A stretch of 57,506 bases of DNA, taken from Candidatus Doudnabacteria bacterium RIFCSPHIGHO2_01_FULL_46_14. Its GTDB lineage: Bacteria; Patescibacteriota; Doudnabacteria; UBA920; 2-01-FULL-46-14. The translations under genes were made by a program, and so were the position numbers. The stretch is taken from the NCBI GenBank assembly GCA_001779925.1, contig MFEK01000006.1, positions 80,407 through 137,912 of the forward strand, read 5' to 3'. Each line of letters starts with the position of its first letter. The first letter of the stretch is position 1. Below the pieces are notes generated by a model. The model was not told where the DNA came from. It ran no database searches and saw nothing but the letters and a program-made list of their open reading frames with translations. This document shows, one piece after another, positions 1 through 57,506 of this stretch.

Positions 1-1101
1 GAATTTGTTTTTATTTGAAAGACCAACGATAATCGTGTTTCTTTTCACCACGCGCTGTCTCAATACCTCAGAAATGATTTCTTCTTTGGAGAGTGGTTGA
101 CCAGCCTTACCTAGGATTTCTGAAATGATTTCAGCTACTACACCTTTCTTGTATCCCCACTCCGCGAGCGCGTATATGCCGCGGCCAACCAGAACGAAGC
201 GTTTGTCCTTGATAAGCTCATTGTGAACAGATTCTTTGTGTGCGGTGCGACTGTCAAAGCCCTGTTTGTTAATCATCTCCGTGATCTTTGAATAGTGCTC
301 AGGTTTACCTTGGTGGGAAAGGATCAGAAAAGCCTTATCCCCGACGTCTTTGGGGTTAATTTGCGGCCAGGAAGAAAGGCCGATTTCATCATAAGGATTT
401 TTACCAATCTGCTTCGAGACGCTGACATAACTCTCTATTGCTTCAGAAGTAAAGTTTTCCAGTTCGCCTGGATTTAGCTGTTCACGCAAAAGTTTTACCA
501 GATCATCCAATACCAGAGGTTTCCCTGTCCCAGTTAAAATTTGAACAGTCTGAGTAGAAAGTTTATCCATCAAATTCTGGTCAAAACCCGTTAAATACCA
601 GCTTTGATGATAGATTGGCGAGTCTTTGAGCAGATTAAACTGTGGCGTGAGATTCAAAATGAATAATACGCTTTGTTGGGCTACGGCTGAATTGTTGGTT
701 GCGAGGATAGATGCAAGAATTTGGTTTTCTTGGGCAATATTTCCGCGGTCTTCTATGATCTGAAAAATAAGATCTACGCCCTTGCGTAGATTTTCCGGGA
801 CATTCAGACGCCGAAGCTTTTTCAACGCGTCTTTTTCAATTTGCCTGATCCGTTCCCGAGTCAGGTTTAATTTTTGGCCTATTTGTTCGAGCGTTAATGA
901 TTTGCCGTCATCAAGTCCGTATCTTCCGCTGAGTACGTTCCTTTCCCTGTCCGCGAGCTTTTGCAGGTGTTCTAAAACAGCACTGTGGGGATCAAAGGTC
1001 CGCAGAGTTTCATTTTGCTGGGTGTACGTAATGGCATCAAGGATGCTGTGTGCGGGTTCGTCGTTATTTGTGTTTGTGTCCTCAAAAGGCTCGTTTATCA
1101 T
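1..1101 (-). CDS. sigma-70 region-4 HTH protein with C-terminal HARE-HTH-like domain (3' end leaves window)
   Basis: Absent from the ORF track because no stop lies in the window. Minus-strand ATG at 1101..1099 opens a frame I could read without stops to nt 1 (367 codons). It contains [42 protein letters not shown] (classic sigma-70 region 4.2 HTH) and later [16 protein letters not shown] (HARE-HTH-like). Confidence 0.7.
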
Positions 1102-1214
1102 GAGCCGTAGTATATCATAAAAATTACCAGTTGTCAAATTGCGGACCGCACCGCAATTTGTCCTGAGCGAAGTCGAAGGGCTTGCCTCTCGGCTACGCTC
1201 GAGGCAAAAAAGGA

Positions 1215-2105
1215 TTACCTTTTTTGCCAAAGGTAGAGAACAGGGCTGGCGATAAAGATAGAAGAGTATGTTCCAAAAGTAACCCCAATCAGCAGAGCGA
1301 GCACAAAATAAAATACTGTTGCTCCCCCAAATAAGGACATGGCGATTAACACAAAAATCAAGGTTGAAGAGGTATTTATGGAGCGTGCCAGGGTTGAACT
1401 GACCGCGTAGTCAACAATCGCACCAAAGGGTTTGTAGGGATATTTTTTCAGACTTTCGCGGATCCGGTCAAAAACAACTATCGTATCATGCACGCTAAAA
1501 CCGAGGATAGTCAAAAGCGCAGTAACAAATAAGCTGTCAATTTCTACTCCTTTAAATTTGCCCAGTAACGCAAAAGCGCCGACAGTGATGATAAGGTCGT
1601 GGACAAGAGCAATCACTGCTGCCGCCCCGAGTTTCCAGGATGACAGTTTACCCTGTTTCATTTCACTCCCCACCCTGCGGAAAGAATAGGAAACGTAGAT
1701 GATAATCCCCAGACAAACCAGGATGATCTGCCAATAGGCTTTGTTTACAAGCTCTTTACCAATCGCCGGCCCGATGGATTCAAAACTGTTCTCCGTGAAA
1801 TTTCCAAACTTGTCTTGTAGAAGTTTACGAAAATCTGCGAGCTGAGTGTCGCTCAAAGGTTCGGTTTTGATAATCACAGCATTGTCACCGGTTGGTTGCA
1901 CGACTACGCCATACCCGGACCTCTCAAGCTCTTCGCGGATCGAATTTCGCTGCACAGTTTTTTCAAATGTTACATCAGATAGCGTTCCGCCACGAAAATC
2001 AATGCCAGGTTTCAATCCCCAAGCAAAGATGAACACCAGGGACAGAATAGTCAGCAGTCCCGAGAAGATAAAAAAGTATTTATAATTTTTTACAACTGAA
2101 AACAT
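1215..2105 (-). CDS. secF: protein translocase subunit SecF
   Basis: 296-aa ORF with GIDFRGGT after the first TM helix and a C-terminal multi-TM bundle. It lies 4 nt downstream of secD, as in the conserved secDF pair. Confidence 0.9.
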
Positions 2106-2109
2106 ATTA

Positions 2110-3405
2110 TTAGGTATTTTTTCCGCCAGAGGCGGATCCGCCTTGGGCTGAGAAACTATAGAATAGGCGCAAAAAAGTTCTGGTCACCGTCAAAGCCGTA
2201 AACATTGATGCGAGTACGCCGATTCCGAGCGTGATTGCAAAACCGCGAATAAGGCTTGTGCCGAAATATGCCAGTATCGCCACAGTGATAAGCGAGGACA
2301 CATTGGAATCGCGGATCGCGTTCCATGCCCGGCTGAAAGCATGGTCCAGAGCGGTCCGCAAAGGCTCTCCCGCTCTGAGCTCGTCTTTCAGTCGCTCAAA
2401 GACTAAAATATTAGCGTCCACCGCCATTCCTACAGAGAGAATAAAGCCGGTTATTCCGGCCAAGGTCAATGTCACGCCTCCGAGCTTGAAGATTGCCAGA
2501 CTGAGCGATGCATAGACTACCAGGGCCATCACTGCAAACAGCCCTGATAAGCGGTAGTAAACGATCATAAAGAGCGCGATAATCGCAAATCCGACAAGTC
2601 CGGCGACAATGCTTTTTTTCAAAGACTCTTGCCCAAGAGAAGGACCGATATTCTGCTGGTGTATGAGCTTGATGGGAACAGGAAGAGCTCCAGCGTTAAG
2701 ACGCTCTGCAAGCTGCCTTGCTTCTTCGGCAGTAAAATTGCCGGAAATTACCGCTTCTCCCGAGGAGATCTCGCTTTGGACATTGGGCGCGGAAATTATC
2801 TGGCCATCCAGAAAAATCGCTACCGGACGGCCAATATTATTTTTTGTAATTTGTGAAAATAATTTTTCACCTTCGCTGTTGAAACGAAGACTGATTTGCG
2901 GTCCTCCGCCTGACTGGTTAAAAACAACTTCGGAACGCTGGAGGTGCTTGCCTGAAAGCCCTGTCGGACGGAATTGCTTCGTGAAGTCAGCTTCTTGGGG
3001 ATTTTCGGGGACTGTATAATCAGGGTCGAGTTCGCGAAATTCCAAAAACGGAGTTAGCCCGATTTGTTTTATGGCCTCGTTAATGTCCCTTATCCCAGGC
3101 AGCTCCACAATGAGTCTTGTATCCCCTGCTCTCTGTACTAGCGGTTCAGTAACTCCAAAAGCATTCACCCGACGTTCTATCACCTGGCGAACCGCGTCCA
3201 TTGCCTCGTCTCTATCTGCTCGGGGAATGTCTTTTAGATCTCCTTCGTAAACAAGATGTGTGCCGCCCTGAAGATCAAGGCCCAATCGAAATGGAAAAGC
3301 TGTTTTGATTCCCACGAGCGGCAGTTTATCAAATACGACAAAGCCGGCCAGAACAGCCAGTACAAGAATGGCGACGAATTTTAGAAGAATCCTAGTCCGA
3401 GACAT
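2110..3405 (-). CDS. secD: protein translocase subunit SecD
   Basis: 431-aa ORF with LGLDLQGGTHLVY after the N-terminal TM helix, a periplasmic domain and a 6-TM C-terminus. The last ~12 codons are supplied by a GC-rich repeat element. Confidence 0.9.
   Translation of the reverse strand: MSRTRILLKFVAILVLAVLAGFVVFDKLPLVGIKTAFPFRLGLDLQGGTHLVYEGDLKDIPRADRDEAMDAVRQVIERRVNAFGVTEPLVQRAGDTRLIVELPGIRDINEAIKQIGLTPFLEFRELDPDYTVPENPQEADFTKQFRPTGLSGKHLQRSEVVFNQSGGGPQISLRFNSEGEKLFSQITKNNIGRPVAIFLDGQIISAPNVQSEISSGEAVISGNFTAEEARQLAERLNAGALPVPIKLIHQQNIGPSLGQESLKKSIVAGLVGFAIIALFMIVYYRLSGLFAVMALVVYASLSLAIFKLGGVTLTLAGITGFILSVGMAVDANILVFERLKDELRAGEPLRTALDHAFSRAWNAIRDSNVSSLITVAILAYFGTSLIRGFAITLGIGVLASMFTALTVTRTFLRLFYSFSAQGGSASGGKNT
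2123..2153. repeat. GC-rich double-hairpin element ('SAQGG' element), copy forming the 3' end of secD
   Basis: Coding-sense TCTCAGCCCAAGGCGGATCCGCCTCTGGCGGA. About 27 of 33 nt are shared with 50395..50427 in atpG. Both copies are translated S-A-Q-G-G-x-A-S-G. Confidence 0.6.
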
Positions 3406-3487
3406 TATTCAAATTTTAGATTATTGCCGCTGAAAAAGCAATGCCGTATTTTTATTCATGCGCCGTCATTTGCGCTTTGGACAGCAA

Positions 3488-3580
3488 TCATGTCCGGGGG
3501 GTAACGATATCGAATTTGTATCCTAAGTCTCTCAGGATACGCGCGCGTTTTGGCGATGCAGAACCTAGAATGATCCTCAT
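3488..3580 (-). pseudogene. remnant of the maf (Maf-like NTP pyrophosphatase) N-terminus, 30 codons
   Basis: Minus-strand ATG at 3580 gives MRIILGSASPKRARILRDLGYKFDIVTPRT*, matching the Maf N-terminal signature (B. subtilis [24 protein letters not shown], from memory). It stops right after a C6 run, and only about 80 nt remain before secD, so no full gene fits. Confidence 0.5.
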
Positions 3581-3581
3581 T

Positions 3582-4034
3582 CTATTCTGAAACCAAATGG
3601 AAATGCAGGTAGGTTACGTCCTGATAGCCGGGGCCGTTGGTTACGACCTGGTAGGTCTCCAGGTTTTTTTCAGCAATGACGCGTTGGATTACGGCTATGG
3701 CGTCGAGCAGATAAATTTTATCCTCCTCGGAAACCTCGGCTATGTTTTTAATGTCTTTTTTTGGGATCACGACATAATGATGTTTAGTTTTTGACGTAGG
3801 GTGAACCATAGCCACGGTTTTGTCGGTTTCGTAGATTTTATCGGGAATGTAATCGGAAGCGTATTTCAAGCCAATTGAAGCAAGCAGTCCCAGCGCCTCA
3901 TTAGTTTTGAGACAAATTGGCTCGCAGTTTTTTGTTTCAATGGGGCGTCTAATCTTCATGTCTTTGAACAGGTACTGCCCTACAACAATCCCGACCGCCA
4001 TCAATAATAGGTAAAAAAAGAATTTTTTAATCAT
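3582..4034 (-). CDS. HIT-family protein with N-terminal membrane anchor
   Basis: 150 aa with an N-terminal hydrophobic helix and a C-terminal histidine-triad-like LHFHLV. Its start overlaps the stop of the upstream gene by 4 nt. Confidence 0.7.
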   Translation of the reverse strand: MIKKFFFYLLLMAVGIVVGQYLFKDMKIRRPIETKNCEPICLKTNEALGLLASIGLKYASDYIPDKIYETDKTVAMVHPTSKTKHHYVVIPKKDIKNIAEVSEEDKIYLLDAIAVIQRVIAEKNLETYQVVTNGPGYQDVTYLHFHLVSE

Positions 4035-4414
4035 GAGTTGTTTTTACCGCGCTCCTCAATCTGGATTTGGTTTGCTTCCTTTTGGACTTTCCACTGGGCG
4101 AATTCCGATACGGCCTGCAGAATCGCCGCTAAACTCAAAACAATAGTCAGGATGATAATAACATTTGAATAACGGTTATTGCTCTCAGCAAGCTTTCGAT
4201 TTGCTTCAATAGATTTTCTCGTTGCATCCTCTATTGTGTTGCCGATCTGCTCAACACTCTGCGGAATTTCTTCCTGCAGGAGTTCAACAGCTTCGCTTAA
4301 AAGCAGGGTCGCCTCAGTATTTAAAAGTCCAACGTGTCCTTGTGAGGTTCTTGGATCGGCATTTTCCACCCATTTTTTAAGTTCTTCAATTTTTTTAAGC
4401 CGATCGTTATTCAT
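4031..4414 (-). CDS. hypothetical protein, helical with C-terminal TM segment
   Basis: 127-aa ORF, translationally coupled to the HIT gene. No recognisable motif. Confidence 0.55.
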   Translation of the reverse strand: MNNDRLKKIEELKKWVENADPRTSQGHVGLLNTEATLLLSEAVELLQEEIPQSVEQIGNTIEDATRKSIEANRKLAESNNRYSNVIIILTIVLSLAAILQAVSEFAQWKVQKEANQIQIEERGKNNS

Positions 4415-4521
4415 GTTTGTTTGAAAGATTCTTTTGATGTTCTTCAGTATTCAGCATACCGCATTTCTTCCATTTCTTGCCAGAGCCGCCCACCATCGCT
4501 GAAGCTATGGCGGACTTCGCT

Positions 4522-7119
4522 CTACTGTTTGTGATGAGGAGCGTTAATTAAACCACAGTGTTTATACTTATAAACTTTTCCAGTGTTAGGATTTATCGCT
4601 CCGCAGGGGCAGGGGTCATTTCGACCTATGGATTTTCCTTCCGAATTTGTTTGTACTGGCACGTGTTGATGTCGCATCTCTTCCCGTGGCTTCACCTCTA
4701 CCCGGAAAATCGTATAAACGATAGTGCGGTCGATGGCGGCAAGCATTTGCTCGAAAAGCCGCAGGCCGTCCTGCTTGTATTCTACGAGCGGGTCTTTTTG
4801 CGCGTAGCCTCGCAACCTTACTGACTGCCTGAGGTGATCCATGGTGTCCAAATGCTCCATCCAGAAATTGTCGATTGTTTGCAGGGTAATAACCTTTTCA
4901 ATTTCTCTCATGAACCGGGGAGTCAGATGCTGCTCTTTGTGCTCGTAGAGTTTTAAGGCCTCGTTTGTCAAATCACTTATCAACATTTCACTGCTGGAAT
5001 TTTTTACTTTTTGTTGAAGTTCCGGACTTATAGGGAAAATACCGCCCAAAGCCTTGACTCTGATCTCCCCGTCATCTTCTGTGGTCATGATGTTGTTGAT
5101 CTCTGAGGATATTTTTTGCAGAATCTGTTCTTTAAGGTCAATCTCCCCTTTTAGTATGCGGCGTCTGCGGTTATAAATAGTTTCACGTTGCTTATTGAGC
5201 ACATCATCAAAATCAAGAACATGTTTTCTGGTATCAAAATTGAAGCCTTCGATTTTTTTCTGTGCATTCTCTATGGATTTGCTGACAAGGGAATTTTCTA
5301 TGGGTTGGTCTTCCTCTACGCCCAGGGTGTCCATCATTTTTTTGACCCGATCGCCTCCGAAAATGCGCATGAGGTCATCATCAAGGGAAATGAAAAACTG
5401 CGAAGACCCAGGATCGCCTTGTCGCCCCGCGCGGCCGCGCAGTTGGTTGTCAATGCGCCGCGCTTCATGGCGTTCTGTACCTAAAATATGAAGCCCCCCC
5501 GCCTCTCCGACCTTTTTTGACTCCTCCGGATCCGGAGGGTTCCCCCCCAGAAGGATGTCCACACCGCGTCCTGCTATATTTGTGGCAAGTGTTACAGCCC
5601 CAAAACGGCCCGCCTGAGCAATTATATGGGCTTCCCGCTCGTGGTTCTTGGCATTTAGGATTTCATGCTTGACCCCGGTTTTTTTTAGCATTTCTGAAAG
5701 GTATTCATTTTTTTCGATGGAGATAGTACCTACCAGGATTGGCTGACCTTTGTTGTGACGATCCCTTATTTCTCTGATGATCGCTTCAAATTTACCGTTT
5801 TCAGTTTTATAAATACTGTCAGGAAGGTCCGCTCTAATCATATCTTTATGAGTCGGTATCTCCACTACATCCAGATTGTAAATTTTATGGAACTCCTCCG
5901 CCTCTGTTAGCGCCGTTCCAGTCATGCCGGCTAGTTTTTTGTAAAGCCGGAAATAATTTTGAAAAGTAACGGTCGCCAGGGTTTTAGACTCTTGTTTTAC
6001 CTGAACTCCCTCTTTGGCTTCGATTGCTTGGTGAAGACCTTCCGAATATCGCCGCCCAAACATGAGCCGGCCGGTAAACTCGTCTACAATAACTATTTCT
6101 CCTTCTTTGACTACGTAATCGCGGTCCAGGCGAAACAAAGTTTGAGCACGGAGAGCTACATCGGCATGGTGGCGAAGCTTGATCTCACTGTAGATTTCCT
6201 GTCCGTATTTCAACTCAAGTTTTTCGAAACCCTTATCAGTGTAATTTACTTGGCGGTGTTTTTCTTCCAAAAGATAATCTTCAGGAGCCAAGGTTTTTGC
6301 AAATCCTGAAAATTCGCGGTAAAGATCCGTACTCTCTGCGTCCGGGGCAGAGATGATCAGTGGTGTTCGGGCTTCGTCTATGAGAATCGAATCTACCTCA
6401 TCTACAATAGCGAAATGTAGATCTCTCTGGGACATGCTCTCACGCGACGGCGCCATATTGTCGCGCAGATAGTCAAAGCCAAATTCATTGTTCGTGCCGT
6501 AGAGAATGTCCGCCGCATAAGCCTCCCTTCTGGTAACAGGAGCCATATTTAACACATCGATCTGCACACCAGCGCCTCCTTCCATGGTGACCTGGGCTTC
6601 CGCTGCGGATTTCTCTGAGTATAAATAAGACGCCTCGTGTTGAATAGCTGCTGTACTCAGCCCCAAATAATGATAGACCTGGCCCATCCATGAGGCATCA
6701 CGGCGTGATAAATAATCGTTTACAGTTACGACATGTACACCCCTGCCAGCCAGAGCATTCAGGTACACGGCGAGAGTCGCGGTCAAAGTTTTACCTTCTC
6801 CAGTTTTCATTTCCGTGATCTTCCCCTGGTGCAGCATTACCCCGCCAATCAGCTGTTCGTCATAGTGGCGCTGGCCGAGCGTACGATGTGCGGCCATTCT
6901 GACCACTGCGAATGCCTCAGGCAAAATTTCGTCGAGAATTATCTTCTGATCCTCCCACGGTTTATCTTTGAGCTGCGCTTGCCATTTACGAGTCTGTTCC
7001 TGAAACTCGGAATGTGAAAAGCGCTCAAATTTGCGTTCGAGCTCGTTTATTCGATCTATAGATGGTTTTACAGTTTTAACCGGGTTTTCTGTCCCCAGTA
7101 GTTTTCCAAAAAATCCCAT
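4522..7119 (-). CDS. secA: preprotein translocase ATPase SecA
   Basis: 865 aa with Walker A MKTGEGKT, DEVD box VDEVDSILIDEA and a C-terminal zinc-binding tail CPCG...KHCG. Confidence 0.95.
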   Translation of the reverse strand: MGFFGKLLGTENPVKTVKPSIDRINELERKFERFSHSEFQEQTRKWQAQLKDKPWEDQKIILDEILPEAFAVVRMAAHRTLGQRHYDEQLIGGVMLHQGKITEMKTGEGKTLTATLAVYLNALAGRGVHVVTVNDYLSRRDASWMGQVYHYLGLSTAAIQHEASYLYSEKSAAEAQVTMEGGAGVQIDVLNMAPVTRREAYAADILYGTNNEFGFDYLRDNMAPSRESMSQRDLHFAIVDEVDSILIDEARTPLIISAPDAESTDLYREFSGFAKTLAPEDYLLEEKHRQVNYTDKGFEKLELKYGQEIYSEIKLRHHADVALRAQTLFRLDRDYVVKEGEIVIVDEFTGRLMFGRRYSEGLHQAIEAKEGVQVKQESKTLATVTFQNYFRLYKKLAGMTGTALTEAEEFHKIYNLDVVEIPTHKDMIRADLPDSIYKTENGKFEAIIREIRDRHNKGQPILVGTISIEKNEYLSEMLKKTGVKHEILNAKNHEREAHIIAQAGRFGAVTLATNIAGRGVDILLGGNPPDPEESKKVGEAGGLHILGTERHEARRIDNQLRGRAGRQGDPGSSQFFISLDDDLMRIFGGDRVKKMMDTLGVEEDQPIENSLVSKSIENAQKKIEGFNFDTRKHVLDFDDVLNKQRETIYNRRRRILKGEIDLKEQILQKISSEINNIMTTEDDGEIRVKALGGIFPISPELQQKVKNSSSEMLISDLTNEALKLYEHKEQHLTPRFMREIEKVITLQTIDNFWMEHLDTMDHLRQSVRLRGYAQKDPLVEYKQDGLRLFEQMLAAIDRTIVYTIFRVEVKPREEMRHQHVPVQTNSEGKSIGRNDPCPCGAINPNTGKVYKYKHCGLINAPHHKQ

Positions 7120-7131
7120 ATTTACCTTGCA

Positions 7132-7160
7132 AGTATACGCGAAAATTTGAGAAATTTCAA
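7132..7160 (-). promoter_or_regulatory. sigma-70-type promoter of secA
   Basis: Minus-sense TTGAAA (7160..7155), a 17-nt spacer, TATACT (7137..7132), then 12 nt to the secA ATG at 7119. Confidence 0.5.
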
Positions 7161-7187
7161 CGGCTCGGACAGGTTTGTGCTGTTGAA

Positions 7188-7661
7188 CTATCTTTGGCTT
7201 TTTCGGAACCCTGCGGCTTGCGCTTCGGCCTCTGTATCAAAGCAAGCTTCGGGTATAGTGCGTTTATAAAACGATCCGCCGGGTATGTGGTAAATCCTGG
7301 AATTTGATGAAATATTGCCTTTGATTTTGCCTTCGCAGTTAAGATCGGAGGTGTCAGCACCTGCCACTTGTCCTTCGGAATTGGTCTCCCCGCCTGATTG
7401 CTTTCCTGCGATATTTAAGCTATTATTAAGCTGAGTTAAATCGATAGTCGGTTCTTCGATCTTTATTTCAGGAGGCTTTTGGGAGGTTTGATACGCTCCC
7501 AGACCATAGAATAAGCTGGCAGTCAGCACGTATCCCAAAACCAGAGCAATTTTTTGTTCATGTCCCTTCAGTTTTGATAAAATGAAACTAAAATACGCTT
7601 TTAACCTCGGTAGAGTTTTTACATTGTCGCTTGCAGAGTTGTTCGCGGTGTTTGAAAACAT
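7188..7661 (-). CDS. membrane-anchored protein with small C-terminal Cys-containing domain (IKGNIS..IYHIPGG.FY....CF.TE.EA.AAGFR)
   Basis: A TM helix IALVLGYVLTASLFYGLGAY precedes the conserved C-terminal motif seen in many secreted Gram-positive proteins. The start is uncertain: the ATG at 7661 overlaps the divergent gene by 80 nt, and non-ATG starts near 7580/7571 are possible. The 7832 start of the track is unlikely. Confidence 0.5.
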   Translation of the reverse strand: MFSNTANNSASDNVKTLPRLKAYFSFILSKLKGHEQKIALVLGYVLTASLFYGLGAYQTSQKPPEIKIEEPTIDLTQLNNSLNIAGKQSGGETNSEGQVAGADTSDLNCEGKIKGNISSNSRIYHIPGGSFYKRTIPEACFDTEAEAQAAGFRKSQR

Positions 7662-8874
7662 GGCCTTGTCATTTCGCCTCGTGGATCTATACCGCGAGGT
7701 TTTAATTATTGAGGTCGAGGAAAAACTTGATGTGGTAAAGCTGCAGAAAACACTGGGCGGCACTATCAAGATAATGCAAGTGCTCGATTCCCTGGGTCGT
7801 AAAAAGTTTTTAAGTCCTTCTCTGGTCCTCAAAGATTATTTTGACGCAAAAATGCTCAAAGAGCAATTTTTGTCGAACTATACCGGCAAAATCCAGATTG
7901 GCATTTCTTATTACCCAATGGCTGACCCACGCGAATTGCCGATCCGCGGAGACAACAAACGAATTGGCTTTAATATCAAACAGATTCTAACGGCGGCAGG
8001 CTATTCAGTACGGCTGGTTTTGCCGCAGATGGCGGGATTTGCACTGGCATCAGTGGTGGTCACCAATGAGCACCTTTTGGAAAAAGGCGCGGAGATAGAT
8101 TTGCTGGTCGGCATGGAGCGGGTGTATTTGGCCAAAACACTTACAGTGCAGAACTTTGAGGATTATGGCCGGCGCGATTATCAGCGGCCCGCGCGCGACA
8201 TGCAGGTTGGCATGCTGCCGCCCAAGGTAGCCCAGATCATGATTAATCTTGCCCAACTGCCAGTTGCGTCTAGCGGGAACCTCAAACACGCGATTCTGGA
8301 CCCGTTTGTGGGCTCAGGCACGGTTATTCAGGAGGCTTTGATTATGGGCCACAAAGGAATCGGCTCAGATATTTCCCAAAAAGCCATAGAGAATGCGGAA
8401 AAGAACCTGGAATGGATAAAGAACCGCTACAAATTGCCTCCTGGAAGGTTTGAGCTGTTTGTCGCGGATGCAAAGAAGCTCAGCGAAAATCTTCCAAAAA
8501 TTGAGATTGACGCAGTTGTCACGGAAGCAACGCTTGGACCTGCTTACGGGACATCTCCTAAGCCTCAGGAAATCGAGAGGAATTTCAAAGAACTCGAAGC
8601 TATCTATATTGGTGCGTTCGAGTCATTCAAAAAGTTCCTTGTCCCCGGAAAACGGGTGGTGGTTGCCTTACCTGCTTACCGAACAGAAAAGGGCTATATC
8701 TATTTCCCAGGCATTGACAAGCTGGCGAAAACAGGGTACGATATTGTAGATCCTTTACCGGAAATCGTCGCTGAAAAATATCCTTTCCTGCAAATTACAG
8801 CGCGAAAAAGCCTAGTCTACGACCGCAAAGATCAGTTTGTATCAAGAGAAATATTTATATTTAGAAGTTTATAG
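7582..8874 (+). CDS. class I SAM-dependent (RNA) methyltransferase, UPF0020/Trm11-like
   Basis: 430 aa with a THUMP-like N-terminal region, SAM motif I ILDPFVGSGT and a degenerate motif IV VVTEATLGPAYG. Confidence 0.7.
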   Translation: MKLKYAFNLGRVFTLSLAELFAVFENMALSFRLVDLYREVLIIEVEEKLDVVKLQKTLGGTIKIMQVLDSLGRKKFLSPSLVLKDYFDAKMLKEQFLSNYTGKIQIGISYYPMADPRELPIRGDNKRIGFNIKQILTAAGYSVRLVLPQMAGFALASVVVTNEHLLEKGAEIDLLVGMERVYLAKTLTVQNFEDYGRRDYQRPARDMQVGMLPPKVAQIMINLAQLPVASSGNLKHAILDPFVGSGTVIQEALIMGHKGIGSDISQKAIENAEKNLEWIKNRYKLPPGRFELFVADAKKLSENLPKIEIDAVVTEATLGPAYGTSPKPQEIERNFKELEAIYIGAFESFKKFLVPGKRVVVALPAYRTEKGYIYFPGIDKLAKTGYDIVDPLPEIVAEKYPFLQITARKSLVYDRKDQFVSREIFIFRSL

Positions 8875-9013
8875 CATTAAGTCGCAAAAATTAGGAGCGC
8901 AGTCCCGAAGCTTACCGAGGGACGAGCACGGATTTTTGCGAAAGAGGAGTGGCAAGGGAATTGTAGTGGCCGTGAGTTAATCAAACGGACACGAAGATTT
9001 CCCCAGACACGAA

Positions 9014-9286
9014 GTGGCACATAAAAAAGCCGGAGGCTCAACTTCATTAGGACGCGATTCAGCTTCAAAACGCTTAGGCGTTAAGCTTTTTGGCGGTCAA
9101 AAGGTCAATGCTGGCAATGTGATAATCCGCCAGCGCGGGACAAAATACGGGCCGGGAACAAACGTCAGACTGGGTAACGACGACACGATTTATGCTGCAA
9201 AAGGCGGCACTGTTAAATTTCAAACCAAAAAACGCAGACGCTTTGACGGCAAGCTTGCTTCAAAAACTATGGTAAGCGTGATTTAA
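9014..9286 (+). CDS. rpmA: 50S ribosomal protein L27
   Basis: GTG start. (M)[28 protein letters not shown]...IIRQRGTK is the canonical L27 sequence. Confidence 0.9.
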
Positions 9287-9287
9287 T

Positions 9288-9315
9288 AAAAAGCCCCAGA
9301 GAGCGGGGGCTTTTT
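9288..9315. terminator. bidirectional intrinsic terminator between rpmA and the convergent pilin gene
   Basis: AAAAA-GCCCC-agagagc-GGGGC-TTTTT. Confidence 0.7.
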
Positions 9316-9331
9316 AAATTTGTTTTATGAA

Positions 9332-9868
9332 TCACCAACACATTGAGGTCTGCGTGTTCCATATGGAAAGACTGATGTTGCTGTCGGGTACATTGCATGG
9401 AGGAGTGCTGGCTAGATCATTGCGCGCCAGATCTTTATATGCGGAAAATTGCCCATTAACGTCAGTCAGGGTCATATCCGGGATTCCCCTCTCTAGAAAT
9501 TTATAACTTATCCCGTCAGAATTGTATATATAACAACCAGTCGAAGGATCTGCCGGCATGCTGGCTATATAGTTCGGCACTAGACCAGGAGCGACTTGAG
9601 CCTGGTCATAGCTTCCCCACCCTGCACACTGGCTGCGCCAACCGTTTGTTGTTGGATACGAGCCGAGATCTAAATTGTAGAGTTCCAGAGCAGTGCGAAT
9701 CTGCAGGAGATCTGCAATCCTTTTTGCGTTTCGGGCCTTAAGTCTGGCACTATTGAGGGACACCATGATGACGCTCGACATGAGGCCGATGACCGCTATA
9801 ACCACCAATAGCTCGATCAGGGTAAAGCCCTTATGCGTTTTTTTGACTCGCAACATAATCAGTCGCAT
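9332..9868 (-). CDS. type IV pilin-like protein (prepilin N-terminal methylation motif)
   Basis: KGFTLIELLVVIAVIGLM after a short basic leader. The upstream pilin ends at 9883, so Met at 9868 or 9856 is more likely than 9895. Confidence 0.75.
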   Translation of the reverse strand: MRLIMLRVKKTHKGFTLIELLVVIAVIGLMSSVIMVSLNSARLKARNAKRIADLLQIRTALELYNLDLGSYPTTNGWRSQCAGWGSYDQAQVAPGLVPNYIASMPADPSTGCYIYNSDGISYKFLERGIPDMTLTDVNGQFSAYKDLARNDLASTPPCNVPDSNISLSIWNTQTSMCW

Positions 9869-9882
9869 TGGAAGAAGAATTC

Positions 9883-10431
9883 TTAATGGCACCAATTGAC
9901 TTTAACGCAGTAGTAAGGATCATTACAGCCTCCATCACCTGCGCTATAATGATCACCGTCAGCATCGCTTTGTAAGGCGGGATGATTGGTTTCAAGCTGG
10001 GCCCACAGAATATACATCTGATCATTACACCATGCCCATCCGGTCTTGTAGGTTGTACTGTTATCATCCACGTCAGGAGTAGGGTTTAGAGGATCATCCG
10101 GCACTTTTGATAGTGCTGCTTGATAACCGGAAATATCACTCCCGTCTCCCGCCCATTCCTGGCAATCAACTCCGGTCAAAAGGCAGGTCTTGAACTTGAG
10201 CCAATGGCCTTCCCAGGAGGGGGAGCCTCCTGTCCTCGGATAGCGACCGTAGTTATCGTAGAATAGCTCAAGCGCAGTACTGATTTGCCTAAGGTCGGCA
10301 ATTCGTTTTGTATCCCTAGCTTTAGCCCGAACGGAATTTAAAGCTACCAAAATCACGCTTGCCAAAAGCCCGATTACGGAAATGACGACAAGGAGTTCAA
10401 TAAGGGTGAACCCCTTATTCAATTTTGACAT
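9883..10431 (-). CDS. type IV pilin-like protein
   Basis: MSKLNKGFTLIELLVVISVIGLLASVIL... is a prepilin leader plus hydrophobic helix. Confidence 0.8.
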   Translation of the reverse strand: MSKLNKGFTLIELLVVISVIGLLASVILVALNSVRAKARDTKRIADLRQISTALELFYDNYGRYPRTGGSPSWEGHWLKFKTCLLTGVDCQEWAGDGSDISGYQAALSKVPDDPLNPTPDVDDNSTTYKTGWAWCNDQMYILWAQLETNHPALQSDADGDHYSAGDGGCNDPYYCVKVNWCH

Positions 10432-10437
10432 AGTTTT

Positions 10438-12102
10438 TTATTTCGATTGTTTTATTGCCGCTTTGATGAAGCCGTCAAACAATGCTTGCGGTTTCCAAGG
10501 GCGGCTGTTGAACTCCGGGTGGAACTGAACTCCCAAAAACCACGGGTGCTGTTTACGGTCGAGTTCGGAGATTTCTACAAGGTCTTTTTTCTGGTAGATT
10601 CCTGAGAAAATCATTCCTCTATTTTCGAGCTCTTTTCGGAATTTATTGTTGACCTCATAACGATGTCTGTGTCTCTCAATCACCCTATCGGTTTTGTAAG
10701 CATCGAAAGCGAGTGTGCCTTTTTTTATTCGGCATGGGTAATCGCCCAACCGCATGGTCGCGCCGAAATTTTTGTCAGCTAGATTCTTTTTTTGTTCAAC
10801 CATGACGTCGATGAGCGGGTATTTGGTATTGCGGTCAACCTCAGTGCTGTTCGCATCCTGCATTTTTGCCACATTTCTGGCAAATTCCACAACAGCCAGC
10901 TGCATACCATAGCACAATCCAAAGTATGGAATTTTCTTTTCTCTGGCAAATTTGATTGCGGCCATTATCCCTTCTACTCCCCTGCCTCCAAACCCACCCG
11001 GTACTAGGATGCCATCCATTTTTGCGAGCCTTGAAATGCTGCCAGGGCTTTTTTCAAAATCCTCGGAGTTGATCCAATGCAGTTTCGGTACGCGGTTATT
11101 TGCCCAAGCTGCGTGTCTCAGGGATTCAACTACGGAGATGTAGGAATCGGCCAGAGTGTAGTCCCCGGTCGCGAAATATTTTCCCACAACTGCGATATTC
11201 AGGGGAATTTTTGCGTTTCTGATTTTGCGTACCAAAGTCTTCCATTCCTGCATGTTCTGTTTTCTGGGGCGCATGCTGAATTTTTCCAAGATTTTGTCCC
11301 CGAGGCCGTCCTTTTCCATTATAAGCGGGACTTCATAAATAGATTGAGCGTCCGGAGCAGAGATCACATCACCCGGGGACACGCTGCAGAGCAGGGAAAG
11401 TTTTTGTTTGCGTTTTTCATCCATCGGCAGTTCGGACCGGCCAATGATGAAATCCGGCTGGATGCCAGCGGAGTTTAACGTTCGCACCGCGTACTGTGTG
11501 GGCTTGGTTTTCATTTCCCCTACCGTTTTTGGGACCGGCAGGTAGCTGACTAGCGCAAATTGCACGCGGCCGGGGTTTTGGAGCTTGAGCATACGGCCCG
11601 CTTCAAGGAACAGCACGTTTTGGTACTCGCCGACAGTGCCGCCGATTTCTATAATGACAAAATCCGGACTTCCTTTCCTGGCAATAACGTTAATGCGCCG
11701 AATGATTTCATTGGGAATGTCAGGCACCACCTCAACATCTTCACCTTTGTATTCTAGGTTTCTTTCCCTCCTGATTACCTCCTGATAAATTTGACCGGTT
11801 GTAACATAGTTGTCTTTGGTAGATAGATTACCGGTGAAACGTTCATAGTTGCCCAGGTCCTGGTCAGCTTCGATTCCATCACTGCCCACGAAAACCTCGC
11901 CATGTTCCGTCGGACGCATGGTACCGGCGTCAATATTTACATACATGTCGCATTTGATCAGTCCGACCCGGAAGCCTTTAGAAATCAAAATACGGCCGAT
12001 AGAGGCCGTAGTTACACCTTTGCCAACCGAGGACATTACACCACCGATGACAAAAATGTATCGGGTTGATTTTGTCTGGTTTTTTTTGGATTTGGGCATC
12101 AA
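10438..12102 (-). CDS. pyrG: CTP synthase
   Basis: 554 aa with the synthetase N-domain [10 protein letters not shown], GATase catalytic Cys FGLCYGMQ and GVQFHPEF. Confidence 0.95.
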
Positions 12103-12548
12103 TCTTTGGCTTTTACGTAAATTTTAATTTTTTTCGAACCTGCTCTTCCTATCTCCACCATCACCTCGTGTCCGCCTGCGGTTTTAATGGGAGTATAACC
12201 TGGAATTTTCACGCTATTTCTAAATGACGGTTCTCCCTCCATGATTTTAGCGAGGATTTCCGATTCTTTCAAGCCAGCGTACAAATGCCCGTTTTTATCG
12301 CCGGGAAGCTCGAATTCAATGGCTTTACTAGTTGCTCTTTCCAGAAACCTTCGGGCACTCTTTTGCCAGCGAGCGGTTTGCTCTTCAGATCTTTCCATTT
12401 CCGCCTTTCTGGATTTTAGAGCTTCGGGGGTCGCTAAAATAGCAAGATCATGTGGGATTAAAAAATTGCGGGCGTAACCCTCGGAGACATTCACAACATC
12501 ACCACCACGCCCAAATTTTTTTACGTCTTTTGTTAATATGACCTTCAT
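12099..12548 (-). CDS. rplI: 50S ribosomal protein L9
   Basis: [32 protein letters not shown] is the L9 N-domain. It overlaps pyrG by 4 nt. Confidence 0.85.
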
Positions 12549-12620
12549 TTAGTTATTGGAAATGCTAATATCGTAAATCAAAATAGTCTGTCTAGGGCTG
12601 ATGAAACTAGAATTTTAAGA

Positions 12621-12647
12621 TGTAATTTTGCATTTTGATTTTTAAAC
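12621..12647. repeat. AT-rich 3'-flank cassette (partial copy) directly after the ftsX stop
   Basis: TGTAATTTTGCATTTTGATTTTTAAAC resembles TGTCATTTTCCATTTTGATTTTTTAAT in the cassettes after atpD and atpA. Confidence 0.45.
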
Positions 12648-12648
12648 T

Positions 12649-13563
12649 TCAAATTTTCAAATATCTGCGTATCACAATCGTAGAAGACAGTACTCCCAGC
12701 ATCAAGCCAGTGGCAATGAGCAAAAGAAAGAGGAGCCAAAAATCCATGCCGAGATAATCAAAACGCTGAACTTCGAGTTCTAAGAATCGGGAAATTTTTG
12801 GGGTTAGCACATAAATAATGGGATAAAGAATCGCGGATGTTAGGAGCGAACCGGCAAGGCCGTAAAGGGCACCTTCCACGATAAACGGGCCCCGTATGTA
12901 CCAATTGTTGGCACCGACGAGACGCATTATTTCTATTTCCTCACGCCGGTTATATATGGTGAGTCTGATGGTGTTAAACATCACAATAACGGTAATTACC
13001 CCGAATATCAGCGTAAGACCGAGACCGAGATTCTTTATGCCGTCTGTGATGCGCGACAATCTTTCCACGATGTCGCGTTTGTCAGTGATTTTTTTGACGT
13101 ATGGGGTAAGTTTTTGGTCCTCAAACATGCTGATGATTTGCGGGTAATCATCGAGGGTATTAACGCGAATAGCGAGTGAAGCAGGAAACGGATTCTCCGA
13201 ATCTGTGAACTGTTCCACGGATTCTATGAGCAGGGGTTCGTCTTTATGCAGTTCCTTGAACCTCTCGCGGGCGGTTACCGAAGGGATGAAAGTCACGCCT
13301 CTAACCTGCGGTAGCAATGAAACCTGTTTTTCAATTTGTTTGATTATGCTATCCTCAACATCAAGTTTAAAATACACACTGATGTCAACCTTTTCTTTTA
13401 TGGTTTCCAGCGATATGTTTGTGAGACTACCTAAAATGAGCAGGCTGGATATTATAAAGAGCGTGATAACCATGACTGCGGTGGCTGCCAGAGATAGCCA
13501 AAAATTGCGCGAATAATTAAGCGCCCCGTTCTTGAGTATTCTATAAAAAGTAATTTTGTTCAC
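12649..13563 (-). CDS. ftsX: cell division permease-like protein FtsX
   Basis: 304 aa with one TM helix, an extracytoplasmic domain and 3 C-terminal TM helices, downstream of ftsE. The GTG start is embedded in the repeat GTTCACCCCGTTAGAAATTCCT. Confidence 0.85.
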   Translation of the reverse strand: MNKITFYRILKNGALNYSRNFWLSLAATAVMVITLFIISSLLILGSLTNISLETIKEKVDISVYFKLDVEDSIIKQIEKQVSLLPQVRGVTFIPSVTARERFKELHKDEPLLIESVEQFTDSENPFPASLAIRVNTLDDYPQIISMFEDQKLTPYVKKITDKRDIVERLSRITDGIKNLGLGLTLIFGVITVIVMFNTIRLTIYNRREEIEIMRLVGANNWYIRGPFIVEGALYGLAGSLLTSAILYPIIYVLTPKISRFLELEVQRFDYLGMDFWLLFLLLIATGLMLGVLSSTIVIRRYLKI

Positions 13564-13579
13564 CCCGTTAGAAATTCCT
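13558..13579. repeat. 'CCCCGTTAGAAATT' motif copy at the ftsX start
   Basis: The 22-mer GTTCACCCCGTTAGAAATTCCT is identical to 20354..20375. Confidence 0.8.
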
Positions 13580-13624
13580 TATGGTTAAATATAGACCTTC
13601 TGGTTATTTATTTGCCCTTATCAA

Positions 13625-14305
13625 TTATAATTTGTAACGGCCTTGCGCTTCATCGGAAATTATTTTGCCATGCTCGAGGACAACGACTCGTTTTTTTATC
13701 TTGTCCACCAGTTCCTTGGCATGGGTAGCAAGAACAATCGTGGTTCCCATTTCATTGATTTTACGCAAAAGCGTTAAAATTTCCAGAGCGTTAACGTTGT
13801 CCAGGTTGCCCGTTGGCTCGTCAGCCAGCAGCAGGAGAGGCCGGTGCGCGAGCGCACGGGCAATGGCAACTCTTTGTTTTTCTCCGCCTGAGAGCTGGTC
13901 AGGAAACGCTGCTGCCTTTGATTCCAAACCGACAAGCCCAAGAAACTGCGGTACCTCTACTTCGATCTGCGCTCTAGGCATACCATCAACCTCCATTGCG
14001 TAAGCGACATTTTCGAAGGCTGTCCTGGTGGTCAAAAGTTTTATATCCTGAAAAACCACGCCAATCTTGCGGCGCAAGTAAGGTATATCTTTAGAGGCGA
14101 TTTTGGAAATGTCAATTCCTTCGATGAATATCGTTCCACCGGAGGGAATGTCCTCGCGGATAATCAGCTTGAGAAGTGTGGATTTGCCCGCGCCGCTTTT
14201 TCCGACGATAGAAATAAAATCACCTTGAATGATCTCGAAATCAAGATCATCTATTGCGATGGTGTTGTTCGGATAAGTTTTGGTTACATGGTCAAAATGA
14301 ATCAT
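13625..14305 (-). CDS. ftsE: cell division ATP-binding protein FtsE
   Basis: Walker [13 protein letters not shown] signature LSGGEKQR, Walker B LLLADEPT. Confidence 0.9.
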
Positions 14306-14361
14306 TGTTTAGCTTGTAGGAATTAGGTTGTAGCTTGTAGAAATTGTCTACAAGCTACCAG

Positions 14362-15481
14362 CTACGACCTACTTTCCAAATACTTTTCAATAAACTCATC
14401 AAGCTCTCCGTTCAGAATATCATCTATATTGCTCGTCTCAAAATCTGTCCTGTGATCTTTCACTAGCTGATAAGGGTGCATAGTGTAGCTTCTGATTTGA
14501 TTGCCCCATTCTGCGCTCTTGTATTCGCCTCTCAGCTCCAGTTTTGCTGCGATTTGTTTTTCTTCTTCCAGCTTTTTGAGTTTGGCGGTGAGAATTTTCA
14601 TGGCCTGCTCTTTGTTCTGGGTTTGGCTGCGCTCGTTTTGGATCGAAACAGTGATTCCGCTCGGGATATGCGTGAGGCGTACAGCAGAGTAGGTAGTGTT
14701 TACAGACTGCCCGCCATGGCCAGATGCGGTTTTGGCTTCAAATTTGATGTCTTTAGGATCAATTTTGAACTCCTCCTCTCGCTCTAGCACAGGAAGTATT
14801 TCCACAAGTGCAAACGAAGTTTCTCTGGTGTGTGCCGGGTTGAACGGGGATAGTCGAATGAGACGATGCACCCCTGCCTCGCTTTTGAGGTAACCGTAGG
14901 CATAGTCACCGTGCGCCTCAAATGTCGCGCTCTTAATGCCGCCTTCCGGATTGCGGTTGTTGTCAATGAGAATTGTCTTGAATCCCCGCTTTTCCGCGAA
15001 CCTCAAATACATTCGAAGCAGGATTTCTGCCCAGTCCTGCGCGTCCAAACCGCCTGCCCCAGAGTGTATCGAGACTATAGCGTCATGGTCATCGTATTTA
15101 TCACTGAAAAAGGTGCTAACCCGTGTCTGCTCGTAACGGCGCTTTAAATCCTCATATATGCTTTCTAGCTCACTCCCTGTATTTTTTCCCTCCCCTTGAG
15201 GGGGAGGGTTAGGGAGGGGTGAACTCAATTTTACCAATTCCTCAAGCTCGACAACATCTTTCTCGAGTTTTTCCCAAAACTCCACCTGATTTTTTAAACC
15301 GGCAAGTTTTTTACTGACCTCCTGCGCGTTTCTGTTATCCTTCCAGAAATCCGCTTGACCAACCTGATCTTCTAATTCAAGAATTTTCTGTTTTTTTTGA
15401 GCAAGCTCAAAGATGCCCCCGTAAATCCTCGATTGAGGATTTTAGTTGTACTATACGATTTGATAGCCTTACCTCATTCAT
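14362..15481 (-). CDS. prfB: peptide chain release factor 2, with programmed +1 ribosomal frameshift
   Basis: Frame-0 leader MNEVRLSNRIVQLKSSIEDLRGHL runs from ATG 15481 and ends at CTT TGA (15412..15407), preceded by GGGGG (15420..15416). The +1 frame continues ELAQKKQKIL... into the track ORF. SPF and GGQ motifs are present. Confidence 0.9.
15188..15221. repeat. 34-nt GC-rich palindromic element inserted in frame in prfB
   Basis: Plus strand CCCTCCCCTTGAGGGGGAGGGTTAGGGAGGGGTG, translated SPLPNPPPQGEG. Its reverse complement matches 50049..50082 at 31 of 34 nt. Confidence 0.8.
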
Positions 15482-15496
15482 GCATAAATCATAGCA

Positions 15497-15532
15497 GAAA
15501 AATGCCAAACTCGCGAATTTGCGAGTTTGGCA
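15497..15532 (-). terminator. intrinsic terminator after folA
   Basis: Perfect 12-bp stem TGCCAAACTCGC / GCGAGTTTGGCA, followed on the minus strand by ATTTTT. Confidence 0.65.
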
Positions 15533-15538
15533 GTCTAA

Positions 15539-16015
15539 TTATTTACGACGGTAAATCGCGAATGAAAAATTTTCATGTTTTTCTTCTTCTGTCTTCTGCC
15601 ACTTGTCAAAATCGATCTTTGGGAAAAAAGAATCGCCTTTCGATTCAAACTCCACGTGGGTGATGTACATGAGCTCGGCCAGACCGATTGTCTGTTCGAA
15701 AATCTGCCCACCGCCGATTATAAACAGTTCTTTGTCCTGGTAATCAGCAATAGCTTTTTTCAAGTCATTGTATATAATCACTCCTGCGGGGACTTTATAA
15801 TCAGGGTCCTTGGTAATAACAATATTTAACCGATTTGGCAAAGGCTTTCCTAGCCTGCGCATTATAGATTCAAAAGTTTTTCTGCCCATCAGGCAAATTT
15901 TCCCGGTCGTGATCTGACGAAAGTGTTTCAGGTCTTCCGGCAAATACCAGGGAAGATCGTTTTCACTGCCAATAACCCAATTTTTAGCTATAGCAACCGG
16001 ACCTAAAATAATCAT
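15539..16015 (-). CDS. folA: dihydrofolate reductase
   Basis: 158 aa. VAIAKNWVIGSENDLPWYLPEDLKHFRQITTGK..LMGRKTFESI is canonical DHFR. Confidence 0.9.
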   Translation of the reverse strand: MIILGPVAIAKNWVIGSENDLPWYLPEDLKHFRQITTGKICLMGRKTFESIMRRLGKPLPNRLNIVITKDPDYKVPAGVIIYNDLKKAIADYQDKELFIIGGGQIFEQTIGLAELMYITHVEFESKGDSFFPKIDFDKWQKTEEEKHENFSFAIYRRK

Positions 16016-16605
16016 TATTTTATTATTTTATCAACCTCTAGCCAGATATCCTCCGCGACCTTTTCCTTGTCCTGATTAGCGTTTACGGTTTCCCAGCCAA
16101 ATTGCTTTGCCAGGGTACGGTGCGTGGCATCAACCTTGTGCATGAATTCCTCATCTGTTTCGTGCAAATGATTTTTTTCAGTGGCAGACCGAAACCTTTC
16201 CCCAACGAGCAGAATAGCCAAATCTTCGAACATAAACTGTTTATTGAGTACCAACAAAAAATCCTTATCAACCCCGGCCCCCATCCCCCATGCAACGCCA
16301 GTGCCCCAGTAATCTTCGGCCACAATATCGATCCCGGATTCCAGATCAGCTTTCAGCGTCGTTTCGTACTGCGCTCGGTTTTCCGCGTAGATTTTTTGCG
16401 CGTCTTCAGCTGAGAGTTTTTCCGGGTTACCATGACGCAAGTATGCATTAAGTCTTTTACCTGAATGTCCCAGATCGTAAACAGGGTATTTTAAATATTT
16501 CGCCTTGCGGCCGATCAAATTTAATTTCTCAACCAACAGTCTTGCTTGCGTTGTTTTGCCAAGGTTGTTTACTCCGTAGAGCACTATAAGTTTTCCATTG
16601 GCCAT
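16015..16605 (-). CDS. thymidylate kinase-like dNMP kinase
   Basis: P-loop GVNNLGKTTQ and a Tmk-like EDYWGTGVAWGMG segment. The ATG at 16605 (MANGK) fits better than 16662, which overlaps the upstream gene. Confidence 0.6.
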   Translation of the reverse strand: MANGKLIVLYGVNNLGKTTQARLLVEKLNLIGRKAKYLKYPVYDLGHSGKRLNAYLRHGNPEKLSAEDAQKIYAENRAQYETTLKADLESGIDIVAEDYWGTGVAWGMGAGVDKDFLLVLNKQFMFEDLAILLVGERFRSATEKNHLHETDEEFMHKVDATHRTLAKQFGWETVNANQDKEKVAEDIWLEVDKIIK

Positions 16606-16616
16606 AGCTACCTTTT

Positions 16617-16862
16617 TTATCTTCCCGCAACGCCCGCGACCGTTAGATAACCGACAATGCATGTGGCTATGACAATCACGATGACTACCTTGTTTATCTT
16701 AAGCTTGCCCATAACCGTCTCCAGGATCAGGATCAGACCAAAGAAGCCGATTTCCAGAACAACAGGGCCGCTTAGTACGTATTTAATACCCATTTGCCTG
16801 GCCAGGAATCCAAGGTGCACGATAAGGAGAAGAAGAATTATGATATTGAGCTTTTTGATCAT
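16617..16862 (-). CDS. small hydrophobic membrane protein
   Basis: 81 aa with 2-3 predicted TM helices. Same strand as its neighbours. Confidence 0.5.
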   Translation of the reverse strand: MIKKLNIIILLLLIVHLGFLARQMGIKYVLSGPVVLEIGFFGLILILETVMGKLKINKVVIVIVIATCIVGYLTVAGVAGR

Positions 16863-16910
16863 GACTTTGATTTTAATTTTATTATTAGTTCAAGCTTACC
16901 ATAAGAGAGA

Positions 16911-17195
16911 TTATTTCGTAAGCATGCCAACGAGGGCTATGACCAAGAAAGGCGATGGCAGCATGCACACCCCGAGAATAGACCAATGCTTGCCTTCCAT
17001 GTCTTTGGCATGTGCGATGATGCTGATGACCAAGCATGCGGACATGCTGGCCATGCTTAGCAGAATCGCGCCAATAACCAATATCCAATTTTTACTTATA
17101 CTTGAGGGAAGCGCTGTAAAAGCCAAAGCCACGACAGACGGAAGCATTGCAGCCATCAGACCAACTATGCCCCAGTTTATTTTTTTTTCGGACAT
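16911..17195 (-). CDS. small hydrophobic membrane protein
   Basis: 94 aa with 3 hydrophobic segments and a GGAG Shine-Dalgarno about 10 nt upstream. Confidence 0.5.
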   Translation of the reverse strand: MSEKKINWGIVGLMAAMLPSVVALAFTALPSSISKNWILVIGAILLSMASMSACLVISIIAHAKDMEGKHWSILGVCMLPSPFLVIALVGMLTK

Positions 17196-17268
17196 TTTAT
17201 TTTTACTCCGGCAAGACTTTAATTAAGTAAAGATTACCAGAAATCGCGCGCAGGTACAATCTAGGATT

Positions 17269-17916
17269 TTAAAGGGGGTTTTCGGATAGTGGAAATCGTT
17301 TTTTCAGCTCCTCGATATCGCCTTTGGCAATGAGCTCGTTTTCCGGCGAGGAGCCTTCGCCGATTACGCCGGCGATCACGTCCTTTTTATGGTAGCGGCT
17401 GAGCTTTGGCTCAACGCTCTCTGCAAGTTCTTCAAAAACCAGCTGGCAGAATCTCTCCCCGGGGTACAGCTTTACCACCTGTCCTCCTGTGTTATTGCGC
17501 ACCGGAATAATAAGCTGGCCTTCATAGCCCGCATCAACGATGCCGCTTAGATCCACGGACAAGCCTTTGCGGTTTGTCGAAGATCGCGGATACAGCACGG
17601 CCATCAAATCGTTTGGCAGCTTTACGGTTTCGAGAGTGGAAACGAGAATATGTTCGTGGGGCAGGATTTCAAAATGCTGGCCTCGCTCAAGCTCGATTAC
17701 TTCAAAATATTTCGGCCGATCCTGGCTTAAATAGTCCAAACTCAGGGCTTGCCGTCCTGCGGCAGTCACGTGGGAAACTTTAGGCACCATAAACGTATAA
17801 CCCAGGCGCAGATCAATAGAGTGAGATTGCAGCTGAAATTCGTCCAACCCCGGGGAGAACGACAGTCCCCCCTCCTTGATTCGCTTCATTATTTGTTTTT
17901 TTACCAGTATTGCCAT
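17269..17916 (-). CDS. dcd: dCTP deaminase/dUTPase-family protein (Dcd-like; catalytic Glu apparently absent)
   Basis: PRSSTNRKG and GIVDAGYEGQLIIPVRN...GERFCQLVF are Dcd/dUTPase trimer-fold motifs. See the finding on the Glu->Pro position. Confidence 0.75.
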   Translation of the reverse strand: MAILVKKQIMKRIKEGGLSFSPGLDEFQLQSHSIDLRLGYTFMVPKVSHVTAAGRQALSLDYLSQDRPKYFEVIELERGQHFEILPHEHILVSTLETVKLPNDLMAVLYPRSSTNRKGLSVDLSGIVDAGYEGQLIIPVRNNTGGQVVKLYPGERFCQLVFEELAESVEPKLSRYHKKDVIAGVIGEGSSPENELIAKGDIEELKKRFPLSENPL

Positions 17917-17924
17917 TTGTAAAT

Positions 17925-18761
17925 TTATAAAACTATTTTTAATCCTTTAATCGCTTCTCCGGGATTATAACCTTGAGAAAGACTTTGCGCAATTTCCGCG
18001 ACTAGGATTTTATCGCCTCTTTCTGCGCGCTCAAAACTATTATTCGGAAGAGTTAGGATGACTGGCTGCTGCTCTATGGATCTGCCCAAGAGTTCCTGAG
18101 CGGCCTCATAATGTATATCGTAAATGTGGGCGTTAGAAATTGAATGTGAATAAATGCCCGGCCTCATTTCCAACTTCTGCGCCAGAATGCACTGTAGTAG
18201 AGCGAATCCGGCGACATCATGCGGGAAACCGAGGATCATATCATTCGATCTAACAATGTTATGCATGTGCAACCGCCCGCCGATTATGTTTACCGTGAAT
18301 GTATACGGGCAAGGCACGTTCTTTTTACCGATGCCACCGAGTCCGTCACTGCCCGGATCCCAGGTAACTACCACGCCGTGTCTAGAGCTCGGGTCTTTCT
18401 TTAAAAGCTCAATTAGCAACCTTAGTTGGTCTCGTCCGAAATGCGTACGCCAGCGATAGCCGTAAGCTACGGTCACCACGTCTCCAGGATTGGTAAAATC
18501 ATCCCAGATATGCGTGAATTCACGGAGGAAATCAGCAGGCTTCCTCGAACCCATTATATACCAGACCTGCTCTGCGACAAAGAGTTTTATGGGTATCTTT
18601 CGAAGGGAAAGGAGTGGAAATCCGTCCTTTTCAAGGTCAATGTTAAAATGCATTCCTGGAACAGCTACAGTCTCATGTCCGGTCCTGCCATTGACCTCAC
18701 GGATGCCTTCCCGCATGATTTTCCCGATCAAATCTTGATAAATTTTGTCATACATAGTCAT
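17925..18761 (-). CDS. thyA: thymidylate synthase (ThyA)-family pyrimidine C5-transferase, possibly dCMP-specific
   Basis: ThyA motifs are present: DGFPLL, YGYRWR, DPSSRH, catalytic Cys in VPCPYTF, RSND..LGFPHD and AHIY. Confidence 0.8.
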   Translation of the reverse strand: MTMYDKIYQDLIGKIMREGIREVNGRTGHETVAVPGMHFNIDLEKDGFPLLSLRKIPIKLFVAEQVWYIMGSRKPADFLREFTHIWDDFTNPGDVVTVAYGYRWRTHFGRDQLRLLIELLKKDPSSRHGVVVTWDPGSDGLGGIGKKNVPCPYTFTVNIIGGRLHMHNIVRSNDMILGFPHDVAGFALLQCILAQKLEMRPGIYSHSISNAHIYDIHYEAAQELLGRSIEQQPVILTLPNNSFERAERGDKILVAEIAQSLSQGYNPGEAIKGLKIVL

Positions 18762-18800
18762 TAGATTTTAGTGTATAATATAATCATTAAAAATCAAAGC

Positions 18801-19277
18801 ATGGCTATCCACTACCCTTACCTTCCAAAAAATTGGCAAATTCTCTACGTCCCAGAAGATAACCCGTTCATGCTGGCCGCGCGGGAAAAAGCCCTCAAGG
18901 AATCAAAAGATAAAAGCGTGCAAACCGGCAGCGTTATGGTAAAAGATGGGGTAATCATCGGCACTGGAGCTAACGGGAGTGATTTTCACAACAACAACGA
19001 ATGCGTCCGGGTCAAACTAAAAATTCCGACCGGGCAGGGATATGAGCTCTGTGAAGGCTGTCATCCGAAAAATCATAGCGAACCAAAAGCAATAAAGGAC
19101 GCACAGGATCACGGATTTGATACCCAAGGCGCCGATCTCTATCTATGGGGACATTGGTGGTGTTGCGAGCCATGCTGGAATGCGATGATCGAGGCCGGAA
19201 TAAAAAATGTCTATCTTCTGGAGGACAGTGAATTTCTTTTCAGCAAAAGCGACCCGAGAAATATTCTTCCTAAATAA
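18801..19277 (+). CDS. dCMP deaminase (ComEB/CDA zinc-dependent family)
   Basis: Zinc motifs HSEPKAI and CEPCWNAM. ATG 18801 (MAIHYPY) is preferred over GTG 18771, which lies in a TATAAT box. Confidence 0.8.
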   Translation: MAIHYPYLPKNWQILYVPEDNPFMLAAREKALKESKDKSVQTGSVMVKDGVIIGTGANGSDFHNNNECVRVKLKIPTGQGYELCEGCHPKNHSEPKAIKDAQDHGFDTQGADLYLWGHWWCCEPCWNAMIEAGIKNVYLLEDSEFLFSKSDPRNILPK

Positions 19278-19280
19278 CCA

Positions 19281-19308
19281 AAACACCTCAACCGCGGTTG
19301 AGGTGTTT
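19281..19308. terminator. bidirectional terminator between dCMP deaminase and rplA
   Basis: Perfect 28-nt palindrome AAACACCTCAACCG/CGGTTGAGGTGTTT. Confidence 0.7.
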
Positions 19309-19329
19309 AATTTACAACTCTACAACTTA

Positions 19330-20004
19330 CTACTGAATTTTAATTCCCGGTCCCATAGAGGTCGAGATTGTGATCGAACCGACAAATTCTTTCTTTACAC
19401 TGGCTGGCCTGGCGCGGTGGATTGCTTCCTTGAGCGTCTGGAAATTTTCAATAAGTTTTTGATCGTCAAAGGAGGTTTTGCCGATTGTCTGATGCACGTT
19501 GCCGGAATCATCGGTTTTTACGTCAACTTTGCTGCCTGATTTTAAATCTTTGACCATTTGTCCGATATTGTCCCCTACTGTGCCGGTCTTTGGGTTAGGC
19601 ATGAGTCCGCGCTGTCCCAAAATTTTTGCGATAGTTGCGAGGCTCTTCATCATCGATCCGTCCGCAACCGCAATATCAAAATCAGTTTTTTCGGATTGTT
19701 TGATTTGCTTGACCAGTTCCTCGCCTCCCACAAAATCCGCTCCAGCCTCTTTTGCTTCTTTTTCTTTAGCCGGGCTGACGAATGCGGCAACGCGCAGAGT
19801 TTTACCAGTGCCGTGTGGAAGCGAGACCTGAGCGCGAACCTTCTGGTCGGTCTGTTTCGGATCAATGTTCAGCCGAAAATGCACCTCAACTGACGCGTCG
19901 AACTTGACTGTCGAACTTTGTTTGGCAAGTTTAATCGCCTCCTCGACAGAATAGGTTTTATTTAGATCAACTAGTTTTATGGCTTCTTGATATCTCTTGG
20001 ACAT
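19330..20004 (-). CDS. rplA: 50S ribosomal protein L1
   Basis: MSKRYQEAIKLVD... is an L1 sequence. ATG 20004 avoids overlap with the upstream ORF ending at 20009. Confidence 0.9.
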   Translation of the reverse strand: MSKRYQEAIKLVDLNKTYSVEEAIKLAKQSSTVKFDASVEVHFRLNIDPKQTDQKVRAQVSLPHGTGKTLRVAAFVSPAKEKEAKEAGADFVGGEELVKQIKQSEKTDFDIAVADGSMMKSLATIAKILGQRGLMPNPKTGTVGDNIGQMVKDLKSGSKVDVKTDDSGNVHQTIGKTSFDDQKLIENFQTLKEAIHRARPASVKKEFVGSITISTSMGPGIKIQ

Positions 20005-20008
20005 GATT

Positions 20009-20359
20009 TTACTGCTTGCTTGCTTCCTGTTCATTTTTTACTTTCCCCCAGTGATACAGCCAGACCGGGGAGCCTACTAAAATCATAGCGATGGCACTCG
20101 AAGCCTGGCTCTGCCTTTGCGCGCTGCGCTGTTCTTTTTGCTGGCGTTCGCATTCAGCTTGATCAAATGCCGGAACTTCTTTTGCACCATCTACGGCTAC
20201 TGGTCTCTGACAAGCTCCGACGTAATAAACATTGTCAGCTTTTGTGAAAATCCATGTTTTTAAACCAAGGTTCAGCAATTGTACAGAGCCGATCAATATC
20301 AAAACCAATCCAATTAAACTCGTGAGATATAAATATACTCTGCGAATGTTTATGTTCAC
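20009..20359 (-). CDS. hypothetical 2-TM membrane protein inserted between rplK and rplA
   Basis: 116 aa with two hydrophobic helices flanking a charged loop. The GTG start is embedded in the repeat motif. Confidence 0.55.
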   Translation of the reverse strand: MNINIRRVYLYLTSLIGLVLILIGSVQLLNLGLKTWIFTKADNVYYVGACQRPVAVDGAKEVPAFDQAECERQQKEQRSAQRQSQASSAIAMILVGSPVWLYHWGKVKNEQEASKQ

Positions 20360-20443
20360 CCCGTTAGAAATTCCTATCGTTAATAGTATGTGTCATAATT
20401 TTAGATTTTCCCGTTGACTTTCTTAAATTTCTAACGGGGTTCA
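20354..20443. repeat. inverted-repeat pair of the 'CCCCGTTAGAAATT' motif
   Basis: Arm 20354..20375 GTTCACCCCGTTAGAAATTCCT and arm 20426..20443 AATTTCTAACGGGGTTCA, with a 14-nt perfect complement across a ~50-nt spacer. Confidence 0.8.
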
Positions 20444-20446
20444 TGA

Positions 20447-20872
20447 TTACCTTTCTATCTCCGCGCCCATGCTGCGGGCTGTGCCGGCGACAATCCGCTC
20501 CGCGGCTTCTATGTCATTAGCATTAAGGTCCTGCATTTTGCTTTCGGCGATTGTCCGAAGCTGGGCCTTGGTCAGTTTGCCAATCTTGTTTTTGAGAGGA
20601 TTTGCAGCTCCCTTTTGAACTTTGAGCGCTTTGCGGATCATGTCGGAAACCGGCGGGGTTTTGAATTCGAGTGCAAAACTGCGATCTTCGTAAATAGTGA
20701 TGATTACCGGAATAACAGAATCGCCCTTGTCGCGAGTCCCATCGTTGAATTTATTGCAAAAATCCATAAGGTTAAGTCCGTGGGGCCCGAGCGCGGTGCC
20801 AACAGGAGGCGCAGGGTTTGCCTTGCCAGCGGGGATCTGCAGTTTTATAGTTGTCTTTATCTTCTTAGCCAT
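20447..20872 (-). CDS. rplK: 50S ribosomal protein L11
   Basis: [30 protein letters not shown] is canonical L11. Confidence 0.95.
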
Positions 20873-20949
20873 TTATTAGCGATTTGCGATTAGCAAATGG
20901 CAATCGGGATTAGAAATTCTAATCGCTATTCGCCAGTCGCTATTCGCTA

Positions 20950-21495
20950 TTAAATCTTCTTAGCTTGTAAAAAATCGAGTTCCACGGGCGTTTCTCTTCC
21001 AAATATCGAGATCAGTACCTTGATCTTACCCTTTGCCTCGTCTATTTCGGAGACTTTTCCTTCGTAGTTTTTGAACGGACCGTCCATCACGCGAAGGAGA
21101 TCGCCGACAATGAATTCTATCTTATATTTCGGCTCATCGAGGCCCATGCGTTTCTGGATGGTTTTGACTTCATCATCCGAAATCGGTGTAGGAATAGTAC
21201 CAGAACCAACGAATCCTGTCACGTTCGGGGTGTTTCGCACCACGTACCAGGAATCATCTGTAACAATCATCTGCACGAGCACATAACCCGGAAAGATTTT
21301 TTCTTCGACTGTCGAACGCTTGCCTTCGCGGATCTTAATCTTTTTTTCCTTTGGTACAATAACTTCAAATATTTTATCATCCATACCCATTGAATCGATT
21401 CTCTGCCTGAGGTTATTGACAACAGAATCCTCATACCCGGAATAGGTATGGAGCACGTACCAGTGTTTTTCACCTGTGGCTACTTGTCGCGGCAT
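20950..21495 (-). CDS. nusG: transcription termination/antitermination factor NusG
   Basis: NGN domain WYVLHTYSGYE and KOW motif GDLLRVMDGPFKNYEGKV, in the secE-nusG-rplK order. Confidence 0.9.
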   Translation of the reverse strand: MPRQVATGEKHWYVLHTYSGYEDSVVNNLRQRIDSMGMDDKIFEVIVPKEKKIKIREGKRSTVEEKIFPGYVLVQMIVTDDSWYVVRNTPNVTGFVGSGTIPTPISDDEVKTIQKRMGLDEPKYKIEFIVGDLLRVMDGPFKNYEGKVSEIDEAKGKIKVLISIFGRETPVELDFLQAKKI

Positions 21496-21505
21496 AGATT
21501 TAGTT

Positions 21506-21570
21506 TGTCATTCCGGCCAGCGAGCCGGAATCCACTCTTTACTGGATCCCGGATCAAGTCCGGGATGACA
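21506..21570. repeat. 65-nt compound-hairpin element (TGTCATTCC...GGGATGACA)
   Basis: Outer arms TGTCAT/ATGACA enclose hairpins TTCCGGC-cagcga-GCCGGAA and ATCCCGGA-tcaag-TCCGGGAT. It is homologous to 34860..34921. Confidence 0.75.
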
Positions 21571-21580
21571 TTAGTAAATG

Positions 21581-21766
21581 TCAGCTATTAACGATTAATC
21601 CGATAAGCTTTGCCAGTCCAAAATCAATTACACCTAGAAACAAGGCTACAATCGTGCAAAATAGAACCACGATGCCCGTGATCTTTAAGGCCTCCCTGCG
21701 AGACGGCCAGACAACCTTTCCTAGCTCGACCCACACCTCTCTAAAAAATTGTAGTATGCGACTCAT
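21581..21766 (-). CDS. secE: preprotein translocase subunit SecE
   Basis: 61 aa with a single C-terminal TM helix, immediately upstream of nusG. Confidence 0.8.
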   Translation of the reverse strand: MSRILQFFREVWVELGKVVWPSRREALKITGIVVLFCTIVALFLGVIDFGLAKLIGLIVNS

Positions 21767-21829
21767 ATGGAAGCCTAAATTTAAGCCTTTTTAAAAGGCC
21801 TTTGCGGCCTTCGTTATTTAACTGGAGTT

Positions 21830-21859
21830 ATTATACCATAGGCCTTACAAATAATGCAA
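21830..21859 (-). promoter_or_regulatory. putative sigma-70 promoter of secE-nusG-rplK
   Basis: Minus-sense TTGCAT (21859..21854), an 18-nt spacer, TATAAT (21835..21830). Confidence 0.4.
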
Positions 21860-22101
21860 ATCGATGCTAATATAGACATCTCCTATGTTTTCAATAAGGA
21901 GGGTTCAAGGTGAGATAGTCCATGTTGGCTATAAAATATCTTCAGGCAATACCCTCACTGTCCTGGTGTTTGCGATTTAAATCGACCAGCGTTGCGCGGC
22001 CCGAATTGAAACTTTGATTCGTGGTTCGCATTCGCAGGCTTTTTTTAATACTTATTTTTCACCCCCATTTTATGCGCAATTGCGTAAATTTTGGGAATAA
22101 A

Positions 22102-22439
22102 TTATTTCCGCTCGAGGAGGGCGAAGGACAGGAGATAATCCTGCAATTTCTCGACGGAGGCCTGGTGGACGCTCTGACCTTGCGTGGTATCGCAGAGGAT
22201 CTTGCGAAATCTGGTCAAATCCTTGACGCGATTCAGCCAGCGGCTATCTGAAATGGTCAGGTCAATGAGCCGTAGAACTTCATTCAATGATTTTCCCGCA
22301 TCAATAAAAGCTTCTTTTTTCAAAAGCAAGGTGTACATGGAAAACTCACTGCCAACAGCGCCGAGCTGCTGCGGCAATGTCATTCTTTGCCATCGGTCTG
22401 CCGTGACCGGTCCGGTTTCGATTGGTTGTTTATGTTTCA

Positions 22440-22440
<1 letters not shown>
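22102..22440 (-). CDS. hypothetical helical protein
   Basis: 112 aa from MKHKQPIE. Its ATG overlaps the gyrB stop (TAATG). The longer track ORF would overlap gyrB by 165 nt. Confidence 0.5.
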
Positions 22441-24389
<1,949 letters not shown>

Positions 24390-24473
24390 TTACAAATTCC
24401 AATGACCAAACTGTTTGGAATTTGAGTATTGGTGCTTGTTTGTGATTTGGTGTTTGGGATTTGGGATTTCATT

Positions 24474-25619
24474 TTATCGCAATTCCGCATTATATTGTAT
24501 CTTTGTCTGTTCATATAATTTTGACTGCAGCGGCTCTACCTCTCCGGTTTCGAGCGTTCTATCCAGACTGCGGTAGACTACCCGATAAGTATAGCTTATT
24601 TTACCTTCGCCGAATTTGGCAGGGTCTTCGTATTTGTCGAGAAGCTCTACTTGTTCAACGAGATCGCCGCCAATATCCCGGATCAAATCGAAATAGTCAT
24701 TGGGGATGAATTTTTTTTCCACGATAAACGAGATATCACGGGTAATTGGAGGATATTTGGAGACCTCTTTGAATTCTTGCCCGAGCTTTAGTTGCTTTTT
24801 TACCCGGTCGTCTTGCGACCACAAAAGCCTAATATCAGGAAGGGACATGGAAATCATGGCAAAACGTTCAATGCCGGGTCCAAACGCCCAACCAGTCCAT
24901 TTTGAAGAATCGACTCCTAATTTATCGAGCACACTCGCTTTCACCACGCCTGCGCCCACAACCTCGAGCCATTTATCTCCTCGTTTAATTTCCATCTCCA
25001 GCGAGGGTTCGGTATAAGGAAATTTGTCTTCATTGAACCGGTATTCCACAGCAGGGCCAAAGATAGCTTTCGCAAAATTAGCCAGCGCTTCACGTAAGTC
25101 ATCTATGGTTATTATTTTTTTATCTTTGGGTGACAAATACCACGCATCCATCTGATGGAAGACATTCATGTGATGACGGTCCAATTCGTCTTTGCGGTAA
25201 ACTTTTCCAAAACAAAACGCACCAGCCGGCTCACCGGCAAGCATTCGTTTCTTAACGCCTTCATCGTGTAGATAGTAGTACCACATGACTGTTGTGTGGG
25301 TTCGCAGGATATTGTTTCCATCCAGGTAGTAGGTGTCAGATTTGGATCTGGCCGGATGATTCTCCGGAAAATCGAACAGGTCAAAACTGATACCGGTCGG
25401 TGTTATTTCCGGGACTTGAATCACATCAAAATCCTTGAAGGCTGGCGATGATAAAACCCGTTGAACTATCTCAAAAAGCGGACTACCCGGGGTGCGCGAC
25501 AAATCCGGCATGCTCAAATACCTTTTTATTCTCTCACTCTCCGGGTCGTGCTTACTTTCGAGCTCTGCGCGCAGGCGAACCTCATCATCTGATTGAACCA
25601 TTATGTTCTGACCGGGCAT
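24474..25619 (-). CDS. pheS: phenylalanine--tRNA ligase alpha subunit
   Basis: FDLFDFPENHPAR, class II motifs FGKVYRKDE and GWAFGPGIERFAM. No pheT lies next to it. Confidence 0.9.
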   Translation of the reverse strand: MPGQNIMVQSDDEVRLRAELESKHDPESERIKRYLSMPDLSRTPGSPLFEIVQRVLSSPAFKDFDVIQVPEITPTGISFDLFDFPENHPARSKSDTYYLDGNNILRTHTTVMWYYYLHDEGVKKRMLAGEPAGAFCFGKVYRKDELDRHHMNVFHQMDAWYLSPKDKKIITIDDLREALANFAKAIFGPAVEYRFNEDKFPYTEPSLEMEIKRGDKWLEVVGAGVVKASVLDKLGVDSSKWTGWAFGPGIERFAMISMSLPDIRLLWSQDDRVKKQLKLGQEFKEVSKYPPITRDISFIVEKKFIPNDYFDLIRDIGGDLVEQVELLDKYEDPAKFGEGKISYTYRVVYRSLDRTLETGEVEPLQSKLYEQTKIQYNAELR

Positions 25620-26678
25620 TTATCTGAATTTAAAACTGTTAATTAGAGATGTGTAAAGAGGATCCAATGCTGATATCTGCGAACAATTCCAAATGATCGC
25701 TATCACTGCATTGTCTTTGGCAAAGAAGGTCATATCTTGCGCGCAATCCGGATTTAACAGATTCAGTCGTACCGCACTAGTCTGGTTAATCATTACTTCC
25801 TCGAAAGATCCATACTCATAATCAGCCTTCGGATAATTGGACTCTACCCAGTCCTTGAGTGAAGATTGATCTTTTTGCCCACCAAGCTTAATTACGAATG
25901 GGTAAGCATCAAGATCGGTTTGCGGGTCTGTTCCTGCGATGTACAGCATTACTTCCTGTCCGTTCTTTCCTTCGGTAAGAGCTAGCATATTCGAGTACTC
26001 AACACTATAATTATAAACGCTGTTAACGTACAGAGTTTGCGCGTCGGATGTTTGTTCCCCTCCGCGCGCTTTGGTTTTTAAGGTCGCGGGTGTGGGTTCA
26101 TGGAGCCCAAACTCAACAGATTTTTTCAGCCATTTTTGCCGTTCGGCAACGTCTGCTTTTGCTGCGGAATTGGCAGTTGGACTGTAACCTCCCGCTACCT
26201 CAGCGCCGTCGTCGTATTTATCAGAATCAGAATCAAAAAGCATGGGGTCAGAACTATAAACGTTTAATTCGTCACCGTCTGCCAGCCCATCTCCATCACT
26301 ATCCTGTTTTTGGGGGTCAGTGTTCGCCGTTTTTTCCTGGTCGTCAGTAAGCCCATCAGAATCGGTATCAGTGTTTTGTGCCCTACTTTTGTCCTCAATA
26401 TTTAAGACAGGTTTTTGAGCAAGGTCTGCCGGCACAGCAATCCATTTACCGTATGCATAGTAACCGGCAAGGCCCAGGGCAGCTACGGCGATCAGCCCTG
26501 CAAAAACCGCAAACATTTTTCTGCCTGGACCATGACTCGGCATTGTTAATTTTTCTTGCGGACTGCCAGCCGGAGGTGGAGTCGATTCGACTCTGTTTTT
26601 GTCAAGCTTTGGCATAACCAAAAAATCCAAACCTTCTCCTTTGTCATTTTGCGATTTTTGCCCGTTTGTTATATCCAT
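25620..26678 (-). CDS. membrane-anchored protein with thrombospondin-type-3-like Asp-rich Ca-binding repeats
   Basis: A TM helix MFAVFAGLIAVAALGLAGYY is followed by DTDSDGLTDDQE / DSDGDGLADGDE / DSDSDKYDDGAE. ATG 26678 avoids overlap with the upstream gene. Confidence 0.6.
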   Translation of the reverse strand: MDITNGQKSQNDKGEGLDFLVMPKLDKNRVESTPPPAGSPQEKLTMPSHGPGRKMFAVFAGLIAVAALGLAGYYAYGKWIAVPADLAQKPVLNIEDKSRAQNTDTDSDGLTDDQEKTANTDPQKQDSDGDGLADGDELNVYSSDPMLFDSDSDKYDDGAEVAGGYSPTANSAAKADVAERQKWLKKSVEFGLHEPTPATLKTKARGGEQTSDAQTLYVNSVYNYSVEYSNMLALTEGKNGQEVMLYIAGTDPQTDLDAYPFVIKLGGQKDQSSLKDWVESNYPKADYEYGSFEEVMINQTSAVRLNLLNPDCAQDMTFFAKDNAVIAIIWNCSQISALDPLYTSLINSFKFR

Positions 26679-26689
26679 TAGAAAATTGC

Positions 26690-27052
26690 TTATTGAATGT
26701 ACATATCCAACAGAATAAAAATTACTAGTAGCAAGGCGGCTGACCAAAGATTGAAAATCTTACCTGCTTGCAACATCAGTACGATAACTGCCATAAGCCC
26801 AAAAAGTACCGCCTGTCGATTTGATGCCCTTACATACTCATGTCTTACCCCTGTACCTAGCAGCCAACCGCGAAAGCTCAATCCAGCCAAGCTTGCCAAC
26901 CCGAATACTGCGAGGAAAACGCAGAGATACAGAGCCAACAGCACCAATTTGCTCCCTGGGTCGGGGGAGAAATTCGCAACAATCAGGCCCAAGCAGATTA
27001 CTGAAATGCTAACAACGAATAAGGATGCTACGAGGTGTGTTGCGGCTTTCAC
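26690..27052 (-). CDS. hypothetical polytopic membrane protein
   Basis: 120 aa with about 4 hydrophobic helices. The GTG start is embedded in a degenerate repeat motif. Confidence 0.55.
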   Translation of the reverse strand: MKAATHLVASLFVVSISVICLGLIVANFSPDPGSKLVLLALYLCVFLAVFGLASLAGLSFRGWLLGTGVRHEYVRASNRQAVLFGLMAVIVLMLQAGKIFNLWSAALLLVIFILLDMYIQ

Positions 27053-27120
27053 CCCTTTAGAAAAAAATTGTTATACATGCCCTCTTCTTGAAAGATAAGG
27101 CGTTTCTGACGGGGTTCATG
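27048..27120. repeat. degenerate inverted-repeat pair of the 'CCCCGTTAGAAATT' motif in a divergent intergenic region
   Basis: 27048..27063 TTCACCCCTTTAGAAA and 27102..27120 GTTTCTGACGGGGTTCATG. Confidence 0.6.
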
Positions 27121-27141
27121 CTATAATAATTATAGCAAAAA

Positions 27142-28116
27142 ATGAACAAAATATCAAATTTTTTTATCGCTAGCGAAACTAACAATTACAGTCCTCCCGC
27201 CCTATCTTATAAGGCTTTTTTGATTTATGGACTTCTGATGATCCTTTTGCGCCTTTTTTTGGGAACCCTGCCAGCGCACAGCGCTGCTGTCGAGTCCCAA
27301 ACTCTTATGGACATGATAAACTCGGAGCGTTCTTCGCGAAACCTAACGGTCTTGGCTCAAAATTCAAGCTTGCGCACGGCCGCCGGTCAAAAATCGCAGG
27401 ATATGATTGACCGTGATTATTTTGCGCACGTGGATCCTGATGGCAACTACGTCTGGCCAAAAATTATAGCAGCCGGTTACGGGCAATATAAAATCCTCGG
27501 AGAAAACCTGGCTGTAGACTTTGTAACTTCCGAGGGTATGATAAAGGCTTGGCTCGATAGTCCGACACACCGCGCCAATCTGCTTCACAGTGATTTCTTG
27601 GAGCAAGGCCTAATCGCTCTTTATGGTGATTTTCAGGGACGTTACACAAATTTAACAACCAGCCTTTTTGGTGCTCGTGCTTCAGGAGTGCAGACACCGC
27701 CAGCCCCACCCCCCCCGGCACCCTCACCGAACCCTATCCCTACTCCAAAACCTGCCCCTTCGGCTCCGAAGCCGGCTCCCCCGCCAGCTGCAAAACCAAC
27801 CTTGCCTCAGCCAACCCCTGCCGTTACCCCAACTCCGGTCGAGAAGCAAGATTCAACCTCGACCCCACTTGCTAATGCAGATCTTTCTGCTTTATCCGGA
27901 AGTTTTAACCTTCCTGAGATCGCGCTAAACACAAAAGCCATCAACATAAGCCGCGTATTATTCAGCATTCTCGGTTTCATTATTCTATCAGTCTTAGCGG
28001 TGGATTCGGTGATTATCCTGCAACACGAGGCCGTTGTCATTCGAAGTCATTCCAGCTCGCATTTATTCAACCTGATGCTGATTGTTCTCGTATCGATTCT
28101 GATCTGGTGGTGGTAG
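27142..28116 (+). CDS. CAP/SCP (YkwD-like) domain protein with Pro-rich linker and C-terminal TM
   Basis: CAP motifs YFAHVDPDG, GENLA and WLDSPTHRANLL, then a PAPPPPAPSPNPIPTPKPAP linker. Confidence 0.75.
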   Translation: MNKISNFFIASETNNYSPPALSYKAFLIYGLLMILLRLFLGTLPAHSAAVESQTLMDMINSERSSRNLTVLAQNSSLRTAAGQKSQDMIDRDYFAHVDPDGNYVWPKIIAAGYGQYKILGENLAVDFVTSEGMIKAWLDSPTHRANLLHSDFLEQGLIALYGDFQGRYTNLTTSLFGARASGVQTPPAPPPPAPSPNPIPTPKPAPSAPKPAPPPAAKPTLPQPTPAVTPTPVEKQDSTSTPLANADLSALSGSFNLPEIALNTKAINISRVLFSILGFIILSVLAVDSVIILQHEAVVIRSHSSSHLFNLMLIVLVSILIWWW

Positions 28117-28980
28117 TTTTTCCGAAAAATTCGTAGTGCTAAAAATAATTACCAAGACAACAAACAGGACCGCAAAATATTCATAGATTATTTCGCGGTT
28201 CAAATTCTTATCGATATACTTATGCTGGAGAATACCCCAGATTGTATTGTATAACGCGCAAATAACCAACGCCCCGCTGTAGTAATTAACATTCCAAATG
28301 AAATAAATGATTGCAGCGAATTCCGCGGTTGCCAATCCGGAAAGCAAAATCAGCCCTATTTCGTTATGGCCAAGATAATGATGCTGAAAAAATGCCTGAT
28401 GAATAAGCAAATAAGTCAAAACAAAAACCATGATCGCAAATACGAACGGAGTTATGCCGTAGTAATGCCCTAAACCAAAAACCGCAGCAAACGAAATAAA
28501 AGAGGCATATAATTTTAGAAAAAAAATCGACTGGCGAACGCCGCGATGTGCTTGTTTATGGCCGTAAAAAACCGTTTTTAGGTACCAAAAGGACAAAGCA
28601 AATGCACCAGCTCCCACTAGGCTTAACGCCTGTTTCACGGCAATCTCGAAGGGATTGAGATAAAGAAGCGCCGCGGTTGCCCAATATATTACCGCGGAGA
28701 GAATCAGATAATTTATATAATGAGAAAGGTGTCCACGATCGAACATATAAGCGAAGCGGTGTTTTAGAGATTTCAAAAAGTCACCTCGCAGATGGAGATC
28801 AAACACAAAGCTTTGCCAAAAGACCAAAAAGATATAAACATAAAAGCTTATCAGCCAGAACTTTTCCAGCTGATAAGCATCGAGCGCCTGGCTCGCCGCT
28901 TGAAACCCAAAAAAACTCACCAGGGTTGCTACTGAGACGATAACGAGCTTATGTTTTGAGGGATCGATGATGTGGTTCAT
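28063..28980 (-). CDS. hypothetical polytopic membrane protein
   Basis: 305 aa with at least 8 hydrophobic helices. It has a convergent 54-nt overlap with the CAP gene. Confidence 0.55.
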   Translation of the reverse strand: MNHIIDPSKHKLVIVSVATLVSFFGFQAASQALDAYQLEKFWLISFYVYIFLVFWQSFVFDLHLRGDFLKSLKHRFAYMFDRGHLSHYINYLILSAVIYWATAALLYLNPFEIAVKQALSLVGAGAFALSFWYLKTVFYGHKQAHRGVRQSIFFLKLYASFISFAAVFGLGHYYGITPFVFAIMVFVLTYLLIHQAFFQHHYLGHNEIGLILLSGLATAEFAAIIYFIWNVNYYSGALVICALYNTIWGILQHKYIDKNLNREIIYEYFAVLFVVLVIIFSTTNFSEKLPPPDQNRYENNQHQVE

Positions 28981-29081
28981 ATAGAATTTCTAATTAATCC
29001 AATGACTAATGATCTAATATTGCAGGAAATTGGGATTTGGGTAATTATTTAGGTCAATTAGAAATTAGAGTAATTAGGAAT

Positions 29082-32000
29082 TTATAACTCGAGTTCTATA
29101 TATTTGCACTTTACCCTGTGCGGTGTCTGCTGATCATGCTTCAGAAACTCGTTCTGCTTTGTGCATTCAACAATCTCGTTTATCGCTTCCGCGAAATCAG
29201 CCTTCAGTTTCTCTATATCTTTATCCTGGCCTATAAACGGAACCTTGGCAAGACCTTTTTTCAAATACCAGTATTCCAAGCGCGCCACCTGTTCTCCCAA
29301 GGCCTCTTTGGCAGCCCATTGATAAACCAGAAGCTGCTGTTTGTCCACGTCCGCGATTTTGCGCTGTTCTCCTGTCTTGTAATCGATAATAACGAGGCCC
29401 TCCGGCGATTTGTCAGCGCGGTCGATCTTGCCGGTAAAATAATAGTTTCCGAGCTTGAGTTTAAAGGCTTTTTCCAGGTATTTTGGCTGAGGCGGACTGG
29501 TTTTTGATTCATCATAAAATTCCCGGAGGATTTTTCGTCCTAGCAACTGAAACTCTTCCCTTTCCGCGCGAGTATCATACCAGTCATTAATCCAGCATTG
29601 CTCGTAAAGTTTTTGCAGATATTCTAACGACGGCAGCTCGGGTTTGCTGCTTCCAAACAAATCCTGCGAATTGGAAGACACCATATACTGCCGCAGGAAT
29701 TTTTCAAACGTGCTGTGCATGGTTATACCGAAAGACTGCACCCCGCTTCCCGGGGTTGGCAGACGCATAATATAGCGGTATTTATATTCCAAGGGGCATC
29801 TTTTGAAAAGGGAAATCTGCGAGAAGGAAAAAAATTTCGGCAAGGGTAGCGGGAGATGGCCGGTCGGTAATCCGGCTGGGTAAGGATTTAATTCTACCTT
29901 TCCGGTTGCTTTCGAAGTTTTCTCTTTTTTAATCAACCCCAACTCATGCAAAAAAACTGAAGGGCGCTTTTTGCGCTTGCCGCCATAATCCTCGGCGGAG
30001 GTCAGAAATAATCCGAGTTTGGCGCGGGTCATGGCGACATAGAACAGACGTCGCTCTTCTTCTATGTGAAAATCCCCCTCCGGCAAATATTCGCGGATCA
30101 GCTCAGTAGGGATTTCGATCTGTTCCTTTCGTTCTATTGTCGGAAAACGTTTATCTACAAGGCCAACTACAAAAACATTGCTGAACTCCAACCCCTTGGC
30201 CGCGTGCACAGTCATGAGCTTGACTGCCTCTGGTCCAGCCTCTGGATCAAAGCGCAGATCGCCTTCTTCGCCTGCTTCCTGTTCAAGGTTGATAATCGAG
30301 AGAAAAGTTTTCAAAGTTTTATCAAGGCTATCATTTTGAAAATCCAATATTCGCCGCCGGAAAGTTTCCAGATAGTTTGCGTTTTGATTATCCTCAGCAA
30401 TCAGTTTGGAAAAATGCAAATCATTAACAATCTGCACGAAAACCTGGTCAGTGGATCTATTTTTGGCTGTTTCCGCATGCACGCGGATGAATTCTAAAAA
30501 TGCATGCAGGCCTTCTCTTGAAGCATCATCAATATCCAGGGCTGAGGCTTGCAAGACTGCCTGGTACAGAGAAAGAGTTTTTCGTTTAGCAAATGAAGCC
30601 AGCTCGATAATAGCATGGCTGGAAACCTTGAAAATCGGAAATCTCAAAACGCGGTAAAGTGCCGCAGTCTCGTGGTAATTATCCAGCAGCCGGAAATAGC
30701 TCAAAATATCGAGAATAATCGTCTTGCTATAAAGACCCTTGTTGGCAAAATAGATATAAGGGATCTTCAGCGCATCAAATTTATTCAAAAACGGCTCGAG
30801 GCTGGTATGCGAACGCGCCAAGATCGCAAAATCATTGAAAGTGATGTCTTTGTCTGCCCCTCGTGCAGTGCCAGCCGTAGCCTCGCGCGAAGGATGGGAG
30901 GGGGAGTTGGAGAGGGTCATGAGTTCAGTAATTTTATTAACTACCGCATCGACTTCCTCCAGATAAGTCCCTACTTGCAAGTGTTCCAAATTTCCCTTTT
31001 CTGCCAAATTTGATTTGAGCTTTTTGGACAGCTTGAGTTTGATTTCCAGCCGGTCCGGGTTATTGAGCTGGATGAAGTTATATGCCGAGTCCAGAATTTT
31101 CTGTCCAGAGCGATAGTTATCAGTCAGAGAAATAAATTCGGCGTTCGGATAATCTTTTTGAAAATGAATGATGTTGGAGATGGAAGCTCCGCGAAATTTA
31201 AAAATACTCTGGTCATCGTCTCCAACTACAGTGATATTGTTGCTTGGAGCCGCTAGCAATTTGACAAGTTCATACTGCGCAAGGTTTGTATCTTGGAACT
31301 CGTCGACGAGAATATATTTGTACCGGTCCCGCAAATGGTCCAGAACCTTCGGACGCTTTTTAAAAAGCCGGAGCGTATAATTAATAAGGTCCCCGAAATC
31401 CAGAGCCGAATTGTCCAGGAGGATTTTGTTGTAAGTATGATAAGCGCCCGCTATTTCTTGAAGTCTAGCGGGATTTTCTGGCTCAGATTCCCCTCCCGGG
31501 GAAGGAGCGAGATCAGGGGAGGTTATCTGCGTTTCTGCTCCCTCGGAATTCAATTTGAGTTTCTCCACATAATCCAAATACTCCTCGGGGCTGATCAACT
31601 CGTCCTTTAGCCGCGAAAAATGCGACAACACTGCTTTGATAAATTTGGTCGGATTGCCAAGCGGCCGGTAGTAATCGAGGTTGAATTTGTCGAGATTATT
31701 GCGGATGAGGAGCCACTGTCCGACATCATTTAAAACTTTAAAATCCGGCAAGCCTATCTCAATACCGTATTCGCTCAAAATCTGCTCGCCAAAGGCATGG
31801 AACGTGGAAATCTGCACATTCACAAAACCATGCGGAAGCAACATGTCCACGCGCTCCTCCATTTCCCCTGCCGCCTTTTCCCCAAACGCCAAAGCCAAAA
31901 TTTCTTCCGGTTTGACGCCTTGCTCGATTAGATAAGCAATTCTACGAGTGATGACAGTGGTCTTTCCAGTCCCCGCACCCGCTACTATAAGAAGAGGCCC

Positions 32001-32093
32001 ATCTGCATGAGTGACCGCCTTTTCCTGCTCTGCATTGAGTCCCTCGAGCAGTTTACTTTTCCCTTTAATTTTTATCTCCGTTTGTTGGGGCAT
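29082..32093 (-). CDS. UvrD/PcrA-type helicase fused to a C-terminal PD-(D/E)xK (RecB/AddB-like) nuclease
   Basis: Helicase motifs GAGTGKTT, LVDEFQDTN, VGDDDQSIFKFRGA, TDNYRSG, HAAKGLEF and VAMTRAK. Nuclease motifs GKIDRAD...IIDYKTG and QLLVYQWA. Confidence 0.85.
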   Translation of the reverse strand: MPQQTEIKIKGKSKLLEGLNAEQEKAVTHADGPLLIVAGAGTGKTTVITRRIAYLIEQGVKPEEILALAFGEKAAGEMEERVDMLLPHGFVNVQISTFHAFGEQILSEYGIEIGLPDFKVLNDVGQWLLIRNNLDKFNLDYYRPLGNPTKFIKAVLSHFSRLKDELISPEEYLDYVEKLKLNSEGAETQITSPDLAPSPGGESEPENPARLQEIAGAYHTYNKILLDNSALDFGDLINYTLRLFKKRPKVLDHLRDRYKYILVDEFQDTNLAQYELVKLLAAPSNNITVVGDDDQSIFKFRGASISNIIHFQKDYPNAEFISLTDNYRSGQKILDSAYNFIQLNNPDRLEIKLKLSKKLKSNLAEKGNLEHLQVGTYLEEVDAVVNKITELMTLSNSPSHPSREATAGTARGADKDITFNDFAILARSHTSLEPFLNKFDALKIPYIYFANKGLYSKTIILDILSYFRLLDNYHETAALYRVLRFPIFKVSSHAIIELASFAKRKTLSLYQAVLQASALDIDDASREGLHAFLEFIRVHAETAKNRSTDQVFVQIVNDLHFSKLIAEDNQNANYLETFRRRILDFQNDSLDKTLKTFLSIINLEQEAGEEGDLRFDPEAGPEAVKLMTVHAAKGLEFSNVFVVGLVDKRFPTIERKEQIEIPTELIREYLPEGDFHIEEERRLFYVAMTRAKLGLFLTSAEDYGGKRKKRPSVFLHELGLIKKEKTSKATGKVELNPYPAGLPTGHLPLPLPKFFSFSQISLFKRCPLEYKYRYIMRLPTPGSGVQSFGITMHSTFEKFLRQYMVSSNSQDLFGSSKPELPSLEYLQKLYEQCWINDWYDTRAEREEFQLLGRKILREFYDESKTSPPQPKYLEKAFKLKLGNYYFTGKIDRADKSPEGLVIIDYKTGEQRKIADVDKQQLLVYQWAAKEALGEQVARLEYWYLKKGLAKVPFIGQDKDIEKLKADFAEAINEIVECTKQNEFLKHDQQTPHRVKCKYIELEL

Positions 32094-32123
32094 AGTTAGA
32101 TTTTATCATAGTTTATAATAATT

Positions 32124-32152
32124 TTGACAGTCCGTTTTTTAAAAACTAGAAT
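32124..32152 (+). promoter_or_regulatory. consensus-like sigma-70 promoter
   Basis: TTGACA (32124..32129), a 17-nt spacer, TAGAAT (32147..32152), followed by AGGAGG and ATG 32182. Confidence 0.55.
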
Positions 32153-32181
32153 TACTTATTCAACGAATAGGAGGTATACAG

Positions 32182-32616
32182 ATGTACAAAGCCATGTTGA
32201 CGCTCGAAAGGAATTCAAGCACTCTTAGCCCGTCCTTGGAGGCAGTGATAATCACTGGACGCGCCGAGAGACTGCTGAAAGAGGGAATGCCGAGAAGAGA
32301 AATAATCGCAGTACTGCGGACAGGCTGGGGTAGTACTCCACAGAAGGCCCTTGGGGTAGCTTGCGATTACCTGATAGGTAAACTCAAGAAGCGATCCAAA
32401 ATGACGATTGGCACTACGCTATTCTTTCACTTTAAAGAAGCATTCGGGCTTACGCAGCTTCAAATCCGTGGGAAGAGATCTAAGCGTCAAATCTTGACCT
32501 CTGATCACCCGCTCAGCAAGCATTTGCCAAAGAGTTTCAAAGACGATTGGGGGAGATCCGATTCGCTCGTGATAAAGGTCGGCGAGGAGTCTGTTGAGTT
32601 TCAACTTTACTCCTGA
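32182..32616 (+). CDS. hypothetical protein (stand-alone transcription unit)
   Basis: 144 aa with strong AGGAGG 7 nt upstream, its own promoter and an intrinsic terminator. No recognisable domain. Confidence 0.55.
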   Translation: MYKAMLTLERNSSTLSPSLEAVIITGRAERLLKEGMPRREIIAVLRTGWGSTPQKALGVACDYLIGKLKKRSKMTIGTTLFFHFKEAFGLTQLQIRGKRSKRQILTSDHPLSKHLPKSFKDDWGRSDSLVIKVGEESVEFQLYS

Positions 32617-32634
32617 AAACTGTTCGTCGAAACC

Positions 32635-32666
32635 CCGGGTCGTGCCCCTGACGATCCGGTTTTTTT
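32635..32666 (+). terminator. intrinsic terminator
   Basis: CCGGGTCGT-gcccctg-ACGATCCGG followed by TTTTTTT. Confidence 0.7.
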
Positions 32667-32743
32667 ACTGCAATGGTATATGTAACAGGTCAAAAATCCG
32701 CTTTGTGCCAACGGCTCAGACGCGTGTGAGCCGTTAAAATTTC

Positions 32744-32777
32744 GTTCTCCGACCTTCCCCTACCCCTTCTCATGAGG
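32744..32777. repeat. C-tract + hairpin element (CCCCTTCTCATGAGGAGGGG type)
   Basis: CCTTCCCCTACCCCTTCTCATGAGGAGGGGGTTA is related to 45570..45599 and 53686..53717. Confidence 0.7.
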
Positions 32778-32799
32778 AGGGGGTTATCAATTCGGACTC

Positions 32800-33252
32800 T
32801 CATTGCCCCATCAGCATCTTTGTCCAATCGTTCCAGGAACTGCCGCTGTCATCATCGCTTTTATAAGCAGTCCAAAATTCTTGCGGAGTAACGATTTTGG
32901 TACCATGGTACTCTTCTACGTCCAGGACTTCTCTATCGTTTGTGATCAAATATTCCGCTCCAGACGAGGCGCAGGATTCAATGAGTTTATTATCCTCAGG
33001 ATCAGAGACGATATTGAGATGCTGGTAAATTTTCACGATCTGCAGATTGGTAAAAAAATCCTCGAGCATTGTCCGGTACTCGCGGTCGCGCACGAGCTTT
33101 CTGAGCATTTGCCGGTTCTCAGACATTGTCTGATGAGTCGCAAACGCTTGAATGCGGCCGTCGATCACCTCGCGGATAATCCTAAAAGCGTAGGAATTTT
33201 CATCCTGCGCTCCCTGAACAATGATGTTAGTATCGATTACAACCTTTATCAT
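32800..33252 (-). CDS. PIN-domain ribonuclease (toxin-like)
   Basis: MIKVVIDTNIIV... , DPEDNKLIE and ITNDRE carry the PIN acidic residues. Its start overlaps the NicO stop by 4 nt. Confidence 0.8.
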   Translation of the reverse strand: MIKVVIDTNIIVQGAQDENSYAFRIIREVIDGRIQAFATHQTMSENRQMLRKLVRDREYRTMLEDFFTNLQIVKIYQHLNIVSDPEDNKLIESCASSGAEYLITNDREVLDVEEYHGTKIVTPQEFWTAYKSDDDSGSSWNDWTKMLMGQ

Positions 33253-33977
33253 AACAATGTAAACGCTTTATAGGCGATAAATAAACCAAGTGTCAATCCT
33301 GATATACCGACCGCGGTGTTTAAAATTTTTCCCAGAGAGGGTTCTTTCCTCAAAAACAAAAACGGCAGGCTGACGAGCGAGCTGACCGCGATCATGCCGA
33401 TGATCGAGCCGGCGCCAAACACCAGGACATAGAGCATGCCAAGCGGGAAGGATTTGACGCTTGCCAGCACTAGAACAGTCAATCCTGCACTACCTGCGAG
33501 TCCATGCAGCATGCCGAGCAGCAAAGGCTTATGTTTGTGCATATGCTCGCCATTCTCCGCATGAGAATGAAAATGCGAGTGCACTACCCCGGAATGCTCG
33601 TGCGCATGCAAATGCGTTTCTGTGTTTACTAGTTTTACTAAAACTTGCGCTGCTAGAATCGTCAAAACGAAACCGACAATCAGTTCGAAAACCGCAGAGA
33701 AACTCGGAGGGATGACTAGCTTAAACGCGAGCACTAAACCGCCGACAAGCAAAAGCACAATCGTGTGTCCCAGCCCCCAAAGCACAGCCAGGCCGGAAGC
33801 AATTCTAAAAAACCTTGTTTTACTGATGAGGGTCGTGACAGCCAGCAAATGGTCAGCCTCAAGCGCATGTTTCAAACCGAACACAAAGCCAGTAACCAAG
33901 AGAAGCAAGCTAGACAACCGATGTCTCCTCTCCAAAATTTTCCAAACCCTGTTTGCTATTAACCAAGGACAAACCAA
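33249..33977 (-). CDS. NicO/NiCoT-like nickel/cobalt transporter
   Basis: HX4DH signature KHALEADH in a TM helix and a His-rich loop HLHAHEHSGVVHSHFHSHAENGEHMHKH. The start is uncertain (a TTG at 33917 is possible). Confidence 0.7.
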   Translation of the reverse strand: MVCPWLIANRVWKILERRHRLSSLLLLVTGFVFGLKHALEADHLLAVTTLISKTRFFRIASGLAVLWGLGHTIVLLLVGGLVLAFKLVIPPSFSAVFELIVGFVLTILAAQVLVKLVNTETHLHAHEHSGVVHSHFHSHAENGEHMHKHKPLLLGMLHGLAGSAGLTVLVLASVKSFPLGMLYVLVFGAGSIIGMIAVSSLVSLPFLFLRKEPSLGKILNTAVGISGLTLGLFIAYKAFTLL

Positions 33978-34848
33978 CTACAGCAGCTAGTAAAATCAGT
34001 CCACCTGCAATCTGCACCCAGCTTAGCGTAGCGCCAAGGAATTTCCAGTTAACGATTACAGCAGAAAACGGGAACGCCAGCTCGCAAATAGTGGCAATGC
34101 TGGCTTTGGTGGAACGAAGCCCGAGGTAATAAATAAAAAGGGAAACAAATCCGGCAAGGATGGCGATGATGAACACGAAGTACCAGTCTTTGGATGTGGC
34201 GTTTCCTATTTCCCCTAATTTCCCATAATAAACATTGATTAGAAATAGAAACACCAGGGCAGACAAAAACCTTACAGCGGTCATGGCTTGGAAACTGATT
34301 TTTTTGAGCACCACCCGTCCGAAGACTGTTGAGGCTGCCCAGAGAAAGGCCGCGCCAAGGGCGAGAAGCGCTCCCACAGTTTGTCCCTGCAGGCTAAACT
34401 CTTGGAGCTTCGCGTCAGGATAGGTCACAAGATATGCCCCAAACATGCCAAGCAAAGCAAGCGCCCAAAATCCTTTGCCCATGCGTTCTTTCAGGAAAAT
34501 ACTCGCAAGAACTACTGCAAAAAACGGCTGGACTTTCTGAAGCAATATCGGAACTGTCGGCATAAAATTGAAGGCAAAAAAACTCTGGGTAAAAAGCACA
34601 GTAGCCAGTGCGGAGCCGCCGAAGCCGATAAAAATTACAGCCATCCATTCTTTTGCCCCCAGATTTTTCAACTCTTTGAGATATCTAAACAGAAACACGA
34701 AAACTAAAACCGCGATAGTGATGTGTTCCATGAGCACTATCGTTGTCGCAGATAGGTCCTTGGTCAGAGACACGCGAAACGGCGCGTCAACCGCCCATAA
34801 CATAGCCGCGATAACAACTAGAAACGGAGCAAGTTTAAGTTTATTCAT
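33910..34848 (-). CDS. EamA/DMT-family transporter
   Basis: 10-TM duplicated EamA architecture. ATG 34848 is preceded by AAGGAG; the 34908 start would read through a repeat element. Confidence 0.8.
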   Translation of the reverse strand: MNKLKLAPFLVVIAAMLWAVDAPFRVSLTKDLSATTIVLMEHITIAVLVFVFLFRYLKELKNLGAKEWMAVIFIGFGGSALATVLFTQSFFAFNFMPTVPILLQKVQPFFAVVLASIFLKERMGKGFWALALLGMFGAYLVTYPDAKLQEFSLQGQTVGALLALGAAFLWAASTVFGRVVLKKISFQAMTAVRFLSALVFLFLINVYYGKLGEIGNATSKDWYFVFIIAILAGFVSLFIYYLGLRSTKASIATICELAFPFSAVIVNWKFLGATLSWVQIAGGLILLAAVVGLSLVNSKQGLENFGEETSVV

Positions 34849-34859
34849 TATTCTCCTTT

Positions 34860-34921
34860 TGTCATTCCAAACTCGATTTGCAATCCAGAATCCTGGATCC
34901 CGTATCAAATACGGGATGACA
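34860..34921. repeat. compound-hairpin element (TGTCATTCC...GGGATGACA), second copy
   Basis: TGTCATTCC..ATCCAGaatcCTGGAT-CCCGTAtcaaaTACGGG-ATGACA shares its ends and 3' hairpin with 21506..21570. Confidence 0.75.
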
Positions 34922-34930
34922 ACTGTGTTT

Positions 34931-35070
34931 AAAAATAAAAACCCTGCGATTCAGGGCATTATCAAACACTGGCCTTCTTCATCCGTCAAATCAGCGTCAG
35001 ATGCGGAGTTTCACCGCTCCAGTTTCCCGATCCAAATCGGGATTGCCCTAAAGGTTTTTCTATTATAGCA
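34931..35070 (-). promoter_or_regulatory. candidate riboswitch/attenuator leader of the EamA-NicO-PIN operon
   Basis: Extended -10 TGCTATAAT (35070..35062) is followed by a ~125-nt structured RNA ending in the terminator CCCTG-aatcg-CAGGG-TTTTTATTTTT (34956..34931). The 5' half of the terminator can alternatively pair with UUUAGGGCA (35052..35044). Confidence 0.35.
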
Positions 35071-35075
35071 CAATA

Positions 35076-35654
35076 CTACTGTTTAAGATCCCCAAGGCGA
35101 TAATTCGGCGTGCCATAACTCTCGCACCCGACAATCCAGACACCTGTTTCATCACTATCTGGCCAAAAGGCAGGATCGAGATTGGTGGTGGACTGGTCCT
35201 CCAGGGTCGCATATAGGACGTATTTTTTGCCTAAATTTGCCGGATCGCGAAATGATTCGCTGACGTAGACATACTCAGCATTGTAGCAGGAATTATTCGG
35301 GTTCTGTGGATCATGGGGGCAGGAAGGCATAAGTTGTGCAAAATTGACCTGATTGCACAATGAACTAAACACAGTATAATTCACGGCGCCGCCATCATTC
35401 CACGCCGAGGTCGGGTATCCGCCATAAGTATCATAATACAGCTCCAGCGCCTTGGTAATCTGAGCGAGATCTGCCTTGCGTCTTGAATCCCTGGCTTTGG
35501 TGCGTGCTGAATTCAAGCTTACCAAAATAACACTAGCGAGCAGGCCTATCACAGAAATGACCACTAGGAGCTCGACCAGTGTAAAACCTGAAAATTTTCT
35601 TTGTCTATTCAATTCGTCCATAGGTTTTAAAAAACTCATGCGCCTCATGTTCAT
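35076..35654 (-). CDS. type IV pilin-like protein
   Basis: ...RKFSGFTLVELLVVISVIGLLASVILVSL. The start is uncertain (several Met codons 35654..35621; it overlaps the upstream gene end). Confidence 0.7.
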   Translation of the reverse strand: MNMRRMSFLKPMDELNRQRKFSGFTLVELLVVISVIGLLASVILVSLNSARTKARDSRRKADLAQITKALELYYDTYGGYPTSAWNDGGAVNYTVFSSLCNQVNFAQLMPSCPHDPQNPNNSCYNAEYVYVSESFRDPANLGKKYVLYATLEDQSTTNLDPAFWPDSDETGVWIVGCESYGTPNYRLGDLKQ

Positions 35655-36069
35655 CGCGCTTCATCTGAGCCACTAGCTCGTTTTTTGAATTGAATTTTAT
35701 ATTATCTCGAATCTTCTCTAAAAGCTGGACAGTGATTTCCTGCCCGTAAATATCGCGGTTGAAATCGAGAATATAAACTTCCAATTTCTTCTCACTCTCT
35801 CCAAAGGTTTCCGCCGCGCCAATGAAAACTAAAGATGGATGCAATAACTCCCCCTCCCCCCCTCTTAGTTTAAGAGGGGGGGCTCCCGGATTTTCATCCC
35901 CCTTAAGATAAGGGGGATTGAAGGGGTTATGAATTTTTGTAAGTGCCACATAAATTCCCTCTTCCAAATCGCCCTCGACAATATGCATGTTGGCTGTGGG
36001 GAAACCAAGCTTGGTCCCTCGCCCGAAGTTTTTTTCGACTATTCCCGTGATTCGCTTGCGTTGAAACAT
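35605..36069 (-). CDS. monofunctional riboflavin kinase domain protein with repeat-derived insertion
   Basis: GIVEKNFGRGTKLGFPTAN...EVYILDFNRDIYGQEITVQLLEKIRDNIKFNSKNELVAQMKRD is the RibF C-domain pattern. The insert is IHNPFNPPYLKGDENPGAPPLKLRGGEGELL. Confidence 0.7.
   Translation of the reverse strand: MFQRKRITGIVEKNFGRGTKLGFPTANMHIVEGDLEEGIYVALTKIHNPFNPPYLKGDENPGAPPLKLRGGEGELLHPSLVFIGAAETFGESEKKLEVYILDFNRDIYGQEITVQLLEKIRDNIKFNSKNELVAQMKRDEHEAHEFFKTYGRIE
35849..35927. repeat. two adjacent GC-rich palindromic elements inside the riboflavin kinase gene
   Basis: CCCCCCCTCTTAgtttAAGAGGGGGGG and TCCCCCTTAagaTAAGGGGGA. The first is related to intergenic 37634..37666. Confidence 0.75.
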
Positions 36070-36071
36070 GG

Positions 36072-36662
36072 TTATATATCAAGCCACAAAAGGCACGCGC
36101 TGTGGTTACAAGAATCTCCCCATGCTCCTGAATTAAAACCGGGAGCGCATGTCTCGTTGCTCGCCGGACCTTCCATGCCCCAATGCAGGCCAATCGGCTG
36201 ACCCGTGCCTTCAGAATAATACATATAAGCATCGCCTTGGCACTGAGTCTTATTCGCCGGATCGTCAGGTATAGTTGGCATAAATTCCTTCAGAGCATTA
36301 TCCAAAGCTACTGATCCGGAGTATCCTCCTGATCCCGGCCAACACGTGCTAGTATTCCCATGCCCCAAACACCATCTCATATTTGCTCCAGTCGCAGGAG
36401 GAGCTCCATATTTGTCATAGTAAAGCATGATCGCTTTCGTAAGTTGGTTGATATCAGCTTTGCGTCTGGCGTCCCTGGCTTTCAGCCTGGCAGAATTCAA
36501 ACTAATTAAAATCACGCTCGCAAGAAGTCCAATAACGGAAATAACAACTAGTAATTCTATTAAAGTAAACCCAGTTAGAAATCGCGCCCGCGCTTGCGCG
36601 CCGACATGGCCTGCAGGGCGAGCTATTTCTAACGGGGTAAAGCCTTTATTCTTGGGGGGCAT
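36072..36662 (-). CDS. type IV pilin-like protein with duplicated/extended leader
   Basis: MPPKNKGFTPLEIARPAGHVGAQARARFLTGFTLIELLVVISVIG... ATG 36662 lies just after the upstream pilin stop. Confidence 0.7.
   Translation of the reverse strand: MPPKNKGFTPLEIARPAGHVGAQARARFLTGFTLIELLVVISVIGLLASVILISLNSARLKARDARRKADINQLTKAIMLYYDKYGAPPATGANMRWCLGHGNTSTCWPGSGGYSGSVALDNALKEFMPTIPDDPANKTQCQGDAYMYYSEGTGQPIGLHWGMEGPASNETCAPGFNSGAWGDSCNHSACLLWLDI
36568..36639. repeat. inverted-repeat pair of the 'CCC(C/A)GTTAGAAAT' motif inside the pilin 5' region
   Basis: 36568..36582 AACCCAGTTAGAAAT and 36625..36639 ATTTCTAACGGGGTA flank a GC-rich 42-nt spacer. Confidence 0.7.
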
Positions 36663-36673
36663 AGATTTGAATT

Positions 36674-37219
36674 TTAGCACGACGCTCCCGGTTGCGCGCC
36701 GCCCCCGGAGATGCAGTAATTGTGCGATCCCAAGCAGGCGTTGCAACCAGGGTTCGGGCTAGATCCCTCGAGCCGCGCGGAAAAAATGTAAGCGCAAGCA
36801 TTTCCGACAGCACAGGTAACCCCGAACTGTGTCTCACCTTGCACAGGCTCATAGTAATAAAAATTAGGATTATTTAGGTTCTCCGGATCCTTAGGTAGAC
36901 TGGAAGTGAATGTCGGATAAATCGAATAAAATCCGCCTCCGTCCCATCCGGAGGGAACTCCGTTAGTACCAGGCGTGCAATTTACGCTGCCGCCTCTGGA
37001 TGTATCACAAGGCACGACATCCGGGGGAAACTGATTATTGGCGTCAAAATATAGCTCAAGCGCCGATGCTGTCTGGCGCAAATCCGCGATTCTTTTCGCA
37101 TCCCTGGCTTTCGCTCTTGCTGAATTCAGACTTATCAAAATAACGCTGGCAAGAAGCCCGATGACTGAGATAACGACCAATAATTCTATGAGTGTAAATC
37201 CTTTGGGCCCACGCATCAA
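36674..37219 (-). CDS. type IV pilin-like protein
   Basis: MMRGPKGFTLIELLVVISVIGLLASVILISLNSARAKARDAKRIADLRQ. Confidence 0.8.
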   Translation of the reverse strand: MMRGPKGFTLIELLVVISVIGLLASVILISLNSARAKARDAKRIADLRQTASALELYFDANNQFPPDVVPCDTSRGGSVNCTPGTNGVPSGWDGGGFYSIYPTFTSSLPKDPENLNNPNFYYYEPVQGETQFGVTCAVGNACAYIFSARLEGSSPNPGCNACLGSHNYCISGGGAQPGASC

Positions 37220-37626
37220 AACCTTTTTAAGATTTTATTTGTTTTGTAAATCTTTGGTCGGTATGACTTGAGCCTCATCACTTTCACTCTTCGAAGTCCA
37301 GCGGCCGCTAGTTTTTGTTTCAAATTTAGCGTGAATTCACTTTGATCGTACCCTAAAGCGATTATATCAGGTTTTTCAGAAACTATGTGCTTTATATAGT
37401 CACTCCTGGAGCCTAAAACAGCCTTATCAACGATTTTTAGGCACTCAAGCATGTACTTTCTCTCTTTTTCAGAGTGCAGAGGTCTATGGCCTTTTATTTT
37501 ACGGATGAACTTTTCACGCGCCAAAGAGACAATCAAAAAATCACCGAGCTTTTTCGCCTGCCTCAAAAAATCAATGTGTCCCGGGTGTAAAATATCAAAT
37601 GTTCCGAAAACCATTACTCTGCGCAT
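37216..37626 (-). CDS. cytidylyltransferase-fold nucleotidyltransferase, archaeal RibL-like FMN adenylyltransferase
   Basis: VFGTFDILHPGH (HxGH)...LIVSLAREKFIRKIKGHRP...VDKAVLGS...KPDIIALGYDQ closely follows my recollection of M. jannaschii RibL. Confidence 0.6.
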   Translation of the reverse strand: MRRVMVFGTFDILHPGHIDFLRQAKKLGDFLIVSLAREKFIRKIKGHRPLHSEKERKYMLECLKIVDKAVLGSRSDYIKHIVSEKPDIIALGYDQSEFTLNLKQKLAAAGLRRVKVMRLKSYRPKIYKTNKILKRF

Positions 37627-37633
37627 TTTATAA

Positions 37634-37666
37634 CTCCCCTGCCCCCCCTTTACATTAAGAGGGGGG
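37634..37666. repeat. GC-rich palindromic element, intergenic copy
   Basis: CTCCCCTGCCCCCCCTTTACATTAAGAGGGGGG is in the same family and orientation as 35849..35882. Confidence 0.7.
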
Positions 37667-37678
37667 ATAATTCACGTT

Positions 37679-37750
37679 TGCCCTCGGCAGGAATCGAACC
37701 TGCATCCCAGCCTTCGGAGGGCCGTATTCTATCCATTGAACTACGAGGAC
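37679..37750 (-). tRNA. tRNA-Arg (anticodon CCG)
   Basis: Hand-folded cloverleaf: acceptor GTCCTCG/CGAGGGC, D arm GTTC-AATGGATA-GAAT, anticodon loop CTCCGAA, T arm GCAGG-TTCGATT-CCTGC. No encoded CCA. Confidence 0.9.
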
Positions 37751-37754
37751 GATA

Positions 37755-38465
37755 TTAAATTTTCAAAAACTTTACCGACTCCGGTTTAAATTCCACTATC
37801 AGATCCTTGCGTTCAACCACGACATTCCAATTATTCTTCAGGGCAATAGTTGCAAGACTGCGGTTTGGATTAAACGCAACCGGTTTTTCGACGAGCTGCA
37901 AAAAACCGATGTCCGATTCTGTGTCCCCTATTCCAATCGAACCTTTAAGGCTCAATTTGTGGCTTTCGAGGTACCGAACTATGAGTTCTTTTTTATACTG
38001 CGAGGGCGCGTGAAGGATTTTGCCGGTATATCTGCCGCGTTCATCAGTACCAAACTCCCAGCCGTACAGTTTGTCAAGTTTCAAAAATTTATTGTATTCG
38101 GTTATCACCTCGAGGGGCGAACCAGAAATACCGATGGTAAAATATTTTCCCCGAATATTTTTCAGGAGCCCATTGGTATATCGGTAGATCTTGTATTTAT
38201 GCTCGGCAATCACGCGACGGCTCGCTTTGATAATTTCACTCTTTTTCTTTCCCACAATCGCCCGCTGATAGGCGTTCACCACATGAGTAATATAGTCCTC
38301 GTAATTTCCTTGCCGGTTCAGCCATTTGGCTTCTGAACGTGTGATTCTACGCATAAAGCTTTCGCGAAAAACTTTGCGCGCTACCAAATACTTGAATAGC
38401 TCGATGGTCAGACTGGAGCGAAAAATAGTGCCGTCAATGTCGAAAATTGCCAGTGACTTCATCAA
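37755..38465 (-). CDS. HAD-superfamily (subfamily IB-like) hydrolase
   Basis: Motif I FDIDGTI, later GISGSP and GIGDTESD. Confidence 0.75.
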   Translation of the reverse strand: MMKSLAIFDIDGTIFRSSLTIELFKYLVARKVFRESFMRRITRSEAKWLNRQGNYEDYITHVVNAYQRAIVGKKKSEIIKASRRVIAEHKYKIYRYTNGLLKNIRGKYFTIGISGSPLEVITEYNKFLKLDKLYGWEFGTDERGRYTGKILHAPSQYKKELIVRYLESHKLSLKGSIGIGDTESDIGFLQLVEKPVAFNPNRSLATIALKNNWNVVVERKDLIVEFKPESVKFLKI

Positions 38466-38984
38466 CTACCGCTTAATCGGAATCAAATATTTTTTTGGCG
38501 TGGTATCCATATCAATAAAATCGTCAGCCGCCTCGATGAGCTTTGACGAAGAGCTTTTACCGAAAGCGATGACCTCAACACGCACCCCGAAATTCTTCAG
38601 ATACTCGAGTAGCGGCACATAATCGCCGTCGCCTGATGCCAGCACCACCGCGTCAACCTTGCCCATTTGCCGAATCGCGTCCATGGTTATACCCACATCC
38701 CAATCGCCCTTTTTCGTGCCGCCAAAAAAAACTTGCAAATCTTTGGCGCGCACCTCGTAGCCGGCTTTACTAAGCGCATCAAAAAAACTCTGCTCTTCCG
38801 GCATCTGTGCGCGGATAACGTAGGCTGTGGCGCGGACGAGCTTCCGGACACCTACCACCTCTTTTAAGAGTGCAGAAAAATTGACCCTTGCGTTGTAAAT
38901 ATTTCGCGCGGAATAGTACAAATTTTGCACGTCAACGAAAAAAGCCACCCGCTGGTCTTCATGTTTTGTAAATATTTCGAACAT
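38466..38984 (-). CDS. NYN-domain (LabA/DUF88-like) protein
   Basis: VAFFVDVQNLYY...KGDWDVGITMD...VLASGDGDYVPLLEYL is the typical NYN/LabA pattern. Confidence 0.75.
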   Translation of the reverse strand: MFEIFTKHEDQRVAFFVDVQNLYYSARNIYNARVNFSALLKEVVGVRKLVRATAYVIRAQMPEEQSFFDALSKAGYEVRAKDLQVFFGGTKKGDWDVGITMDAIRQMGKVDAVVLASGDGDYVPLLEYLKNFGVRVEVIAFGKSSSSKLIEAADDFIDMDTTPKKYLIPIKR

Positions 38985-39005
38985 AATTTATCCTTTCTTA
39001 TCTTA

Positions 39006-40031
39006 TTATTTTAAATTCGAATCAGCCACCTGATCGACCGAGTCCTTTATTTCTAAGGTTGGCTGTTTTTTTTCAGTTAATTGCAGTGAAGCGGCATTCT
39101 CAATACTCGACTTTAGTTTGCTAAAGTCATTGCCTACCAGTCCCATTGAATTGCCCGCATTTTTGATATGATTTCCCAATATCTCAAGGTTCCGCCCAAA
39201 TTTTTCACTCTCCTGTTTGATACCGGCCAGCATGCGCAGAGCCAGCGCTGCTTCTTCGTTCATTCTTTCGCCGCGGAGAGAACGCAAGACCATTTGCATA
39301 GTGTGGTAAAAAGTGCTGGGGCCTACCGGATAAACATTTTTTTCTCTGAAAAACGTCGTCATTGAAGCATCGCTCAAAACCTCGCCCAGAATCCCTTCAC
39401 TGGGTATAAAAATCAGCGCGTAATCATAGGTACCTTCTTGCGGCAAGATATATTTTTTTTGTATCTCATCGACGCGTTTTTTTACGTCTTTGAAAAAACT
39501 TTTCTTTAGGCCTTCGGCAGCCTCATCGGTTTTCGCTTCCATAAACAGGCGGTAGTTTTCCATGCTGAACTTGCTGTCTACAGGAAGCAAATGGCCTCCA
39601 GCCTTGATAACCGCGTCTACCACATCACCGTTCTTGAAACGATATTGGAAACTATAAGCGCTGGCAGGAAGCACCTGCTTGATCAACTCTTCAAGCATTT
39701 CTTCGCCAAAATTACCGCGCAGTTTTGAACTGGACAAGACTTCCGATAATTTTCTGATATCCGGGCCGATCTGGGTCATTCCCCCGAGCTCTTTTTGGAG
39801 CGCGCTGATAACTCTAGCCGCATTGTCGAGTCGTTCATTCACCGCTTTACTGCTCTCCCCGAGCCGTTCGTCAACTCTTTTTTGCAGTGATTCAGATGAC
39901 TCACGCATATCTTTCAGCCATTCCAGCATCACTTTCATTCCTTCGTCCTCTTTCGGCTTGCGATTCATGAAATATGCAACCACACCAAAACCAACTATTA
40001 CGGCAGCAAGAATTATTATCTGCAAATTCAT
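39006..40031 (-). CDS. rmuC: DNA recombination protein RmuC
   Basis: 341 aa with an N-terminal TM, a coiled coil and the RmuC core (VDAVIK...LPVDSKF...YALIFIPSEG). Confidence 0.85.
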   Translation of the reverse strand: MNLQIIILAAVIVGFGVVAYFMNRKPKEDEGMKVMLEWLKDMRESSESLQKRVDERLGESSKAVNERLDNAARVISALQKELGGMTQIGPDIRKLSEVLSSSKLRGNFGEEMLEELIKQVLPASAYSFQYRFKNGDVVDAVIKAGGHLLPVDSKFSMENYRLFMEAKTDEAAEGLKKSFFKDVKKRVDEIQKKYILPQEGTYDYALIFIPSEGILGEVLSDASMTTFFREKNVYPVGPSTFYHTMQMVLRSLRGERMNEEAALALRMLAGIKQESEKFGRNLEILGNHIKNAGNSMGLVGNDFSKLKSSIENAASLQLTEKKQPTLEIKDSVDQVADSNLK

Positions 40032-40080
40032 TGTAAACTCAATATTCTTTATTCTAAATTCTGTCTAATATTATACAATA

Positions 40081-40129
40081 AAAATGACGAAAGGGCGAAT
40101 CATGCTCGAAAGCACGATATCACCCTTTC
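40081..40129 (-). terminator. possible terminator after the radical-SAM-like gene
   Basis: GAAAGGG...CCCTTTC stem enclosing a second hairpin. The U-tract is offset by 4 nt, so this call is weak. Confidence 0.3.
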
Positions 40130-40159
40130 TGCCCGACGTCCTCTGAAACCGGGGTTAGT

Positions 40160-41677
40160 TCAGTAACCAAAATACTCCTGCCGGAGCCTGACGAAGTTTG
40201 GAACGATTTTGGAATCCATTCCAGCCTCATGCGAGAGGATGTTGAACATCGGCCGAGGCATGATATAACCGCTGTACTCTTCCGGCACGCCGTCTCCGGT
40301 ATCGGTCGGACGATACAGGAATCGTTCCGCCAGCGCTTCCGGGGTGTACTCATGAACCTGGGACCGATTCGGGAGCCAGGAATACCAGTAGGAACCCGGG
40401 TGCCCGCCTGCCTGAGTTTTTTTACCAAAGGGTTGAACCGATCGCTGAGACCTCCCATTCTCGGATTGATGCACTGTCTGTCCCCAAGGCGTTCCTGATC
40501 CGGAAATCTCGCAGTAACGATACGCGCCCGGCCGCCGATCCGCCCGCCACCCATCCCAGCCAGAAAGCCGCCGGCACAGTTCTTCCGGATCGTTGCGAAA
40601 CGTTTCGAACTGGGCCTGCAAAAACAGATAATGATGCAGCCTCATGGTCAGATTGGGGTTGCCGGCGAGCGTCTCGTCGCGAAGCCAGTGGATTGCCTTT
40701 TCGAGTTTGGGCAGGTGTTCAGGTTTCCAGCACGGCACGCGCTTTTCCGACTCCTTCTCAAACACCGACTGCGCCAGATACGGATTGAGCCTGGCTTTTG
40801 GCATCAGCCGCGCGATAGTGCTCACGAGTTGTGGCAAGTGACTGATGTTTCCGTCGTGGATTACTGAATTATACATAACCAAGACCGGCGGGTTCTCATT
40901 GCCGGTAACCAGGTGCTCCGTCACCCACCGTCCGGCGTAGACTCCTTCGAGCGCTTTGTGCTTTTGACCATGATACGGCTCCTCGCGAATAGCACGTTGC
41001 CAGCGCCTTCGCAGATCACCATAGCTCATGGTCAGCAGATCTTCCAACTCGTCCGGCGTCAGGTCATCGAAACTCAATGCGAGCACCTTTGGTGGACTAG
41101 CCAAGAAGCCTGCTACAAACTTCTGATCAGTCAAAAACTTCCGACCAGTCGTCGTGGTGTTGAAACGAAAACCCCTCTGCTGGGACTGCACTGCGAAAGA
41201 CAGAATATCAGGATGCAGTTCGGGACTTCCGCCAAATCCGTTCAATTCGATGATGGTCGCCGCTTCGAAACCCTGTTTGATGGCTTTCGCAGCATCAGGA
41301 CCAATCTCAAACTCCGCGCAATGCTCAGCAAAGTGCCGCTCCATAAAACGCTCGTGGAAAATGCGCATCGCCAGCGCTGCCTGATCAAGCCACGAAAGAA
41401 GTTGCGCCAGAGGCGCCAGCCCTTGGACATCCAAGGTGCCTTTGTGAAAAGCGGCCGATGCGTCACAGTCATAGCAACCGCCGGTAAAGATTTTGCCTGT
41501 TCCGGCCATCTCCACTGCGGTTGCGCAAGTGTGATCGCATAGTCCGGCGTCTACTACCACTCCAGATTGAAGATGCTTTGGAACTGGCATCATGTCAAAC
41601 TGGATACCGGCATACGCTCCACGGTCTAAACCGCCGAGCGTATACAGTCTGTTCAGAATCTCTGTGCTCATGATCAT
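40160..41677 (-). CDS. radical-SAM-fold-like protein with degenerate/noncanonical Cys motif, large unknown C-terminal domain
   Basis: 505 aa. The strand order resembles radical SAM: VVVDAGLCDHTCATA..GGCYDC, then ELNGFGGSPELHPD, TTTTGRKF and LALSFDD. AAGGAG lies upstream. G+C is visibly higher than in flanking genes. Confidence 0.55.
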   Translation of the reverse strand: MIMSTEILNRLYTLGGLDRGAYAGIQFDMMPVPKHLQSGVVVDAGLCDHTCATAVEMAGTGKIFTGGCYDCDASAAFHKGTLDVQGLAPLAQLLSWLDQAALAMRIFHERFMERHFAEHCAEFEIGPDAAKAIKQGFEAATIIELNGFGGSPELHPDILSFAVQSQQRGFRFNTTTTGRKFLTDQKFVAGFLASPPKVLALSFDDLTPDELEDLLTMSYGDLRRRWQRAIREEPYHGQKHKALEGVYAGRWVTEHLVTGNENPPVLVMYNSVIHDGNISHLPQLVSTIARLMPKARLNPYLAQSVFEKESEKRVPCWKPEHLPKLEKAIHWLRDETLAGNPNLTMRLHHYLFLQAQFETFRNDPEELCRRLSGWDGWRADRRPGAYRYCEISGSGTPWGQTVHQSENGRSQRSVQPFGKKTQAGGHPGSYWYSWLPNRSQVHEYTPEALAERFLYRPTDTGDGVPEEYSGYIMPRPMFNILSHEAGMDSKIVPNFVRLRQEYFGY

Positions 41678-41965
41678 TACTCCTTTTTGTGTTTGGGTCC
41701 GTATTGCCGACCGCCGAGGTCACCACTGCCGGGCAGAATGAATTTATCTTCGTTAAGACGGTCATCAAGGTTCGAGGTTCGGAGCGCTCTCGTCTCGAAT
41801 GGACGTAAGCAACAGTTGCGTAACGAATGTTTGGACAATGTGAACCTGGAAAATAGCTATCACTGACTTCATCTAGTCTCTCCTTTGTCGATTCAAGATG
41901 TTGACTTGGCAAAAGTATAGCATTTTCAAACAAACAAAAAAACACCCTTTAGAGGTGATTCTTTG

Positions 41966-42043
41966 GTGGCGGACCCGACCGGATTTGAACCGGCGATCTT
42001 CCCCGTGACAGGGGGACGTGTTGACCAGGCTACACCACGGGTC
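41966..42043 (-). tRNA. tRNA-Asp (anticodon GTC), CCA encoded
   Basis: Acceptor GGACCCG/CGGGTCC, D arm GTGT-AGCCTGGTCA-ACAC, anticodon arm TCCCC-CTGTCAC-GGGGA, T arm GCCGG-TTCAAAT-CCGGT, discriminator G, CCA. Confidence 0.9.
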
Positions 42044-42054
42044 CACGATCTTTT

Positions 42055-42136
42055 TTGGTGGCTGGGGTGGGGATTGAACCCCGATCCGCCGCGGCGGACT
42101 TATGAGTCTTCCTTACGCGGAGCTGAGCTACCCAGC
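42055..42136 (-). pseudogene. tRNA-like relic: degenerate duplicate of the adjacent tRNA-Met
   Basis: It shares GCTGGGTAGCTCAG, ACTCATAAG and TTCAATCCCCACCCCAGCCACCA with 42138..42213. It has no D-stem partner, a broken T stem, an A1-C72 mismatch and an inserted CCGCCGCGGCGG palindrome. Confidence 0.35.
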
Positions 42137-42137
42137 T

Positions 42138-42213
42138 TTGGTGGCTGGGGTGGGGATTGAACCCACGACCTCGGGCTTATGAGTCCCACGCTCTACCGAC
42201 TGAGCTACCCAGC
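42138..42213 (-). tRNA. tRNA with CAT anticodon, elongator Met (or Ile2), CCA encoded
   Basis: Acceptor GGCTGGG/CCCAGCC (G1:C72, so not an initiator), D arm GCTC-AGTCGGTA-GAGC, loop CTCATAA, T arm GTGGG-TTCAATC-CCCAC. Confidence 0.85.
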
Positions 42214-42231
42214 CATATTTTTTTACTGCAG

Positions 42232-42471
42232 CTATGCTATTAACTTTTTCAAGAACTCTCTGCCTTTGCCAGTCTTAAAAAAACCCTCTCTCTTTTCAGC
42301 TTCAATCCTAGTTTTAAAAGACTCATAGTGCACTAACTTCCAAGGTCTGTTTTTGGCTGTATAGCTTGGGAACTCCCCGCTATTATGTTGCACCAATCGC
42401 TTCATTATATCGTCAGTGGACCCTTTATATAATAGCCCTTTCTGATTCCGGAGCACATACGCATAATACAT
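42232..42471 (-). CDS. GIY-YIG nuclease-family protein (UPF0213-like)
   Basis: 79 aa. MYYAYVLRNQKGLLYKGSTDDIMKRLVQHN...FKTGKGREFLK has the GIY/YIG spacing. It is embedded in the tRNA cluster. Confidence 0.8.
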   Translation of the reverse strand: MYYAYVLRNQKGLLYKGSTDDIMKRLVQHNSGEFPSYTAKNRPWKLVHYESFKTRIEAEKREGFFKTGKGREFLKKLIA

Positions 42472-42478
42472 AGTTTTT

Positions 42479-42554
42479 TGGTTGCGGGACCGGGATTCGA
42501 ACCCGGAACCTCAAGGTTATGAGCCTTGCGAGCTGCCAGTTGCTCTATCCCGCG
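42479..42554 (-). tRNA. initiator tRNA-fMet (CAT), CCA encoded
   Basis: C1-A72 mismatch (CGCGGGA/TCCCGCA), A11:U24 in D stem GAGC/GCTC, loop CTCATAA, T arm CCGGG-TTCGAAT-CCCGG. Confidence 0.9.
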
Positions 42555-42632
42555 ATTATGATATTACCAGATTTCCCAATAAATTTCAACTGCCGCGACT
42601 AAACGGATCAAACACGTTTGAGCCGCTCAAAT

Positions 42633-42669
42633 AAAAAAGCGCCAGCGAGGATGTATATTCCCGCTGGCG
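42633..42669 (-). terminator. intrinsic terminator after purD
   Basis: 8-bp stem CGCCAGCG/CGCTGGCG, followed on the minus strand by CTTTTTTATTT. Confidence 0.6.
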
Positions 42670-42697
42670 ACTTTGTAAAGTTTGTGTTGCCTCGCAG

Positions 42698-44080
42698 CTA
42701 TGCTGCGAATGCCAAGGCGCGACGTCCAATGTCCTTCCGGTAATCCCGGTCTTGCCAATAAATCAGTTCAGCAGCCTTGTTGGCCAGGTCAATTGCTTCT
42801 CGGAAAGTGTCGGCGACAGCGACGATATCAATAACCCGGCCGCCGTTGTTGACGAACTTTCCATCCTTGAGCTTGGTACCGGCGTGCAAAATTTCGACCC
42901 CGAGTGCTCGGGCTTCCTCGATACCGGTGATCTCGAATCCCTTGTACTCCGCTGTTATTGGACTCGGATAAACCCCTGTTACGAGAGTAACCGTAACCGA
43001 AACCTTTCCTTTCTTCCATTTCGGTTTCACCAGAGCCAATTGACCTGTGGCCGCCGCCCATGCTAGTTCCAAGAAATCCGATTCGAGAAGAGCTAGGATT
43101 CCCTGCGCTTCTGGCGCGCCGAAACGAACGTTGACCTCGAGAACGTAGACCTTACCGTTCCTGATCATCAGGCCTAAATAGAGAATGCCTTGGAATGGGC
43201 ACGCCTCTTTCTGCATGCCTGCAATGATCTTCTTGGCAATCCTTCGCACCTGGCGCCGAATGTCGTCCGTGTATTCCGGATCTGGAGCGTAGAGTCCCAT
43301 GCCACCAGTGTTGCGATTGTCTTTCTCGTCGACCTTCCCGTCTTCTGCAAAACGACGCTTGTGATCCACACCCACGATCATTTCTACCAAATCATCGCCG
43401 TCAGAAAAGTACGTCGAGCTCATCTCGCGAGTTCCAGGGCCGCCAATCCATTCTTCAATCACGACCTTTTTGCCAGCTTCCGGATAAGTTTTTTTAACGG
43501 GTCCCGCGACCATGGTCTCCCGGATCGCAGCGCGAGCCTCCGCAAGACTGAAGCACGAGATGACACCTTTGCCTTCAGCCAAACCGTCGGCCTTGACCAC
43601 CAGAGCCGCAACTTTCTTGATCAGGAACCAGTAATCAACAATAGCGGTAGCTTCTTCCGGGCTGTTGGCAGTCTCAAAATTTGCAGTCGGGATTCCGTAC
43701 TTGGCAAAAAACCATTTGGCCCAGACTTTACTGCTCTCAAGACGCGCCGCGGCTCTCGAGCAGCCAAGAACCTTCATGCCGGCATCCCGAGCTTTGTCTG
43801 CTCCACCATTGGCCAAAAAAATTTCCTGGCCAGCGATCAGCAGTTGGACGCGCTGGTTTAGTGACTCGACGATGATCTTGTCGACATCCGCAGCATCAAT
43901 ATTGGAAAAGCACTGGACAATTTTGTCTTCCGGCCCTTCGCTCCATCCATCACCGCCTTTGAAGCCAAGGATTTTTTTAGCAAGTCGGCTTCGGCGACAC
44001 GCGTTCGCATAAGCGTGCCCCCGACCACCGCCGTCAGCGATACCTACGGTAAGCTCATACGGTATTTCCAAAGTCTTCAC
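42698..44080 (-). CDS. purD: phosphoribosylamine--glycine ligase (GAR synthetase) homologue
   Basis: 460 aa, collinear with E. coli PurD: GGRGHA, LESSKVWAK, VVKADGLAEGKGV, NTGGMGLYAP, VNVRFGAPE, HAGTK and NGGRV. GTG start after GGGAGGTGA. Confidence 0.85.
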   Translation of the reverse strand: MKTLEIPYELTVGIADGGGRGHAYANACRRSRLAKKILGFKGGDGWSEGPEDKIVQCFSNIDAADVDKIIVESLNQRVQLLIAGQEIFLANGGADKARDAGMKVLGCSRAAARLESSKVWAKWFFAKYGIPTANFETANSPEEATAIVDYWFLIKKVAALVVKADGLAEGKGVISCFSLAEARAAIRETMVAGPVKKTYPEAGKKVVIEEWIGGPGTREMSSTYFSDGDDLVEMIVGVDHKRRFAEDGKVDEKDNRNTGGMGLYAPDPEYTDDIRRQVRRIAKKIIAGMQKEACPFQGILYLGLMIRNGKVYVLEVNVRFGAPEAQGILALLESDFLELAWAAATGQLALVKPKWKKGKVSVTVTLVTGVYPSPITAEYKGFEITGIEEARALGVEILHAGTKLKDGKFVNNGGRVIDIVAVADTFREAIDLANKAAELIYWQDRDYRKDIGRRALAFAA

Positions 44081-44093
44081 GATTCACCTCCCA

Positions 44094-44678
44094 TTAGAAC
44101 ATGTTAGCGAGCACGAATTTCGCTCGCTGCTCAATTGCCTCTTGTTTAGGTCCAGGAAAGGCAGGGATTCCAACGATATCGATCCCCGGCTTGTACCCAA
44201 GCTCTTTGACGTAAACGTTCCATTCGCCCTCGCCGATTCTCGCGCGCTCCTCTGGTGTCTCGGTCCGCGCATAGTCATCTTCAAACTCCACCTCTTCAAA
44301 GAAGAGAATCCGGCGATACCATTTCGGCGCACAGTGTTTGAGAACATAGCCGGGGCTCAGACCGCAGTTTTCAAAAAACGGCGCCTGGCAAGGCCATCCC
44401 AAATCCAGCACCCAAAGTTGATTGGGATCGAGTTTGCTATCGCGAACTCGTTGTCTCGAAAAACTTAATTTTTGAAAACCTTGTTCTCCAAAACGCAGCC
44501 GTTCTTCTTTTGCGTTCAGACCTGCATCTTCCCATTCGTCCATGATCACGCGCGATTCCTCCTCGAGAACACTGAAACCCAGACTTTTGAGGATATGCAG
44601 CATGGTGGTCTTGCCAGAACAGGAGTAGCCGGTCAGAACTATATGGTTAGTCGCGCTTTCGCGTTGTCCTGTCAACAT
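44094..44678 (-). CDS. AAA_28/NadR-like P-loop ATPase
   Basis: IVLTGYSCSGKTTML...GFSVLEEESR pattern. ATG 44678 (MLTGQ) avoids overlap with the upstream gene. Confidence 0.6.
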   Translation of the reverse strand: MLTGQRESATNHIVLTGYSCSGKTTMLHILKSLGFSVLEEESRVIMDEWEDAGLNAKEERLRFGEQGFQKLSFSRQRVRDSKLDPNQLWVLDLGWPCQAPFFENCGLSPGYVLKHCAPKWYRRILFFEEVEFEDDYARTETPEERARIGEGEWNVYVKELGYKPGIDIVGIPAFPGPKQEAIEQRAKFVLANMF

Positions 44679-44689
44679 TTCGTTGCCTC

Positions 44690-45451
44690 CTAGCCTTTCG
44701 GGTAAAGTATACGGGCGACTTTCTTGCCGTCGATCAAGTGCGGAACCTGCCAACTTTCCACCAAAGGTCGCTCCCGTTTCGGTTGCGTTTTCAATTCCGC
44801 GCGCGCGAATCGGCGTAAACCGTCGATTTGTGTTTTGTGCTCAACTGGCAGGACGCGTTGTTGCAAATCATCTACCGTGTCATACGGCAGAATTTCAACT
44901 CGTTCCGAGTGCACAATAAATCCCTTGTCCACCTCTGGTGTGACGACATGCATCGTAGCTTCGCTCCAGGACTCACAGTTCGTCATACGAACGAAGTACA
45001 GCCGTGCGCAGTGCACTCTTCTTCCATACATCCCAAGATAACCACCGCCGCCGAAATCGTGCTGTCGTCCTGGGTCGAGTGGCCCGGGATGCTGATTGAA
45101 GATATTCCCATCAACCGCTTCAATGACTCTCCAGTCGACCTGCGGCAAAAACCCATTCAGCGTTACAACGTCTACTTTGTAATCACGACAGAGACTGACA
45201 ACACGGTCCCACTGGGACGGAGAACCGCTGTGATGTCCCATCTCCATTACATGAATATCGTGGCGACTGACGCCGAGCTCTGTGCCATGCTCGTTGATTC
45301 TTTTCTGTGCTTTATCAATCGCACCGATACCGTGCTGGCTGGCAAAGAGAAAGGCGAACTGGATTTCATTCAGCTCTTTACTGATAACAGCGTCGAGGAT
45401 GGCGGCAAATGTTGTACCTCCACCTGTGACAAACGAAGCCCATCTTTTCAT
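44690..45451 (-). CDS. purN: formyltransferase, PurN (GAR transformylase)-like with insertion
   Basis: FVTGGGTTFAAILDA, VVTLNGF and NQHPGPL (the Asn/His of the NxHPS motif) plus TPEVDKG (catalytic Asp). A ~20-aa insert follows HPG. GGGAGGA Shine-Dalgarno. Confidence 0.7.
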   Translation of the reverse strand: MKRWASFVTGGGTTFAAILDAVISKELNEIQFAFLFASQHGIGAIDKAQKRINEHGTELGVSRHDIHVMEMGHHSGSPSQWDRVVSLCRDYKVDVVTLNGFLPQVDWRVIEAVDGNIFNQHPGPLDPGRQHDFGGGGYLGMYGRRVHCARLYFVRMTNCESWSEATMHVVTPEVDKGFIVHSERVEILPYDTVDDLQQRVLPVEHKTQIDGLRRFARAELKTQPKRERPLVESWQVPHLIDGKKVARILYPKG

Positions 45452-45543
45452 TTCTATTCCTCCCTTTTTGTCTGAAATTTCGGATCAAAAACAATTAATC
45501 CGATTCAACAGACTAACACAACAACAAGCTTAAAGTCCAGCGC

Positions 45544-45599
45544 TCACCCCTCCCTCAATCCCTTAACCTCCCCTAACCCCTCCTCACGAGGAGGGGTAT
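45544..45599. repeat. C-tract + hairpin element (CCCCTCCTCACGAGGAGGGG type)
   Basis: TCACCCCTCCCTCAATCCCTTAACCTCCCCTAACCCCTCCTCACGAGGAGGGGTAT. Confidence 0.7.
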
Positions 45600-45615
45600 A
45601 ACTTGGGAACACAAC

Positions 45616-45637
45616 AAAAAAACCCCTATTTAAGGGG
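45616..45637 (-). terminator. intrinsic terminator after the small basic ORF
   Basis: Minus-sense CCCCT-taaat-AGGGG followed by TTTTTTT. Confidence 0.6.
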
Positions 45638-45685
45638 CTTTCTTGTTTAGCCGCGTAAGGCCTCTTTTAATGGAGGCGACCTACA

Positions 45686-45757
45686 CTAGACTCTCTTTCG
45701 GCGGCTGGTCTTCTTTTTGGCTGTTTTCCTTTTTGCAGCCTTGCGTTTCTTTGCCAT
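45686..45757 (-). CDS. unannotated 23-aa polybasic peptide (ribosome-associated-like)
   Basis: AAGGAG, 8 nt, then ATG. It encodes MAKKRKAAKRKTAKKKTSRRKRV* and is followed by a clean terminator. It is below the ORF-track size cut-off. Confidence 0.35.
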   Translation of the reverse strand: MAKKRKAAKRKTAKKKTSRRKRV

Positions 45758-45996
45758 TGCAAAGACTCCTTAGCTCACACCATGCACCGCTATTTTTTGC
45801 GACACTCAATGTGAGACTGAATTATTTTTGTTTGACAATTTTGTTTCCCCGCGTTGCAGAAAAACAAATTTGTTTCTACATAAGACGGAAAGAAATTTAA
45901 AGAAACTAAATTAACTGTACAGTAAAAAAAACTTTTTGTCAACATATCTCACGAGTTATCCACATGACTTCACTAAAGCTTCGGAGTGCTCGCACG

Positions 45997-47379
45997 CTAC
46001 GAAGTGCGTAATAAACTTTTTTTATACTTTTTTAAGTACCGAAGCGCGGATTTTTTTGTTTTTATTTTCCCTGCGAGTTTTTTTTCTTCAAGCTGTTTCA
46101 AAATCTTTCCCACGAGTACTCCGGGTTTTATTTTCAGGGTTTTCATGACCTCATTGCCGGACAAGATTGGCATGGCCAATGCGGGAAATTTTTCTATCTC
46201 CTTTAAAATTTTATAGCCTTCGCGGTACCCTGTGGGATTCGTATCGCCACGCCCATCAAGCCCCAAGGAGGCCGCGGCATCTGCCCAGTGCACGAGCAGA
46301 AGGTCTCGAAAATAGGGATTTAATGCCCATTTCCGACGAGTGGCCAGCTTCATCTGCACAAAGTCATTCGGCACCATGTGATAGCGAACTAGCCAAGCTA
46401 TCTTATCTTCTTCGACCTTTGAGAACTTGAGCCTGCGGCAAATCTTGCTCACAGTGTCTGCGCCAACTTCAGGATGATTATAAAACGTTGTTTTGCCTTT
46501 TTTTACTTCGCGGGTTTTTGCTTTACCAAGATCATGAAAGAGCACGGCATACCGGGTAGTAAGATCAAAATCTTCATTGACCTCGTCGAGCGCCAGAAGG
46601 CTATGCGTATAAACATCGCCCTCACCGTGATGTTTTTTTGGCTGAGTGATATTTTGACATTCCTTGAGTTCAGGCAAAATGTATTCTAAAAGCCGGGTTG
46701 CATCCAAAAGGCCCACGCCGGCAGATGGTCTGCCTGAGAGAATTATTTTATCAAGTTCCTGTTTGACGCGCTCCGCGGAAATTTTTTTGATGCGACCGGC
46801 ATTTTTTGTAATTGCGTTTCGTGTTTCTCGCTCAATTTCCAAATTCAAAACTGTTGCCAGTCTGACGGCGCGCATCAGACGCAGAGCATCCTCTTTGAGA
46901 CGTGCCTCCGCGTTCCCCACCATCCGGATCCTACCGCGCCTGAGATCCGTGATTCCGTCCACAAAATCGATGATTTCAGAGGTATTTGGATCGTAAAATA
47001 ACGCGTTAAGCGTAAAATCCCGCCTTTTAGCGTCTTTTTCGGCACTAGCTATGAACTTTACCGACCGAGGACGCCTCGAGTCCGCATAGGGCGATTCGGA
47101 GCGAAAGGTGGTTATCTCGAAACCCATCCGCCCAAGGCGGACTGTCATGGTCCCATGCTTTTCGCCTGTCGGAATAGTTTTGGCAAATAGCATTTTAACC
47201 TGCACTGGAGTGGCGGCGGTGGCAATATCAATATCGTTGATTTTTCTTTTCAAAAGCGCGTCGCGGACTGCGCCGCCGGCAATATAAGTTTCGTACCCAG
47301 CCTTTCGCAGTTTTTTTACAATCGCAAAAGCCGTCTCAGAGACAAGAGATTTATCCGGCCAGGTGAATTTCATTTTCAT
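45997..47379 (-). CDS. cca: CCA-adding tRNA nucleotidyltransferase (PolyA-pol head + HD domain)
   Basis: GGAVRDALL..INDIDIAT, RRDFTLNAL and the HD motif VLFHDLGK. Its ATG overlaps the atpC stop. Confidence 0.8.
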   Translation of the reverse strand: MKMKFTWPDKSLVSETAFAIVKKLRKAGYETYIAGGAVRDALLKRKINDIDIATAATPVQVKMLFAKTIPTGEKHGTMTVRLGRMGFEITTFRSESPYADSRRPRSVKFIASAEKDAKRRDFTLNALFYDPNTSEIIDFVDGITDLRRGRIRMVGNAEARLKEDALRLMRAVRLATVLNLEIERETRNAITKNAGRIKKISAERVKQELDKIILSGRPSAGVGLLDATRLLEYILPELKECQNITQPKKHHGEGDVYTHSLLALDEVNEDFDLTTRYAVLFHDLGKAKTREVKKGKTTFYNHPEVGADTVSKICRRLKFSKVEEDKIAWLVRYHMVPNDFVQMKLATRRKWALNPYFRDLLLVHWADAAASLGLDGRGDTNPTGYREGYKILKEIEKFPALAMPILSGNEVMKTLKIKPGVLVGKILKQLEEKKLAGKIKTKKSALRYLKKYKKSLLRTS

Positions 47380-47828
47380 TATTGAATACTTTCCGGGGTG
47401 TGAATTTTACGGTATTTGCCTTTTTGCGCGACACGGATACGGGCCAGAGATTTTTCCAGCGAGGCGGCAGTGGCCGCGTATTCTTCTTCATTGAGGATCT
47501 GTTCCGACATAATCCTGCGGGCTCGCCCGCGCGCTTCTTCAGCGCGCTTCAAGTCAATCATATGAGCTTCTTCTGCTGCGTCTGCGAGGACTACGATTTC
47601 GTTACCTGGCCGAACCTCAATCACTCCGCCTGCAACTGCCATCAAACGCGGTTCACCGTCAGTGACCGCTTTCATTTCTCCTGGCTGGAGGTTAGCAACC
47701 ATTGGAATGTGATGCGGCAGGATCGTAATCTCGCCCATCTGGGTGGGGACGGAAAGAGAATCAACCTCGGATTCTAGGAGGACTCTTTCGGGTGTCACAA
47801 TCTTAAGTTTTAGCTTTTTTTCACTCAT
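47379..47828 (-). CDS. atpC: F1 ATP synthase epsilon subunit
   Basis: 149 aa. LKIVTPERVLLESEVDSLSVPTQMGEITILPHH is the epsilon N-domain. Confidence 0.85.
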   Translation of the reverse strand: MSEKKLKLKIVTPERVLLESEVDSLSVPTQMGEITILPHHIPMVANLQPGEMKAVTDGEPRLMAVAGGVIEVRPGNEIVVLADAAEEAHMIDLKRAEEARGRARRIMSEQILNEEEYAATAASLEKSLARIRVAQKGKYRKIHTPESIQ

Positions 47829-47874
47829 TTAATTTAAAATGCAAAATGTAAATCTCAAAATGACAATTAAAAAT

Positions 47875-47922
47875 TTTAAAATTTTACACTGTCATTTTCC
47901 ATTTTGATTTTTTAATTTTACA

Positions 47923-47924
<2 letters not shown>
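47875..47924. repeat. 50-nt AT-rich cassette immediately 3' of atpD
   Basis: TTTAAAATTTTACACTGTCATTTTCCATTTTGATTTTTTAATTTTACATT is about 46/50 identical to 51121..51169. A partial inverted partner lies at 47831..47874. Confidence 0.8.
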
Positions 47925-49787
<1,863 letters not shown>

Positions 49788-49794
49788 AATTCAT

Positions 49795-50808
49795 TCACTC
49801 TAAAGCTATCCTACCCGCGGTTATTTCAGAGAGCTCGGTTGTAATCTTGCTCTGCCGCAGTTGATTATATTCAAGAGTCAGCTCAGAGACCAGATCGCCT
49901 GCCGCATCTGTGGCGTTTTTCATGGCCACCATGCGCGCCGAGTGTTCTGCGGCATTAGTTTCGAGGAGCGCCTGGTAAATTTGCATTGTGGTCAGCTTTG
50001 GCAGAACGTGTTCGAGGACAATGTCCACGGTGGGTTCGAAGAGATAATCACCCCTCCCTAGCCCTCCCCCTTGAGGGGAGGGAATAATACCTGACTTCCC
50101 CGCATTTTCCTCCCCCTCGCCGGGGACCCCCGGAACCGTACTCGGTTTTGGGGTGGGCTTGAGGGGGGAGAATGGGTGGGGGTGAATATTTCCCAAAGTT
50201 TCATCTTCCATTCCCAAAGGCAATAACTCAAGAGTATGCGGTTTTTGCACCAAGGTCGAAACAAAATCCATATAAACTAGAATAACCTTGTCGTATTTAC
50301 CAGCTATGAAATCGTCAACCGCGAGTTTTGCCACAGAGTTGATATCCAAAACTCCAGAAGCCATATCTTTTTTTTCAAAATCCGCGACAATATTCCAGCC
50401 CGAGGCTGGTCCGCCTTGGGCGGAGAGACTTAACTTTTTTATGCTCTCCCTTCCTTTTTTTCCCAGAGTTATGAAATCAACATTGCTAAACTGTTTTGCG
50501 TAGCTGGCTGCTGTTTGCACTATGTTATTGTTAAACCCACCGATTAGTCCCCGATTAGAGCTCATCACAATCACAAGTACCCGATTGGTTTGTTCTGGCT
50601 TTCTGAGGAGGCGATGGAGCTTTGGGTCGGATTTGGAGGTAAGGTTTTGCACCAATTCCCAGGCGTATTTCGCATAGGCGCGTGTGGCCAACGTCTGCAT
50701 CTGAGCCTTTCGCATTTTCGCCGCCGAAACCATTTCCATGGCCTTGGTGATCTGGCGCGTGGATTTGATGGATTTTATTCTTCGTCTTATTTCTTTTGTG
50801 GAGGGCAT
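49795..50808 (-). CDS. atpG: F1 ATP synthase gamma subunit (with repeat-derived insertions)
   Basis: N-terminus IRRRIKSIKSTRQITKAMEMVSAAKMRKAQ and C-terminus NAAEHSARMVAMKNATDAAG...ITTELSEI. Confidence 0.9.
   Translation of the reverse strand: MPSTKEIRRRIKSIKSTRQITKAMEMVSAAKMRKAQMQTLATRAYAKYAWELVQNLTSKSDPKLHRLLRKPEQTNRVLVIVMSSNRGLIGGFNNNIVQTAASYAKQFSNVDFITLGKKGRESIKKLSLSAQGGPASGWNIVADFEKKDMASGVLDINSVAKLAVDDFIAGKYDKVILVYMDFVSTLVQKPHTLELLPLGMEDETLGNIHPHPFSPLKPTPKPSTVPGVPGEGEENAGKSGIIPSPQGGGLGRGDYLFEPTVDIVLEHVLPKLTTMQIYQALLETNAAEHSARMVAMKNATDAAGDLVSELTLEYNQLRQSKITTELSEITAGRIALE
50049..50082. repeat. 34-nt GC-rich palindromic element inserted in frame in atpG (inverted relative to the prfB copy)
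   Basis: CACCCCTCCCTAGCCCTCCCCCTTGAGGGGAGGG, translated PSPQGGGLGRGD. More degenerate G/C-rich copies continue to about 50200. Confidence 0.8.
50395..50427. repeat. 'SAQGG' double-hairpin element, copy in atpG
   Basis: Hairpins CCAGCC-cga-GGCTGG and CCGCC-ttg-GGCGG, translated LSAQGGPASGW. Confidence 0.6.
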
Positions 50809-50851
50809 TACGTTAATTTAAAGTGCAAAAAATCAAAATGTAAAATTACAA

Positions 50852-51115
50852 TTAAAAATGATAAAATATGCCGTGTTTGATTTTCAAAGTTATCATCGAA
50901 ACGTTCATTATCAATGTCAGGCTGCTCATAATTACCAGGGAGTAGCTTCCAATCACAAACCCATATACTATCCACATAATCTGGCCCACCAAGTTTATCA
51001 CACTCCAAGAAATGGCAATATCTTTGGTAGATTTAGTTTTCCAAGATTTATAAACCTGAGGAAATACAGAAATAGCCACCAAACTACCTGCAACGAATCC
51101 AATAAGCTCGTTCAT
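50852..51115 (-). CDS. SemiSWEET (PQ-loop) sugar transporter embedded between atpA and atpG
   Basis: 87 aa, 3 TM helices, PQ motif VFPQVYKSWKTKSTKDIS. Confidence 0.7.
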   Translation of the reverse strand: MNELIGFVAGSLVAISVFPQVYKSWKTKSTKDIAISWSVINLVGQIMWIVYGFVIGSYSLVIMSSLTLIMNVSMITLKIKHGIFYHF

Positions 51116-51120
51116 AAATT

Positions 51121-51169
51121 TTTAAAATTTACATTGTCATTTTCCATTTTGATATTTCAATTTTACATT
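51121..51169. repeat. AT-rich cassette immediately 3' of atpA (overlaps its stop)
   Basis: TTTAAAATTTACATTGTCATTTTCCATTTTGATATTTCAATTTTACATT. Confidence 0.8.
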
Positions 51170-52671
51170 ATCCCTTTTTTAAACTCTCCTATATACCTTT
51201 TCAACCTCTCCTCTATCTCTCCATCCAACTCTTTCTTTACTCGAATCGTGTTTAACAGATCCTGGGCATTAGCTTTGAGGTATTTGTGAAGTCTGTCTTC
51301 AAAATCTTTGACCTTTTCCATGGGCACGTCATCGAGATGGCCTTGCGTTGCGGCATAGAGAATCGCCACCTGGTGCTCCACCGGCATCGGTTCAAACTGC
51401 GGCTGTTTGAGGATTTCCGTAAGCCTTCGTCCGCGCTCGATCTGCTTTCTCGTGCCTTCATCAAGGTCGGAGGCGAACTGAGCAAAAGCCGCAAGCTCGC
51501 GGAACTGCGCGAGCTCAAGACGGAGGCGTCCCGCGACCTTTTTCATGGCCTTGATTTGCGCCGCACTGCCAACGCGCGATACAGAGATACCAACATTGAG
51601 CGCTGGCCTGATCCCTTGATAAAACAAATCGCTTTCCAGGAAAATCTGCCCGTCAGTAATGGAAATAACATTGGTTGGAATGTAAGCGGAGATGTCCCCG
51701 GCCTGGGTTTCAATGATCGGCAGAGCTGTGATCGAACCGCCGCCAAAATCTTTGTTCAGCTTGGCCGCACGCTCGAGTAAACGCGAGTGCAGATAAAACA
51801 CATCCCCGGGATATGCTTCGCGTCCCGGCGGACGGCGGAGGAGCAGAGAGATCTCGCGATAAGCAACCGCATGTTTGGAGAGATCGTCATAAATTACCAA
51901 AACGTCCTTGCCCTGGTCCATAAAAAATTCACCCATGGCGCAGCCGGCGTAGGGAGCTATATAGGAAAGCGCAGCCGGGTCAGAAGCGCCTGCCAAAACC
52001 ACGATGGTGTAGTCCATCGCGCCTCTGGCCTCTAGTTCTTTTACGATTTTAGCGACCTTTGATTCTTTCTGACCGATAGCCACGTAAATACAGGTAACAT
52101 CCTGACCTTTTTGGTTGAGGATAGTGTCAATGGCAATCGCGGTTTTTCCGGTTTGCCGGTCGCCAATGATCAACTCGCGCTGGCCCCGGCCGATCGGAAT
52201 CATACCATCAATGGCTTTGACACCGGTCTGCAGAGGCACTTTGACGGATTCGCGGGTGATGACCCCTGGTGCGATTTTTTCTACCTGATAATATTCATCA
52301 GCCTTGATGGCACCTCGGCCGTCGATAGCTTCGCCGAGCGGATTCACCACGCGGCCGATTAGAGCCTCGCTTACTGGCACGGACAATATTCTACCTGTAG
52401 CGCGTACAGTACTACCTTCGCTCACATATCTTTGCTCGCCTAAAATAATAGTGCCGACCTCGCCCTCCTCCAAGTTCAAGGCCACGCCCGCGACTTTGCC
52501 TTCTTTAGTCTCGAACTCCACGATTTCCATTGCTCCAACCTGGGACAGTCCGGAGATTCTCGCCACGCCGTCACCGACCTGAAGCACTTTCCCGACCTGT
52601 TCGACCTTGGTACCTGTCTCGAATCCTGCAATCCGGTTTTTTAGTTGTTCAATGATATTTTTACTGTTCAT
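51163..52671 (-). CDS. atpA: F1 ATP synthase alpha subunit
   Basis: Walker [10 protein letters not shown] over 502 aa. Confidence 0.95.
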
Positions 52672-53066
52672 GTCGCTAGATTATTTTTTAAGTCCTGCAA
52701 ATTTCGTTTGATAGATCCGTCGATCAGTTTGTCTTCTACCTGGATGATCACCCCGCCGAGAATTCCCTCATCTACTTTCTTTTTCAGATCCACCTTCGTT
52801 CCCAGATAGTCATTCAATTCACGAATCAGCTTTTCTTGTTCGGTTCCGGAAAGCTTTCTTGCTGTAATGACGTCTGCGGTTTTTATTCCCTTGGCAGTTT
52901 TCTCATGCTTTACGAATGCTTCTTCAATCTGAGAAAATTTTCCCAAATCGCCATTCTGCTGCAGAAGCCTAGCGAAATTGTCCAAAATTTTTTCGTGATC
53001 CATATCTTTCGTGCCATGCAGAGCTTCATATAACGCTTGCGCGTATTGCGGAACAGTATATTTCAT
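52668..53066 (-). CDS. atpH: F1 ATP synthase delta (OSCP) subunit, short form
   Basis: 132 aa in operon position. The C-terminus [20 protein letters not shown] is OSCP-like. Confidence 0.75.
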
Positions 53067-53629
53067 TTTACGCTTTTTAGTATTTCTTCGACTATCTTTT
53101 TATCGTTCTTTTCATCCAGTTTCACACGCAGTATTTTTTCAGTGGTCATTACCACCAGATCTGCGACCTCGATTTTAATCTCGCTGAGCATATGCTGTTT
53201 TTCCGCTTCAATGGTTTGCTTGGCTTTGGCGAGGATTTTTTTCGCCTCATTGTTGGCCGTGCTGACGATTTCCATTTTCATCTTCTCACCAGCGTCCAAG
53301 TTTCGCTGCAATATCGCTTCTGCTTCCACGGCCGCTTCCCGTAATTTCAGTTCACGCGTCGTTTGCGCTTCTTGAGCCTGTTTCTCAATGTTCGCGGCTT
53401 TAGCAACCGATTCTTCTATTTTTTTCCGACGCGATTCCATAGCTCCGCCAAGCGGTTTCCAGACCCAGCGCCAGAGAATAAACAAAATCACGGAAAAATT
53501 GATTAGCTGGGCGATGAACAGCTTGGCGTTCAGGCCGAGCGTGCCAACCACGCTGCCGGATTCAACAACTTCCGGAGCGTGCTCGACGGCTTGTTCAGTG
53601 GCTAAAATTATAAAGTTTAATATATCCAT
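53063..53629 (-). CDS. atpF: Fo ATP synthase b subunit
   Basis: A single N-terminal TM then a long charged helix, in operon position. Confidence 0.8.
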   Translation of the reverse strand: MDILNFIILATEQAVEHAPEVVESGSVVGTLGLNAKLFIAQLINFSVILFILWRWVWKPLGGAMESRRKKIEESVAKAANIEKQAQEAQTTRELKLREAAVEAEAILQRNLDAGEKMKMEIVSTANNEAKKILAKAKQTIEAEKQHMLSEIKIEVADLVVMTTEKILRVKLDEKNDKKIVEEILKSVK

Positions 53630-53640
53630 TGGGATTCTTA

Positions 53641-53717
53641 CTCCCCTTCGTGAGGGGGAGCAAGAGGGGGTCTCGGGTCACTGTGACCTCCCCTTACTCC
53701 CCTCCTCATGAGGAGGG
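53641..53717. repeat. two GC-rich hairpin elements between atpE and atpF
   Basis: CTCCCC-ttcgtga-GGGGGAG and ACCTCCCCTTACTCCCCTCCTCATGAGGAGGG. Confidence 0.75.
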
Positions 53718-53723
53718 AAAATA

Positions 53724-53942
53724 CTACAAAATGAATGTGATAACAAGGGCGTAAATCGCGATAGCTTCCGCAAACGCCATGCCAAGAAGCATGGGCACAA
53801 ACAGCTTGTCAGCTGACTCAGGATTTCGGCCGATCGATTCCATGGCCTTGCTTGCTGTCTTGCCGATAGCAATGGCCGGAAAAATCCCGCCGACCGCGAT
53901 GGTCATGCCTTTGACCAGGGTCGTCATTGTCTCTGGATCCAT
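53724..53942 (-). CDS. atpE: Fo ATP synthase c subunit
   Basis: 72 aa hairpin protein with GIGKTASKAME..RNPE in the loop and the carboxylate in MAFAEAIAIYALV. Confidence 0.9.
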   Translation of the reverse strand: MDPETMTTLVKGMTIAVGGIFPAIAIGKTASKAMESIGRNPESADKLFVPMLLGMAFAEAIAIYALVITFIL

Positions 53943-54056
53943 AATATTTAACCTTTCTGTCCGTCTCGGTGCTTTATTTAATGTTTTAATTTATATTTGC
54001 GCCGGAGGACTTGAGACTCTTTTTTCGAATCTCGAATATGGAATCTAGAATGTGGC

Positions 54057-54178
54057 TTCCAAATTCGATATTCCAAATTCGATATTCCAAATTCGATATT
54101 CCAAATTCGATATTCCAAATTCGATATTCCAAATTCGATATTCCAAATTCGATATTCCAAATTCGATATTCCAAATTC
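54057..54178. repeat. perfect tandem repeat, 14-bp unit TTCCAAATTCGATA x 8.7
   Basis: Counted directly: 8 full units plus 10 nt. The last unit overlaps the atpB stop codon (54177..54179). A degenerate related sequence lies at 54024..54056. Confidence 0.95.
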
Positions 54179-54974
54179 AGTGGGCTTCGTGCATCTCCGC
54201 TGTCGCCATTGTAAAAGAAACCAGCACCAACATTGAAAACACTATGGCCTGGATAAGGCCAACCAGAATTTCCAAAAACATAAACGGCAGGGGAACAAAA
54301 AACGCGATCAGACCGCCGATAACTGTAAGGAGTACCTCGCCGGCAAAGACATTGCCGAAAAGTCTGAGAGAGAGCGAAACCATTTTTGCAATTTCCGAAA
54401 AGATTTCAATGATGCCCACGAAAAACTCTATGACTGCCACCATAATGCTCATACCGCCCTTGCGAAAACTCTTCCAGATATCGCCGAGTTTTATGAATTT
54501 ATTAGCATAGCGGAAAAATCCAACTGCGATTATACCGAACACGTGAGTCATGACTATTGTCAGTACTGCCATTGCCAAGGTCATGTTGAGATCAGTGTTG
54601 GCCGGCCTAAAAAGCGGTACGAGTTGCACCTCTCCATGCATGATAAGGTGGCGACCGATAGAGCCGATTCCTGGCAAGAGACCAATCCAATTGGAGATTA
54701 GGATAAATAAAAACAATGTGCCGACAATCGGTAAAAACAGAAGAGATTTTCTGCGATCGCGCGTCACCTGATCCATGTAGCCCAGAATTACCTCGAGGAT
54801 ACTTTCCGCAAAGTTCTGAATTTTATCGGGAATCTCTGCCGTTTTTTTGCGCAAAACAACACCGACAATCATAAACAACACCAGCACAATAGAGGAATTG
54901 ATAAAGGTATTAAACACCGGGAATGATCCGATGTTAAATATTGGTTCTGCAGCGAGAGGAGGGATGGCTAGCAT
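54177..54974 (-). CDS. atpB: Fo ATP synthase a subunit
   Basis: 265 aa. The essential Arg lies in LSLRLFGNVFAGE. Confidence 0.9.
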   Translation of the reverse strand: MLAIPPLAAEPIFNIGSFPVFNTFINSSIVLVLFMIVGVVLRKKTAEIPDKIQNFAESILEVILGYMDQVTRDRRKSLLFLPIVGTLFLFILISNWIGLLPGIGSIGRHLIMHGEVQLVPLFRPANTDLNMTLAMAVLTIVMTHVFGIIAVGFFRYANKFIKLGDIWKSFRKGGMSIMVAVIEFFVGIIEIFSEIAKMVSLSLRLFGNVFAGEVLLTVIGGLIAFFVPLPFMFLEILVGLIQAIVFSMLVLVSFTMATAEMHEAH

Positions 54975-55046
54975 GATTGTATGTTAAATGTCCTACGTCA
55001 GAACTCATAACCTAAAGGTTTTGACATCTGAGCTATAAGTTTTGAG

Positions 55047-55304
55047 TTATTTAAAGTACTCTTTAAATTTCCGATAGATCCATACACTAGTACTGACGAT
55101 AGCTAATAGGATACCAAGAAGTGTGAATAACGGTTCAGTGTTTGACCGCGCATCAAGCCATTTACCAGCAAAACCCAGAGCCACGATTGGCAGAGCAATG
55201 ATAAACCCGAGCTCGAACGCTATACTGATTAACTCTCGTTTATCGAGCCTCTTCCCTGGCAGTTTAACCGGGGTTAATTTTGGTTTCTCGGGGGCTGCTT
55301 CCAT
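55047..55304 (-). CDS. AtpZ/AtpI-like small membrane protein heading the atp operon
   Basis: 85 aa, 2 TM helices, with the position and size typical of AtpZ/AtpI. Confidence 0.6.
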   Translation of the reverse strand: MEAAPEKPKLTPVKLPGKRLDKRELISIAFELGFIIALPIVALGFAGKWLDARSNTEPLFTLLGILLAIVSTSVWIYRKFKEYFK

Positions 55305-55320
55305 CCTGTAAATTGTAACA
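55305..55320 (-). promoter_or_regulatory. extended -10 promoter abutting the atpZ ATG (leaderless-type)
   Basis: Minus-sense TGTTACAAT, 7 nt, then ATG (55304). Confidence 0.3.
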
Positions 55321-55404
55321 AAAAATGCCTCACTTTGCTAGTATAGGCATTTTTATTTTCGCAATTATTGAGGGTTTGTGTCAAGACACAAGGGTGTTGA
55401 CAGC

Positions 55405-55788
55405 TTAAGGCACATCATGCAGTACATCGAGAAAAATTTTTGCCTCTGCCTCCTCGTATCCTTTCTGTTTCAAGGCATCAAATGCTTCTCGTTCCAGCTC
55501 GCTTGTGTCCGGTAATCCGTATTCGTCCAATTCAAATTTTACACCCGCTTTTTCCAGTTCCTCTCCCAGATCAAGTCCATAATAACGCGTATGCATTGCC
55601 TCCAGCACTGCTCGGTGCTTTGTCGGCATGGCCGTCAAGTCTCTGCTAAATTGTTTCAGCTCGTCCTTGTGTTCAGCGATAAATCTGTCAGATTCTTCCT
55701 CACTTTTAGGGTATTTTAAACCGCCGTTTGTTTCTGCAAAATTTTTACTTACATTTGGATCCCCTTCGCCCGATGGACGTCTAGACAT
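55405..55788 (-). CDS. hypothetical acidic protein
   Basis: An ORF from MSRRPSGEGD is more plausible than the 55836 start. No motif recognised. Confidence 0.5.
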   Translation of the reverse strand: MSRRPSGEGDPNVSKNFAETNGGLKYPKSEEESDRFIAEHKDELKQFSRDLTAMPTKHRAVLEAMHTRYYGLDLGEELEKAGVKFELDEYGLPDTSELEREAFDALKQKGYEEAEAKIFLDVLHDVP

Positions 55789-55910
55789 TGTTGTTTTTTT
55801 AGCGAATATAGTCTCAGTATATACCGTAAGGGTCAAAAGTCAAATGTGGAGTTGGCTGTCGGCTACTATTAACCACGAAATACCAAAGCCGCGATTCAGT
55901 ACGCCGAAAA

Positions 55911-56303
55911 TTAATAATTATTTTGACTTATCAAAAACATATTGCCGTCAGGATCAGCAATTTCCGCGCCAAAACCACCCCACGGTCTGATGGTGGCATT
56001 GGTCACAACCCGACCGCCATGTTTTTCTACCAACTCTAGAAAAGAGCGGATATCGTCAACCTGAAATTCACTGTTCTTGTAGGTTCCAACGTTGTGCTGT
56101 TTCCAATCTGCAAATCTATACTCAGAATCTGCTTCCAACTCGATATGCGTTCCATCAACCCCGCGAGCACTGACATAATGAGGGCTTTCATCGCGTTCAA
56201 TGGAGATGCCAAAAACAGCAGTATAAAATACTTTTGCTTTTTCAATATTTGAGGTGCCAATGATTATTGGGCCTAATTTGGGTAAATTGTGTGAATTATT
56301 CAT
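55911..56303 (-). CDS. VOC/glyoxalase-family protein
   Basis: 130 aa. ...FYTAVFG...HIELE...GGFGAEIADPDGNMFLI is a typical VOC beta-alpha-beta-beta-beta module. Confidence 0.75.
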   Translation of the reverse strand: MNNSHNLPKLGPIIIGTSNIEKAKVFYTAVFGISIERDESPHYVSARGVDGTHIELEADSEYRFADWKQHNVGTYKNSEFQVDDIRSFLELVEKHGGRVVTNATIRPWGGFGAEIADPDGNMFLISQNNY

Positions 56304-56360
56304 TTAGATTCTAATGAAAATGCTGGTTCGACCAGAGTCGGACTCCGACAGAGGTCGGAG

Positions 56361-56433
56361 AGCCACCTCCCGGGGTCGAACCGGGGACCTCTGCTTTACG
56401 AAAGCATTGCTCTACCAGCTGAGCTAAGGTGGC
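56361..56433 (-). tRNA. tRNA-Thr (anticodon CGT)
   Basis: Acceptor GCCACCT/AGGTGGC, D arm GCTC-AGCTGGTA-GAGC, loop TTCGTAA, T arm CCCGG-TTCGACC-CCGGG. No encoded CCA. Confidence 0.9.
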
Positions 56434-56544
56434 AAATCCAGATGCCTGTCCGCCATAGCTTTAGCGAAGGGGAAGCTAAGCCGGCCTCTTAAAGTAAAAG
56501 TATGATACAATTAATTGAGACTTTAATCAATTAAATAGGCAAAT

Positions 56545-57297
56545 ATGAAAGAACAAATAAAAAACATTCTAGGCATGCTGGGCGCGGTTTTGGGGATAGC
56601 GCTAATCGTGCTCATTGGAGCAGAGATCAATAATCGAACAAAAGGAAACTACGACCTTTCCAAAACTCGCTCCATAAATATGAGCGCTGAAGGTAAGGTC
56701 ACTGCCAAACCCGATCTTGCCACTCTTTCGTTCGCTGTTGTAACGCAAGGTAAGGACGCGGTCAAAGTGCAAGCGGACAATGATGCCAAAATGACTACGG
56801 TTATGGACTATCTGAAAAGCAACAACGTCAATTCTGAGGATATTCAAACTAGCGGTTACAACCTCAATCCTCAGTATGATTACTCGAGTCCAAACATCGC
56901 TCCTGGAACCATCTCCGGCTACAACCTCACCCAAAATATCACAGCTAAAATAAGAAAACTAGATACAGTCCCGACTATCCTCGGCGGACTCACTACTAAA
57001 GGAATAAACCAGATAAATAATGTTGCCTACACAATCGAAGACCCAGATAAGCTCAAACAGCAGGCCAGAGACTTCGCCATCGACAAAGCCAAACAAAAAG
57101 CCAAGGAATTGGCGGACCGTATTGGTGTACGGCTTGGTAAGGTCATCAATTTTTCCGAAGCCTCGAGCTATTTTCCCGAACCGTATTACTACGACAAAGC
57201 CATGCCTGTTGGCATGGGCGGCGGAGGCTCATCCCCTGTTGAGCCGGGAATGCAAGATGTAACCATTAGCGTCACCCTAACATTTGAGCTAAAGTAA
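56545..57297 (+). CDS. SIMPL-domain (DUF541) periplasmic/secreted protein
   Basis: N-terminal TM, then ISAEGKVTAKPDLATLSFAVVTQGKDA...DIQTSGYNLNPQYDY, typical SIMPL. Confidence 0.8.
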   Translation: MKEQIKNILGMLGAVLGIALIVLIGAEINNRTKGNYDLSKTRSINMSAEGKVTAKPDLATLSFAVVTQGKDAVKVQADNDAKMTTVMDYLKSNNVNSEDIQTSGYNLNPQYDYSSPNIAPGTISGYNLTQNITAKIRKLDTVPTILGGLTTKGINQINNVAYTIEDPDKLKQQARDFAIDKAKQKAKELADRIGVRLGKVINFSEASSYFPEPYYYDKAMPVGMGGGGSSPVEPGMQDVTISVTLTFELK

Positions 57298-57506
57298 CAA
57301 TCTTGGAGTGCCTCTTGGACGAGGTTCAAACTCGCATCTCTTGCTTGCTTGCCCGCCATCGCCACAGTATATTTACAACTCCGCTCGCACCTATTTTAGC
57401 AAAAATTCCTGATGTTGGCACGCCCCGCCGCAAAGCGGCGGGGCTACGCTTGATGTGCCGCGCCGAAAGGCGCGGCACTCTGCCGTTTTGTCCTGCCGCC
57501 ACCAAA

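Follow-up and report, generated by a model that had tools for sequence, protein, structure and literature searches.

A palindromic repeat within prfB and atpG

The window analysed here, a 57,506-nt stretch of a Candidatus Doudnabacteria (CPR) genome, contains the genes for release factor 2 (prfB) and for the F1 gamma subunit (atpG), both interrupted by the same GC-rich palindrome. A preliminary description of the locus had reported a 34-nt repeat in the two genes, and re-reading the sequence at both sites confirms it: the plus strand at 15188-15221 is CCCTCCCCTTGAGGGGGAGGGTTAGGGAGGGGTG, the reverse complement of the quoted CACCCCTCCCTAACCCTCCCCCTCAAGGGGAGGG, and at 50049-50082 it is CACCCCTCCCTAGCCCTCCCCCTTGAGGGGAGGG. 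The claimed identity of 31 of 34 positions also holds; two of the mismatches are in the loop and one sits at the TAA/TAG junction. The stated length, in turn, has to be corrected. The 34-mer is the core of a unit of 37-38 nt (15185-15222 and 50048-50085), a length inferred from the limits of the covariance-model matches and from the points at which unrelated metagenome contigs start or stop matching (15186 and 15221-15223). The features of the window are as follows.

14362..15481, minus strand: prfB (release factor 2); aligns with solved RF2 chains at E 6e-92
15185..15222, minus strand: solo unit ("A-type REP") in prfB; covariance model R1, 57.9 bits, E 9e-13
32750..32783, plus strand: intergenic variant; R1, 21.9 bits, E 8e-4
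45563..45599, plus strand: intergenic variant TTAACCTCCCCTAACCCCTCCTCACGAGGAGGGGTAT; R1, 28.5 bits, E 2e-5; hairpin z-score -3.8
49795..50808, minus strand: atpG (F1 gamma subunit); 337 aa, against 286-300 aa in most relatives
50048..50185, minus strand: long-form inverted doublet within atpG; detected as repeats I3 (inverted) and D19 (direct) and in a DNA alignment to L129 and L128
50048..50085, plus strand: A-type REP of the atpG doublet; R1, 55.7 bits, E 3e-12
50109..50185, plus strand: second, degenerate ("B-type") REP of the doublet; weak R1 match at 50158-50185
53637..53720, no strand assigned: diverged unit pair with tags inward; R1, 15.4 bits at 53637-53673 (minus) and 18.9 bits at 53684-53720 (plus)

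Each unit consists of a TCACCCC tag, a CTAR junction (CTAA or CTAG) and an 8-bp hairpin, CCCTCCCC/GGGGAGGG, closed by a 5-nt loop. The C-rich tag reads TCACCCCTCCC, the G-rich strand GGGGGAGGGTTAGGGAGGGG matches a four-tract quadruplex motif in a pattern search, and the family includes a CCCTCTCCC subfamily. Elements were picked out by C- and G-tract patterns together with the covariance model R1; a sliding GC filter gave no useful separation. Shuffled sequences predict 0.03 matches to the hairpin pattern per window, and exactly two are present; the 22-nt tag pattern likewise has two, with none expected. The prfB hairpin folds with 8 bp at -9.9 kcal/mol, and the stem of the prfB copy in locus L131 differs from it by compensated changes. 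Stem positions are paired in 98% of cases across 33 units; these units were chosen for a perfect 6-bp hairpin, however, so that the high figure is partly built in, and only the movement of a T:A pair in register between stem positions is informative. An Rfam scan of the window returned tRNAs only, without a match for the element. An intein, an intron and a CRISPR were each considered and set aside, because of size and because their defining features are missing.

Absence of other copies in the genome would have refuted the preliminary reading. Copies were found: the window itself contains four weaker variants, all intergenic, and a further copy lies in mnmA, just beyond its edge. The variant at 45563..45599 falls in a 546-nt gap between ORFs 44690-45451 and 45997-47379, and that at 32750..32783 lies between an ORF ending at 32616 and one starting at 32800. 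The inward-facing pair occupies the gap between the atpE-side gene and atpF, encloses no gene, and has a counterpart at the same place in L129 (1882-1965).

The insert in prfB

The solo unit of prfB reads TCACCCCTCCCTAACCCTCCCCCTCAAGGGGAGGGAAA in the coding sense and is translated as SPLPNPPPQGEG(K). The gene carries the canonical programmed +1 frameshift site, CTT TGA, at 15407-15412. Placement of the insert in RF2 domain 1 holds, at a turn between two helices: AlphaFold predicts coil with pLDDT<50 for ORF residues 21-36, between helices 2-21 and 36-59. The RF2 model as a whole is weak (pTM 0.45) and was used for this local helix-coil-helix pattern only. The depth of metagenome contigs rises 20-60 fold at the unit, with loose ends at the same positions that delimit it. 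The RF2 of another CPR-like locus has an in-frame doublet at the same site.

The insert in atpG

The insert in atpG is larger than the 34 nt first reported. What had been spotted is the A-type REP of a 138-nt inverted doublet of 46 codons, which encodes (I)HPHPFSPLKPTPKPSTVPGVPGEGEENAGKSGIIPSPQGGGLGRG. Its outer ends, TCACCCC at 50048 and GGGGTGA at 50185, are terminal inverted repeats and pair in the predicted fold. The gene reads the A-type REP on the other strand as IIPSPQGGGLGRGD; the translations given in the preliminary description, SPLPNPPPQGEG for prfB and PSPQGGGLGRGD for atpG, are both correct. The hairpin loop of the B-type REP holds a 42-nt module (about 50117-50160, GCCGGGGACCCCCGGAACCGTACTCGGTTTTGGGGTGGG...), which is missing from the plain doublet of about 95 nt in L129, as seen in the DNA alignment, and recurs in doublets in transketolase (L150) and a LeuRS-like ORF (L156) of other genomes.

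In alignments with solved gamma chains atpG residues ~203-250 stay unpaired, and the insert sits at the junction that precedes the C-terminal helix. In the AlphaFold model residues 207-255 are coil with pLDDT<50, while the rest is confident (pTM 0.73). The suggestion that both inserts occupy surface loops is thus supported by models, which predict low-confidence coil or disordered loops, with the reservation already made for RF2. Independent assemblies at ENA and NCBI include 10 contigs with the identical 337-aa atpG. Depth also spikes at 50033-50100, in metagenome runs that lack the atpG gene itself.

Origin and age of the inserts

Are these insertions or ancestral sequence? Close orthologues without the inserts exist for both genes (RF2 P0003 in L130 and others; gamma P0123 in L128 and most relatives), so that the insertion reading holds. 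Both inserts are common to a second genome whose genes differ by ~26% at the DNA level, from which it follows that the insertions are old and not recent jumps. Between the window and L129 the orthologous A-type REP is identical at 35 of 37 positions, while identity is 74% over the whole gene and 77% over the spacer; with the compensated changes in the prfB stem, this points to constraint on the hairpin. Both insertions in the window probably predate the split from at least one other sequenced genome and have been inherited vertically; current mobility here is unproven. We found no transposition event, empty-site allele or target-site duplication. Metagenome contigs spanning both genes offered no insert-free allele, which is weak negative evidence given that assembler contigs drop rare variants, and the sole empty orthologous sites (L128, L130) are too diverged for base-by-base alignment or placement of the junctions.

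The in-frame reading of the repeat in essential genes in either orientation, proposed initially, holds as an inference from intact reading frames; translation was not observed. The three differences between the window copies are those that translation tolerates or needs. With the canonical TCAA loop the atpG frame would give CCT TGA; the atpG copy, having TTGA on the plus strand, gives CCT CAA. The third difference turns TTA into CTA, leucine into leucine. The mnmA copy is read in the frame that normally holds a TAG, and the TTAGGG there is now AAAGGA. The 42-nt extra module, too, is a multiple of three in length, and together these features point to selection on the reading frame. Junction-spanning peptides expected from the inserts include SGIIPSPQGGGLGR and LSSPLPNPPPQGEGK.

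Distribution of the repeat across bacteria

The repeat is not confined to one lineage: the family is common, nearly letter for letter, to many phyla. Near-identical units occur in Geomonas, Planctomycetota, Chloroflexota, Proteobacteria, a Rickettsiales MAG (L043, L103) and other CPR. With one genome counted per species, more than 119 genome loci from many phyla carry it, including isolates of Geomonas, Lacipirellula, Psychrobacter and Noviherbaspirillum; isolate genomes from several phyla contain exact matches to a 31-nt pattern, and the largest number of matches comes from Geomonas genomes. The unit is further found in 25 low-GC metagenome contigs, and depth spikes with unlike flanks appear in groundwater and soil runs. 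No exact copy was present among IMG/VR viral contigs, which therefore give no evidence for a phage vector.

The family occurs as single units and as inverted doublets of ~95 or 138 nt, the ~95-nt form being that of L129 and of most CPR copies. In CPR-like metagenome contigs gatB, tgt, purH, transketolase, a LeuRS-like gene, der and prfB are interrupted. In-frame doublets checked with Pfam lie in an M50 protease, Zn-ADH, Tgt, GatB, transketolase, PurH and Der, with that in GatB at the same site in two genomes; the identity of the LeuRS-like ORF was judged by eye.

Association with DUF559 genes

ORF clustering of 150 loci provided one further lead, to DUF559; the other recurrent clusters were mostly common housekeeping or signalling families. 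In all nine DUF559 genes read at the DNA level, from CPR to E. coli ycjD, repeats of the family adjoin the gene (L099, L138, L157, L158, L159, L003, L033 and E. coli ycjD), and in 5 of 7 CPR and Desulfuromonadota loci they lie on both sides. Elsewhere the repeats are sparse, at 1-4 per 20 kb. The DUF559 stop codon often falls inside the CTAA/CTAG of the repeat; ORF extensions encoding repeat peptide were seen in ~40% of 120 homologues, and repeat-peptide tails in most of those read among 150 diverse representatives (37% by regex). Different DUF559 genes bear different repeat variants (L033 vs L003). Physical linkage between the repeat family and DUF559 genes is thereby shown.

The bracketed gene belongs to PF04480 (DUF559), a family of ~21,700 cluster representatives that includes E. 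coli YcjD, and matches the solved "endonuclease-like protein" 3HRL at E 1.5e-25. The closest known proteins are Vsr, Vsr-like homing endonucleases and YcjD-like PD-(D/E)XK proteins (PMC1189080, PMC2677866); Vsr is detected by YcjD profiles (PMC1189080). At DUF559 genes the TCACCCC tags face the gene, whereas in intragenic doublets they point outward; a simple deletion within the DUF559 unit would thus not yield the intragenic doublet. Neither the 57.5-kb window nor the ~9 kb of flank added to it contains a DUF559 gene. The literature searched holds no published activity, substrate or repeat link for DUF559. Vsr-type PD-(D/E)XK nucleases are, to our knowledge, not known as transposases.

Discussion

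The nearest precedent in behaviour is provided by the Rickettsia palindromic elements (RPE), reportedly described by Ogata et al. 2000, of which RPE-4 and RPE-6 are discussed in PMC3733652. The RPE-like behaviour suggested in the preliminary description is supported, the repeat being multicopy, palindromic, missing from close orthologues and in frame in both orientations. Both are short palindromes inserted in essential genes of a small genome, at surface loops. The sequence and the host are unrelated, however; the Doudnabacteria unit measures 37-38 nt or forms a 95- or 138-nt doublet and, unlike RPE, is very GC-rich, in a genome of 46% GC. RPE are confined to one genus, whereas this unit is almost unchanged across many phyla. 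We do not claim membership in the RPE family, as no comparison was made with RPE consensus sequences. In-frame REPs outside Rickettsia are already documented (PMC3733652), so the behaviour itself is of a known kind.

In architecture the repeat resembles the REP, REPIN and BIME elements associated with RAYT (PMC3116915, PMC3733652, PMC2817692), a literature which also reports intragenic REPs encoding 20-30 residues in several species. A REP, as a short multicopy imperfect palindrome of 20-40 nt, is satisfied by the 37-38 nt unit, and a REPIN, as two inverted units forming a larger hairpin, by the ~95-nt and 138-nt doublets. The likeness extends to the short GC hairpin with its tag, to inverted pairs of two unit types, and to an enzyme gene, present in single copy, that its own repeats flank on either side. 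The differences lie in the tag, which is not GTAG or CGTC, with TCACCCC at the start and CTAA/CTAG beside the stem instead; in the bracketed gene, a DUF559 PD-(D/E)XK nuclease and not a Y1 HUH transposase; and in distribution, classical REP families being species- or genus-specific while this one is near-identical across phyla. The terminal inverted repeats of the atpG doublet also recall MITEs; DUF559, which is not known as a transposase, is the one gene located between such ends, and there the tags have the opposite orientation. Among described sequences, the "multicopy palindromic sequences" of Geobacter bemidjiensis (Aklujkar et al. 2010, PMC2996986, Table S6/Figure S2), with the consensus KYYCCCCCTCCCCTTGACGGGAGGGGGYYRGGGGGTGGG...CCCCACCCCYRCCCCCTCCCGTCAAGGGGAGGGGG, have the same build: a hairpin, a YYR junction, a G-rich tag and an inverted partner. 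They were catalogued only as intergenic repeats of unknown role, without any enzyme, cross-phylum spread or in-frame copies being reported; the intragenic repeat family of that genome is a different one (PMC2996986).

We consider it very likely that the family is a selfish REP-like element tolerated in frame. The inserts would persist because they fulfil three conditions: the sites they hit are probably surface turns, their length is divisible by three, and the Pro/Gly/Ser-rich peptide that they encode would be an inert disordered loop. Copies with a stop codon in the host reading frame have apparently lost that stop. As an account of the whole, a REP-type selfish unit tolerated in frame together with a DUF559-linked family is the likely explanation. 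What could be the mechanism of its spread? We hypothesize that the DUF559 endonuclease (YcjD-like, Vsr-like PD-(D/E)XK) mobilises the family in trans, its gene being bracketed by inverted units of that family as RAYT genes are by their REPs. Whether DUF559 is indeed the enzyme that moves the repeat could go either way on present evidence; the role is inferred, not proven. A bolder reading, which we are slightly inclined to doubt, would make DUF559 proteins the cognate nucleases of a pan-bacterial non-RAYT REP-like superfamily (CCCTCxCCC / GGGxGAGGG plus a C-rich tag). This would amount to a second repeat-enzyme system that had so far escaped notice, and its in-frame insertions would have remodelled many essential proteins of gene-dense CPR genomes.

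Two rival explanations concern the enzyme. The repeats might be classical REPs or REPINs moved by a RAYT (Y1 HUH tyrosine transposase), with the DUF559 link secondary. The REP/REPIN/BIME-like build, with its GC hairpin, 5' tag, inverted pairs and two unit types per doublet, speaks for this, as does the fact that RAYTs are the only enzymes yet tied to REPs (PMC3116915, PMC3733652). Yet the tag has neither the GTAG nor the CGTC that mark the described REP superfamilies (PMC3733652), the precomputed Pfam annotation of the CPR loci examined lists no PF01797 gene (no whole-genome scan was made), and the gene adjoined by the repeats is DUF559 in nine of nine cases, all of which makes this rival unlikely. 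It remains possible that DUF559 is a free-standing homing endonuclease gene lodged in the centre of an inward pair (...GGGGTGA / TCACCCC...) and that the repeats spread otherwise, by hairpin-driven replication errors, gene conversion or an unknown enzyme. DUF559 does lie exactly between inward-facing tags; gene-less inward pairs exist at 53637-53720 of the window, in L157 (15188-15275), in L099 (6775-6874) and in the E. coli hrpB-mrcB gap; homing endonucleases resembling Vsr have been described (PMC2677866); and the L159 repeat pair also encloses a 313-aa cargo ORF, for which no Pfam match was found. Against this, DUF559 has nusA on one side and clpP on the other in both L158 and L159 (an additional ORF precedes clpP in L159), which looks vertical and not invasive, and the arrival of outward-facing doublets inside genes is left unexplained.

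The other two rivals deny selfish spread or the repeat itself. Functional selection might have kept inserts adopted by the host, either as a gamma regulatory loop at the place of the chloroplast and cyanobacterial insert or as an mRNA/DNA hairpin or G-quadruplex tuning expression. The atpG REP arms are more conserved than the surrounding gene, GGGGGAGGGTTAGGGAGGGG has the quadruplex motif, and the insertion in gamma falls at the junction preceding the C-terminal helix. Yet proteins without any relationship carry the unit, in various frames and in either orientation, which no single peptide function would fit; the inserts are predicted to be disordered, and close relatives do without them. We regard host adoption as very unlikely. 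Artefact or coincidence, that is, an assembly error at a repeat in the metagenome or the separate origin of two low-complexity Pro/Gly linkers, is all but ruled out: assemblies do stop within the unit, with contigs ending at 15194 and 15215, but the atpG protein is identical across independent assemblies, reading frames are intact, the 31-nt exact pattern stands in isolate genomes of several phyla, and the chance expectation is near zero.

The preliminary description knew of no earlier account of such repeats for this type of genome, and none was found for CPR/Patescibacteria in the full-text literature searched; a full-text search for the repeat sequence strings likewise retrieved no paper. 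What appears to be new here is the presence of in-frame REP-like repeats in CPR and their association with DUF559, neither of which we found described in that literature. CPR/Patescibacteria are usually called streamlined, and selfish palindromic repeats reside in their core genes of translation, energy and nucleotide synthesis. Many unexplained Pro/Gly-rich insertions in CPR proteins could stem from such repeats, which affect alignment, phylogeny and structure prediction, and also assembly, because contigs break at the units. An almost invariant sequence of 31-38 nt in distant phyla calls for a conserved sequence-specific process. The bracketing of DUF559 offers a testable substrate for a large family of unknown function, and a test in E. 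coli is possible. Should the link prove true, REP-like repeats would have at least two independent enzyme partners.

Extent of the repeat units

The preliminary description placed a 34-nt palindromic element in prfB and atpG of this genome, which best protein matches assign to Candidatus Doudnabacteria. Both copies are present at the positions reported there, with the identity of 31/34 confirmed. The hairpin pattern CCCTCCCC-N5-GGGGAGGG has exactly two matches in 57.5 kb against 0.03 expected, and a 22-nt pattern of tag plus arm has two in the window against none in 100 shuffles. prfB lies on the minus strand (ATG at 15481, stop at 14362) with the classical +1 frameshift site of RF2 (GGGGG, then CAT CTT TGA, 15407-15412); atpG occupies 49795-50808 of the same strand, its product aligning to solved gamma chains at E 5e-56. 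Along the coding strand the unit has its C-rich orientation in prfB (SPLPNPPPQGEG) and its G-rich one in atpG (PSPQGGGLGRGD).

Copies of the unit in the window (bit scores from a covariance model made from 33 units)
15185-15222, unit in prfB (gene on minus strand), 57.9 bits
50048-50085, unit in atpG (gene on minus strand), 55.7 bits
32750-32783, weaker variant, intergenic gap
45563-45599, weaker variant, intergenic gap
53637-53720, inward-facing pair of weaker variants, intergenic gap, kept in GCA_964349925.1

Groundwater and soil metagenome contigs pile up 20-60 fold over prfB 15160-15235 and switch to unrelated flanks at 15186 and 15221-15223, independently marking the same unit boundaries. 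The same pile-up covers atpG 50033-50100, in runs without coverage over the remaining gene. The claimed insert size of 34 nt failed for atpG, where a larger insert has the unit at just one of its ends: residues ~203-250 align with no part of any solved gamma chain, and the insert DNA (50048-50185) starts with TCACCCC and ends with GGGGTGA. The atpG orthologue of GCA_964349925.1 contains a plain doublet of inverted units (CCACCCCCACCCGACCTCCCCCCTCAAGGGGGAGG, a 26-nt spacer, then CCCTCCCCTCGAGGGGGAGGGTTAGGGAGGGGTG), and the window copy is a doublet of this type with 42 nt within the loop of its degenerate unit. This module is not private, recurring in doublets inside transketolase and a LeuRS-like ORF (identified by eye) of other genomes, which points to two forms of the family, a short one of ~95 nt and a long one of ~138 nt.

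Several other repeats and ORFs were observed in the window. Two copies of another GC hairpin, CCCCCCCTCTTA-GTT-TAAGAGGGGGGG, with the common 5' flank ATAACTCCCC (35844-35884 and 37631-37668), match the repeat model only weakly (E about 0.2) and could be either terminators or distantly related to the family. A second, unrelated palindromic repeat lies in frame in atpG (50393-50430). Two hairpins side by side (CCAGCC-CGA-GGCTGG and TCCGCC-TTGG-GCGGA) make up this repeat, and its translation, the 10-residue insert SLSAQGGPAS, is missing from all 19 aligned homologues; metagenome contig depth there reaches about 5000 versus about 10 for atpG, loose contig ends fall at 50393 and 50424-50426, and a relative sits at 2120-2157, the 3' end of a secD-like ORF. 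At 54029-54196, the end of the ATP synthase operon nearest the promoter, the 14-nt unit TTCCAAATTCGATA is repeated in tandem about ten times. A partly palindromic, AT-rich repeat of ~50 nt (AAATTTTAAAATTTTACAYTGTCATTTTCCATTTTGAT) occupies short intergenic gaps, mostly of this operon (12602-12656, 47830-47925, 50827-50867, 51116-51170, 55531-55559). The operon also includes two extra ORFs, kept in every contig with this atpG: 49305-49787, of 160 aa without a Pfam family, between atpG and atpD, and 50852-51115, which separates atpA from atpG and encodes a PQ-loop membrane protein of 87 aa.

Insertion and age

Aligned orthologues uphold the insertion reading of the preliminary description. The atpG product has 337 residues versus 286-300 in most relatives; P0123 is the nearest one that lacks the insert, and P0122 has a short doublet at the same site. 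The RF2 site is an ordinary short turn in P0003 and several others, and the RF2 of the genome of P0122 (P0002) carries there a variant unit, CACCCTCACCTCAATCCTCTCCCCTCAAGGGAGAGGA, whose stem changes are compensated. Comparison with GCA_964349925.1 indicates that both insertions are older than the split of these two genomes. In atpG the intact unit is 35/37 identical and the tag of the other unit 24/27, against 77% for the spacer and 74% for the remaining gene, so that less change has accumulated in hairpin and tag than around them. The prfB unit has diverged as much as its gene (76%), yet retains its folding.

Distribution across bacteria

An exact 31-nt pattern was found at more than 119 loci in a collection that represents each species by a single genome. 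The hosts, cultured isolates among them, include Geomonas and Geobacter (many copies each), Planctomycetota, Chloroflexota, Alpha-, Beta- and Gammaproteobacteria, Nitrospira, Myxococcota, a Rickettsiales MAG, Saccharibacteria and Doudnabacteria, and lineage-dependent variation is confined to loop and flanks. A stricter pattern recovered 25 metagenome contigs, all of 37-49% GC, with at least 9 copies inside long ORFs. Host proteins confirmed by Pfam are an M50 protease, a Zn-dependent dehydrogenase, Tgt, GatB (two genomes, one shared site), transketolase, PurH and Der. Single CPR proteins can hold several repeat-derived inserts, with about five in one PurH from a metagenome contig (L154). Transketolase, GatB, Tgt and the Zn-dehydrogenase were each seen with two (among L150, L148, L144 and L140, loci of other genomes). 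In another contig, L139, the RF2 turn interrupted here is also occupied by a doublet, read in a different frame. Doublets of the Rickettsiales MAG lie in genes for an ABC ATPase and a Sua5/TsaC-like protein, both assigned by eye from the translated sequences.

In-frame REPs are known in several species, and RPE-4 and RPE-6 of Rickettsia are classed as CGTC-type REPs (PMC3733652); Geobacter bemidjiensis has a palindromic family built in the same way, which was tabulated without interpretation (PMC2996986). In the literature searched we found no report of such elements for CPR and none with the present sequence.

Tolerance in coding sequences

As for structural placement, AlphaFold gives a good overall model of the atpG product (pTM 0.73), in which residues 207-255 are predicted as coil of low confidence, linking the last strand to the C-terminal helix; the RF2 insert is likewise predicted as coil, between two domain 1 helices, from a weaker model. 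The inserts appear to be translated, and the three differences between the window copies are compatible with this, an inference from sequence alone. The canonical TCAA loop would give CCT TGA in the atpG frame; the copy has TTGA on the plus strand, and atpG reads CCT CAA. The TAA/TAG difference becomes TTA/CTA in the atpG sense, leucine either way. A further, degenerate copy lies ~9 kb beyond the window start in mnmA (L160, 15456-16571), in the frame normally containing TAG; TTAGGG is now AAAGGA, giving FPPLEGEGKEGV. The mnmA ORF contains a further insert rich in Pro and Gly (NTPQPPLNLRGGAGE). Over ~66 kb of the genome, genes hold all three well-preserved copies and intergenic gaps hold the decayed ones.

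Association with DUF559 genes

Clustering of all ORFs from the fetched loci, in search of recurrent neighbours, yielded a small family, DUF559 (PF04480), common to a Doudnabacteria genome, a groundwater contig, a Desulfuromonadales MAG and a Geomonas isolate. The last three loci listed were picked solely by protein similarity and available contig span, and their unit density is only 1-4 per 17-20 kb.

DUF559 genes and adjoining units in other genomes
L099 and L138: G-rich unit ends 4-7 nt 5' of ATG; stop TAG within CTAG of inverted 3' unit
L003: gene between two full doublets; stop is the unit's TAA
L033: different variant on both sides, CCCTCTCCC/GGGTGAGGGG
L157 and L158: units on either side
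L159, 6383-7799: inverted pair encloses DUF559 and a 313-aa ORF without Pfam match, possibly cargo; site nusA-clpP

About 40% of 120 close DUF559 homologues have N- or C-terminal ORF extensions spelling repeat peptides. Such peptides occur in most tails inspected among 150 diverse representatives, drawn from about 21,700 cluster representatives (37% by regular expression, an undercount). The 3' end of E. coli K-12 ycjD (...CGG TCA CCC TCT CCC TGA) falls inside a degenerate tag, and a unit lies 165 nt downstream (locus L166, 204-243 and 408-761); between them the 3' end of ycjD is repeated as a short duplicate. The E. coli hrpB-mrcB gap (L164, 2450-2540) holds an inward-facing pair without a gene, and 4209/5426 complete E. 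coli genomes have the CCCTCTCCC/GGGTGAGGG variant as an inward-facing doublet (1-5 copies, median 2). The literature searched contains no paper tying DUF559 or YcjD to repeats.

Nature of the repeats

What could mobilise these repeats? By analogy with how RAYTs were found, DUF559 might be the enzyme that would do so, which we regard only as a possibility. Caution is imposed by tag orientation, as units beside DUF559 point their tags at the gene and intragenic doublets point them outward, and by the constant position of DUF559, with nusA on one side and clpP on the other, in two CPR genomes (with one more ORF before clpP in L159). The same observations leave room, besides mobilisation, for DUF559 being a homing-type gene whose home is the middle of a repeat pair. 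The G-strand junction (CTAGG, CCAGG or TTAGG) may resemble the CCWGG context of Vsr, which is offered as an idea only.

We consider it very likely that the repeat is a selfish REP-like palindromic element whose genic copies persist only where they preserve the frame and are structurally harmless. The earlier likening to Rickettsia palindromic elements holds as a description of behaviour. Such behaviour is already known in kind; the association with DUF559 would be the new part, if it survives testing.

Follow-up and report, generated by a model that had tools for sequence, protein, structure and literature searches.

A conserved gene cluster of CPR bacteria may make thymidylate by methylating dCMP before deaminating it

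A deoxypyrimidine cluster in a bacterial core locus

What chemistry is carried out by a set of thymidylate-like genes in which two enzymes have altered active sites? The window analysed here (57,506 nucleotides of contig MFEK01000006.1) holds five such genes, located where a sequence-only reading of this DNA had placed them. That reading had seen in them a T4-like set for 5-hm-dCTP and, as an alternative, a route from dCMP through 5-methyl-dCMP to dTMP that would explain the DHFR gene. The window belongs to a cellular CPR (Patescibacteria) chromosome and not to a phage, and the cluster has ftsEX, prfB and the L11/L1 operon as its neighbours. Its features are as follows.

15539-16015, minus strand: DHFR, FolA type (PF00186, E=4e-51)
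16015-16662, minus strand: Tmk-like kinase (PF02223, E=5e-15)
16617-16862, minus strand: small predicted membrane ORF between the Dcd homologue and the kinase, listed by position
16911-17195, minus strand: second small predicted membrane ORF, likewise listed by position
17269-17916, minus strand: Dcd homologue (PF22769, E=2e-32)
17925-18761, minus strand: ThyA homologue (PF00303, E=9e-51)
18762-18800, no strand: 39-bp intergenic region separating the divergent ThyA homologue and deaminase genes; contains a promoter-like site
18771/18801-19277, plus strand: divergent deaminase of the CDA superfamily (PF00383, E=1e-11)

The Dcd homologue starts 8 nt downstream of the ThyA homologue, the stop of the kinase overlaps the start of DHFR, and DHFR closes the operon, with a strong terminator hairpin behind it at 15532-15503. 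The kinase probably starts at ATG 16605; for the deaminase the mechanical ORF begins at GTG 18771, and homologues favour ATG 18801. The promoter-like site, TAGTCA-18-TATAAT at 18755-18784(+), is a consensus match only. ORF 16911-17195 has no Pfam or NCBIfam match and no homologue in 80 related loci, and the two small membrane ORFs (16617-17195) probably lie outside the pathway.

We found the cluster in at least 251 CPR species genomes, usually beside the L11 operon. The deaminase adjoins the ThyA homologue in divergent orientation in all 80 reference CPR loci, the Dcd homologue adjoins it in 79, and a DHFR-family gene of one of two non-orthologous subtypes lies within 3.5 kb in 71. CPR folA genes are functional by complementation (PMC11974145). 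The cluster is thus a conserved housekeeping operon of the CPR rather than a phage island.

The ThyA homologue carries the cytosine-reading residues

HMMER alignment to solved TS structures places Asp at the position of E. coli Asn177 in the ThyA homologue (in 'rsnDmilgfphD') and Pro at that of His147 ('pcpytf' aligned to 'pchclf'), and MAFFT alignment with E. coli ThyA reproduces both, as the sequence-only reading had called them by eye. Asp177 is present in 119 of 120 database homologues and 80/80 reference CPR loci, Pro147 in 120 of 120 and 79/80. In the literature as cited in PMC8670742, Asn177 is the established uracil-reading residue, Asp there switches TS to dCMP, and N177D/N229D mutants methylate dCMP; positions 177 and 147 are also those that best separate TS homologues of cytosine-modified from those of unmodified contigs (PMC8670742). 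The protein keeps Cys146, Arg21/126/166, Asp169, Glu58, Trp80, Tyr94, His207 and Tyr209; it also retains Ser167, which together with Arg126 points to deoxy-specificity.

The best phage matches are the Xp12 group (36-40% identity). Identity to the Xp12 dCMP methyltransferase is 38% (189 bits), against 22% (40 bits) to T4 gp42. The Xp12 enzyme, the nearest characterised relative, has been shown to make 5mdC (bioRxiv 10.1101/2024.12.05.627091). An insertion is common to the two proteins, and both carry the signature A57/F83/N143/P147/D177, as do 105-133 of the 150 nearest representative clusters; across 105+ clusters Asp177 and Pro147 co-vary with F83/N143. By its sequence, the ThyA homologue belongs to the Xp12 dCMP-methyltransferase subfamily. 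Residues 177 and 147, the behaviour of the TS mutants, the Xp12 kinship, and the common insertion and signature all argue for cytosine specificity, as the sequence-only reading had proposed. We therefore predict a dCMP C5-methyltransferase of Xp12 type that converts CH2-THF to DHF.

The T4 comparison is less favourable. T4 gp42 does have the same Asp where the pyrimidine is read, and the RSND..GF..D pattern given for it in the sequence-only reading proved correct (gp42 reads NMRSNDVVFGFRNDYAW). T4 (gp42, gp56, gp1, cd, frd) follows the general strategy also predicted here, hydrolysing dCTP and then transferring a C5 group to dCMP, and the CPR cluster has its own pyrophosphatase, kinase, deaminase and DHFR. 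A reading in which the ThyA homologue hydroxymethylates dCMP and the gene set builds 5hm-dCTP is nevertheless very improbable. The C-terminal tail kept in the ThyA homologue is missing in gp42; this, the low identity to gp42 and the DHFR linkage in 71/80 loci suggest that the product is methyl, not hydroxymethyl. A hydroxymethylase needs no DHFR, and gp42 produces no DHF, whereas the tight DHFR linkage implies DHF release. The T4 dCTPase gp56 is a MazG-type all-alpha protein and not homologous to the Dcd homologue, and the host genome is cellular. Among the genes annotated next to the cluster we saw neither a glucosyltransferase nor any other gene that decorates 5hmC, which also disfavours this reading.

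The Dcd homologue has lost its deaminating glutamate

Aligned by HMMER with the bifunctional Dcd:Dut of B. halodurans (4XJC, its closest solved relative, E=1e-18) and with E. coli Dcd, the Dcd homologue has Pro at catalytic Glu138 ('gqliiPvrn' against 'gqitlElfn' and 'civlEfy'). Alignments that could have returned Asn at ThyA position 177 or Glu here gave Asp and Pro. Pro138 occurs in 77/77 loci and 120/120 homologues, and the sole other copy that we found (locus L091) adjoins an Asp177 ThyA homologue fused to a deaminase; a MazG-ThyA fusion was found as well. The substitutions in the two enzymes are not chance. R110, S111, R115, T/S123 and D128 are retained, and the protein scores 118 bits with TIGR02274, above the cutoff. 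All named viral Dcd relatives checked keep the Glu.

Judging by the Pro at Glu138, the protein cannot be a deaminase, as the sequence-only reading had argued. We predict that it is a pyrophosphatase converting dCTP to dCMP and PPi and supplying the ThyA homologue, although its sequence does not fix the base preference (C, U or 5mC). The Dut-like appearance of motif 3 is a counterpoint to the methylation-first model.

Motif 3 would also fit a conventional route, in which the ThyA homologue methylates dUMP (or dUMP and dCMP), the deaminase makes dUMP and the Dcd homologue is a Dcd-fold dUTPase, so that dTMP synthesis is routine. The five genes pass as a classical set, two of them above NCBIfam equivalog cutoffs, and archaeal-virus Dcd-fold proteins are annotated as dUTPases. 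Those checked, including the SIRV1 gene, keep the Glu138 that the CPR protein has lost, and 22 loci encode a separate canonical Dut alongside the Dcd homologue. The near-invariant, co-varying Asp177 and Pro147 and the 5mdC-making Xp12 enzyme also stand against this route, which we regard as unlikely. In a few loci (4-5) an intact Tmk-ThyX fusion adjoins the cluster, and there the deaminase could supply ThyX with dUMP (dCMP to dUMP to ThyX).

The deaminase and the kinase

The deaminase keeps its H-x-E and C-x-x-C motifs, and 1493 homologues, about 65% identical to it, occur in the CPR. The best PDB match of its AF2 model (pLDDT 90) is T4 dCMP deaminase (E=1e-6, TM 0.5). It has an extra Cys/His cluster and lies on a separate, CPR-specific branch, with likeness to the Xp12 deaminase at the motif level only, a point against the methylation-first model. 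We predict that it converts 5-methyl-dCMP to dTMP.

The kinase in the window is atypical: EDY replaces the DRY motif, so that the catalytic arginine is missing (a second counterpoint to the methylation-first model), and the score falls under the TIGR00041 cutoff. In the PDB the kinase comes closest to human and Plasmodium TMPK (E ~2e-12). The parallel to T4 dNMP kinase drawn by the sequence-only reading did not hold, as no match to that structure was obtained. The equivalent of human TMPK Arg76, which we take to contact thymine O4, is present in the window's kinase and in 31/31 Tmks. We predict a dTMP kinase.

In at least 13 loci the gene immediately after the deaminase encodes a Tmk, and in one locus (L067) the two are fused. 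Together with the conserved arginine, this coupling points to a deaminase that probably acts on the monophosphate, not on 5mdCTP. A further counterpoint is mSCD-B5, the one such phage deaminase to have been characterised, which takes 5mdCTP and not 5mdCMP as substrate (bioRxiv 10.1101/2024.12.05.627091). Like the CPR enzyme, the deaminases of its group belong to PF00383, have an Asp177 ThyA homologue as gene neighbour and are a proposed source of thymidine nucleotides from 5-methyl-dC nucleotides; unlike the Tmk-linked CPR enzyme with its Cys/His cluster, mSCD-B5 is viral and acts on the triphosphate and ssDNA (same source).

Discussion

We infer, with a probability of roughly 0.55, that these bacteria make thymidylate by methylating dCMP and then deaminating it. 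A Dcd homologue derived from a bifunctional dCTP deaminase/dUTPase ancestor, having lost only the deaminating Glu, would act purely as a pyrophosphatase (dCTP to dCMP and PPi). The ThyA homologue would reductively methylate dCMP to 5-methyl-dCMP with 5,10-methylene-THF, releasing dihydrofolate that DHFR would recycle. The divergently transcribed deaminase would yield dTMP, and Tmk would phosphorylate it to dTDP. Such a route is supported by the redundancy of ThyX, whose domain has decayed in locus L072.

The net chemistry would equal that of the classical route through dUMP (dCTP to dTMP, CH2-THF to DHF to THF), without the dUMP intermediate. Folds and operon logic are those of ThyA/DHFR with a bifunctional Dcd:Dut (B. 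halodurans 4XJC, M. jannaschii DCD-DUT). In the CPR, Glu138 to Pro, Asn177 to Asp and His147 to Pro would shift deamination to after methylation, and a separate deaminase would therefore be required.

Xp12 and Pseudomonas phage PaMx74 cluster the same four functions (a MazG-type NTP pyrophosphatase, a dCMP methyltransferase, a dCMP-deaminase-family enzyme and DHFR), and synthesis of thymidine nucleotides by 5-methyl-dC nucleotide deamination has been proposed for Xp12-type phages (bioRxiv 10.1101/2024.12.05.627091). The ThyA homologue shares subfamily, insertion, signature and C-terminal tail with Xp12. The CPR module differs in forming a conserved core operon of a bacterial chromosome, in having a Glu-less Dcd-fold pyrophosphatase instead of MazG, and in its deaminase branch; its end product, unlike that of Xp12, is probably canonical DNA.

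The same enzymes could instead build a cellular Xp12-like DNA, with 5-methylcytosine replacing cytosine in the CPR chromosome. The Dcd homologue would clear dCTP and supply dCMP, the ThyA homologue would make 5mdCMP, a kinase (possibly Tmk) and NDK would raise it to 5mdCTP for replication, and the deaminase would turn part of that pool into dTTP, as proposed for Xp12. The one-for-one match to the four Xp12 functions, the dCTP-destroying pyrophosphatase included, and the triphosphate required by the phage deaminase speak for this, as does intact ThyX in a few loci, where a second dTMP route would be needless; the lack of any C5 DNA methyltransferase in 1.2 Mb of related loci is a weak sign in the same direction. 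We nevertheless consider a 5-methylcytosine genome quite unlikely. We know of no cellular organism with fully substituted DNA, and among thousands of CPR assemblies, the nanopore-only L036 included, we found no report of global 5mC. The coupling of deaminase to Tmk, with its presumed thymine-O4 arginine, better fits a dTMP product, and the ThyX decay in L072 also speaks against this genome. In addition, cmk is reported to be poorly represented in Parcubacteria (PMC4508563), and the NEB screen placed deaminase and ThyA pairs for which dT synthesis was not predicted on contigs scored as unmodified (bioRxiv 10.1101/2024.12.05.627091).

Of the sequence-only interpretation, the active-site calls, the cytosine specificity and the alternative route through 5-methyl-dCMP stand, the last favoured by the evidence; the T4-like 5-hm-dCTP headline gives way to a cellular, Xp12-like module. 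We found no prior report in the literature of methylation before deamination in the CPR. If the proposed route is true, the matched active-site changes in these two enzymes would represent a thymidine route otherwise proposed only for 5-methylcytosine phages such as Xp12.

A deoxypyrimidine operon on a bacterial chromosome

Positions 15539-19277 hold five genes of deoxypyrimidine metabolism, all placed by Pfam in the expected families and arranged as a minus-strand operon with a divergent deaminase.

Features of the deoxypyrimidine cluster
17925-18761, minus strand: ThyA-like gene, first in the operon (PF00303, E=9e-51)
17269-17916, minus strand: Dcd-like gene, following the ThyA-like gene in the operon (PF22769, E=2e-32; TIGR02274, 118 bits)
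within 16617-17195, minus strand: two small predicted membrane ORFs between the Dcd-like and kinase genes, interrupting the operon
16015-16662, minus strand: Tmk-like gene, probable start ATG at 16605
15539-16015, minus strand: FolA gene, last in the operon
15532-15503, minus strand: strong hairpin terminator at the operon end
18801-19277 (from the ATG), plus strand: deaminase gene, divergent from the operon and 39 bp apart from it

The ORF at 16911-17195 has no counterpart across 80 related loci that we fetched. Two of the genes exceed NCBIfam equivalog cutoffs, the ThyA homologue as 'thymidylate synthase' and the Dcd homologue as 'dCTP deaminase', and public sources name their relatives likewise.

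The window is a bacterial chromosome. The cluster is flanked by ftsX, ftsE, prfB, rplA, rplK, nusG and secE, and elsewhere the window carries secDF, secA, pyrG, gyrB, pheS, the ATP synthase operon, purD and tRNAs. Its relatives belong without exception to the Candidate Phyla Radiation (CPR), or Patescibacteria. With each species represented by a single genome, a scan for the ThyA homologue gave relatives in 251 genomes, and the 80 fetched loci span Paceibacterota, Kaiser-, Taylor-, Adler-, Nomura-, Colwell-, Doudna- and Moranii-bacteria, Saccharimonadales and others, with the L11 operon beside the cluster in 56 of them. The cluster has the behaviour of a housekeeping module maintained by vertical descent. 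A phage or prophage origin is ruled out by the flanks (ftsEX, prfB, L1/L11, nusG, secE) together with a position kept in 80 CPR genomes. We found no second ThyA in the window, in the 10 kb past its left edge or in the 80 loci, and no nucleotide genes in those 10 kb.

Upstream of the neighbouring prfB (14362-15285, minus strand) lies a classic RF2 programmed +1 frameshift site, GGGGG cat CTT TGA, at about 15400-15420. This is an ordinary feature, and because of it a mechanical ORF list gives only the downstream part of the gene.

The ThyA homologue resembles the dCMP methyltransferase of phage Xp12

HMMER alignment to solved thymidylate synthases (TS), with which a MAFFT alignment to E. coli ThyA agrees, places Asp at E. 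coli Asn177 and Pro at His147 (E. coli numbering), as the sequence-only reading had called by eye; its statement that T4 gp42, the dCMP hydroxymethylase, shares the RSND...GF..D pattern was also correct. Asp177 occurs in all 80 loci and in 119 of 120 database homologues, and Pro147 in 79 of the 80 and in all 120. Further changes are Leu143 to Asn, Trp83 to Phe, Arg127 to His (His or Gln across the loci) and Asp205 to Asn, while Cys146, Arg21, Arg126, Arg166, Asp169, Glu58, Trp80, Tyr94, His207 and Tyr209 are retained, Cys146 and the three arginines in 80/80 loci. The protein keeps the fold, catalytic cysteine and phosphate-binding arginines of ThyA (EC 2.1.1.45) and lacks Asn177, which together with His147 reads O4/N3 of dUMP. 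Positions 177 and 147 are the two that best discriminate TS homologues of modified from those of unmodified contigs, and N177D/N229D TS mutants methylate dCMP (both in PMC8670742).

When compared with 50,697 phage records, the protein scores highest with the 'thymidylate synthase' of Xp12, a Xanthomonas phage with 5-methylcytosine DNA, and its relatives, and with that of the PaMx74 group (36-40% identity, about 189 bits; Xp12 itself 38%). The best solved dUMP-specific TS scores 117 bits, and T4 gp42 only 40 bits at 22% identity. The CPR and Xp12 proteins have in common the block AYGYRWR-HFGRDQLRL and an insertion, DGLGxxGxKNVPCP, both absent from E. coli ThyA and gp42, and they agree at A57, F83, N143, P147 and D177; both also have a full C-terminal tail. 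Of the 150 clusters nearest to the CPR protein among 1.84 billion representative proteins, searched exhaustively, 133 carry Asp177 and 105 carry Pro147 with Asp177; clusters with the canonical signature W83/L143/H147/N177 start only at greater distance (E about 1e-37 onwards). The subfamilies are not resolved by PHROGs. Signature, insertion and closest similarity are all those of an Xp12-type dCMP methyltransferase (EC 2.1.1.54), and we predict that the CPR enzyme is of Xp12 type rather than T4 type. The Xp12 homologue and five metagenomic relatives yield 5-methyl-dC by LC-MS (bioRxiv 10.1101/2024.12.05.627091).

We also considered a CMP hydroxymethylase of the MilA/BcmA type, whose ribo-specificity comes from Ala at Ser167 and Lys at Arg126' (PMC5175136). 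Ser167 is present in 120/120 homologues and Arg126 in every locus, which rules this type out; since the MilA determinants are absent, the substrate should be a deoxynucleotide.

Predicted methylation rather than hydroxymethylation

Reductive methylation releases dihydrofolate (DHF), whereas hydroxymethylation does not. A gene of the dihydrofolate reductase (DHFR) family lies within 3.5 kb of the Asp177 ThyA in 71 of the 80 loci, contig ends accounting for most of the nine exceptions, and it stands between or after the ThyA and Dcd genes. Two non-orthologous subtypes fill this place: 37 loci have the FolA type, and 34 have a shorter protein of about 165 aa that is DHFR/RibD_C-like. That the function is kept while the gene is swapped suggests that DHF recycling is what matters. 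The Xp12 module also has a DHFR, and an E. coli strain deleted for folA is rescued by folA genes from CPR (PMC11974145). The C-terminal tail of the Asp177 ThyA is full-length with a hydrophobic end (...KIVL) as in TS, which, from established TS enzymology, would fit TS-like closed-site chemistry. DHFR linkage and tail point, indirectly, to 5-methyl-dCMP and dihydrofolate as the predicted products.

The sequence-only reading had favoured a T4-like enzyme set for 5-hydroxymethyl-dCTP. Its active-site calls stand, so that the T4 interpretation holds in part, but we reject a T4-type hydroxymethylase (EC 2.1.2.8) in view of similarity, tail and DHFR linkage: the CPR protein has the Asp179-equivalent of that class and neither its truncated C-terminus nor its DHFR-free setting.

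The Dcd homologue has lost the deaminase glutamate

The earlier call of Pro at catalytic Glu138 is borne out by HMMER, both against E. coli Dcd and against the best solved match, the bifunctional Dcd:Dut of B. halodurans (4XJC, E=1e-18). Pro138 is found in 77/77 loci and 120/120 homologues. Ser111, Arg115 and Thr/Ser123, which from the Dcd and DCD-DUT structural literature we take to be the residues working with Glu, are retained, as are Arg110 and Asp128, so that Glu138 is the sole loss among these positions. The protein thus has the fold and the Ser111, Arg115 and Asp128 of Dcd (EC 3.5.4.13) and Dcd:Dut (EC 3.5.4.30) without their catalytic glutamate. As its closest solved relative hydrolyses the triphosphate besides deaminating, the simplest prediction from sequence is a dCTP pyrophosphatase giving dCMP and PPi.

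Could this protein simply be the dUTPase of the cell, in place of a trimeric Dut (EC 3.6.1.23)? Its motif 3 is Dut-like (GIVDAGYEGQL, against the pattern G-x-I-D-x-x-Y-x-G-x-L). It shows nothing recognisable of the C-terminal Dut motif 5 (R-G-x-x-G-F-G-S-T-G), and it scores 47 bits against TIGR00576, where the cutoff is 103. Besides the Pro138 protein, 22 loci have a separate full-length canonical Dut no more than 10 kb away, about 35% identical to that of E. coli. The named viral Dcd relatives that we checked all keep Glu138, including the SIRV1 gene annotated as a dUTPase, which has reportedly been characterised biochemically. The only other Pro138 copy that we found, 41% identical, is on a phage-like contig of 58 kb (L091, Logan SRR28892722, 8001-9973), where it directly adjoins a fusion of deaminase and Asp177 ThyA; the large subunit of a class I RNR is encoded close by. 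The separate Dut, the viral Glu138 and the Pro138 copy beside an Asp177 fusion together weaken the dUTPase reading.

In IMG/VR we found no genes of the Pro138 Dcd type, and only two contigs with the Asp177 ThyA, 55-59% identical to that of the window. On one (L084) the deaminase overlaps the ThyA gene and is followed by a HAD-family phosphatase; the other (L083) has PNKP and HNH endonucleases nearby.

In Xp12 the gene at 8216-8989, upstream of the ThyA homologue, carries the annotation 'hydrolase (HAD superfamily)', but by its match to PRA-PH/MazG (E=7e-15) it is a MazG/PRA-PH pyrophosphohydrolase. A fusion of MazG to an Asp177 ThyA also exists (P0282). This suggests that the pyrophosphatase slot is constant in Asp177 modules, and that the Pro138 Dcd would fill it in CPR. 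The Xp12 gene preceding the MazG-type gene (7741-8223) matches HhH-GPD base-excision glycosylases.

The deaminase and its linkage to Tmk in part of the loci

The deaminase belongs to a CPR-specific family of about 1500 sequences with intact H-x-E and C-x-x-C motifs (HSE and CEPC, invariant) and an extra invariant Cys/His cluster. Its AF2 model (pLDDT 90) matches the T4, human, S. mutans and PBCV-1 dCMP deaminases moderately (TM about 0.5), and it has the CDA fold and zinc ligands of dCMP deaminase (EC 3.5.4.12). We found no specific homology between it and the Xp12 deaminase; the likeness is at motif level only. It divergently adjoins the Asp177 ThyA in all 80 loci, and a fusion of a deaminase to an Asp177 ThyA also exists (P0274).

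If the Asp177 ThyA does not use dUMP, a deaminase converting dCMP to dUMP would feed nothing, whereas one converting 5-methyl-dCMP to dTMP would complete a pathway. In at least 13 loci Tmk comes immediately after the deaminase, the stop codon of one gene often overlapping the start codon of the next, and in one locus (L067, 1336-2619, minus strand) a single 427-aa ORF carries a CPR-type deaminase and a canonical Tmk with both Pfam domains, possibly as a sequencing or assembly artefact. All 31 CPR Tmks retain the equivalent of Arg76, which contacts thymine O4 in human TMPK. This context, Tmk coupling and fusion together with the deaminase-ThyA fusion and the Tmk arginine, supports a predicted action of the deaminase at the monophosphate level, the least secure step of the scheme. 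The phage enzyme mSCD-B5, unlike the CPR deaminase as proposed here, needs 5mdCTP (bioRxiv 10.1101/2024.12.05.627091).

The kinase of the window has the P-loop GVNNLGKT, and EDY in the position of the catalytic DRY/DRH motif of thymidylate kinases (EC 2.7.4.9). This subtype is restricted to the window and one other locus (L049, 5958-6545), the other 29 CPR Tmks having DRY, NRY or DRF. In four loci of one CPR subclade, the gene right after the deaminase fuses Tmk to a genuine tandem Thy1/ThyX (PF02511, E=2e-36).

Tmk-ThyX fusions (about 766 aa)
L027, 7113-9413, minus strand
L042, 707-3001, minus strand
L023, about 7073-8653
L051, partial copy

Where the two coexist, the deaminase could supply dUMP to ThyX as well. 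A further locus (L072, 7537-9390, minus strand) has the same architecture with the RHR motif lost and Thy1 barely matched, a decay which suggests that a cell with the cluster can do without ThyX.

A proposed reordered thymidylate pathway

We propose that the Pro138 Dcd would convert dCTP to dCMP and PPi, and that the Asp177 ThyA would methylate dCMP to 5-methyl-dCMP, releasing DHF for recycling by DHFR. The deaminase would then turn 5-methyl-dCMP into dTMP, with Tmk acting next. This reordered pathway, which the sequence-only reading had offered as its alternative, is in our view the best explanation of the cluster, at a probability slightly above one half (about 0.55).

The gene set is also that of Xp12, and it is conceivable that the cluster is the chromosomal equivalent of the phage module, with cytosine globally replaced by 5-methylcytosine in a CPR chromosome. 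Here the Pro138 Dcd would destroy dCTP, the Asp177 ThyA would methylate dCMP, and part of the 5-methyl-dC nucleotide pool would be deaminated for thymidine. We consider this improbable: a dTMP product accords with the coupling to Tmk, cmk is reportedly scarce in Parcubacteria (PMC4508563), and despite many long-read CPR assemblies we found no report of such a chromosome. In the NEB screen, moreover, pairs of Asp-type ThyA and deaminase occur on contigs scored as unmodified (bioRxiv 10.1101/2024.12.05.627091). A search with M.HhaI found no C5 DNA methyltransferase in the window and the loci, a sample too small to carry much weight. If the 5-methylcytosine chromosome were real, CPR would provide the first cellular organism in which one base is completely replaced, and these DNA-scavenging episymbionts would gain a built-in discrimination of their own from foreign DNA.

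Other features of the window

Several further features were observed outside the cluster.

7582-8874, plus strand: 430-aa protein with weak N6/N4 DNA-methylase matches
24474-25619, minus strand: 381-aa protein with a PheRS class II catalytic core and an FDX-ACB anticodon-binding domain, an architecture reminiscent of the monomeric mitochondrial PheRS and not of the bacterial alpha2beta2 enzyme
29082-32093, minus strand: 1003-aa fusion of a UvrD-type helicase and a PD-(D/E)XK nuclease
40160-41677, minus strand: 505-aa ORF without a Pfam match; local G+C is 0.52, against about 0.45 in the rest of the window
42139-42554: 79-aa ORF with a GIY-YIG nuclease domain (42232-42471) between two tRNA-Met genes, with a tRNA-Asp adjoining
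54057-54178: perfect tandem repeat of the 14-bp unit TTCCAAATTCGATA (8.7 copies, 100% identity) in a gap between ATP synthase genes

Relation to earlier work and implications

The conversion of 5-methyl-dC nucleotides to thymidine nucleotides is an idea known for phages, as is the dCMP methyltransferase (bioRxiv 10.1101/2024.12.05.627091). Papers on CPR, among them PMC11974145, handle these genes as a normal thyA, and a broad phylogeny of ThyA and ThyX makes no mention of them. Our literature search, which covered papers outside subscription-only journals, found no report tying CPR thyA to dCMP or describing global 5mC in CPR. The same search gave no earlier description of the module as the core operon ('thyA-dcd-folA + deaminase') of a bacterial radiation, of a Dcd partner lacking the Glu, or of the linkage between deaminase and Tmk.

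If the reordered pathway is true, two complementary single-site changes, Asn to Asp in ThyA and Glu to Pro in Dcd, would have reordered a central pathway, and the 5-methylcytosine machinery of Xp12-like phages would be linked to a cellular housekeeping operon. In thousands of genomes its genes now carry the automatic annotations 'thymidylate synthase', 'dCTP deaminase' and 'dCMP deaminase'; CPR metabolic reconstructions and predictions of antifolate and fluoropyrimidine sensitivity would change. A whole bacterial radiation would then make its thymidylate by a route known in no cell, from dCTP through dCMP and 5-methyl-dCMP to dTMP.
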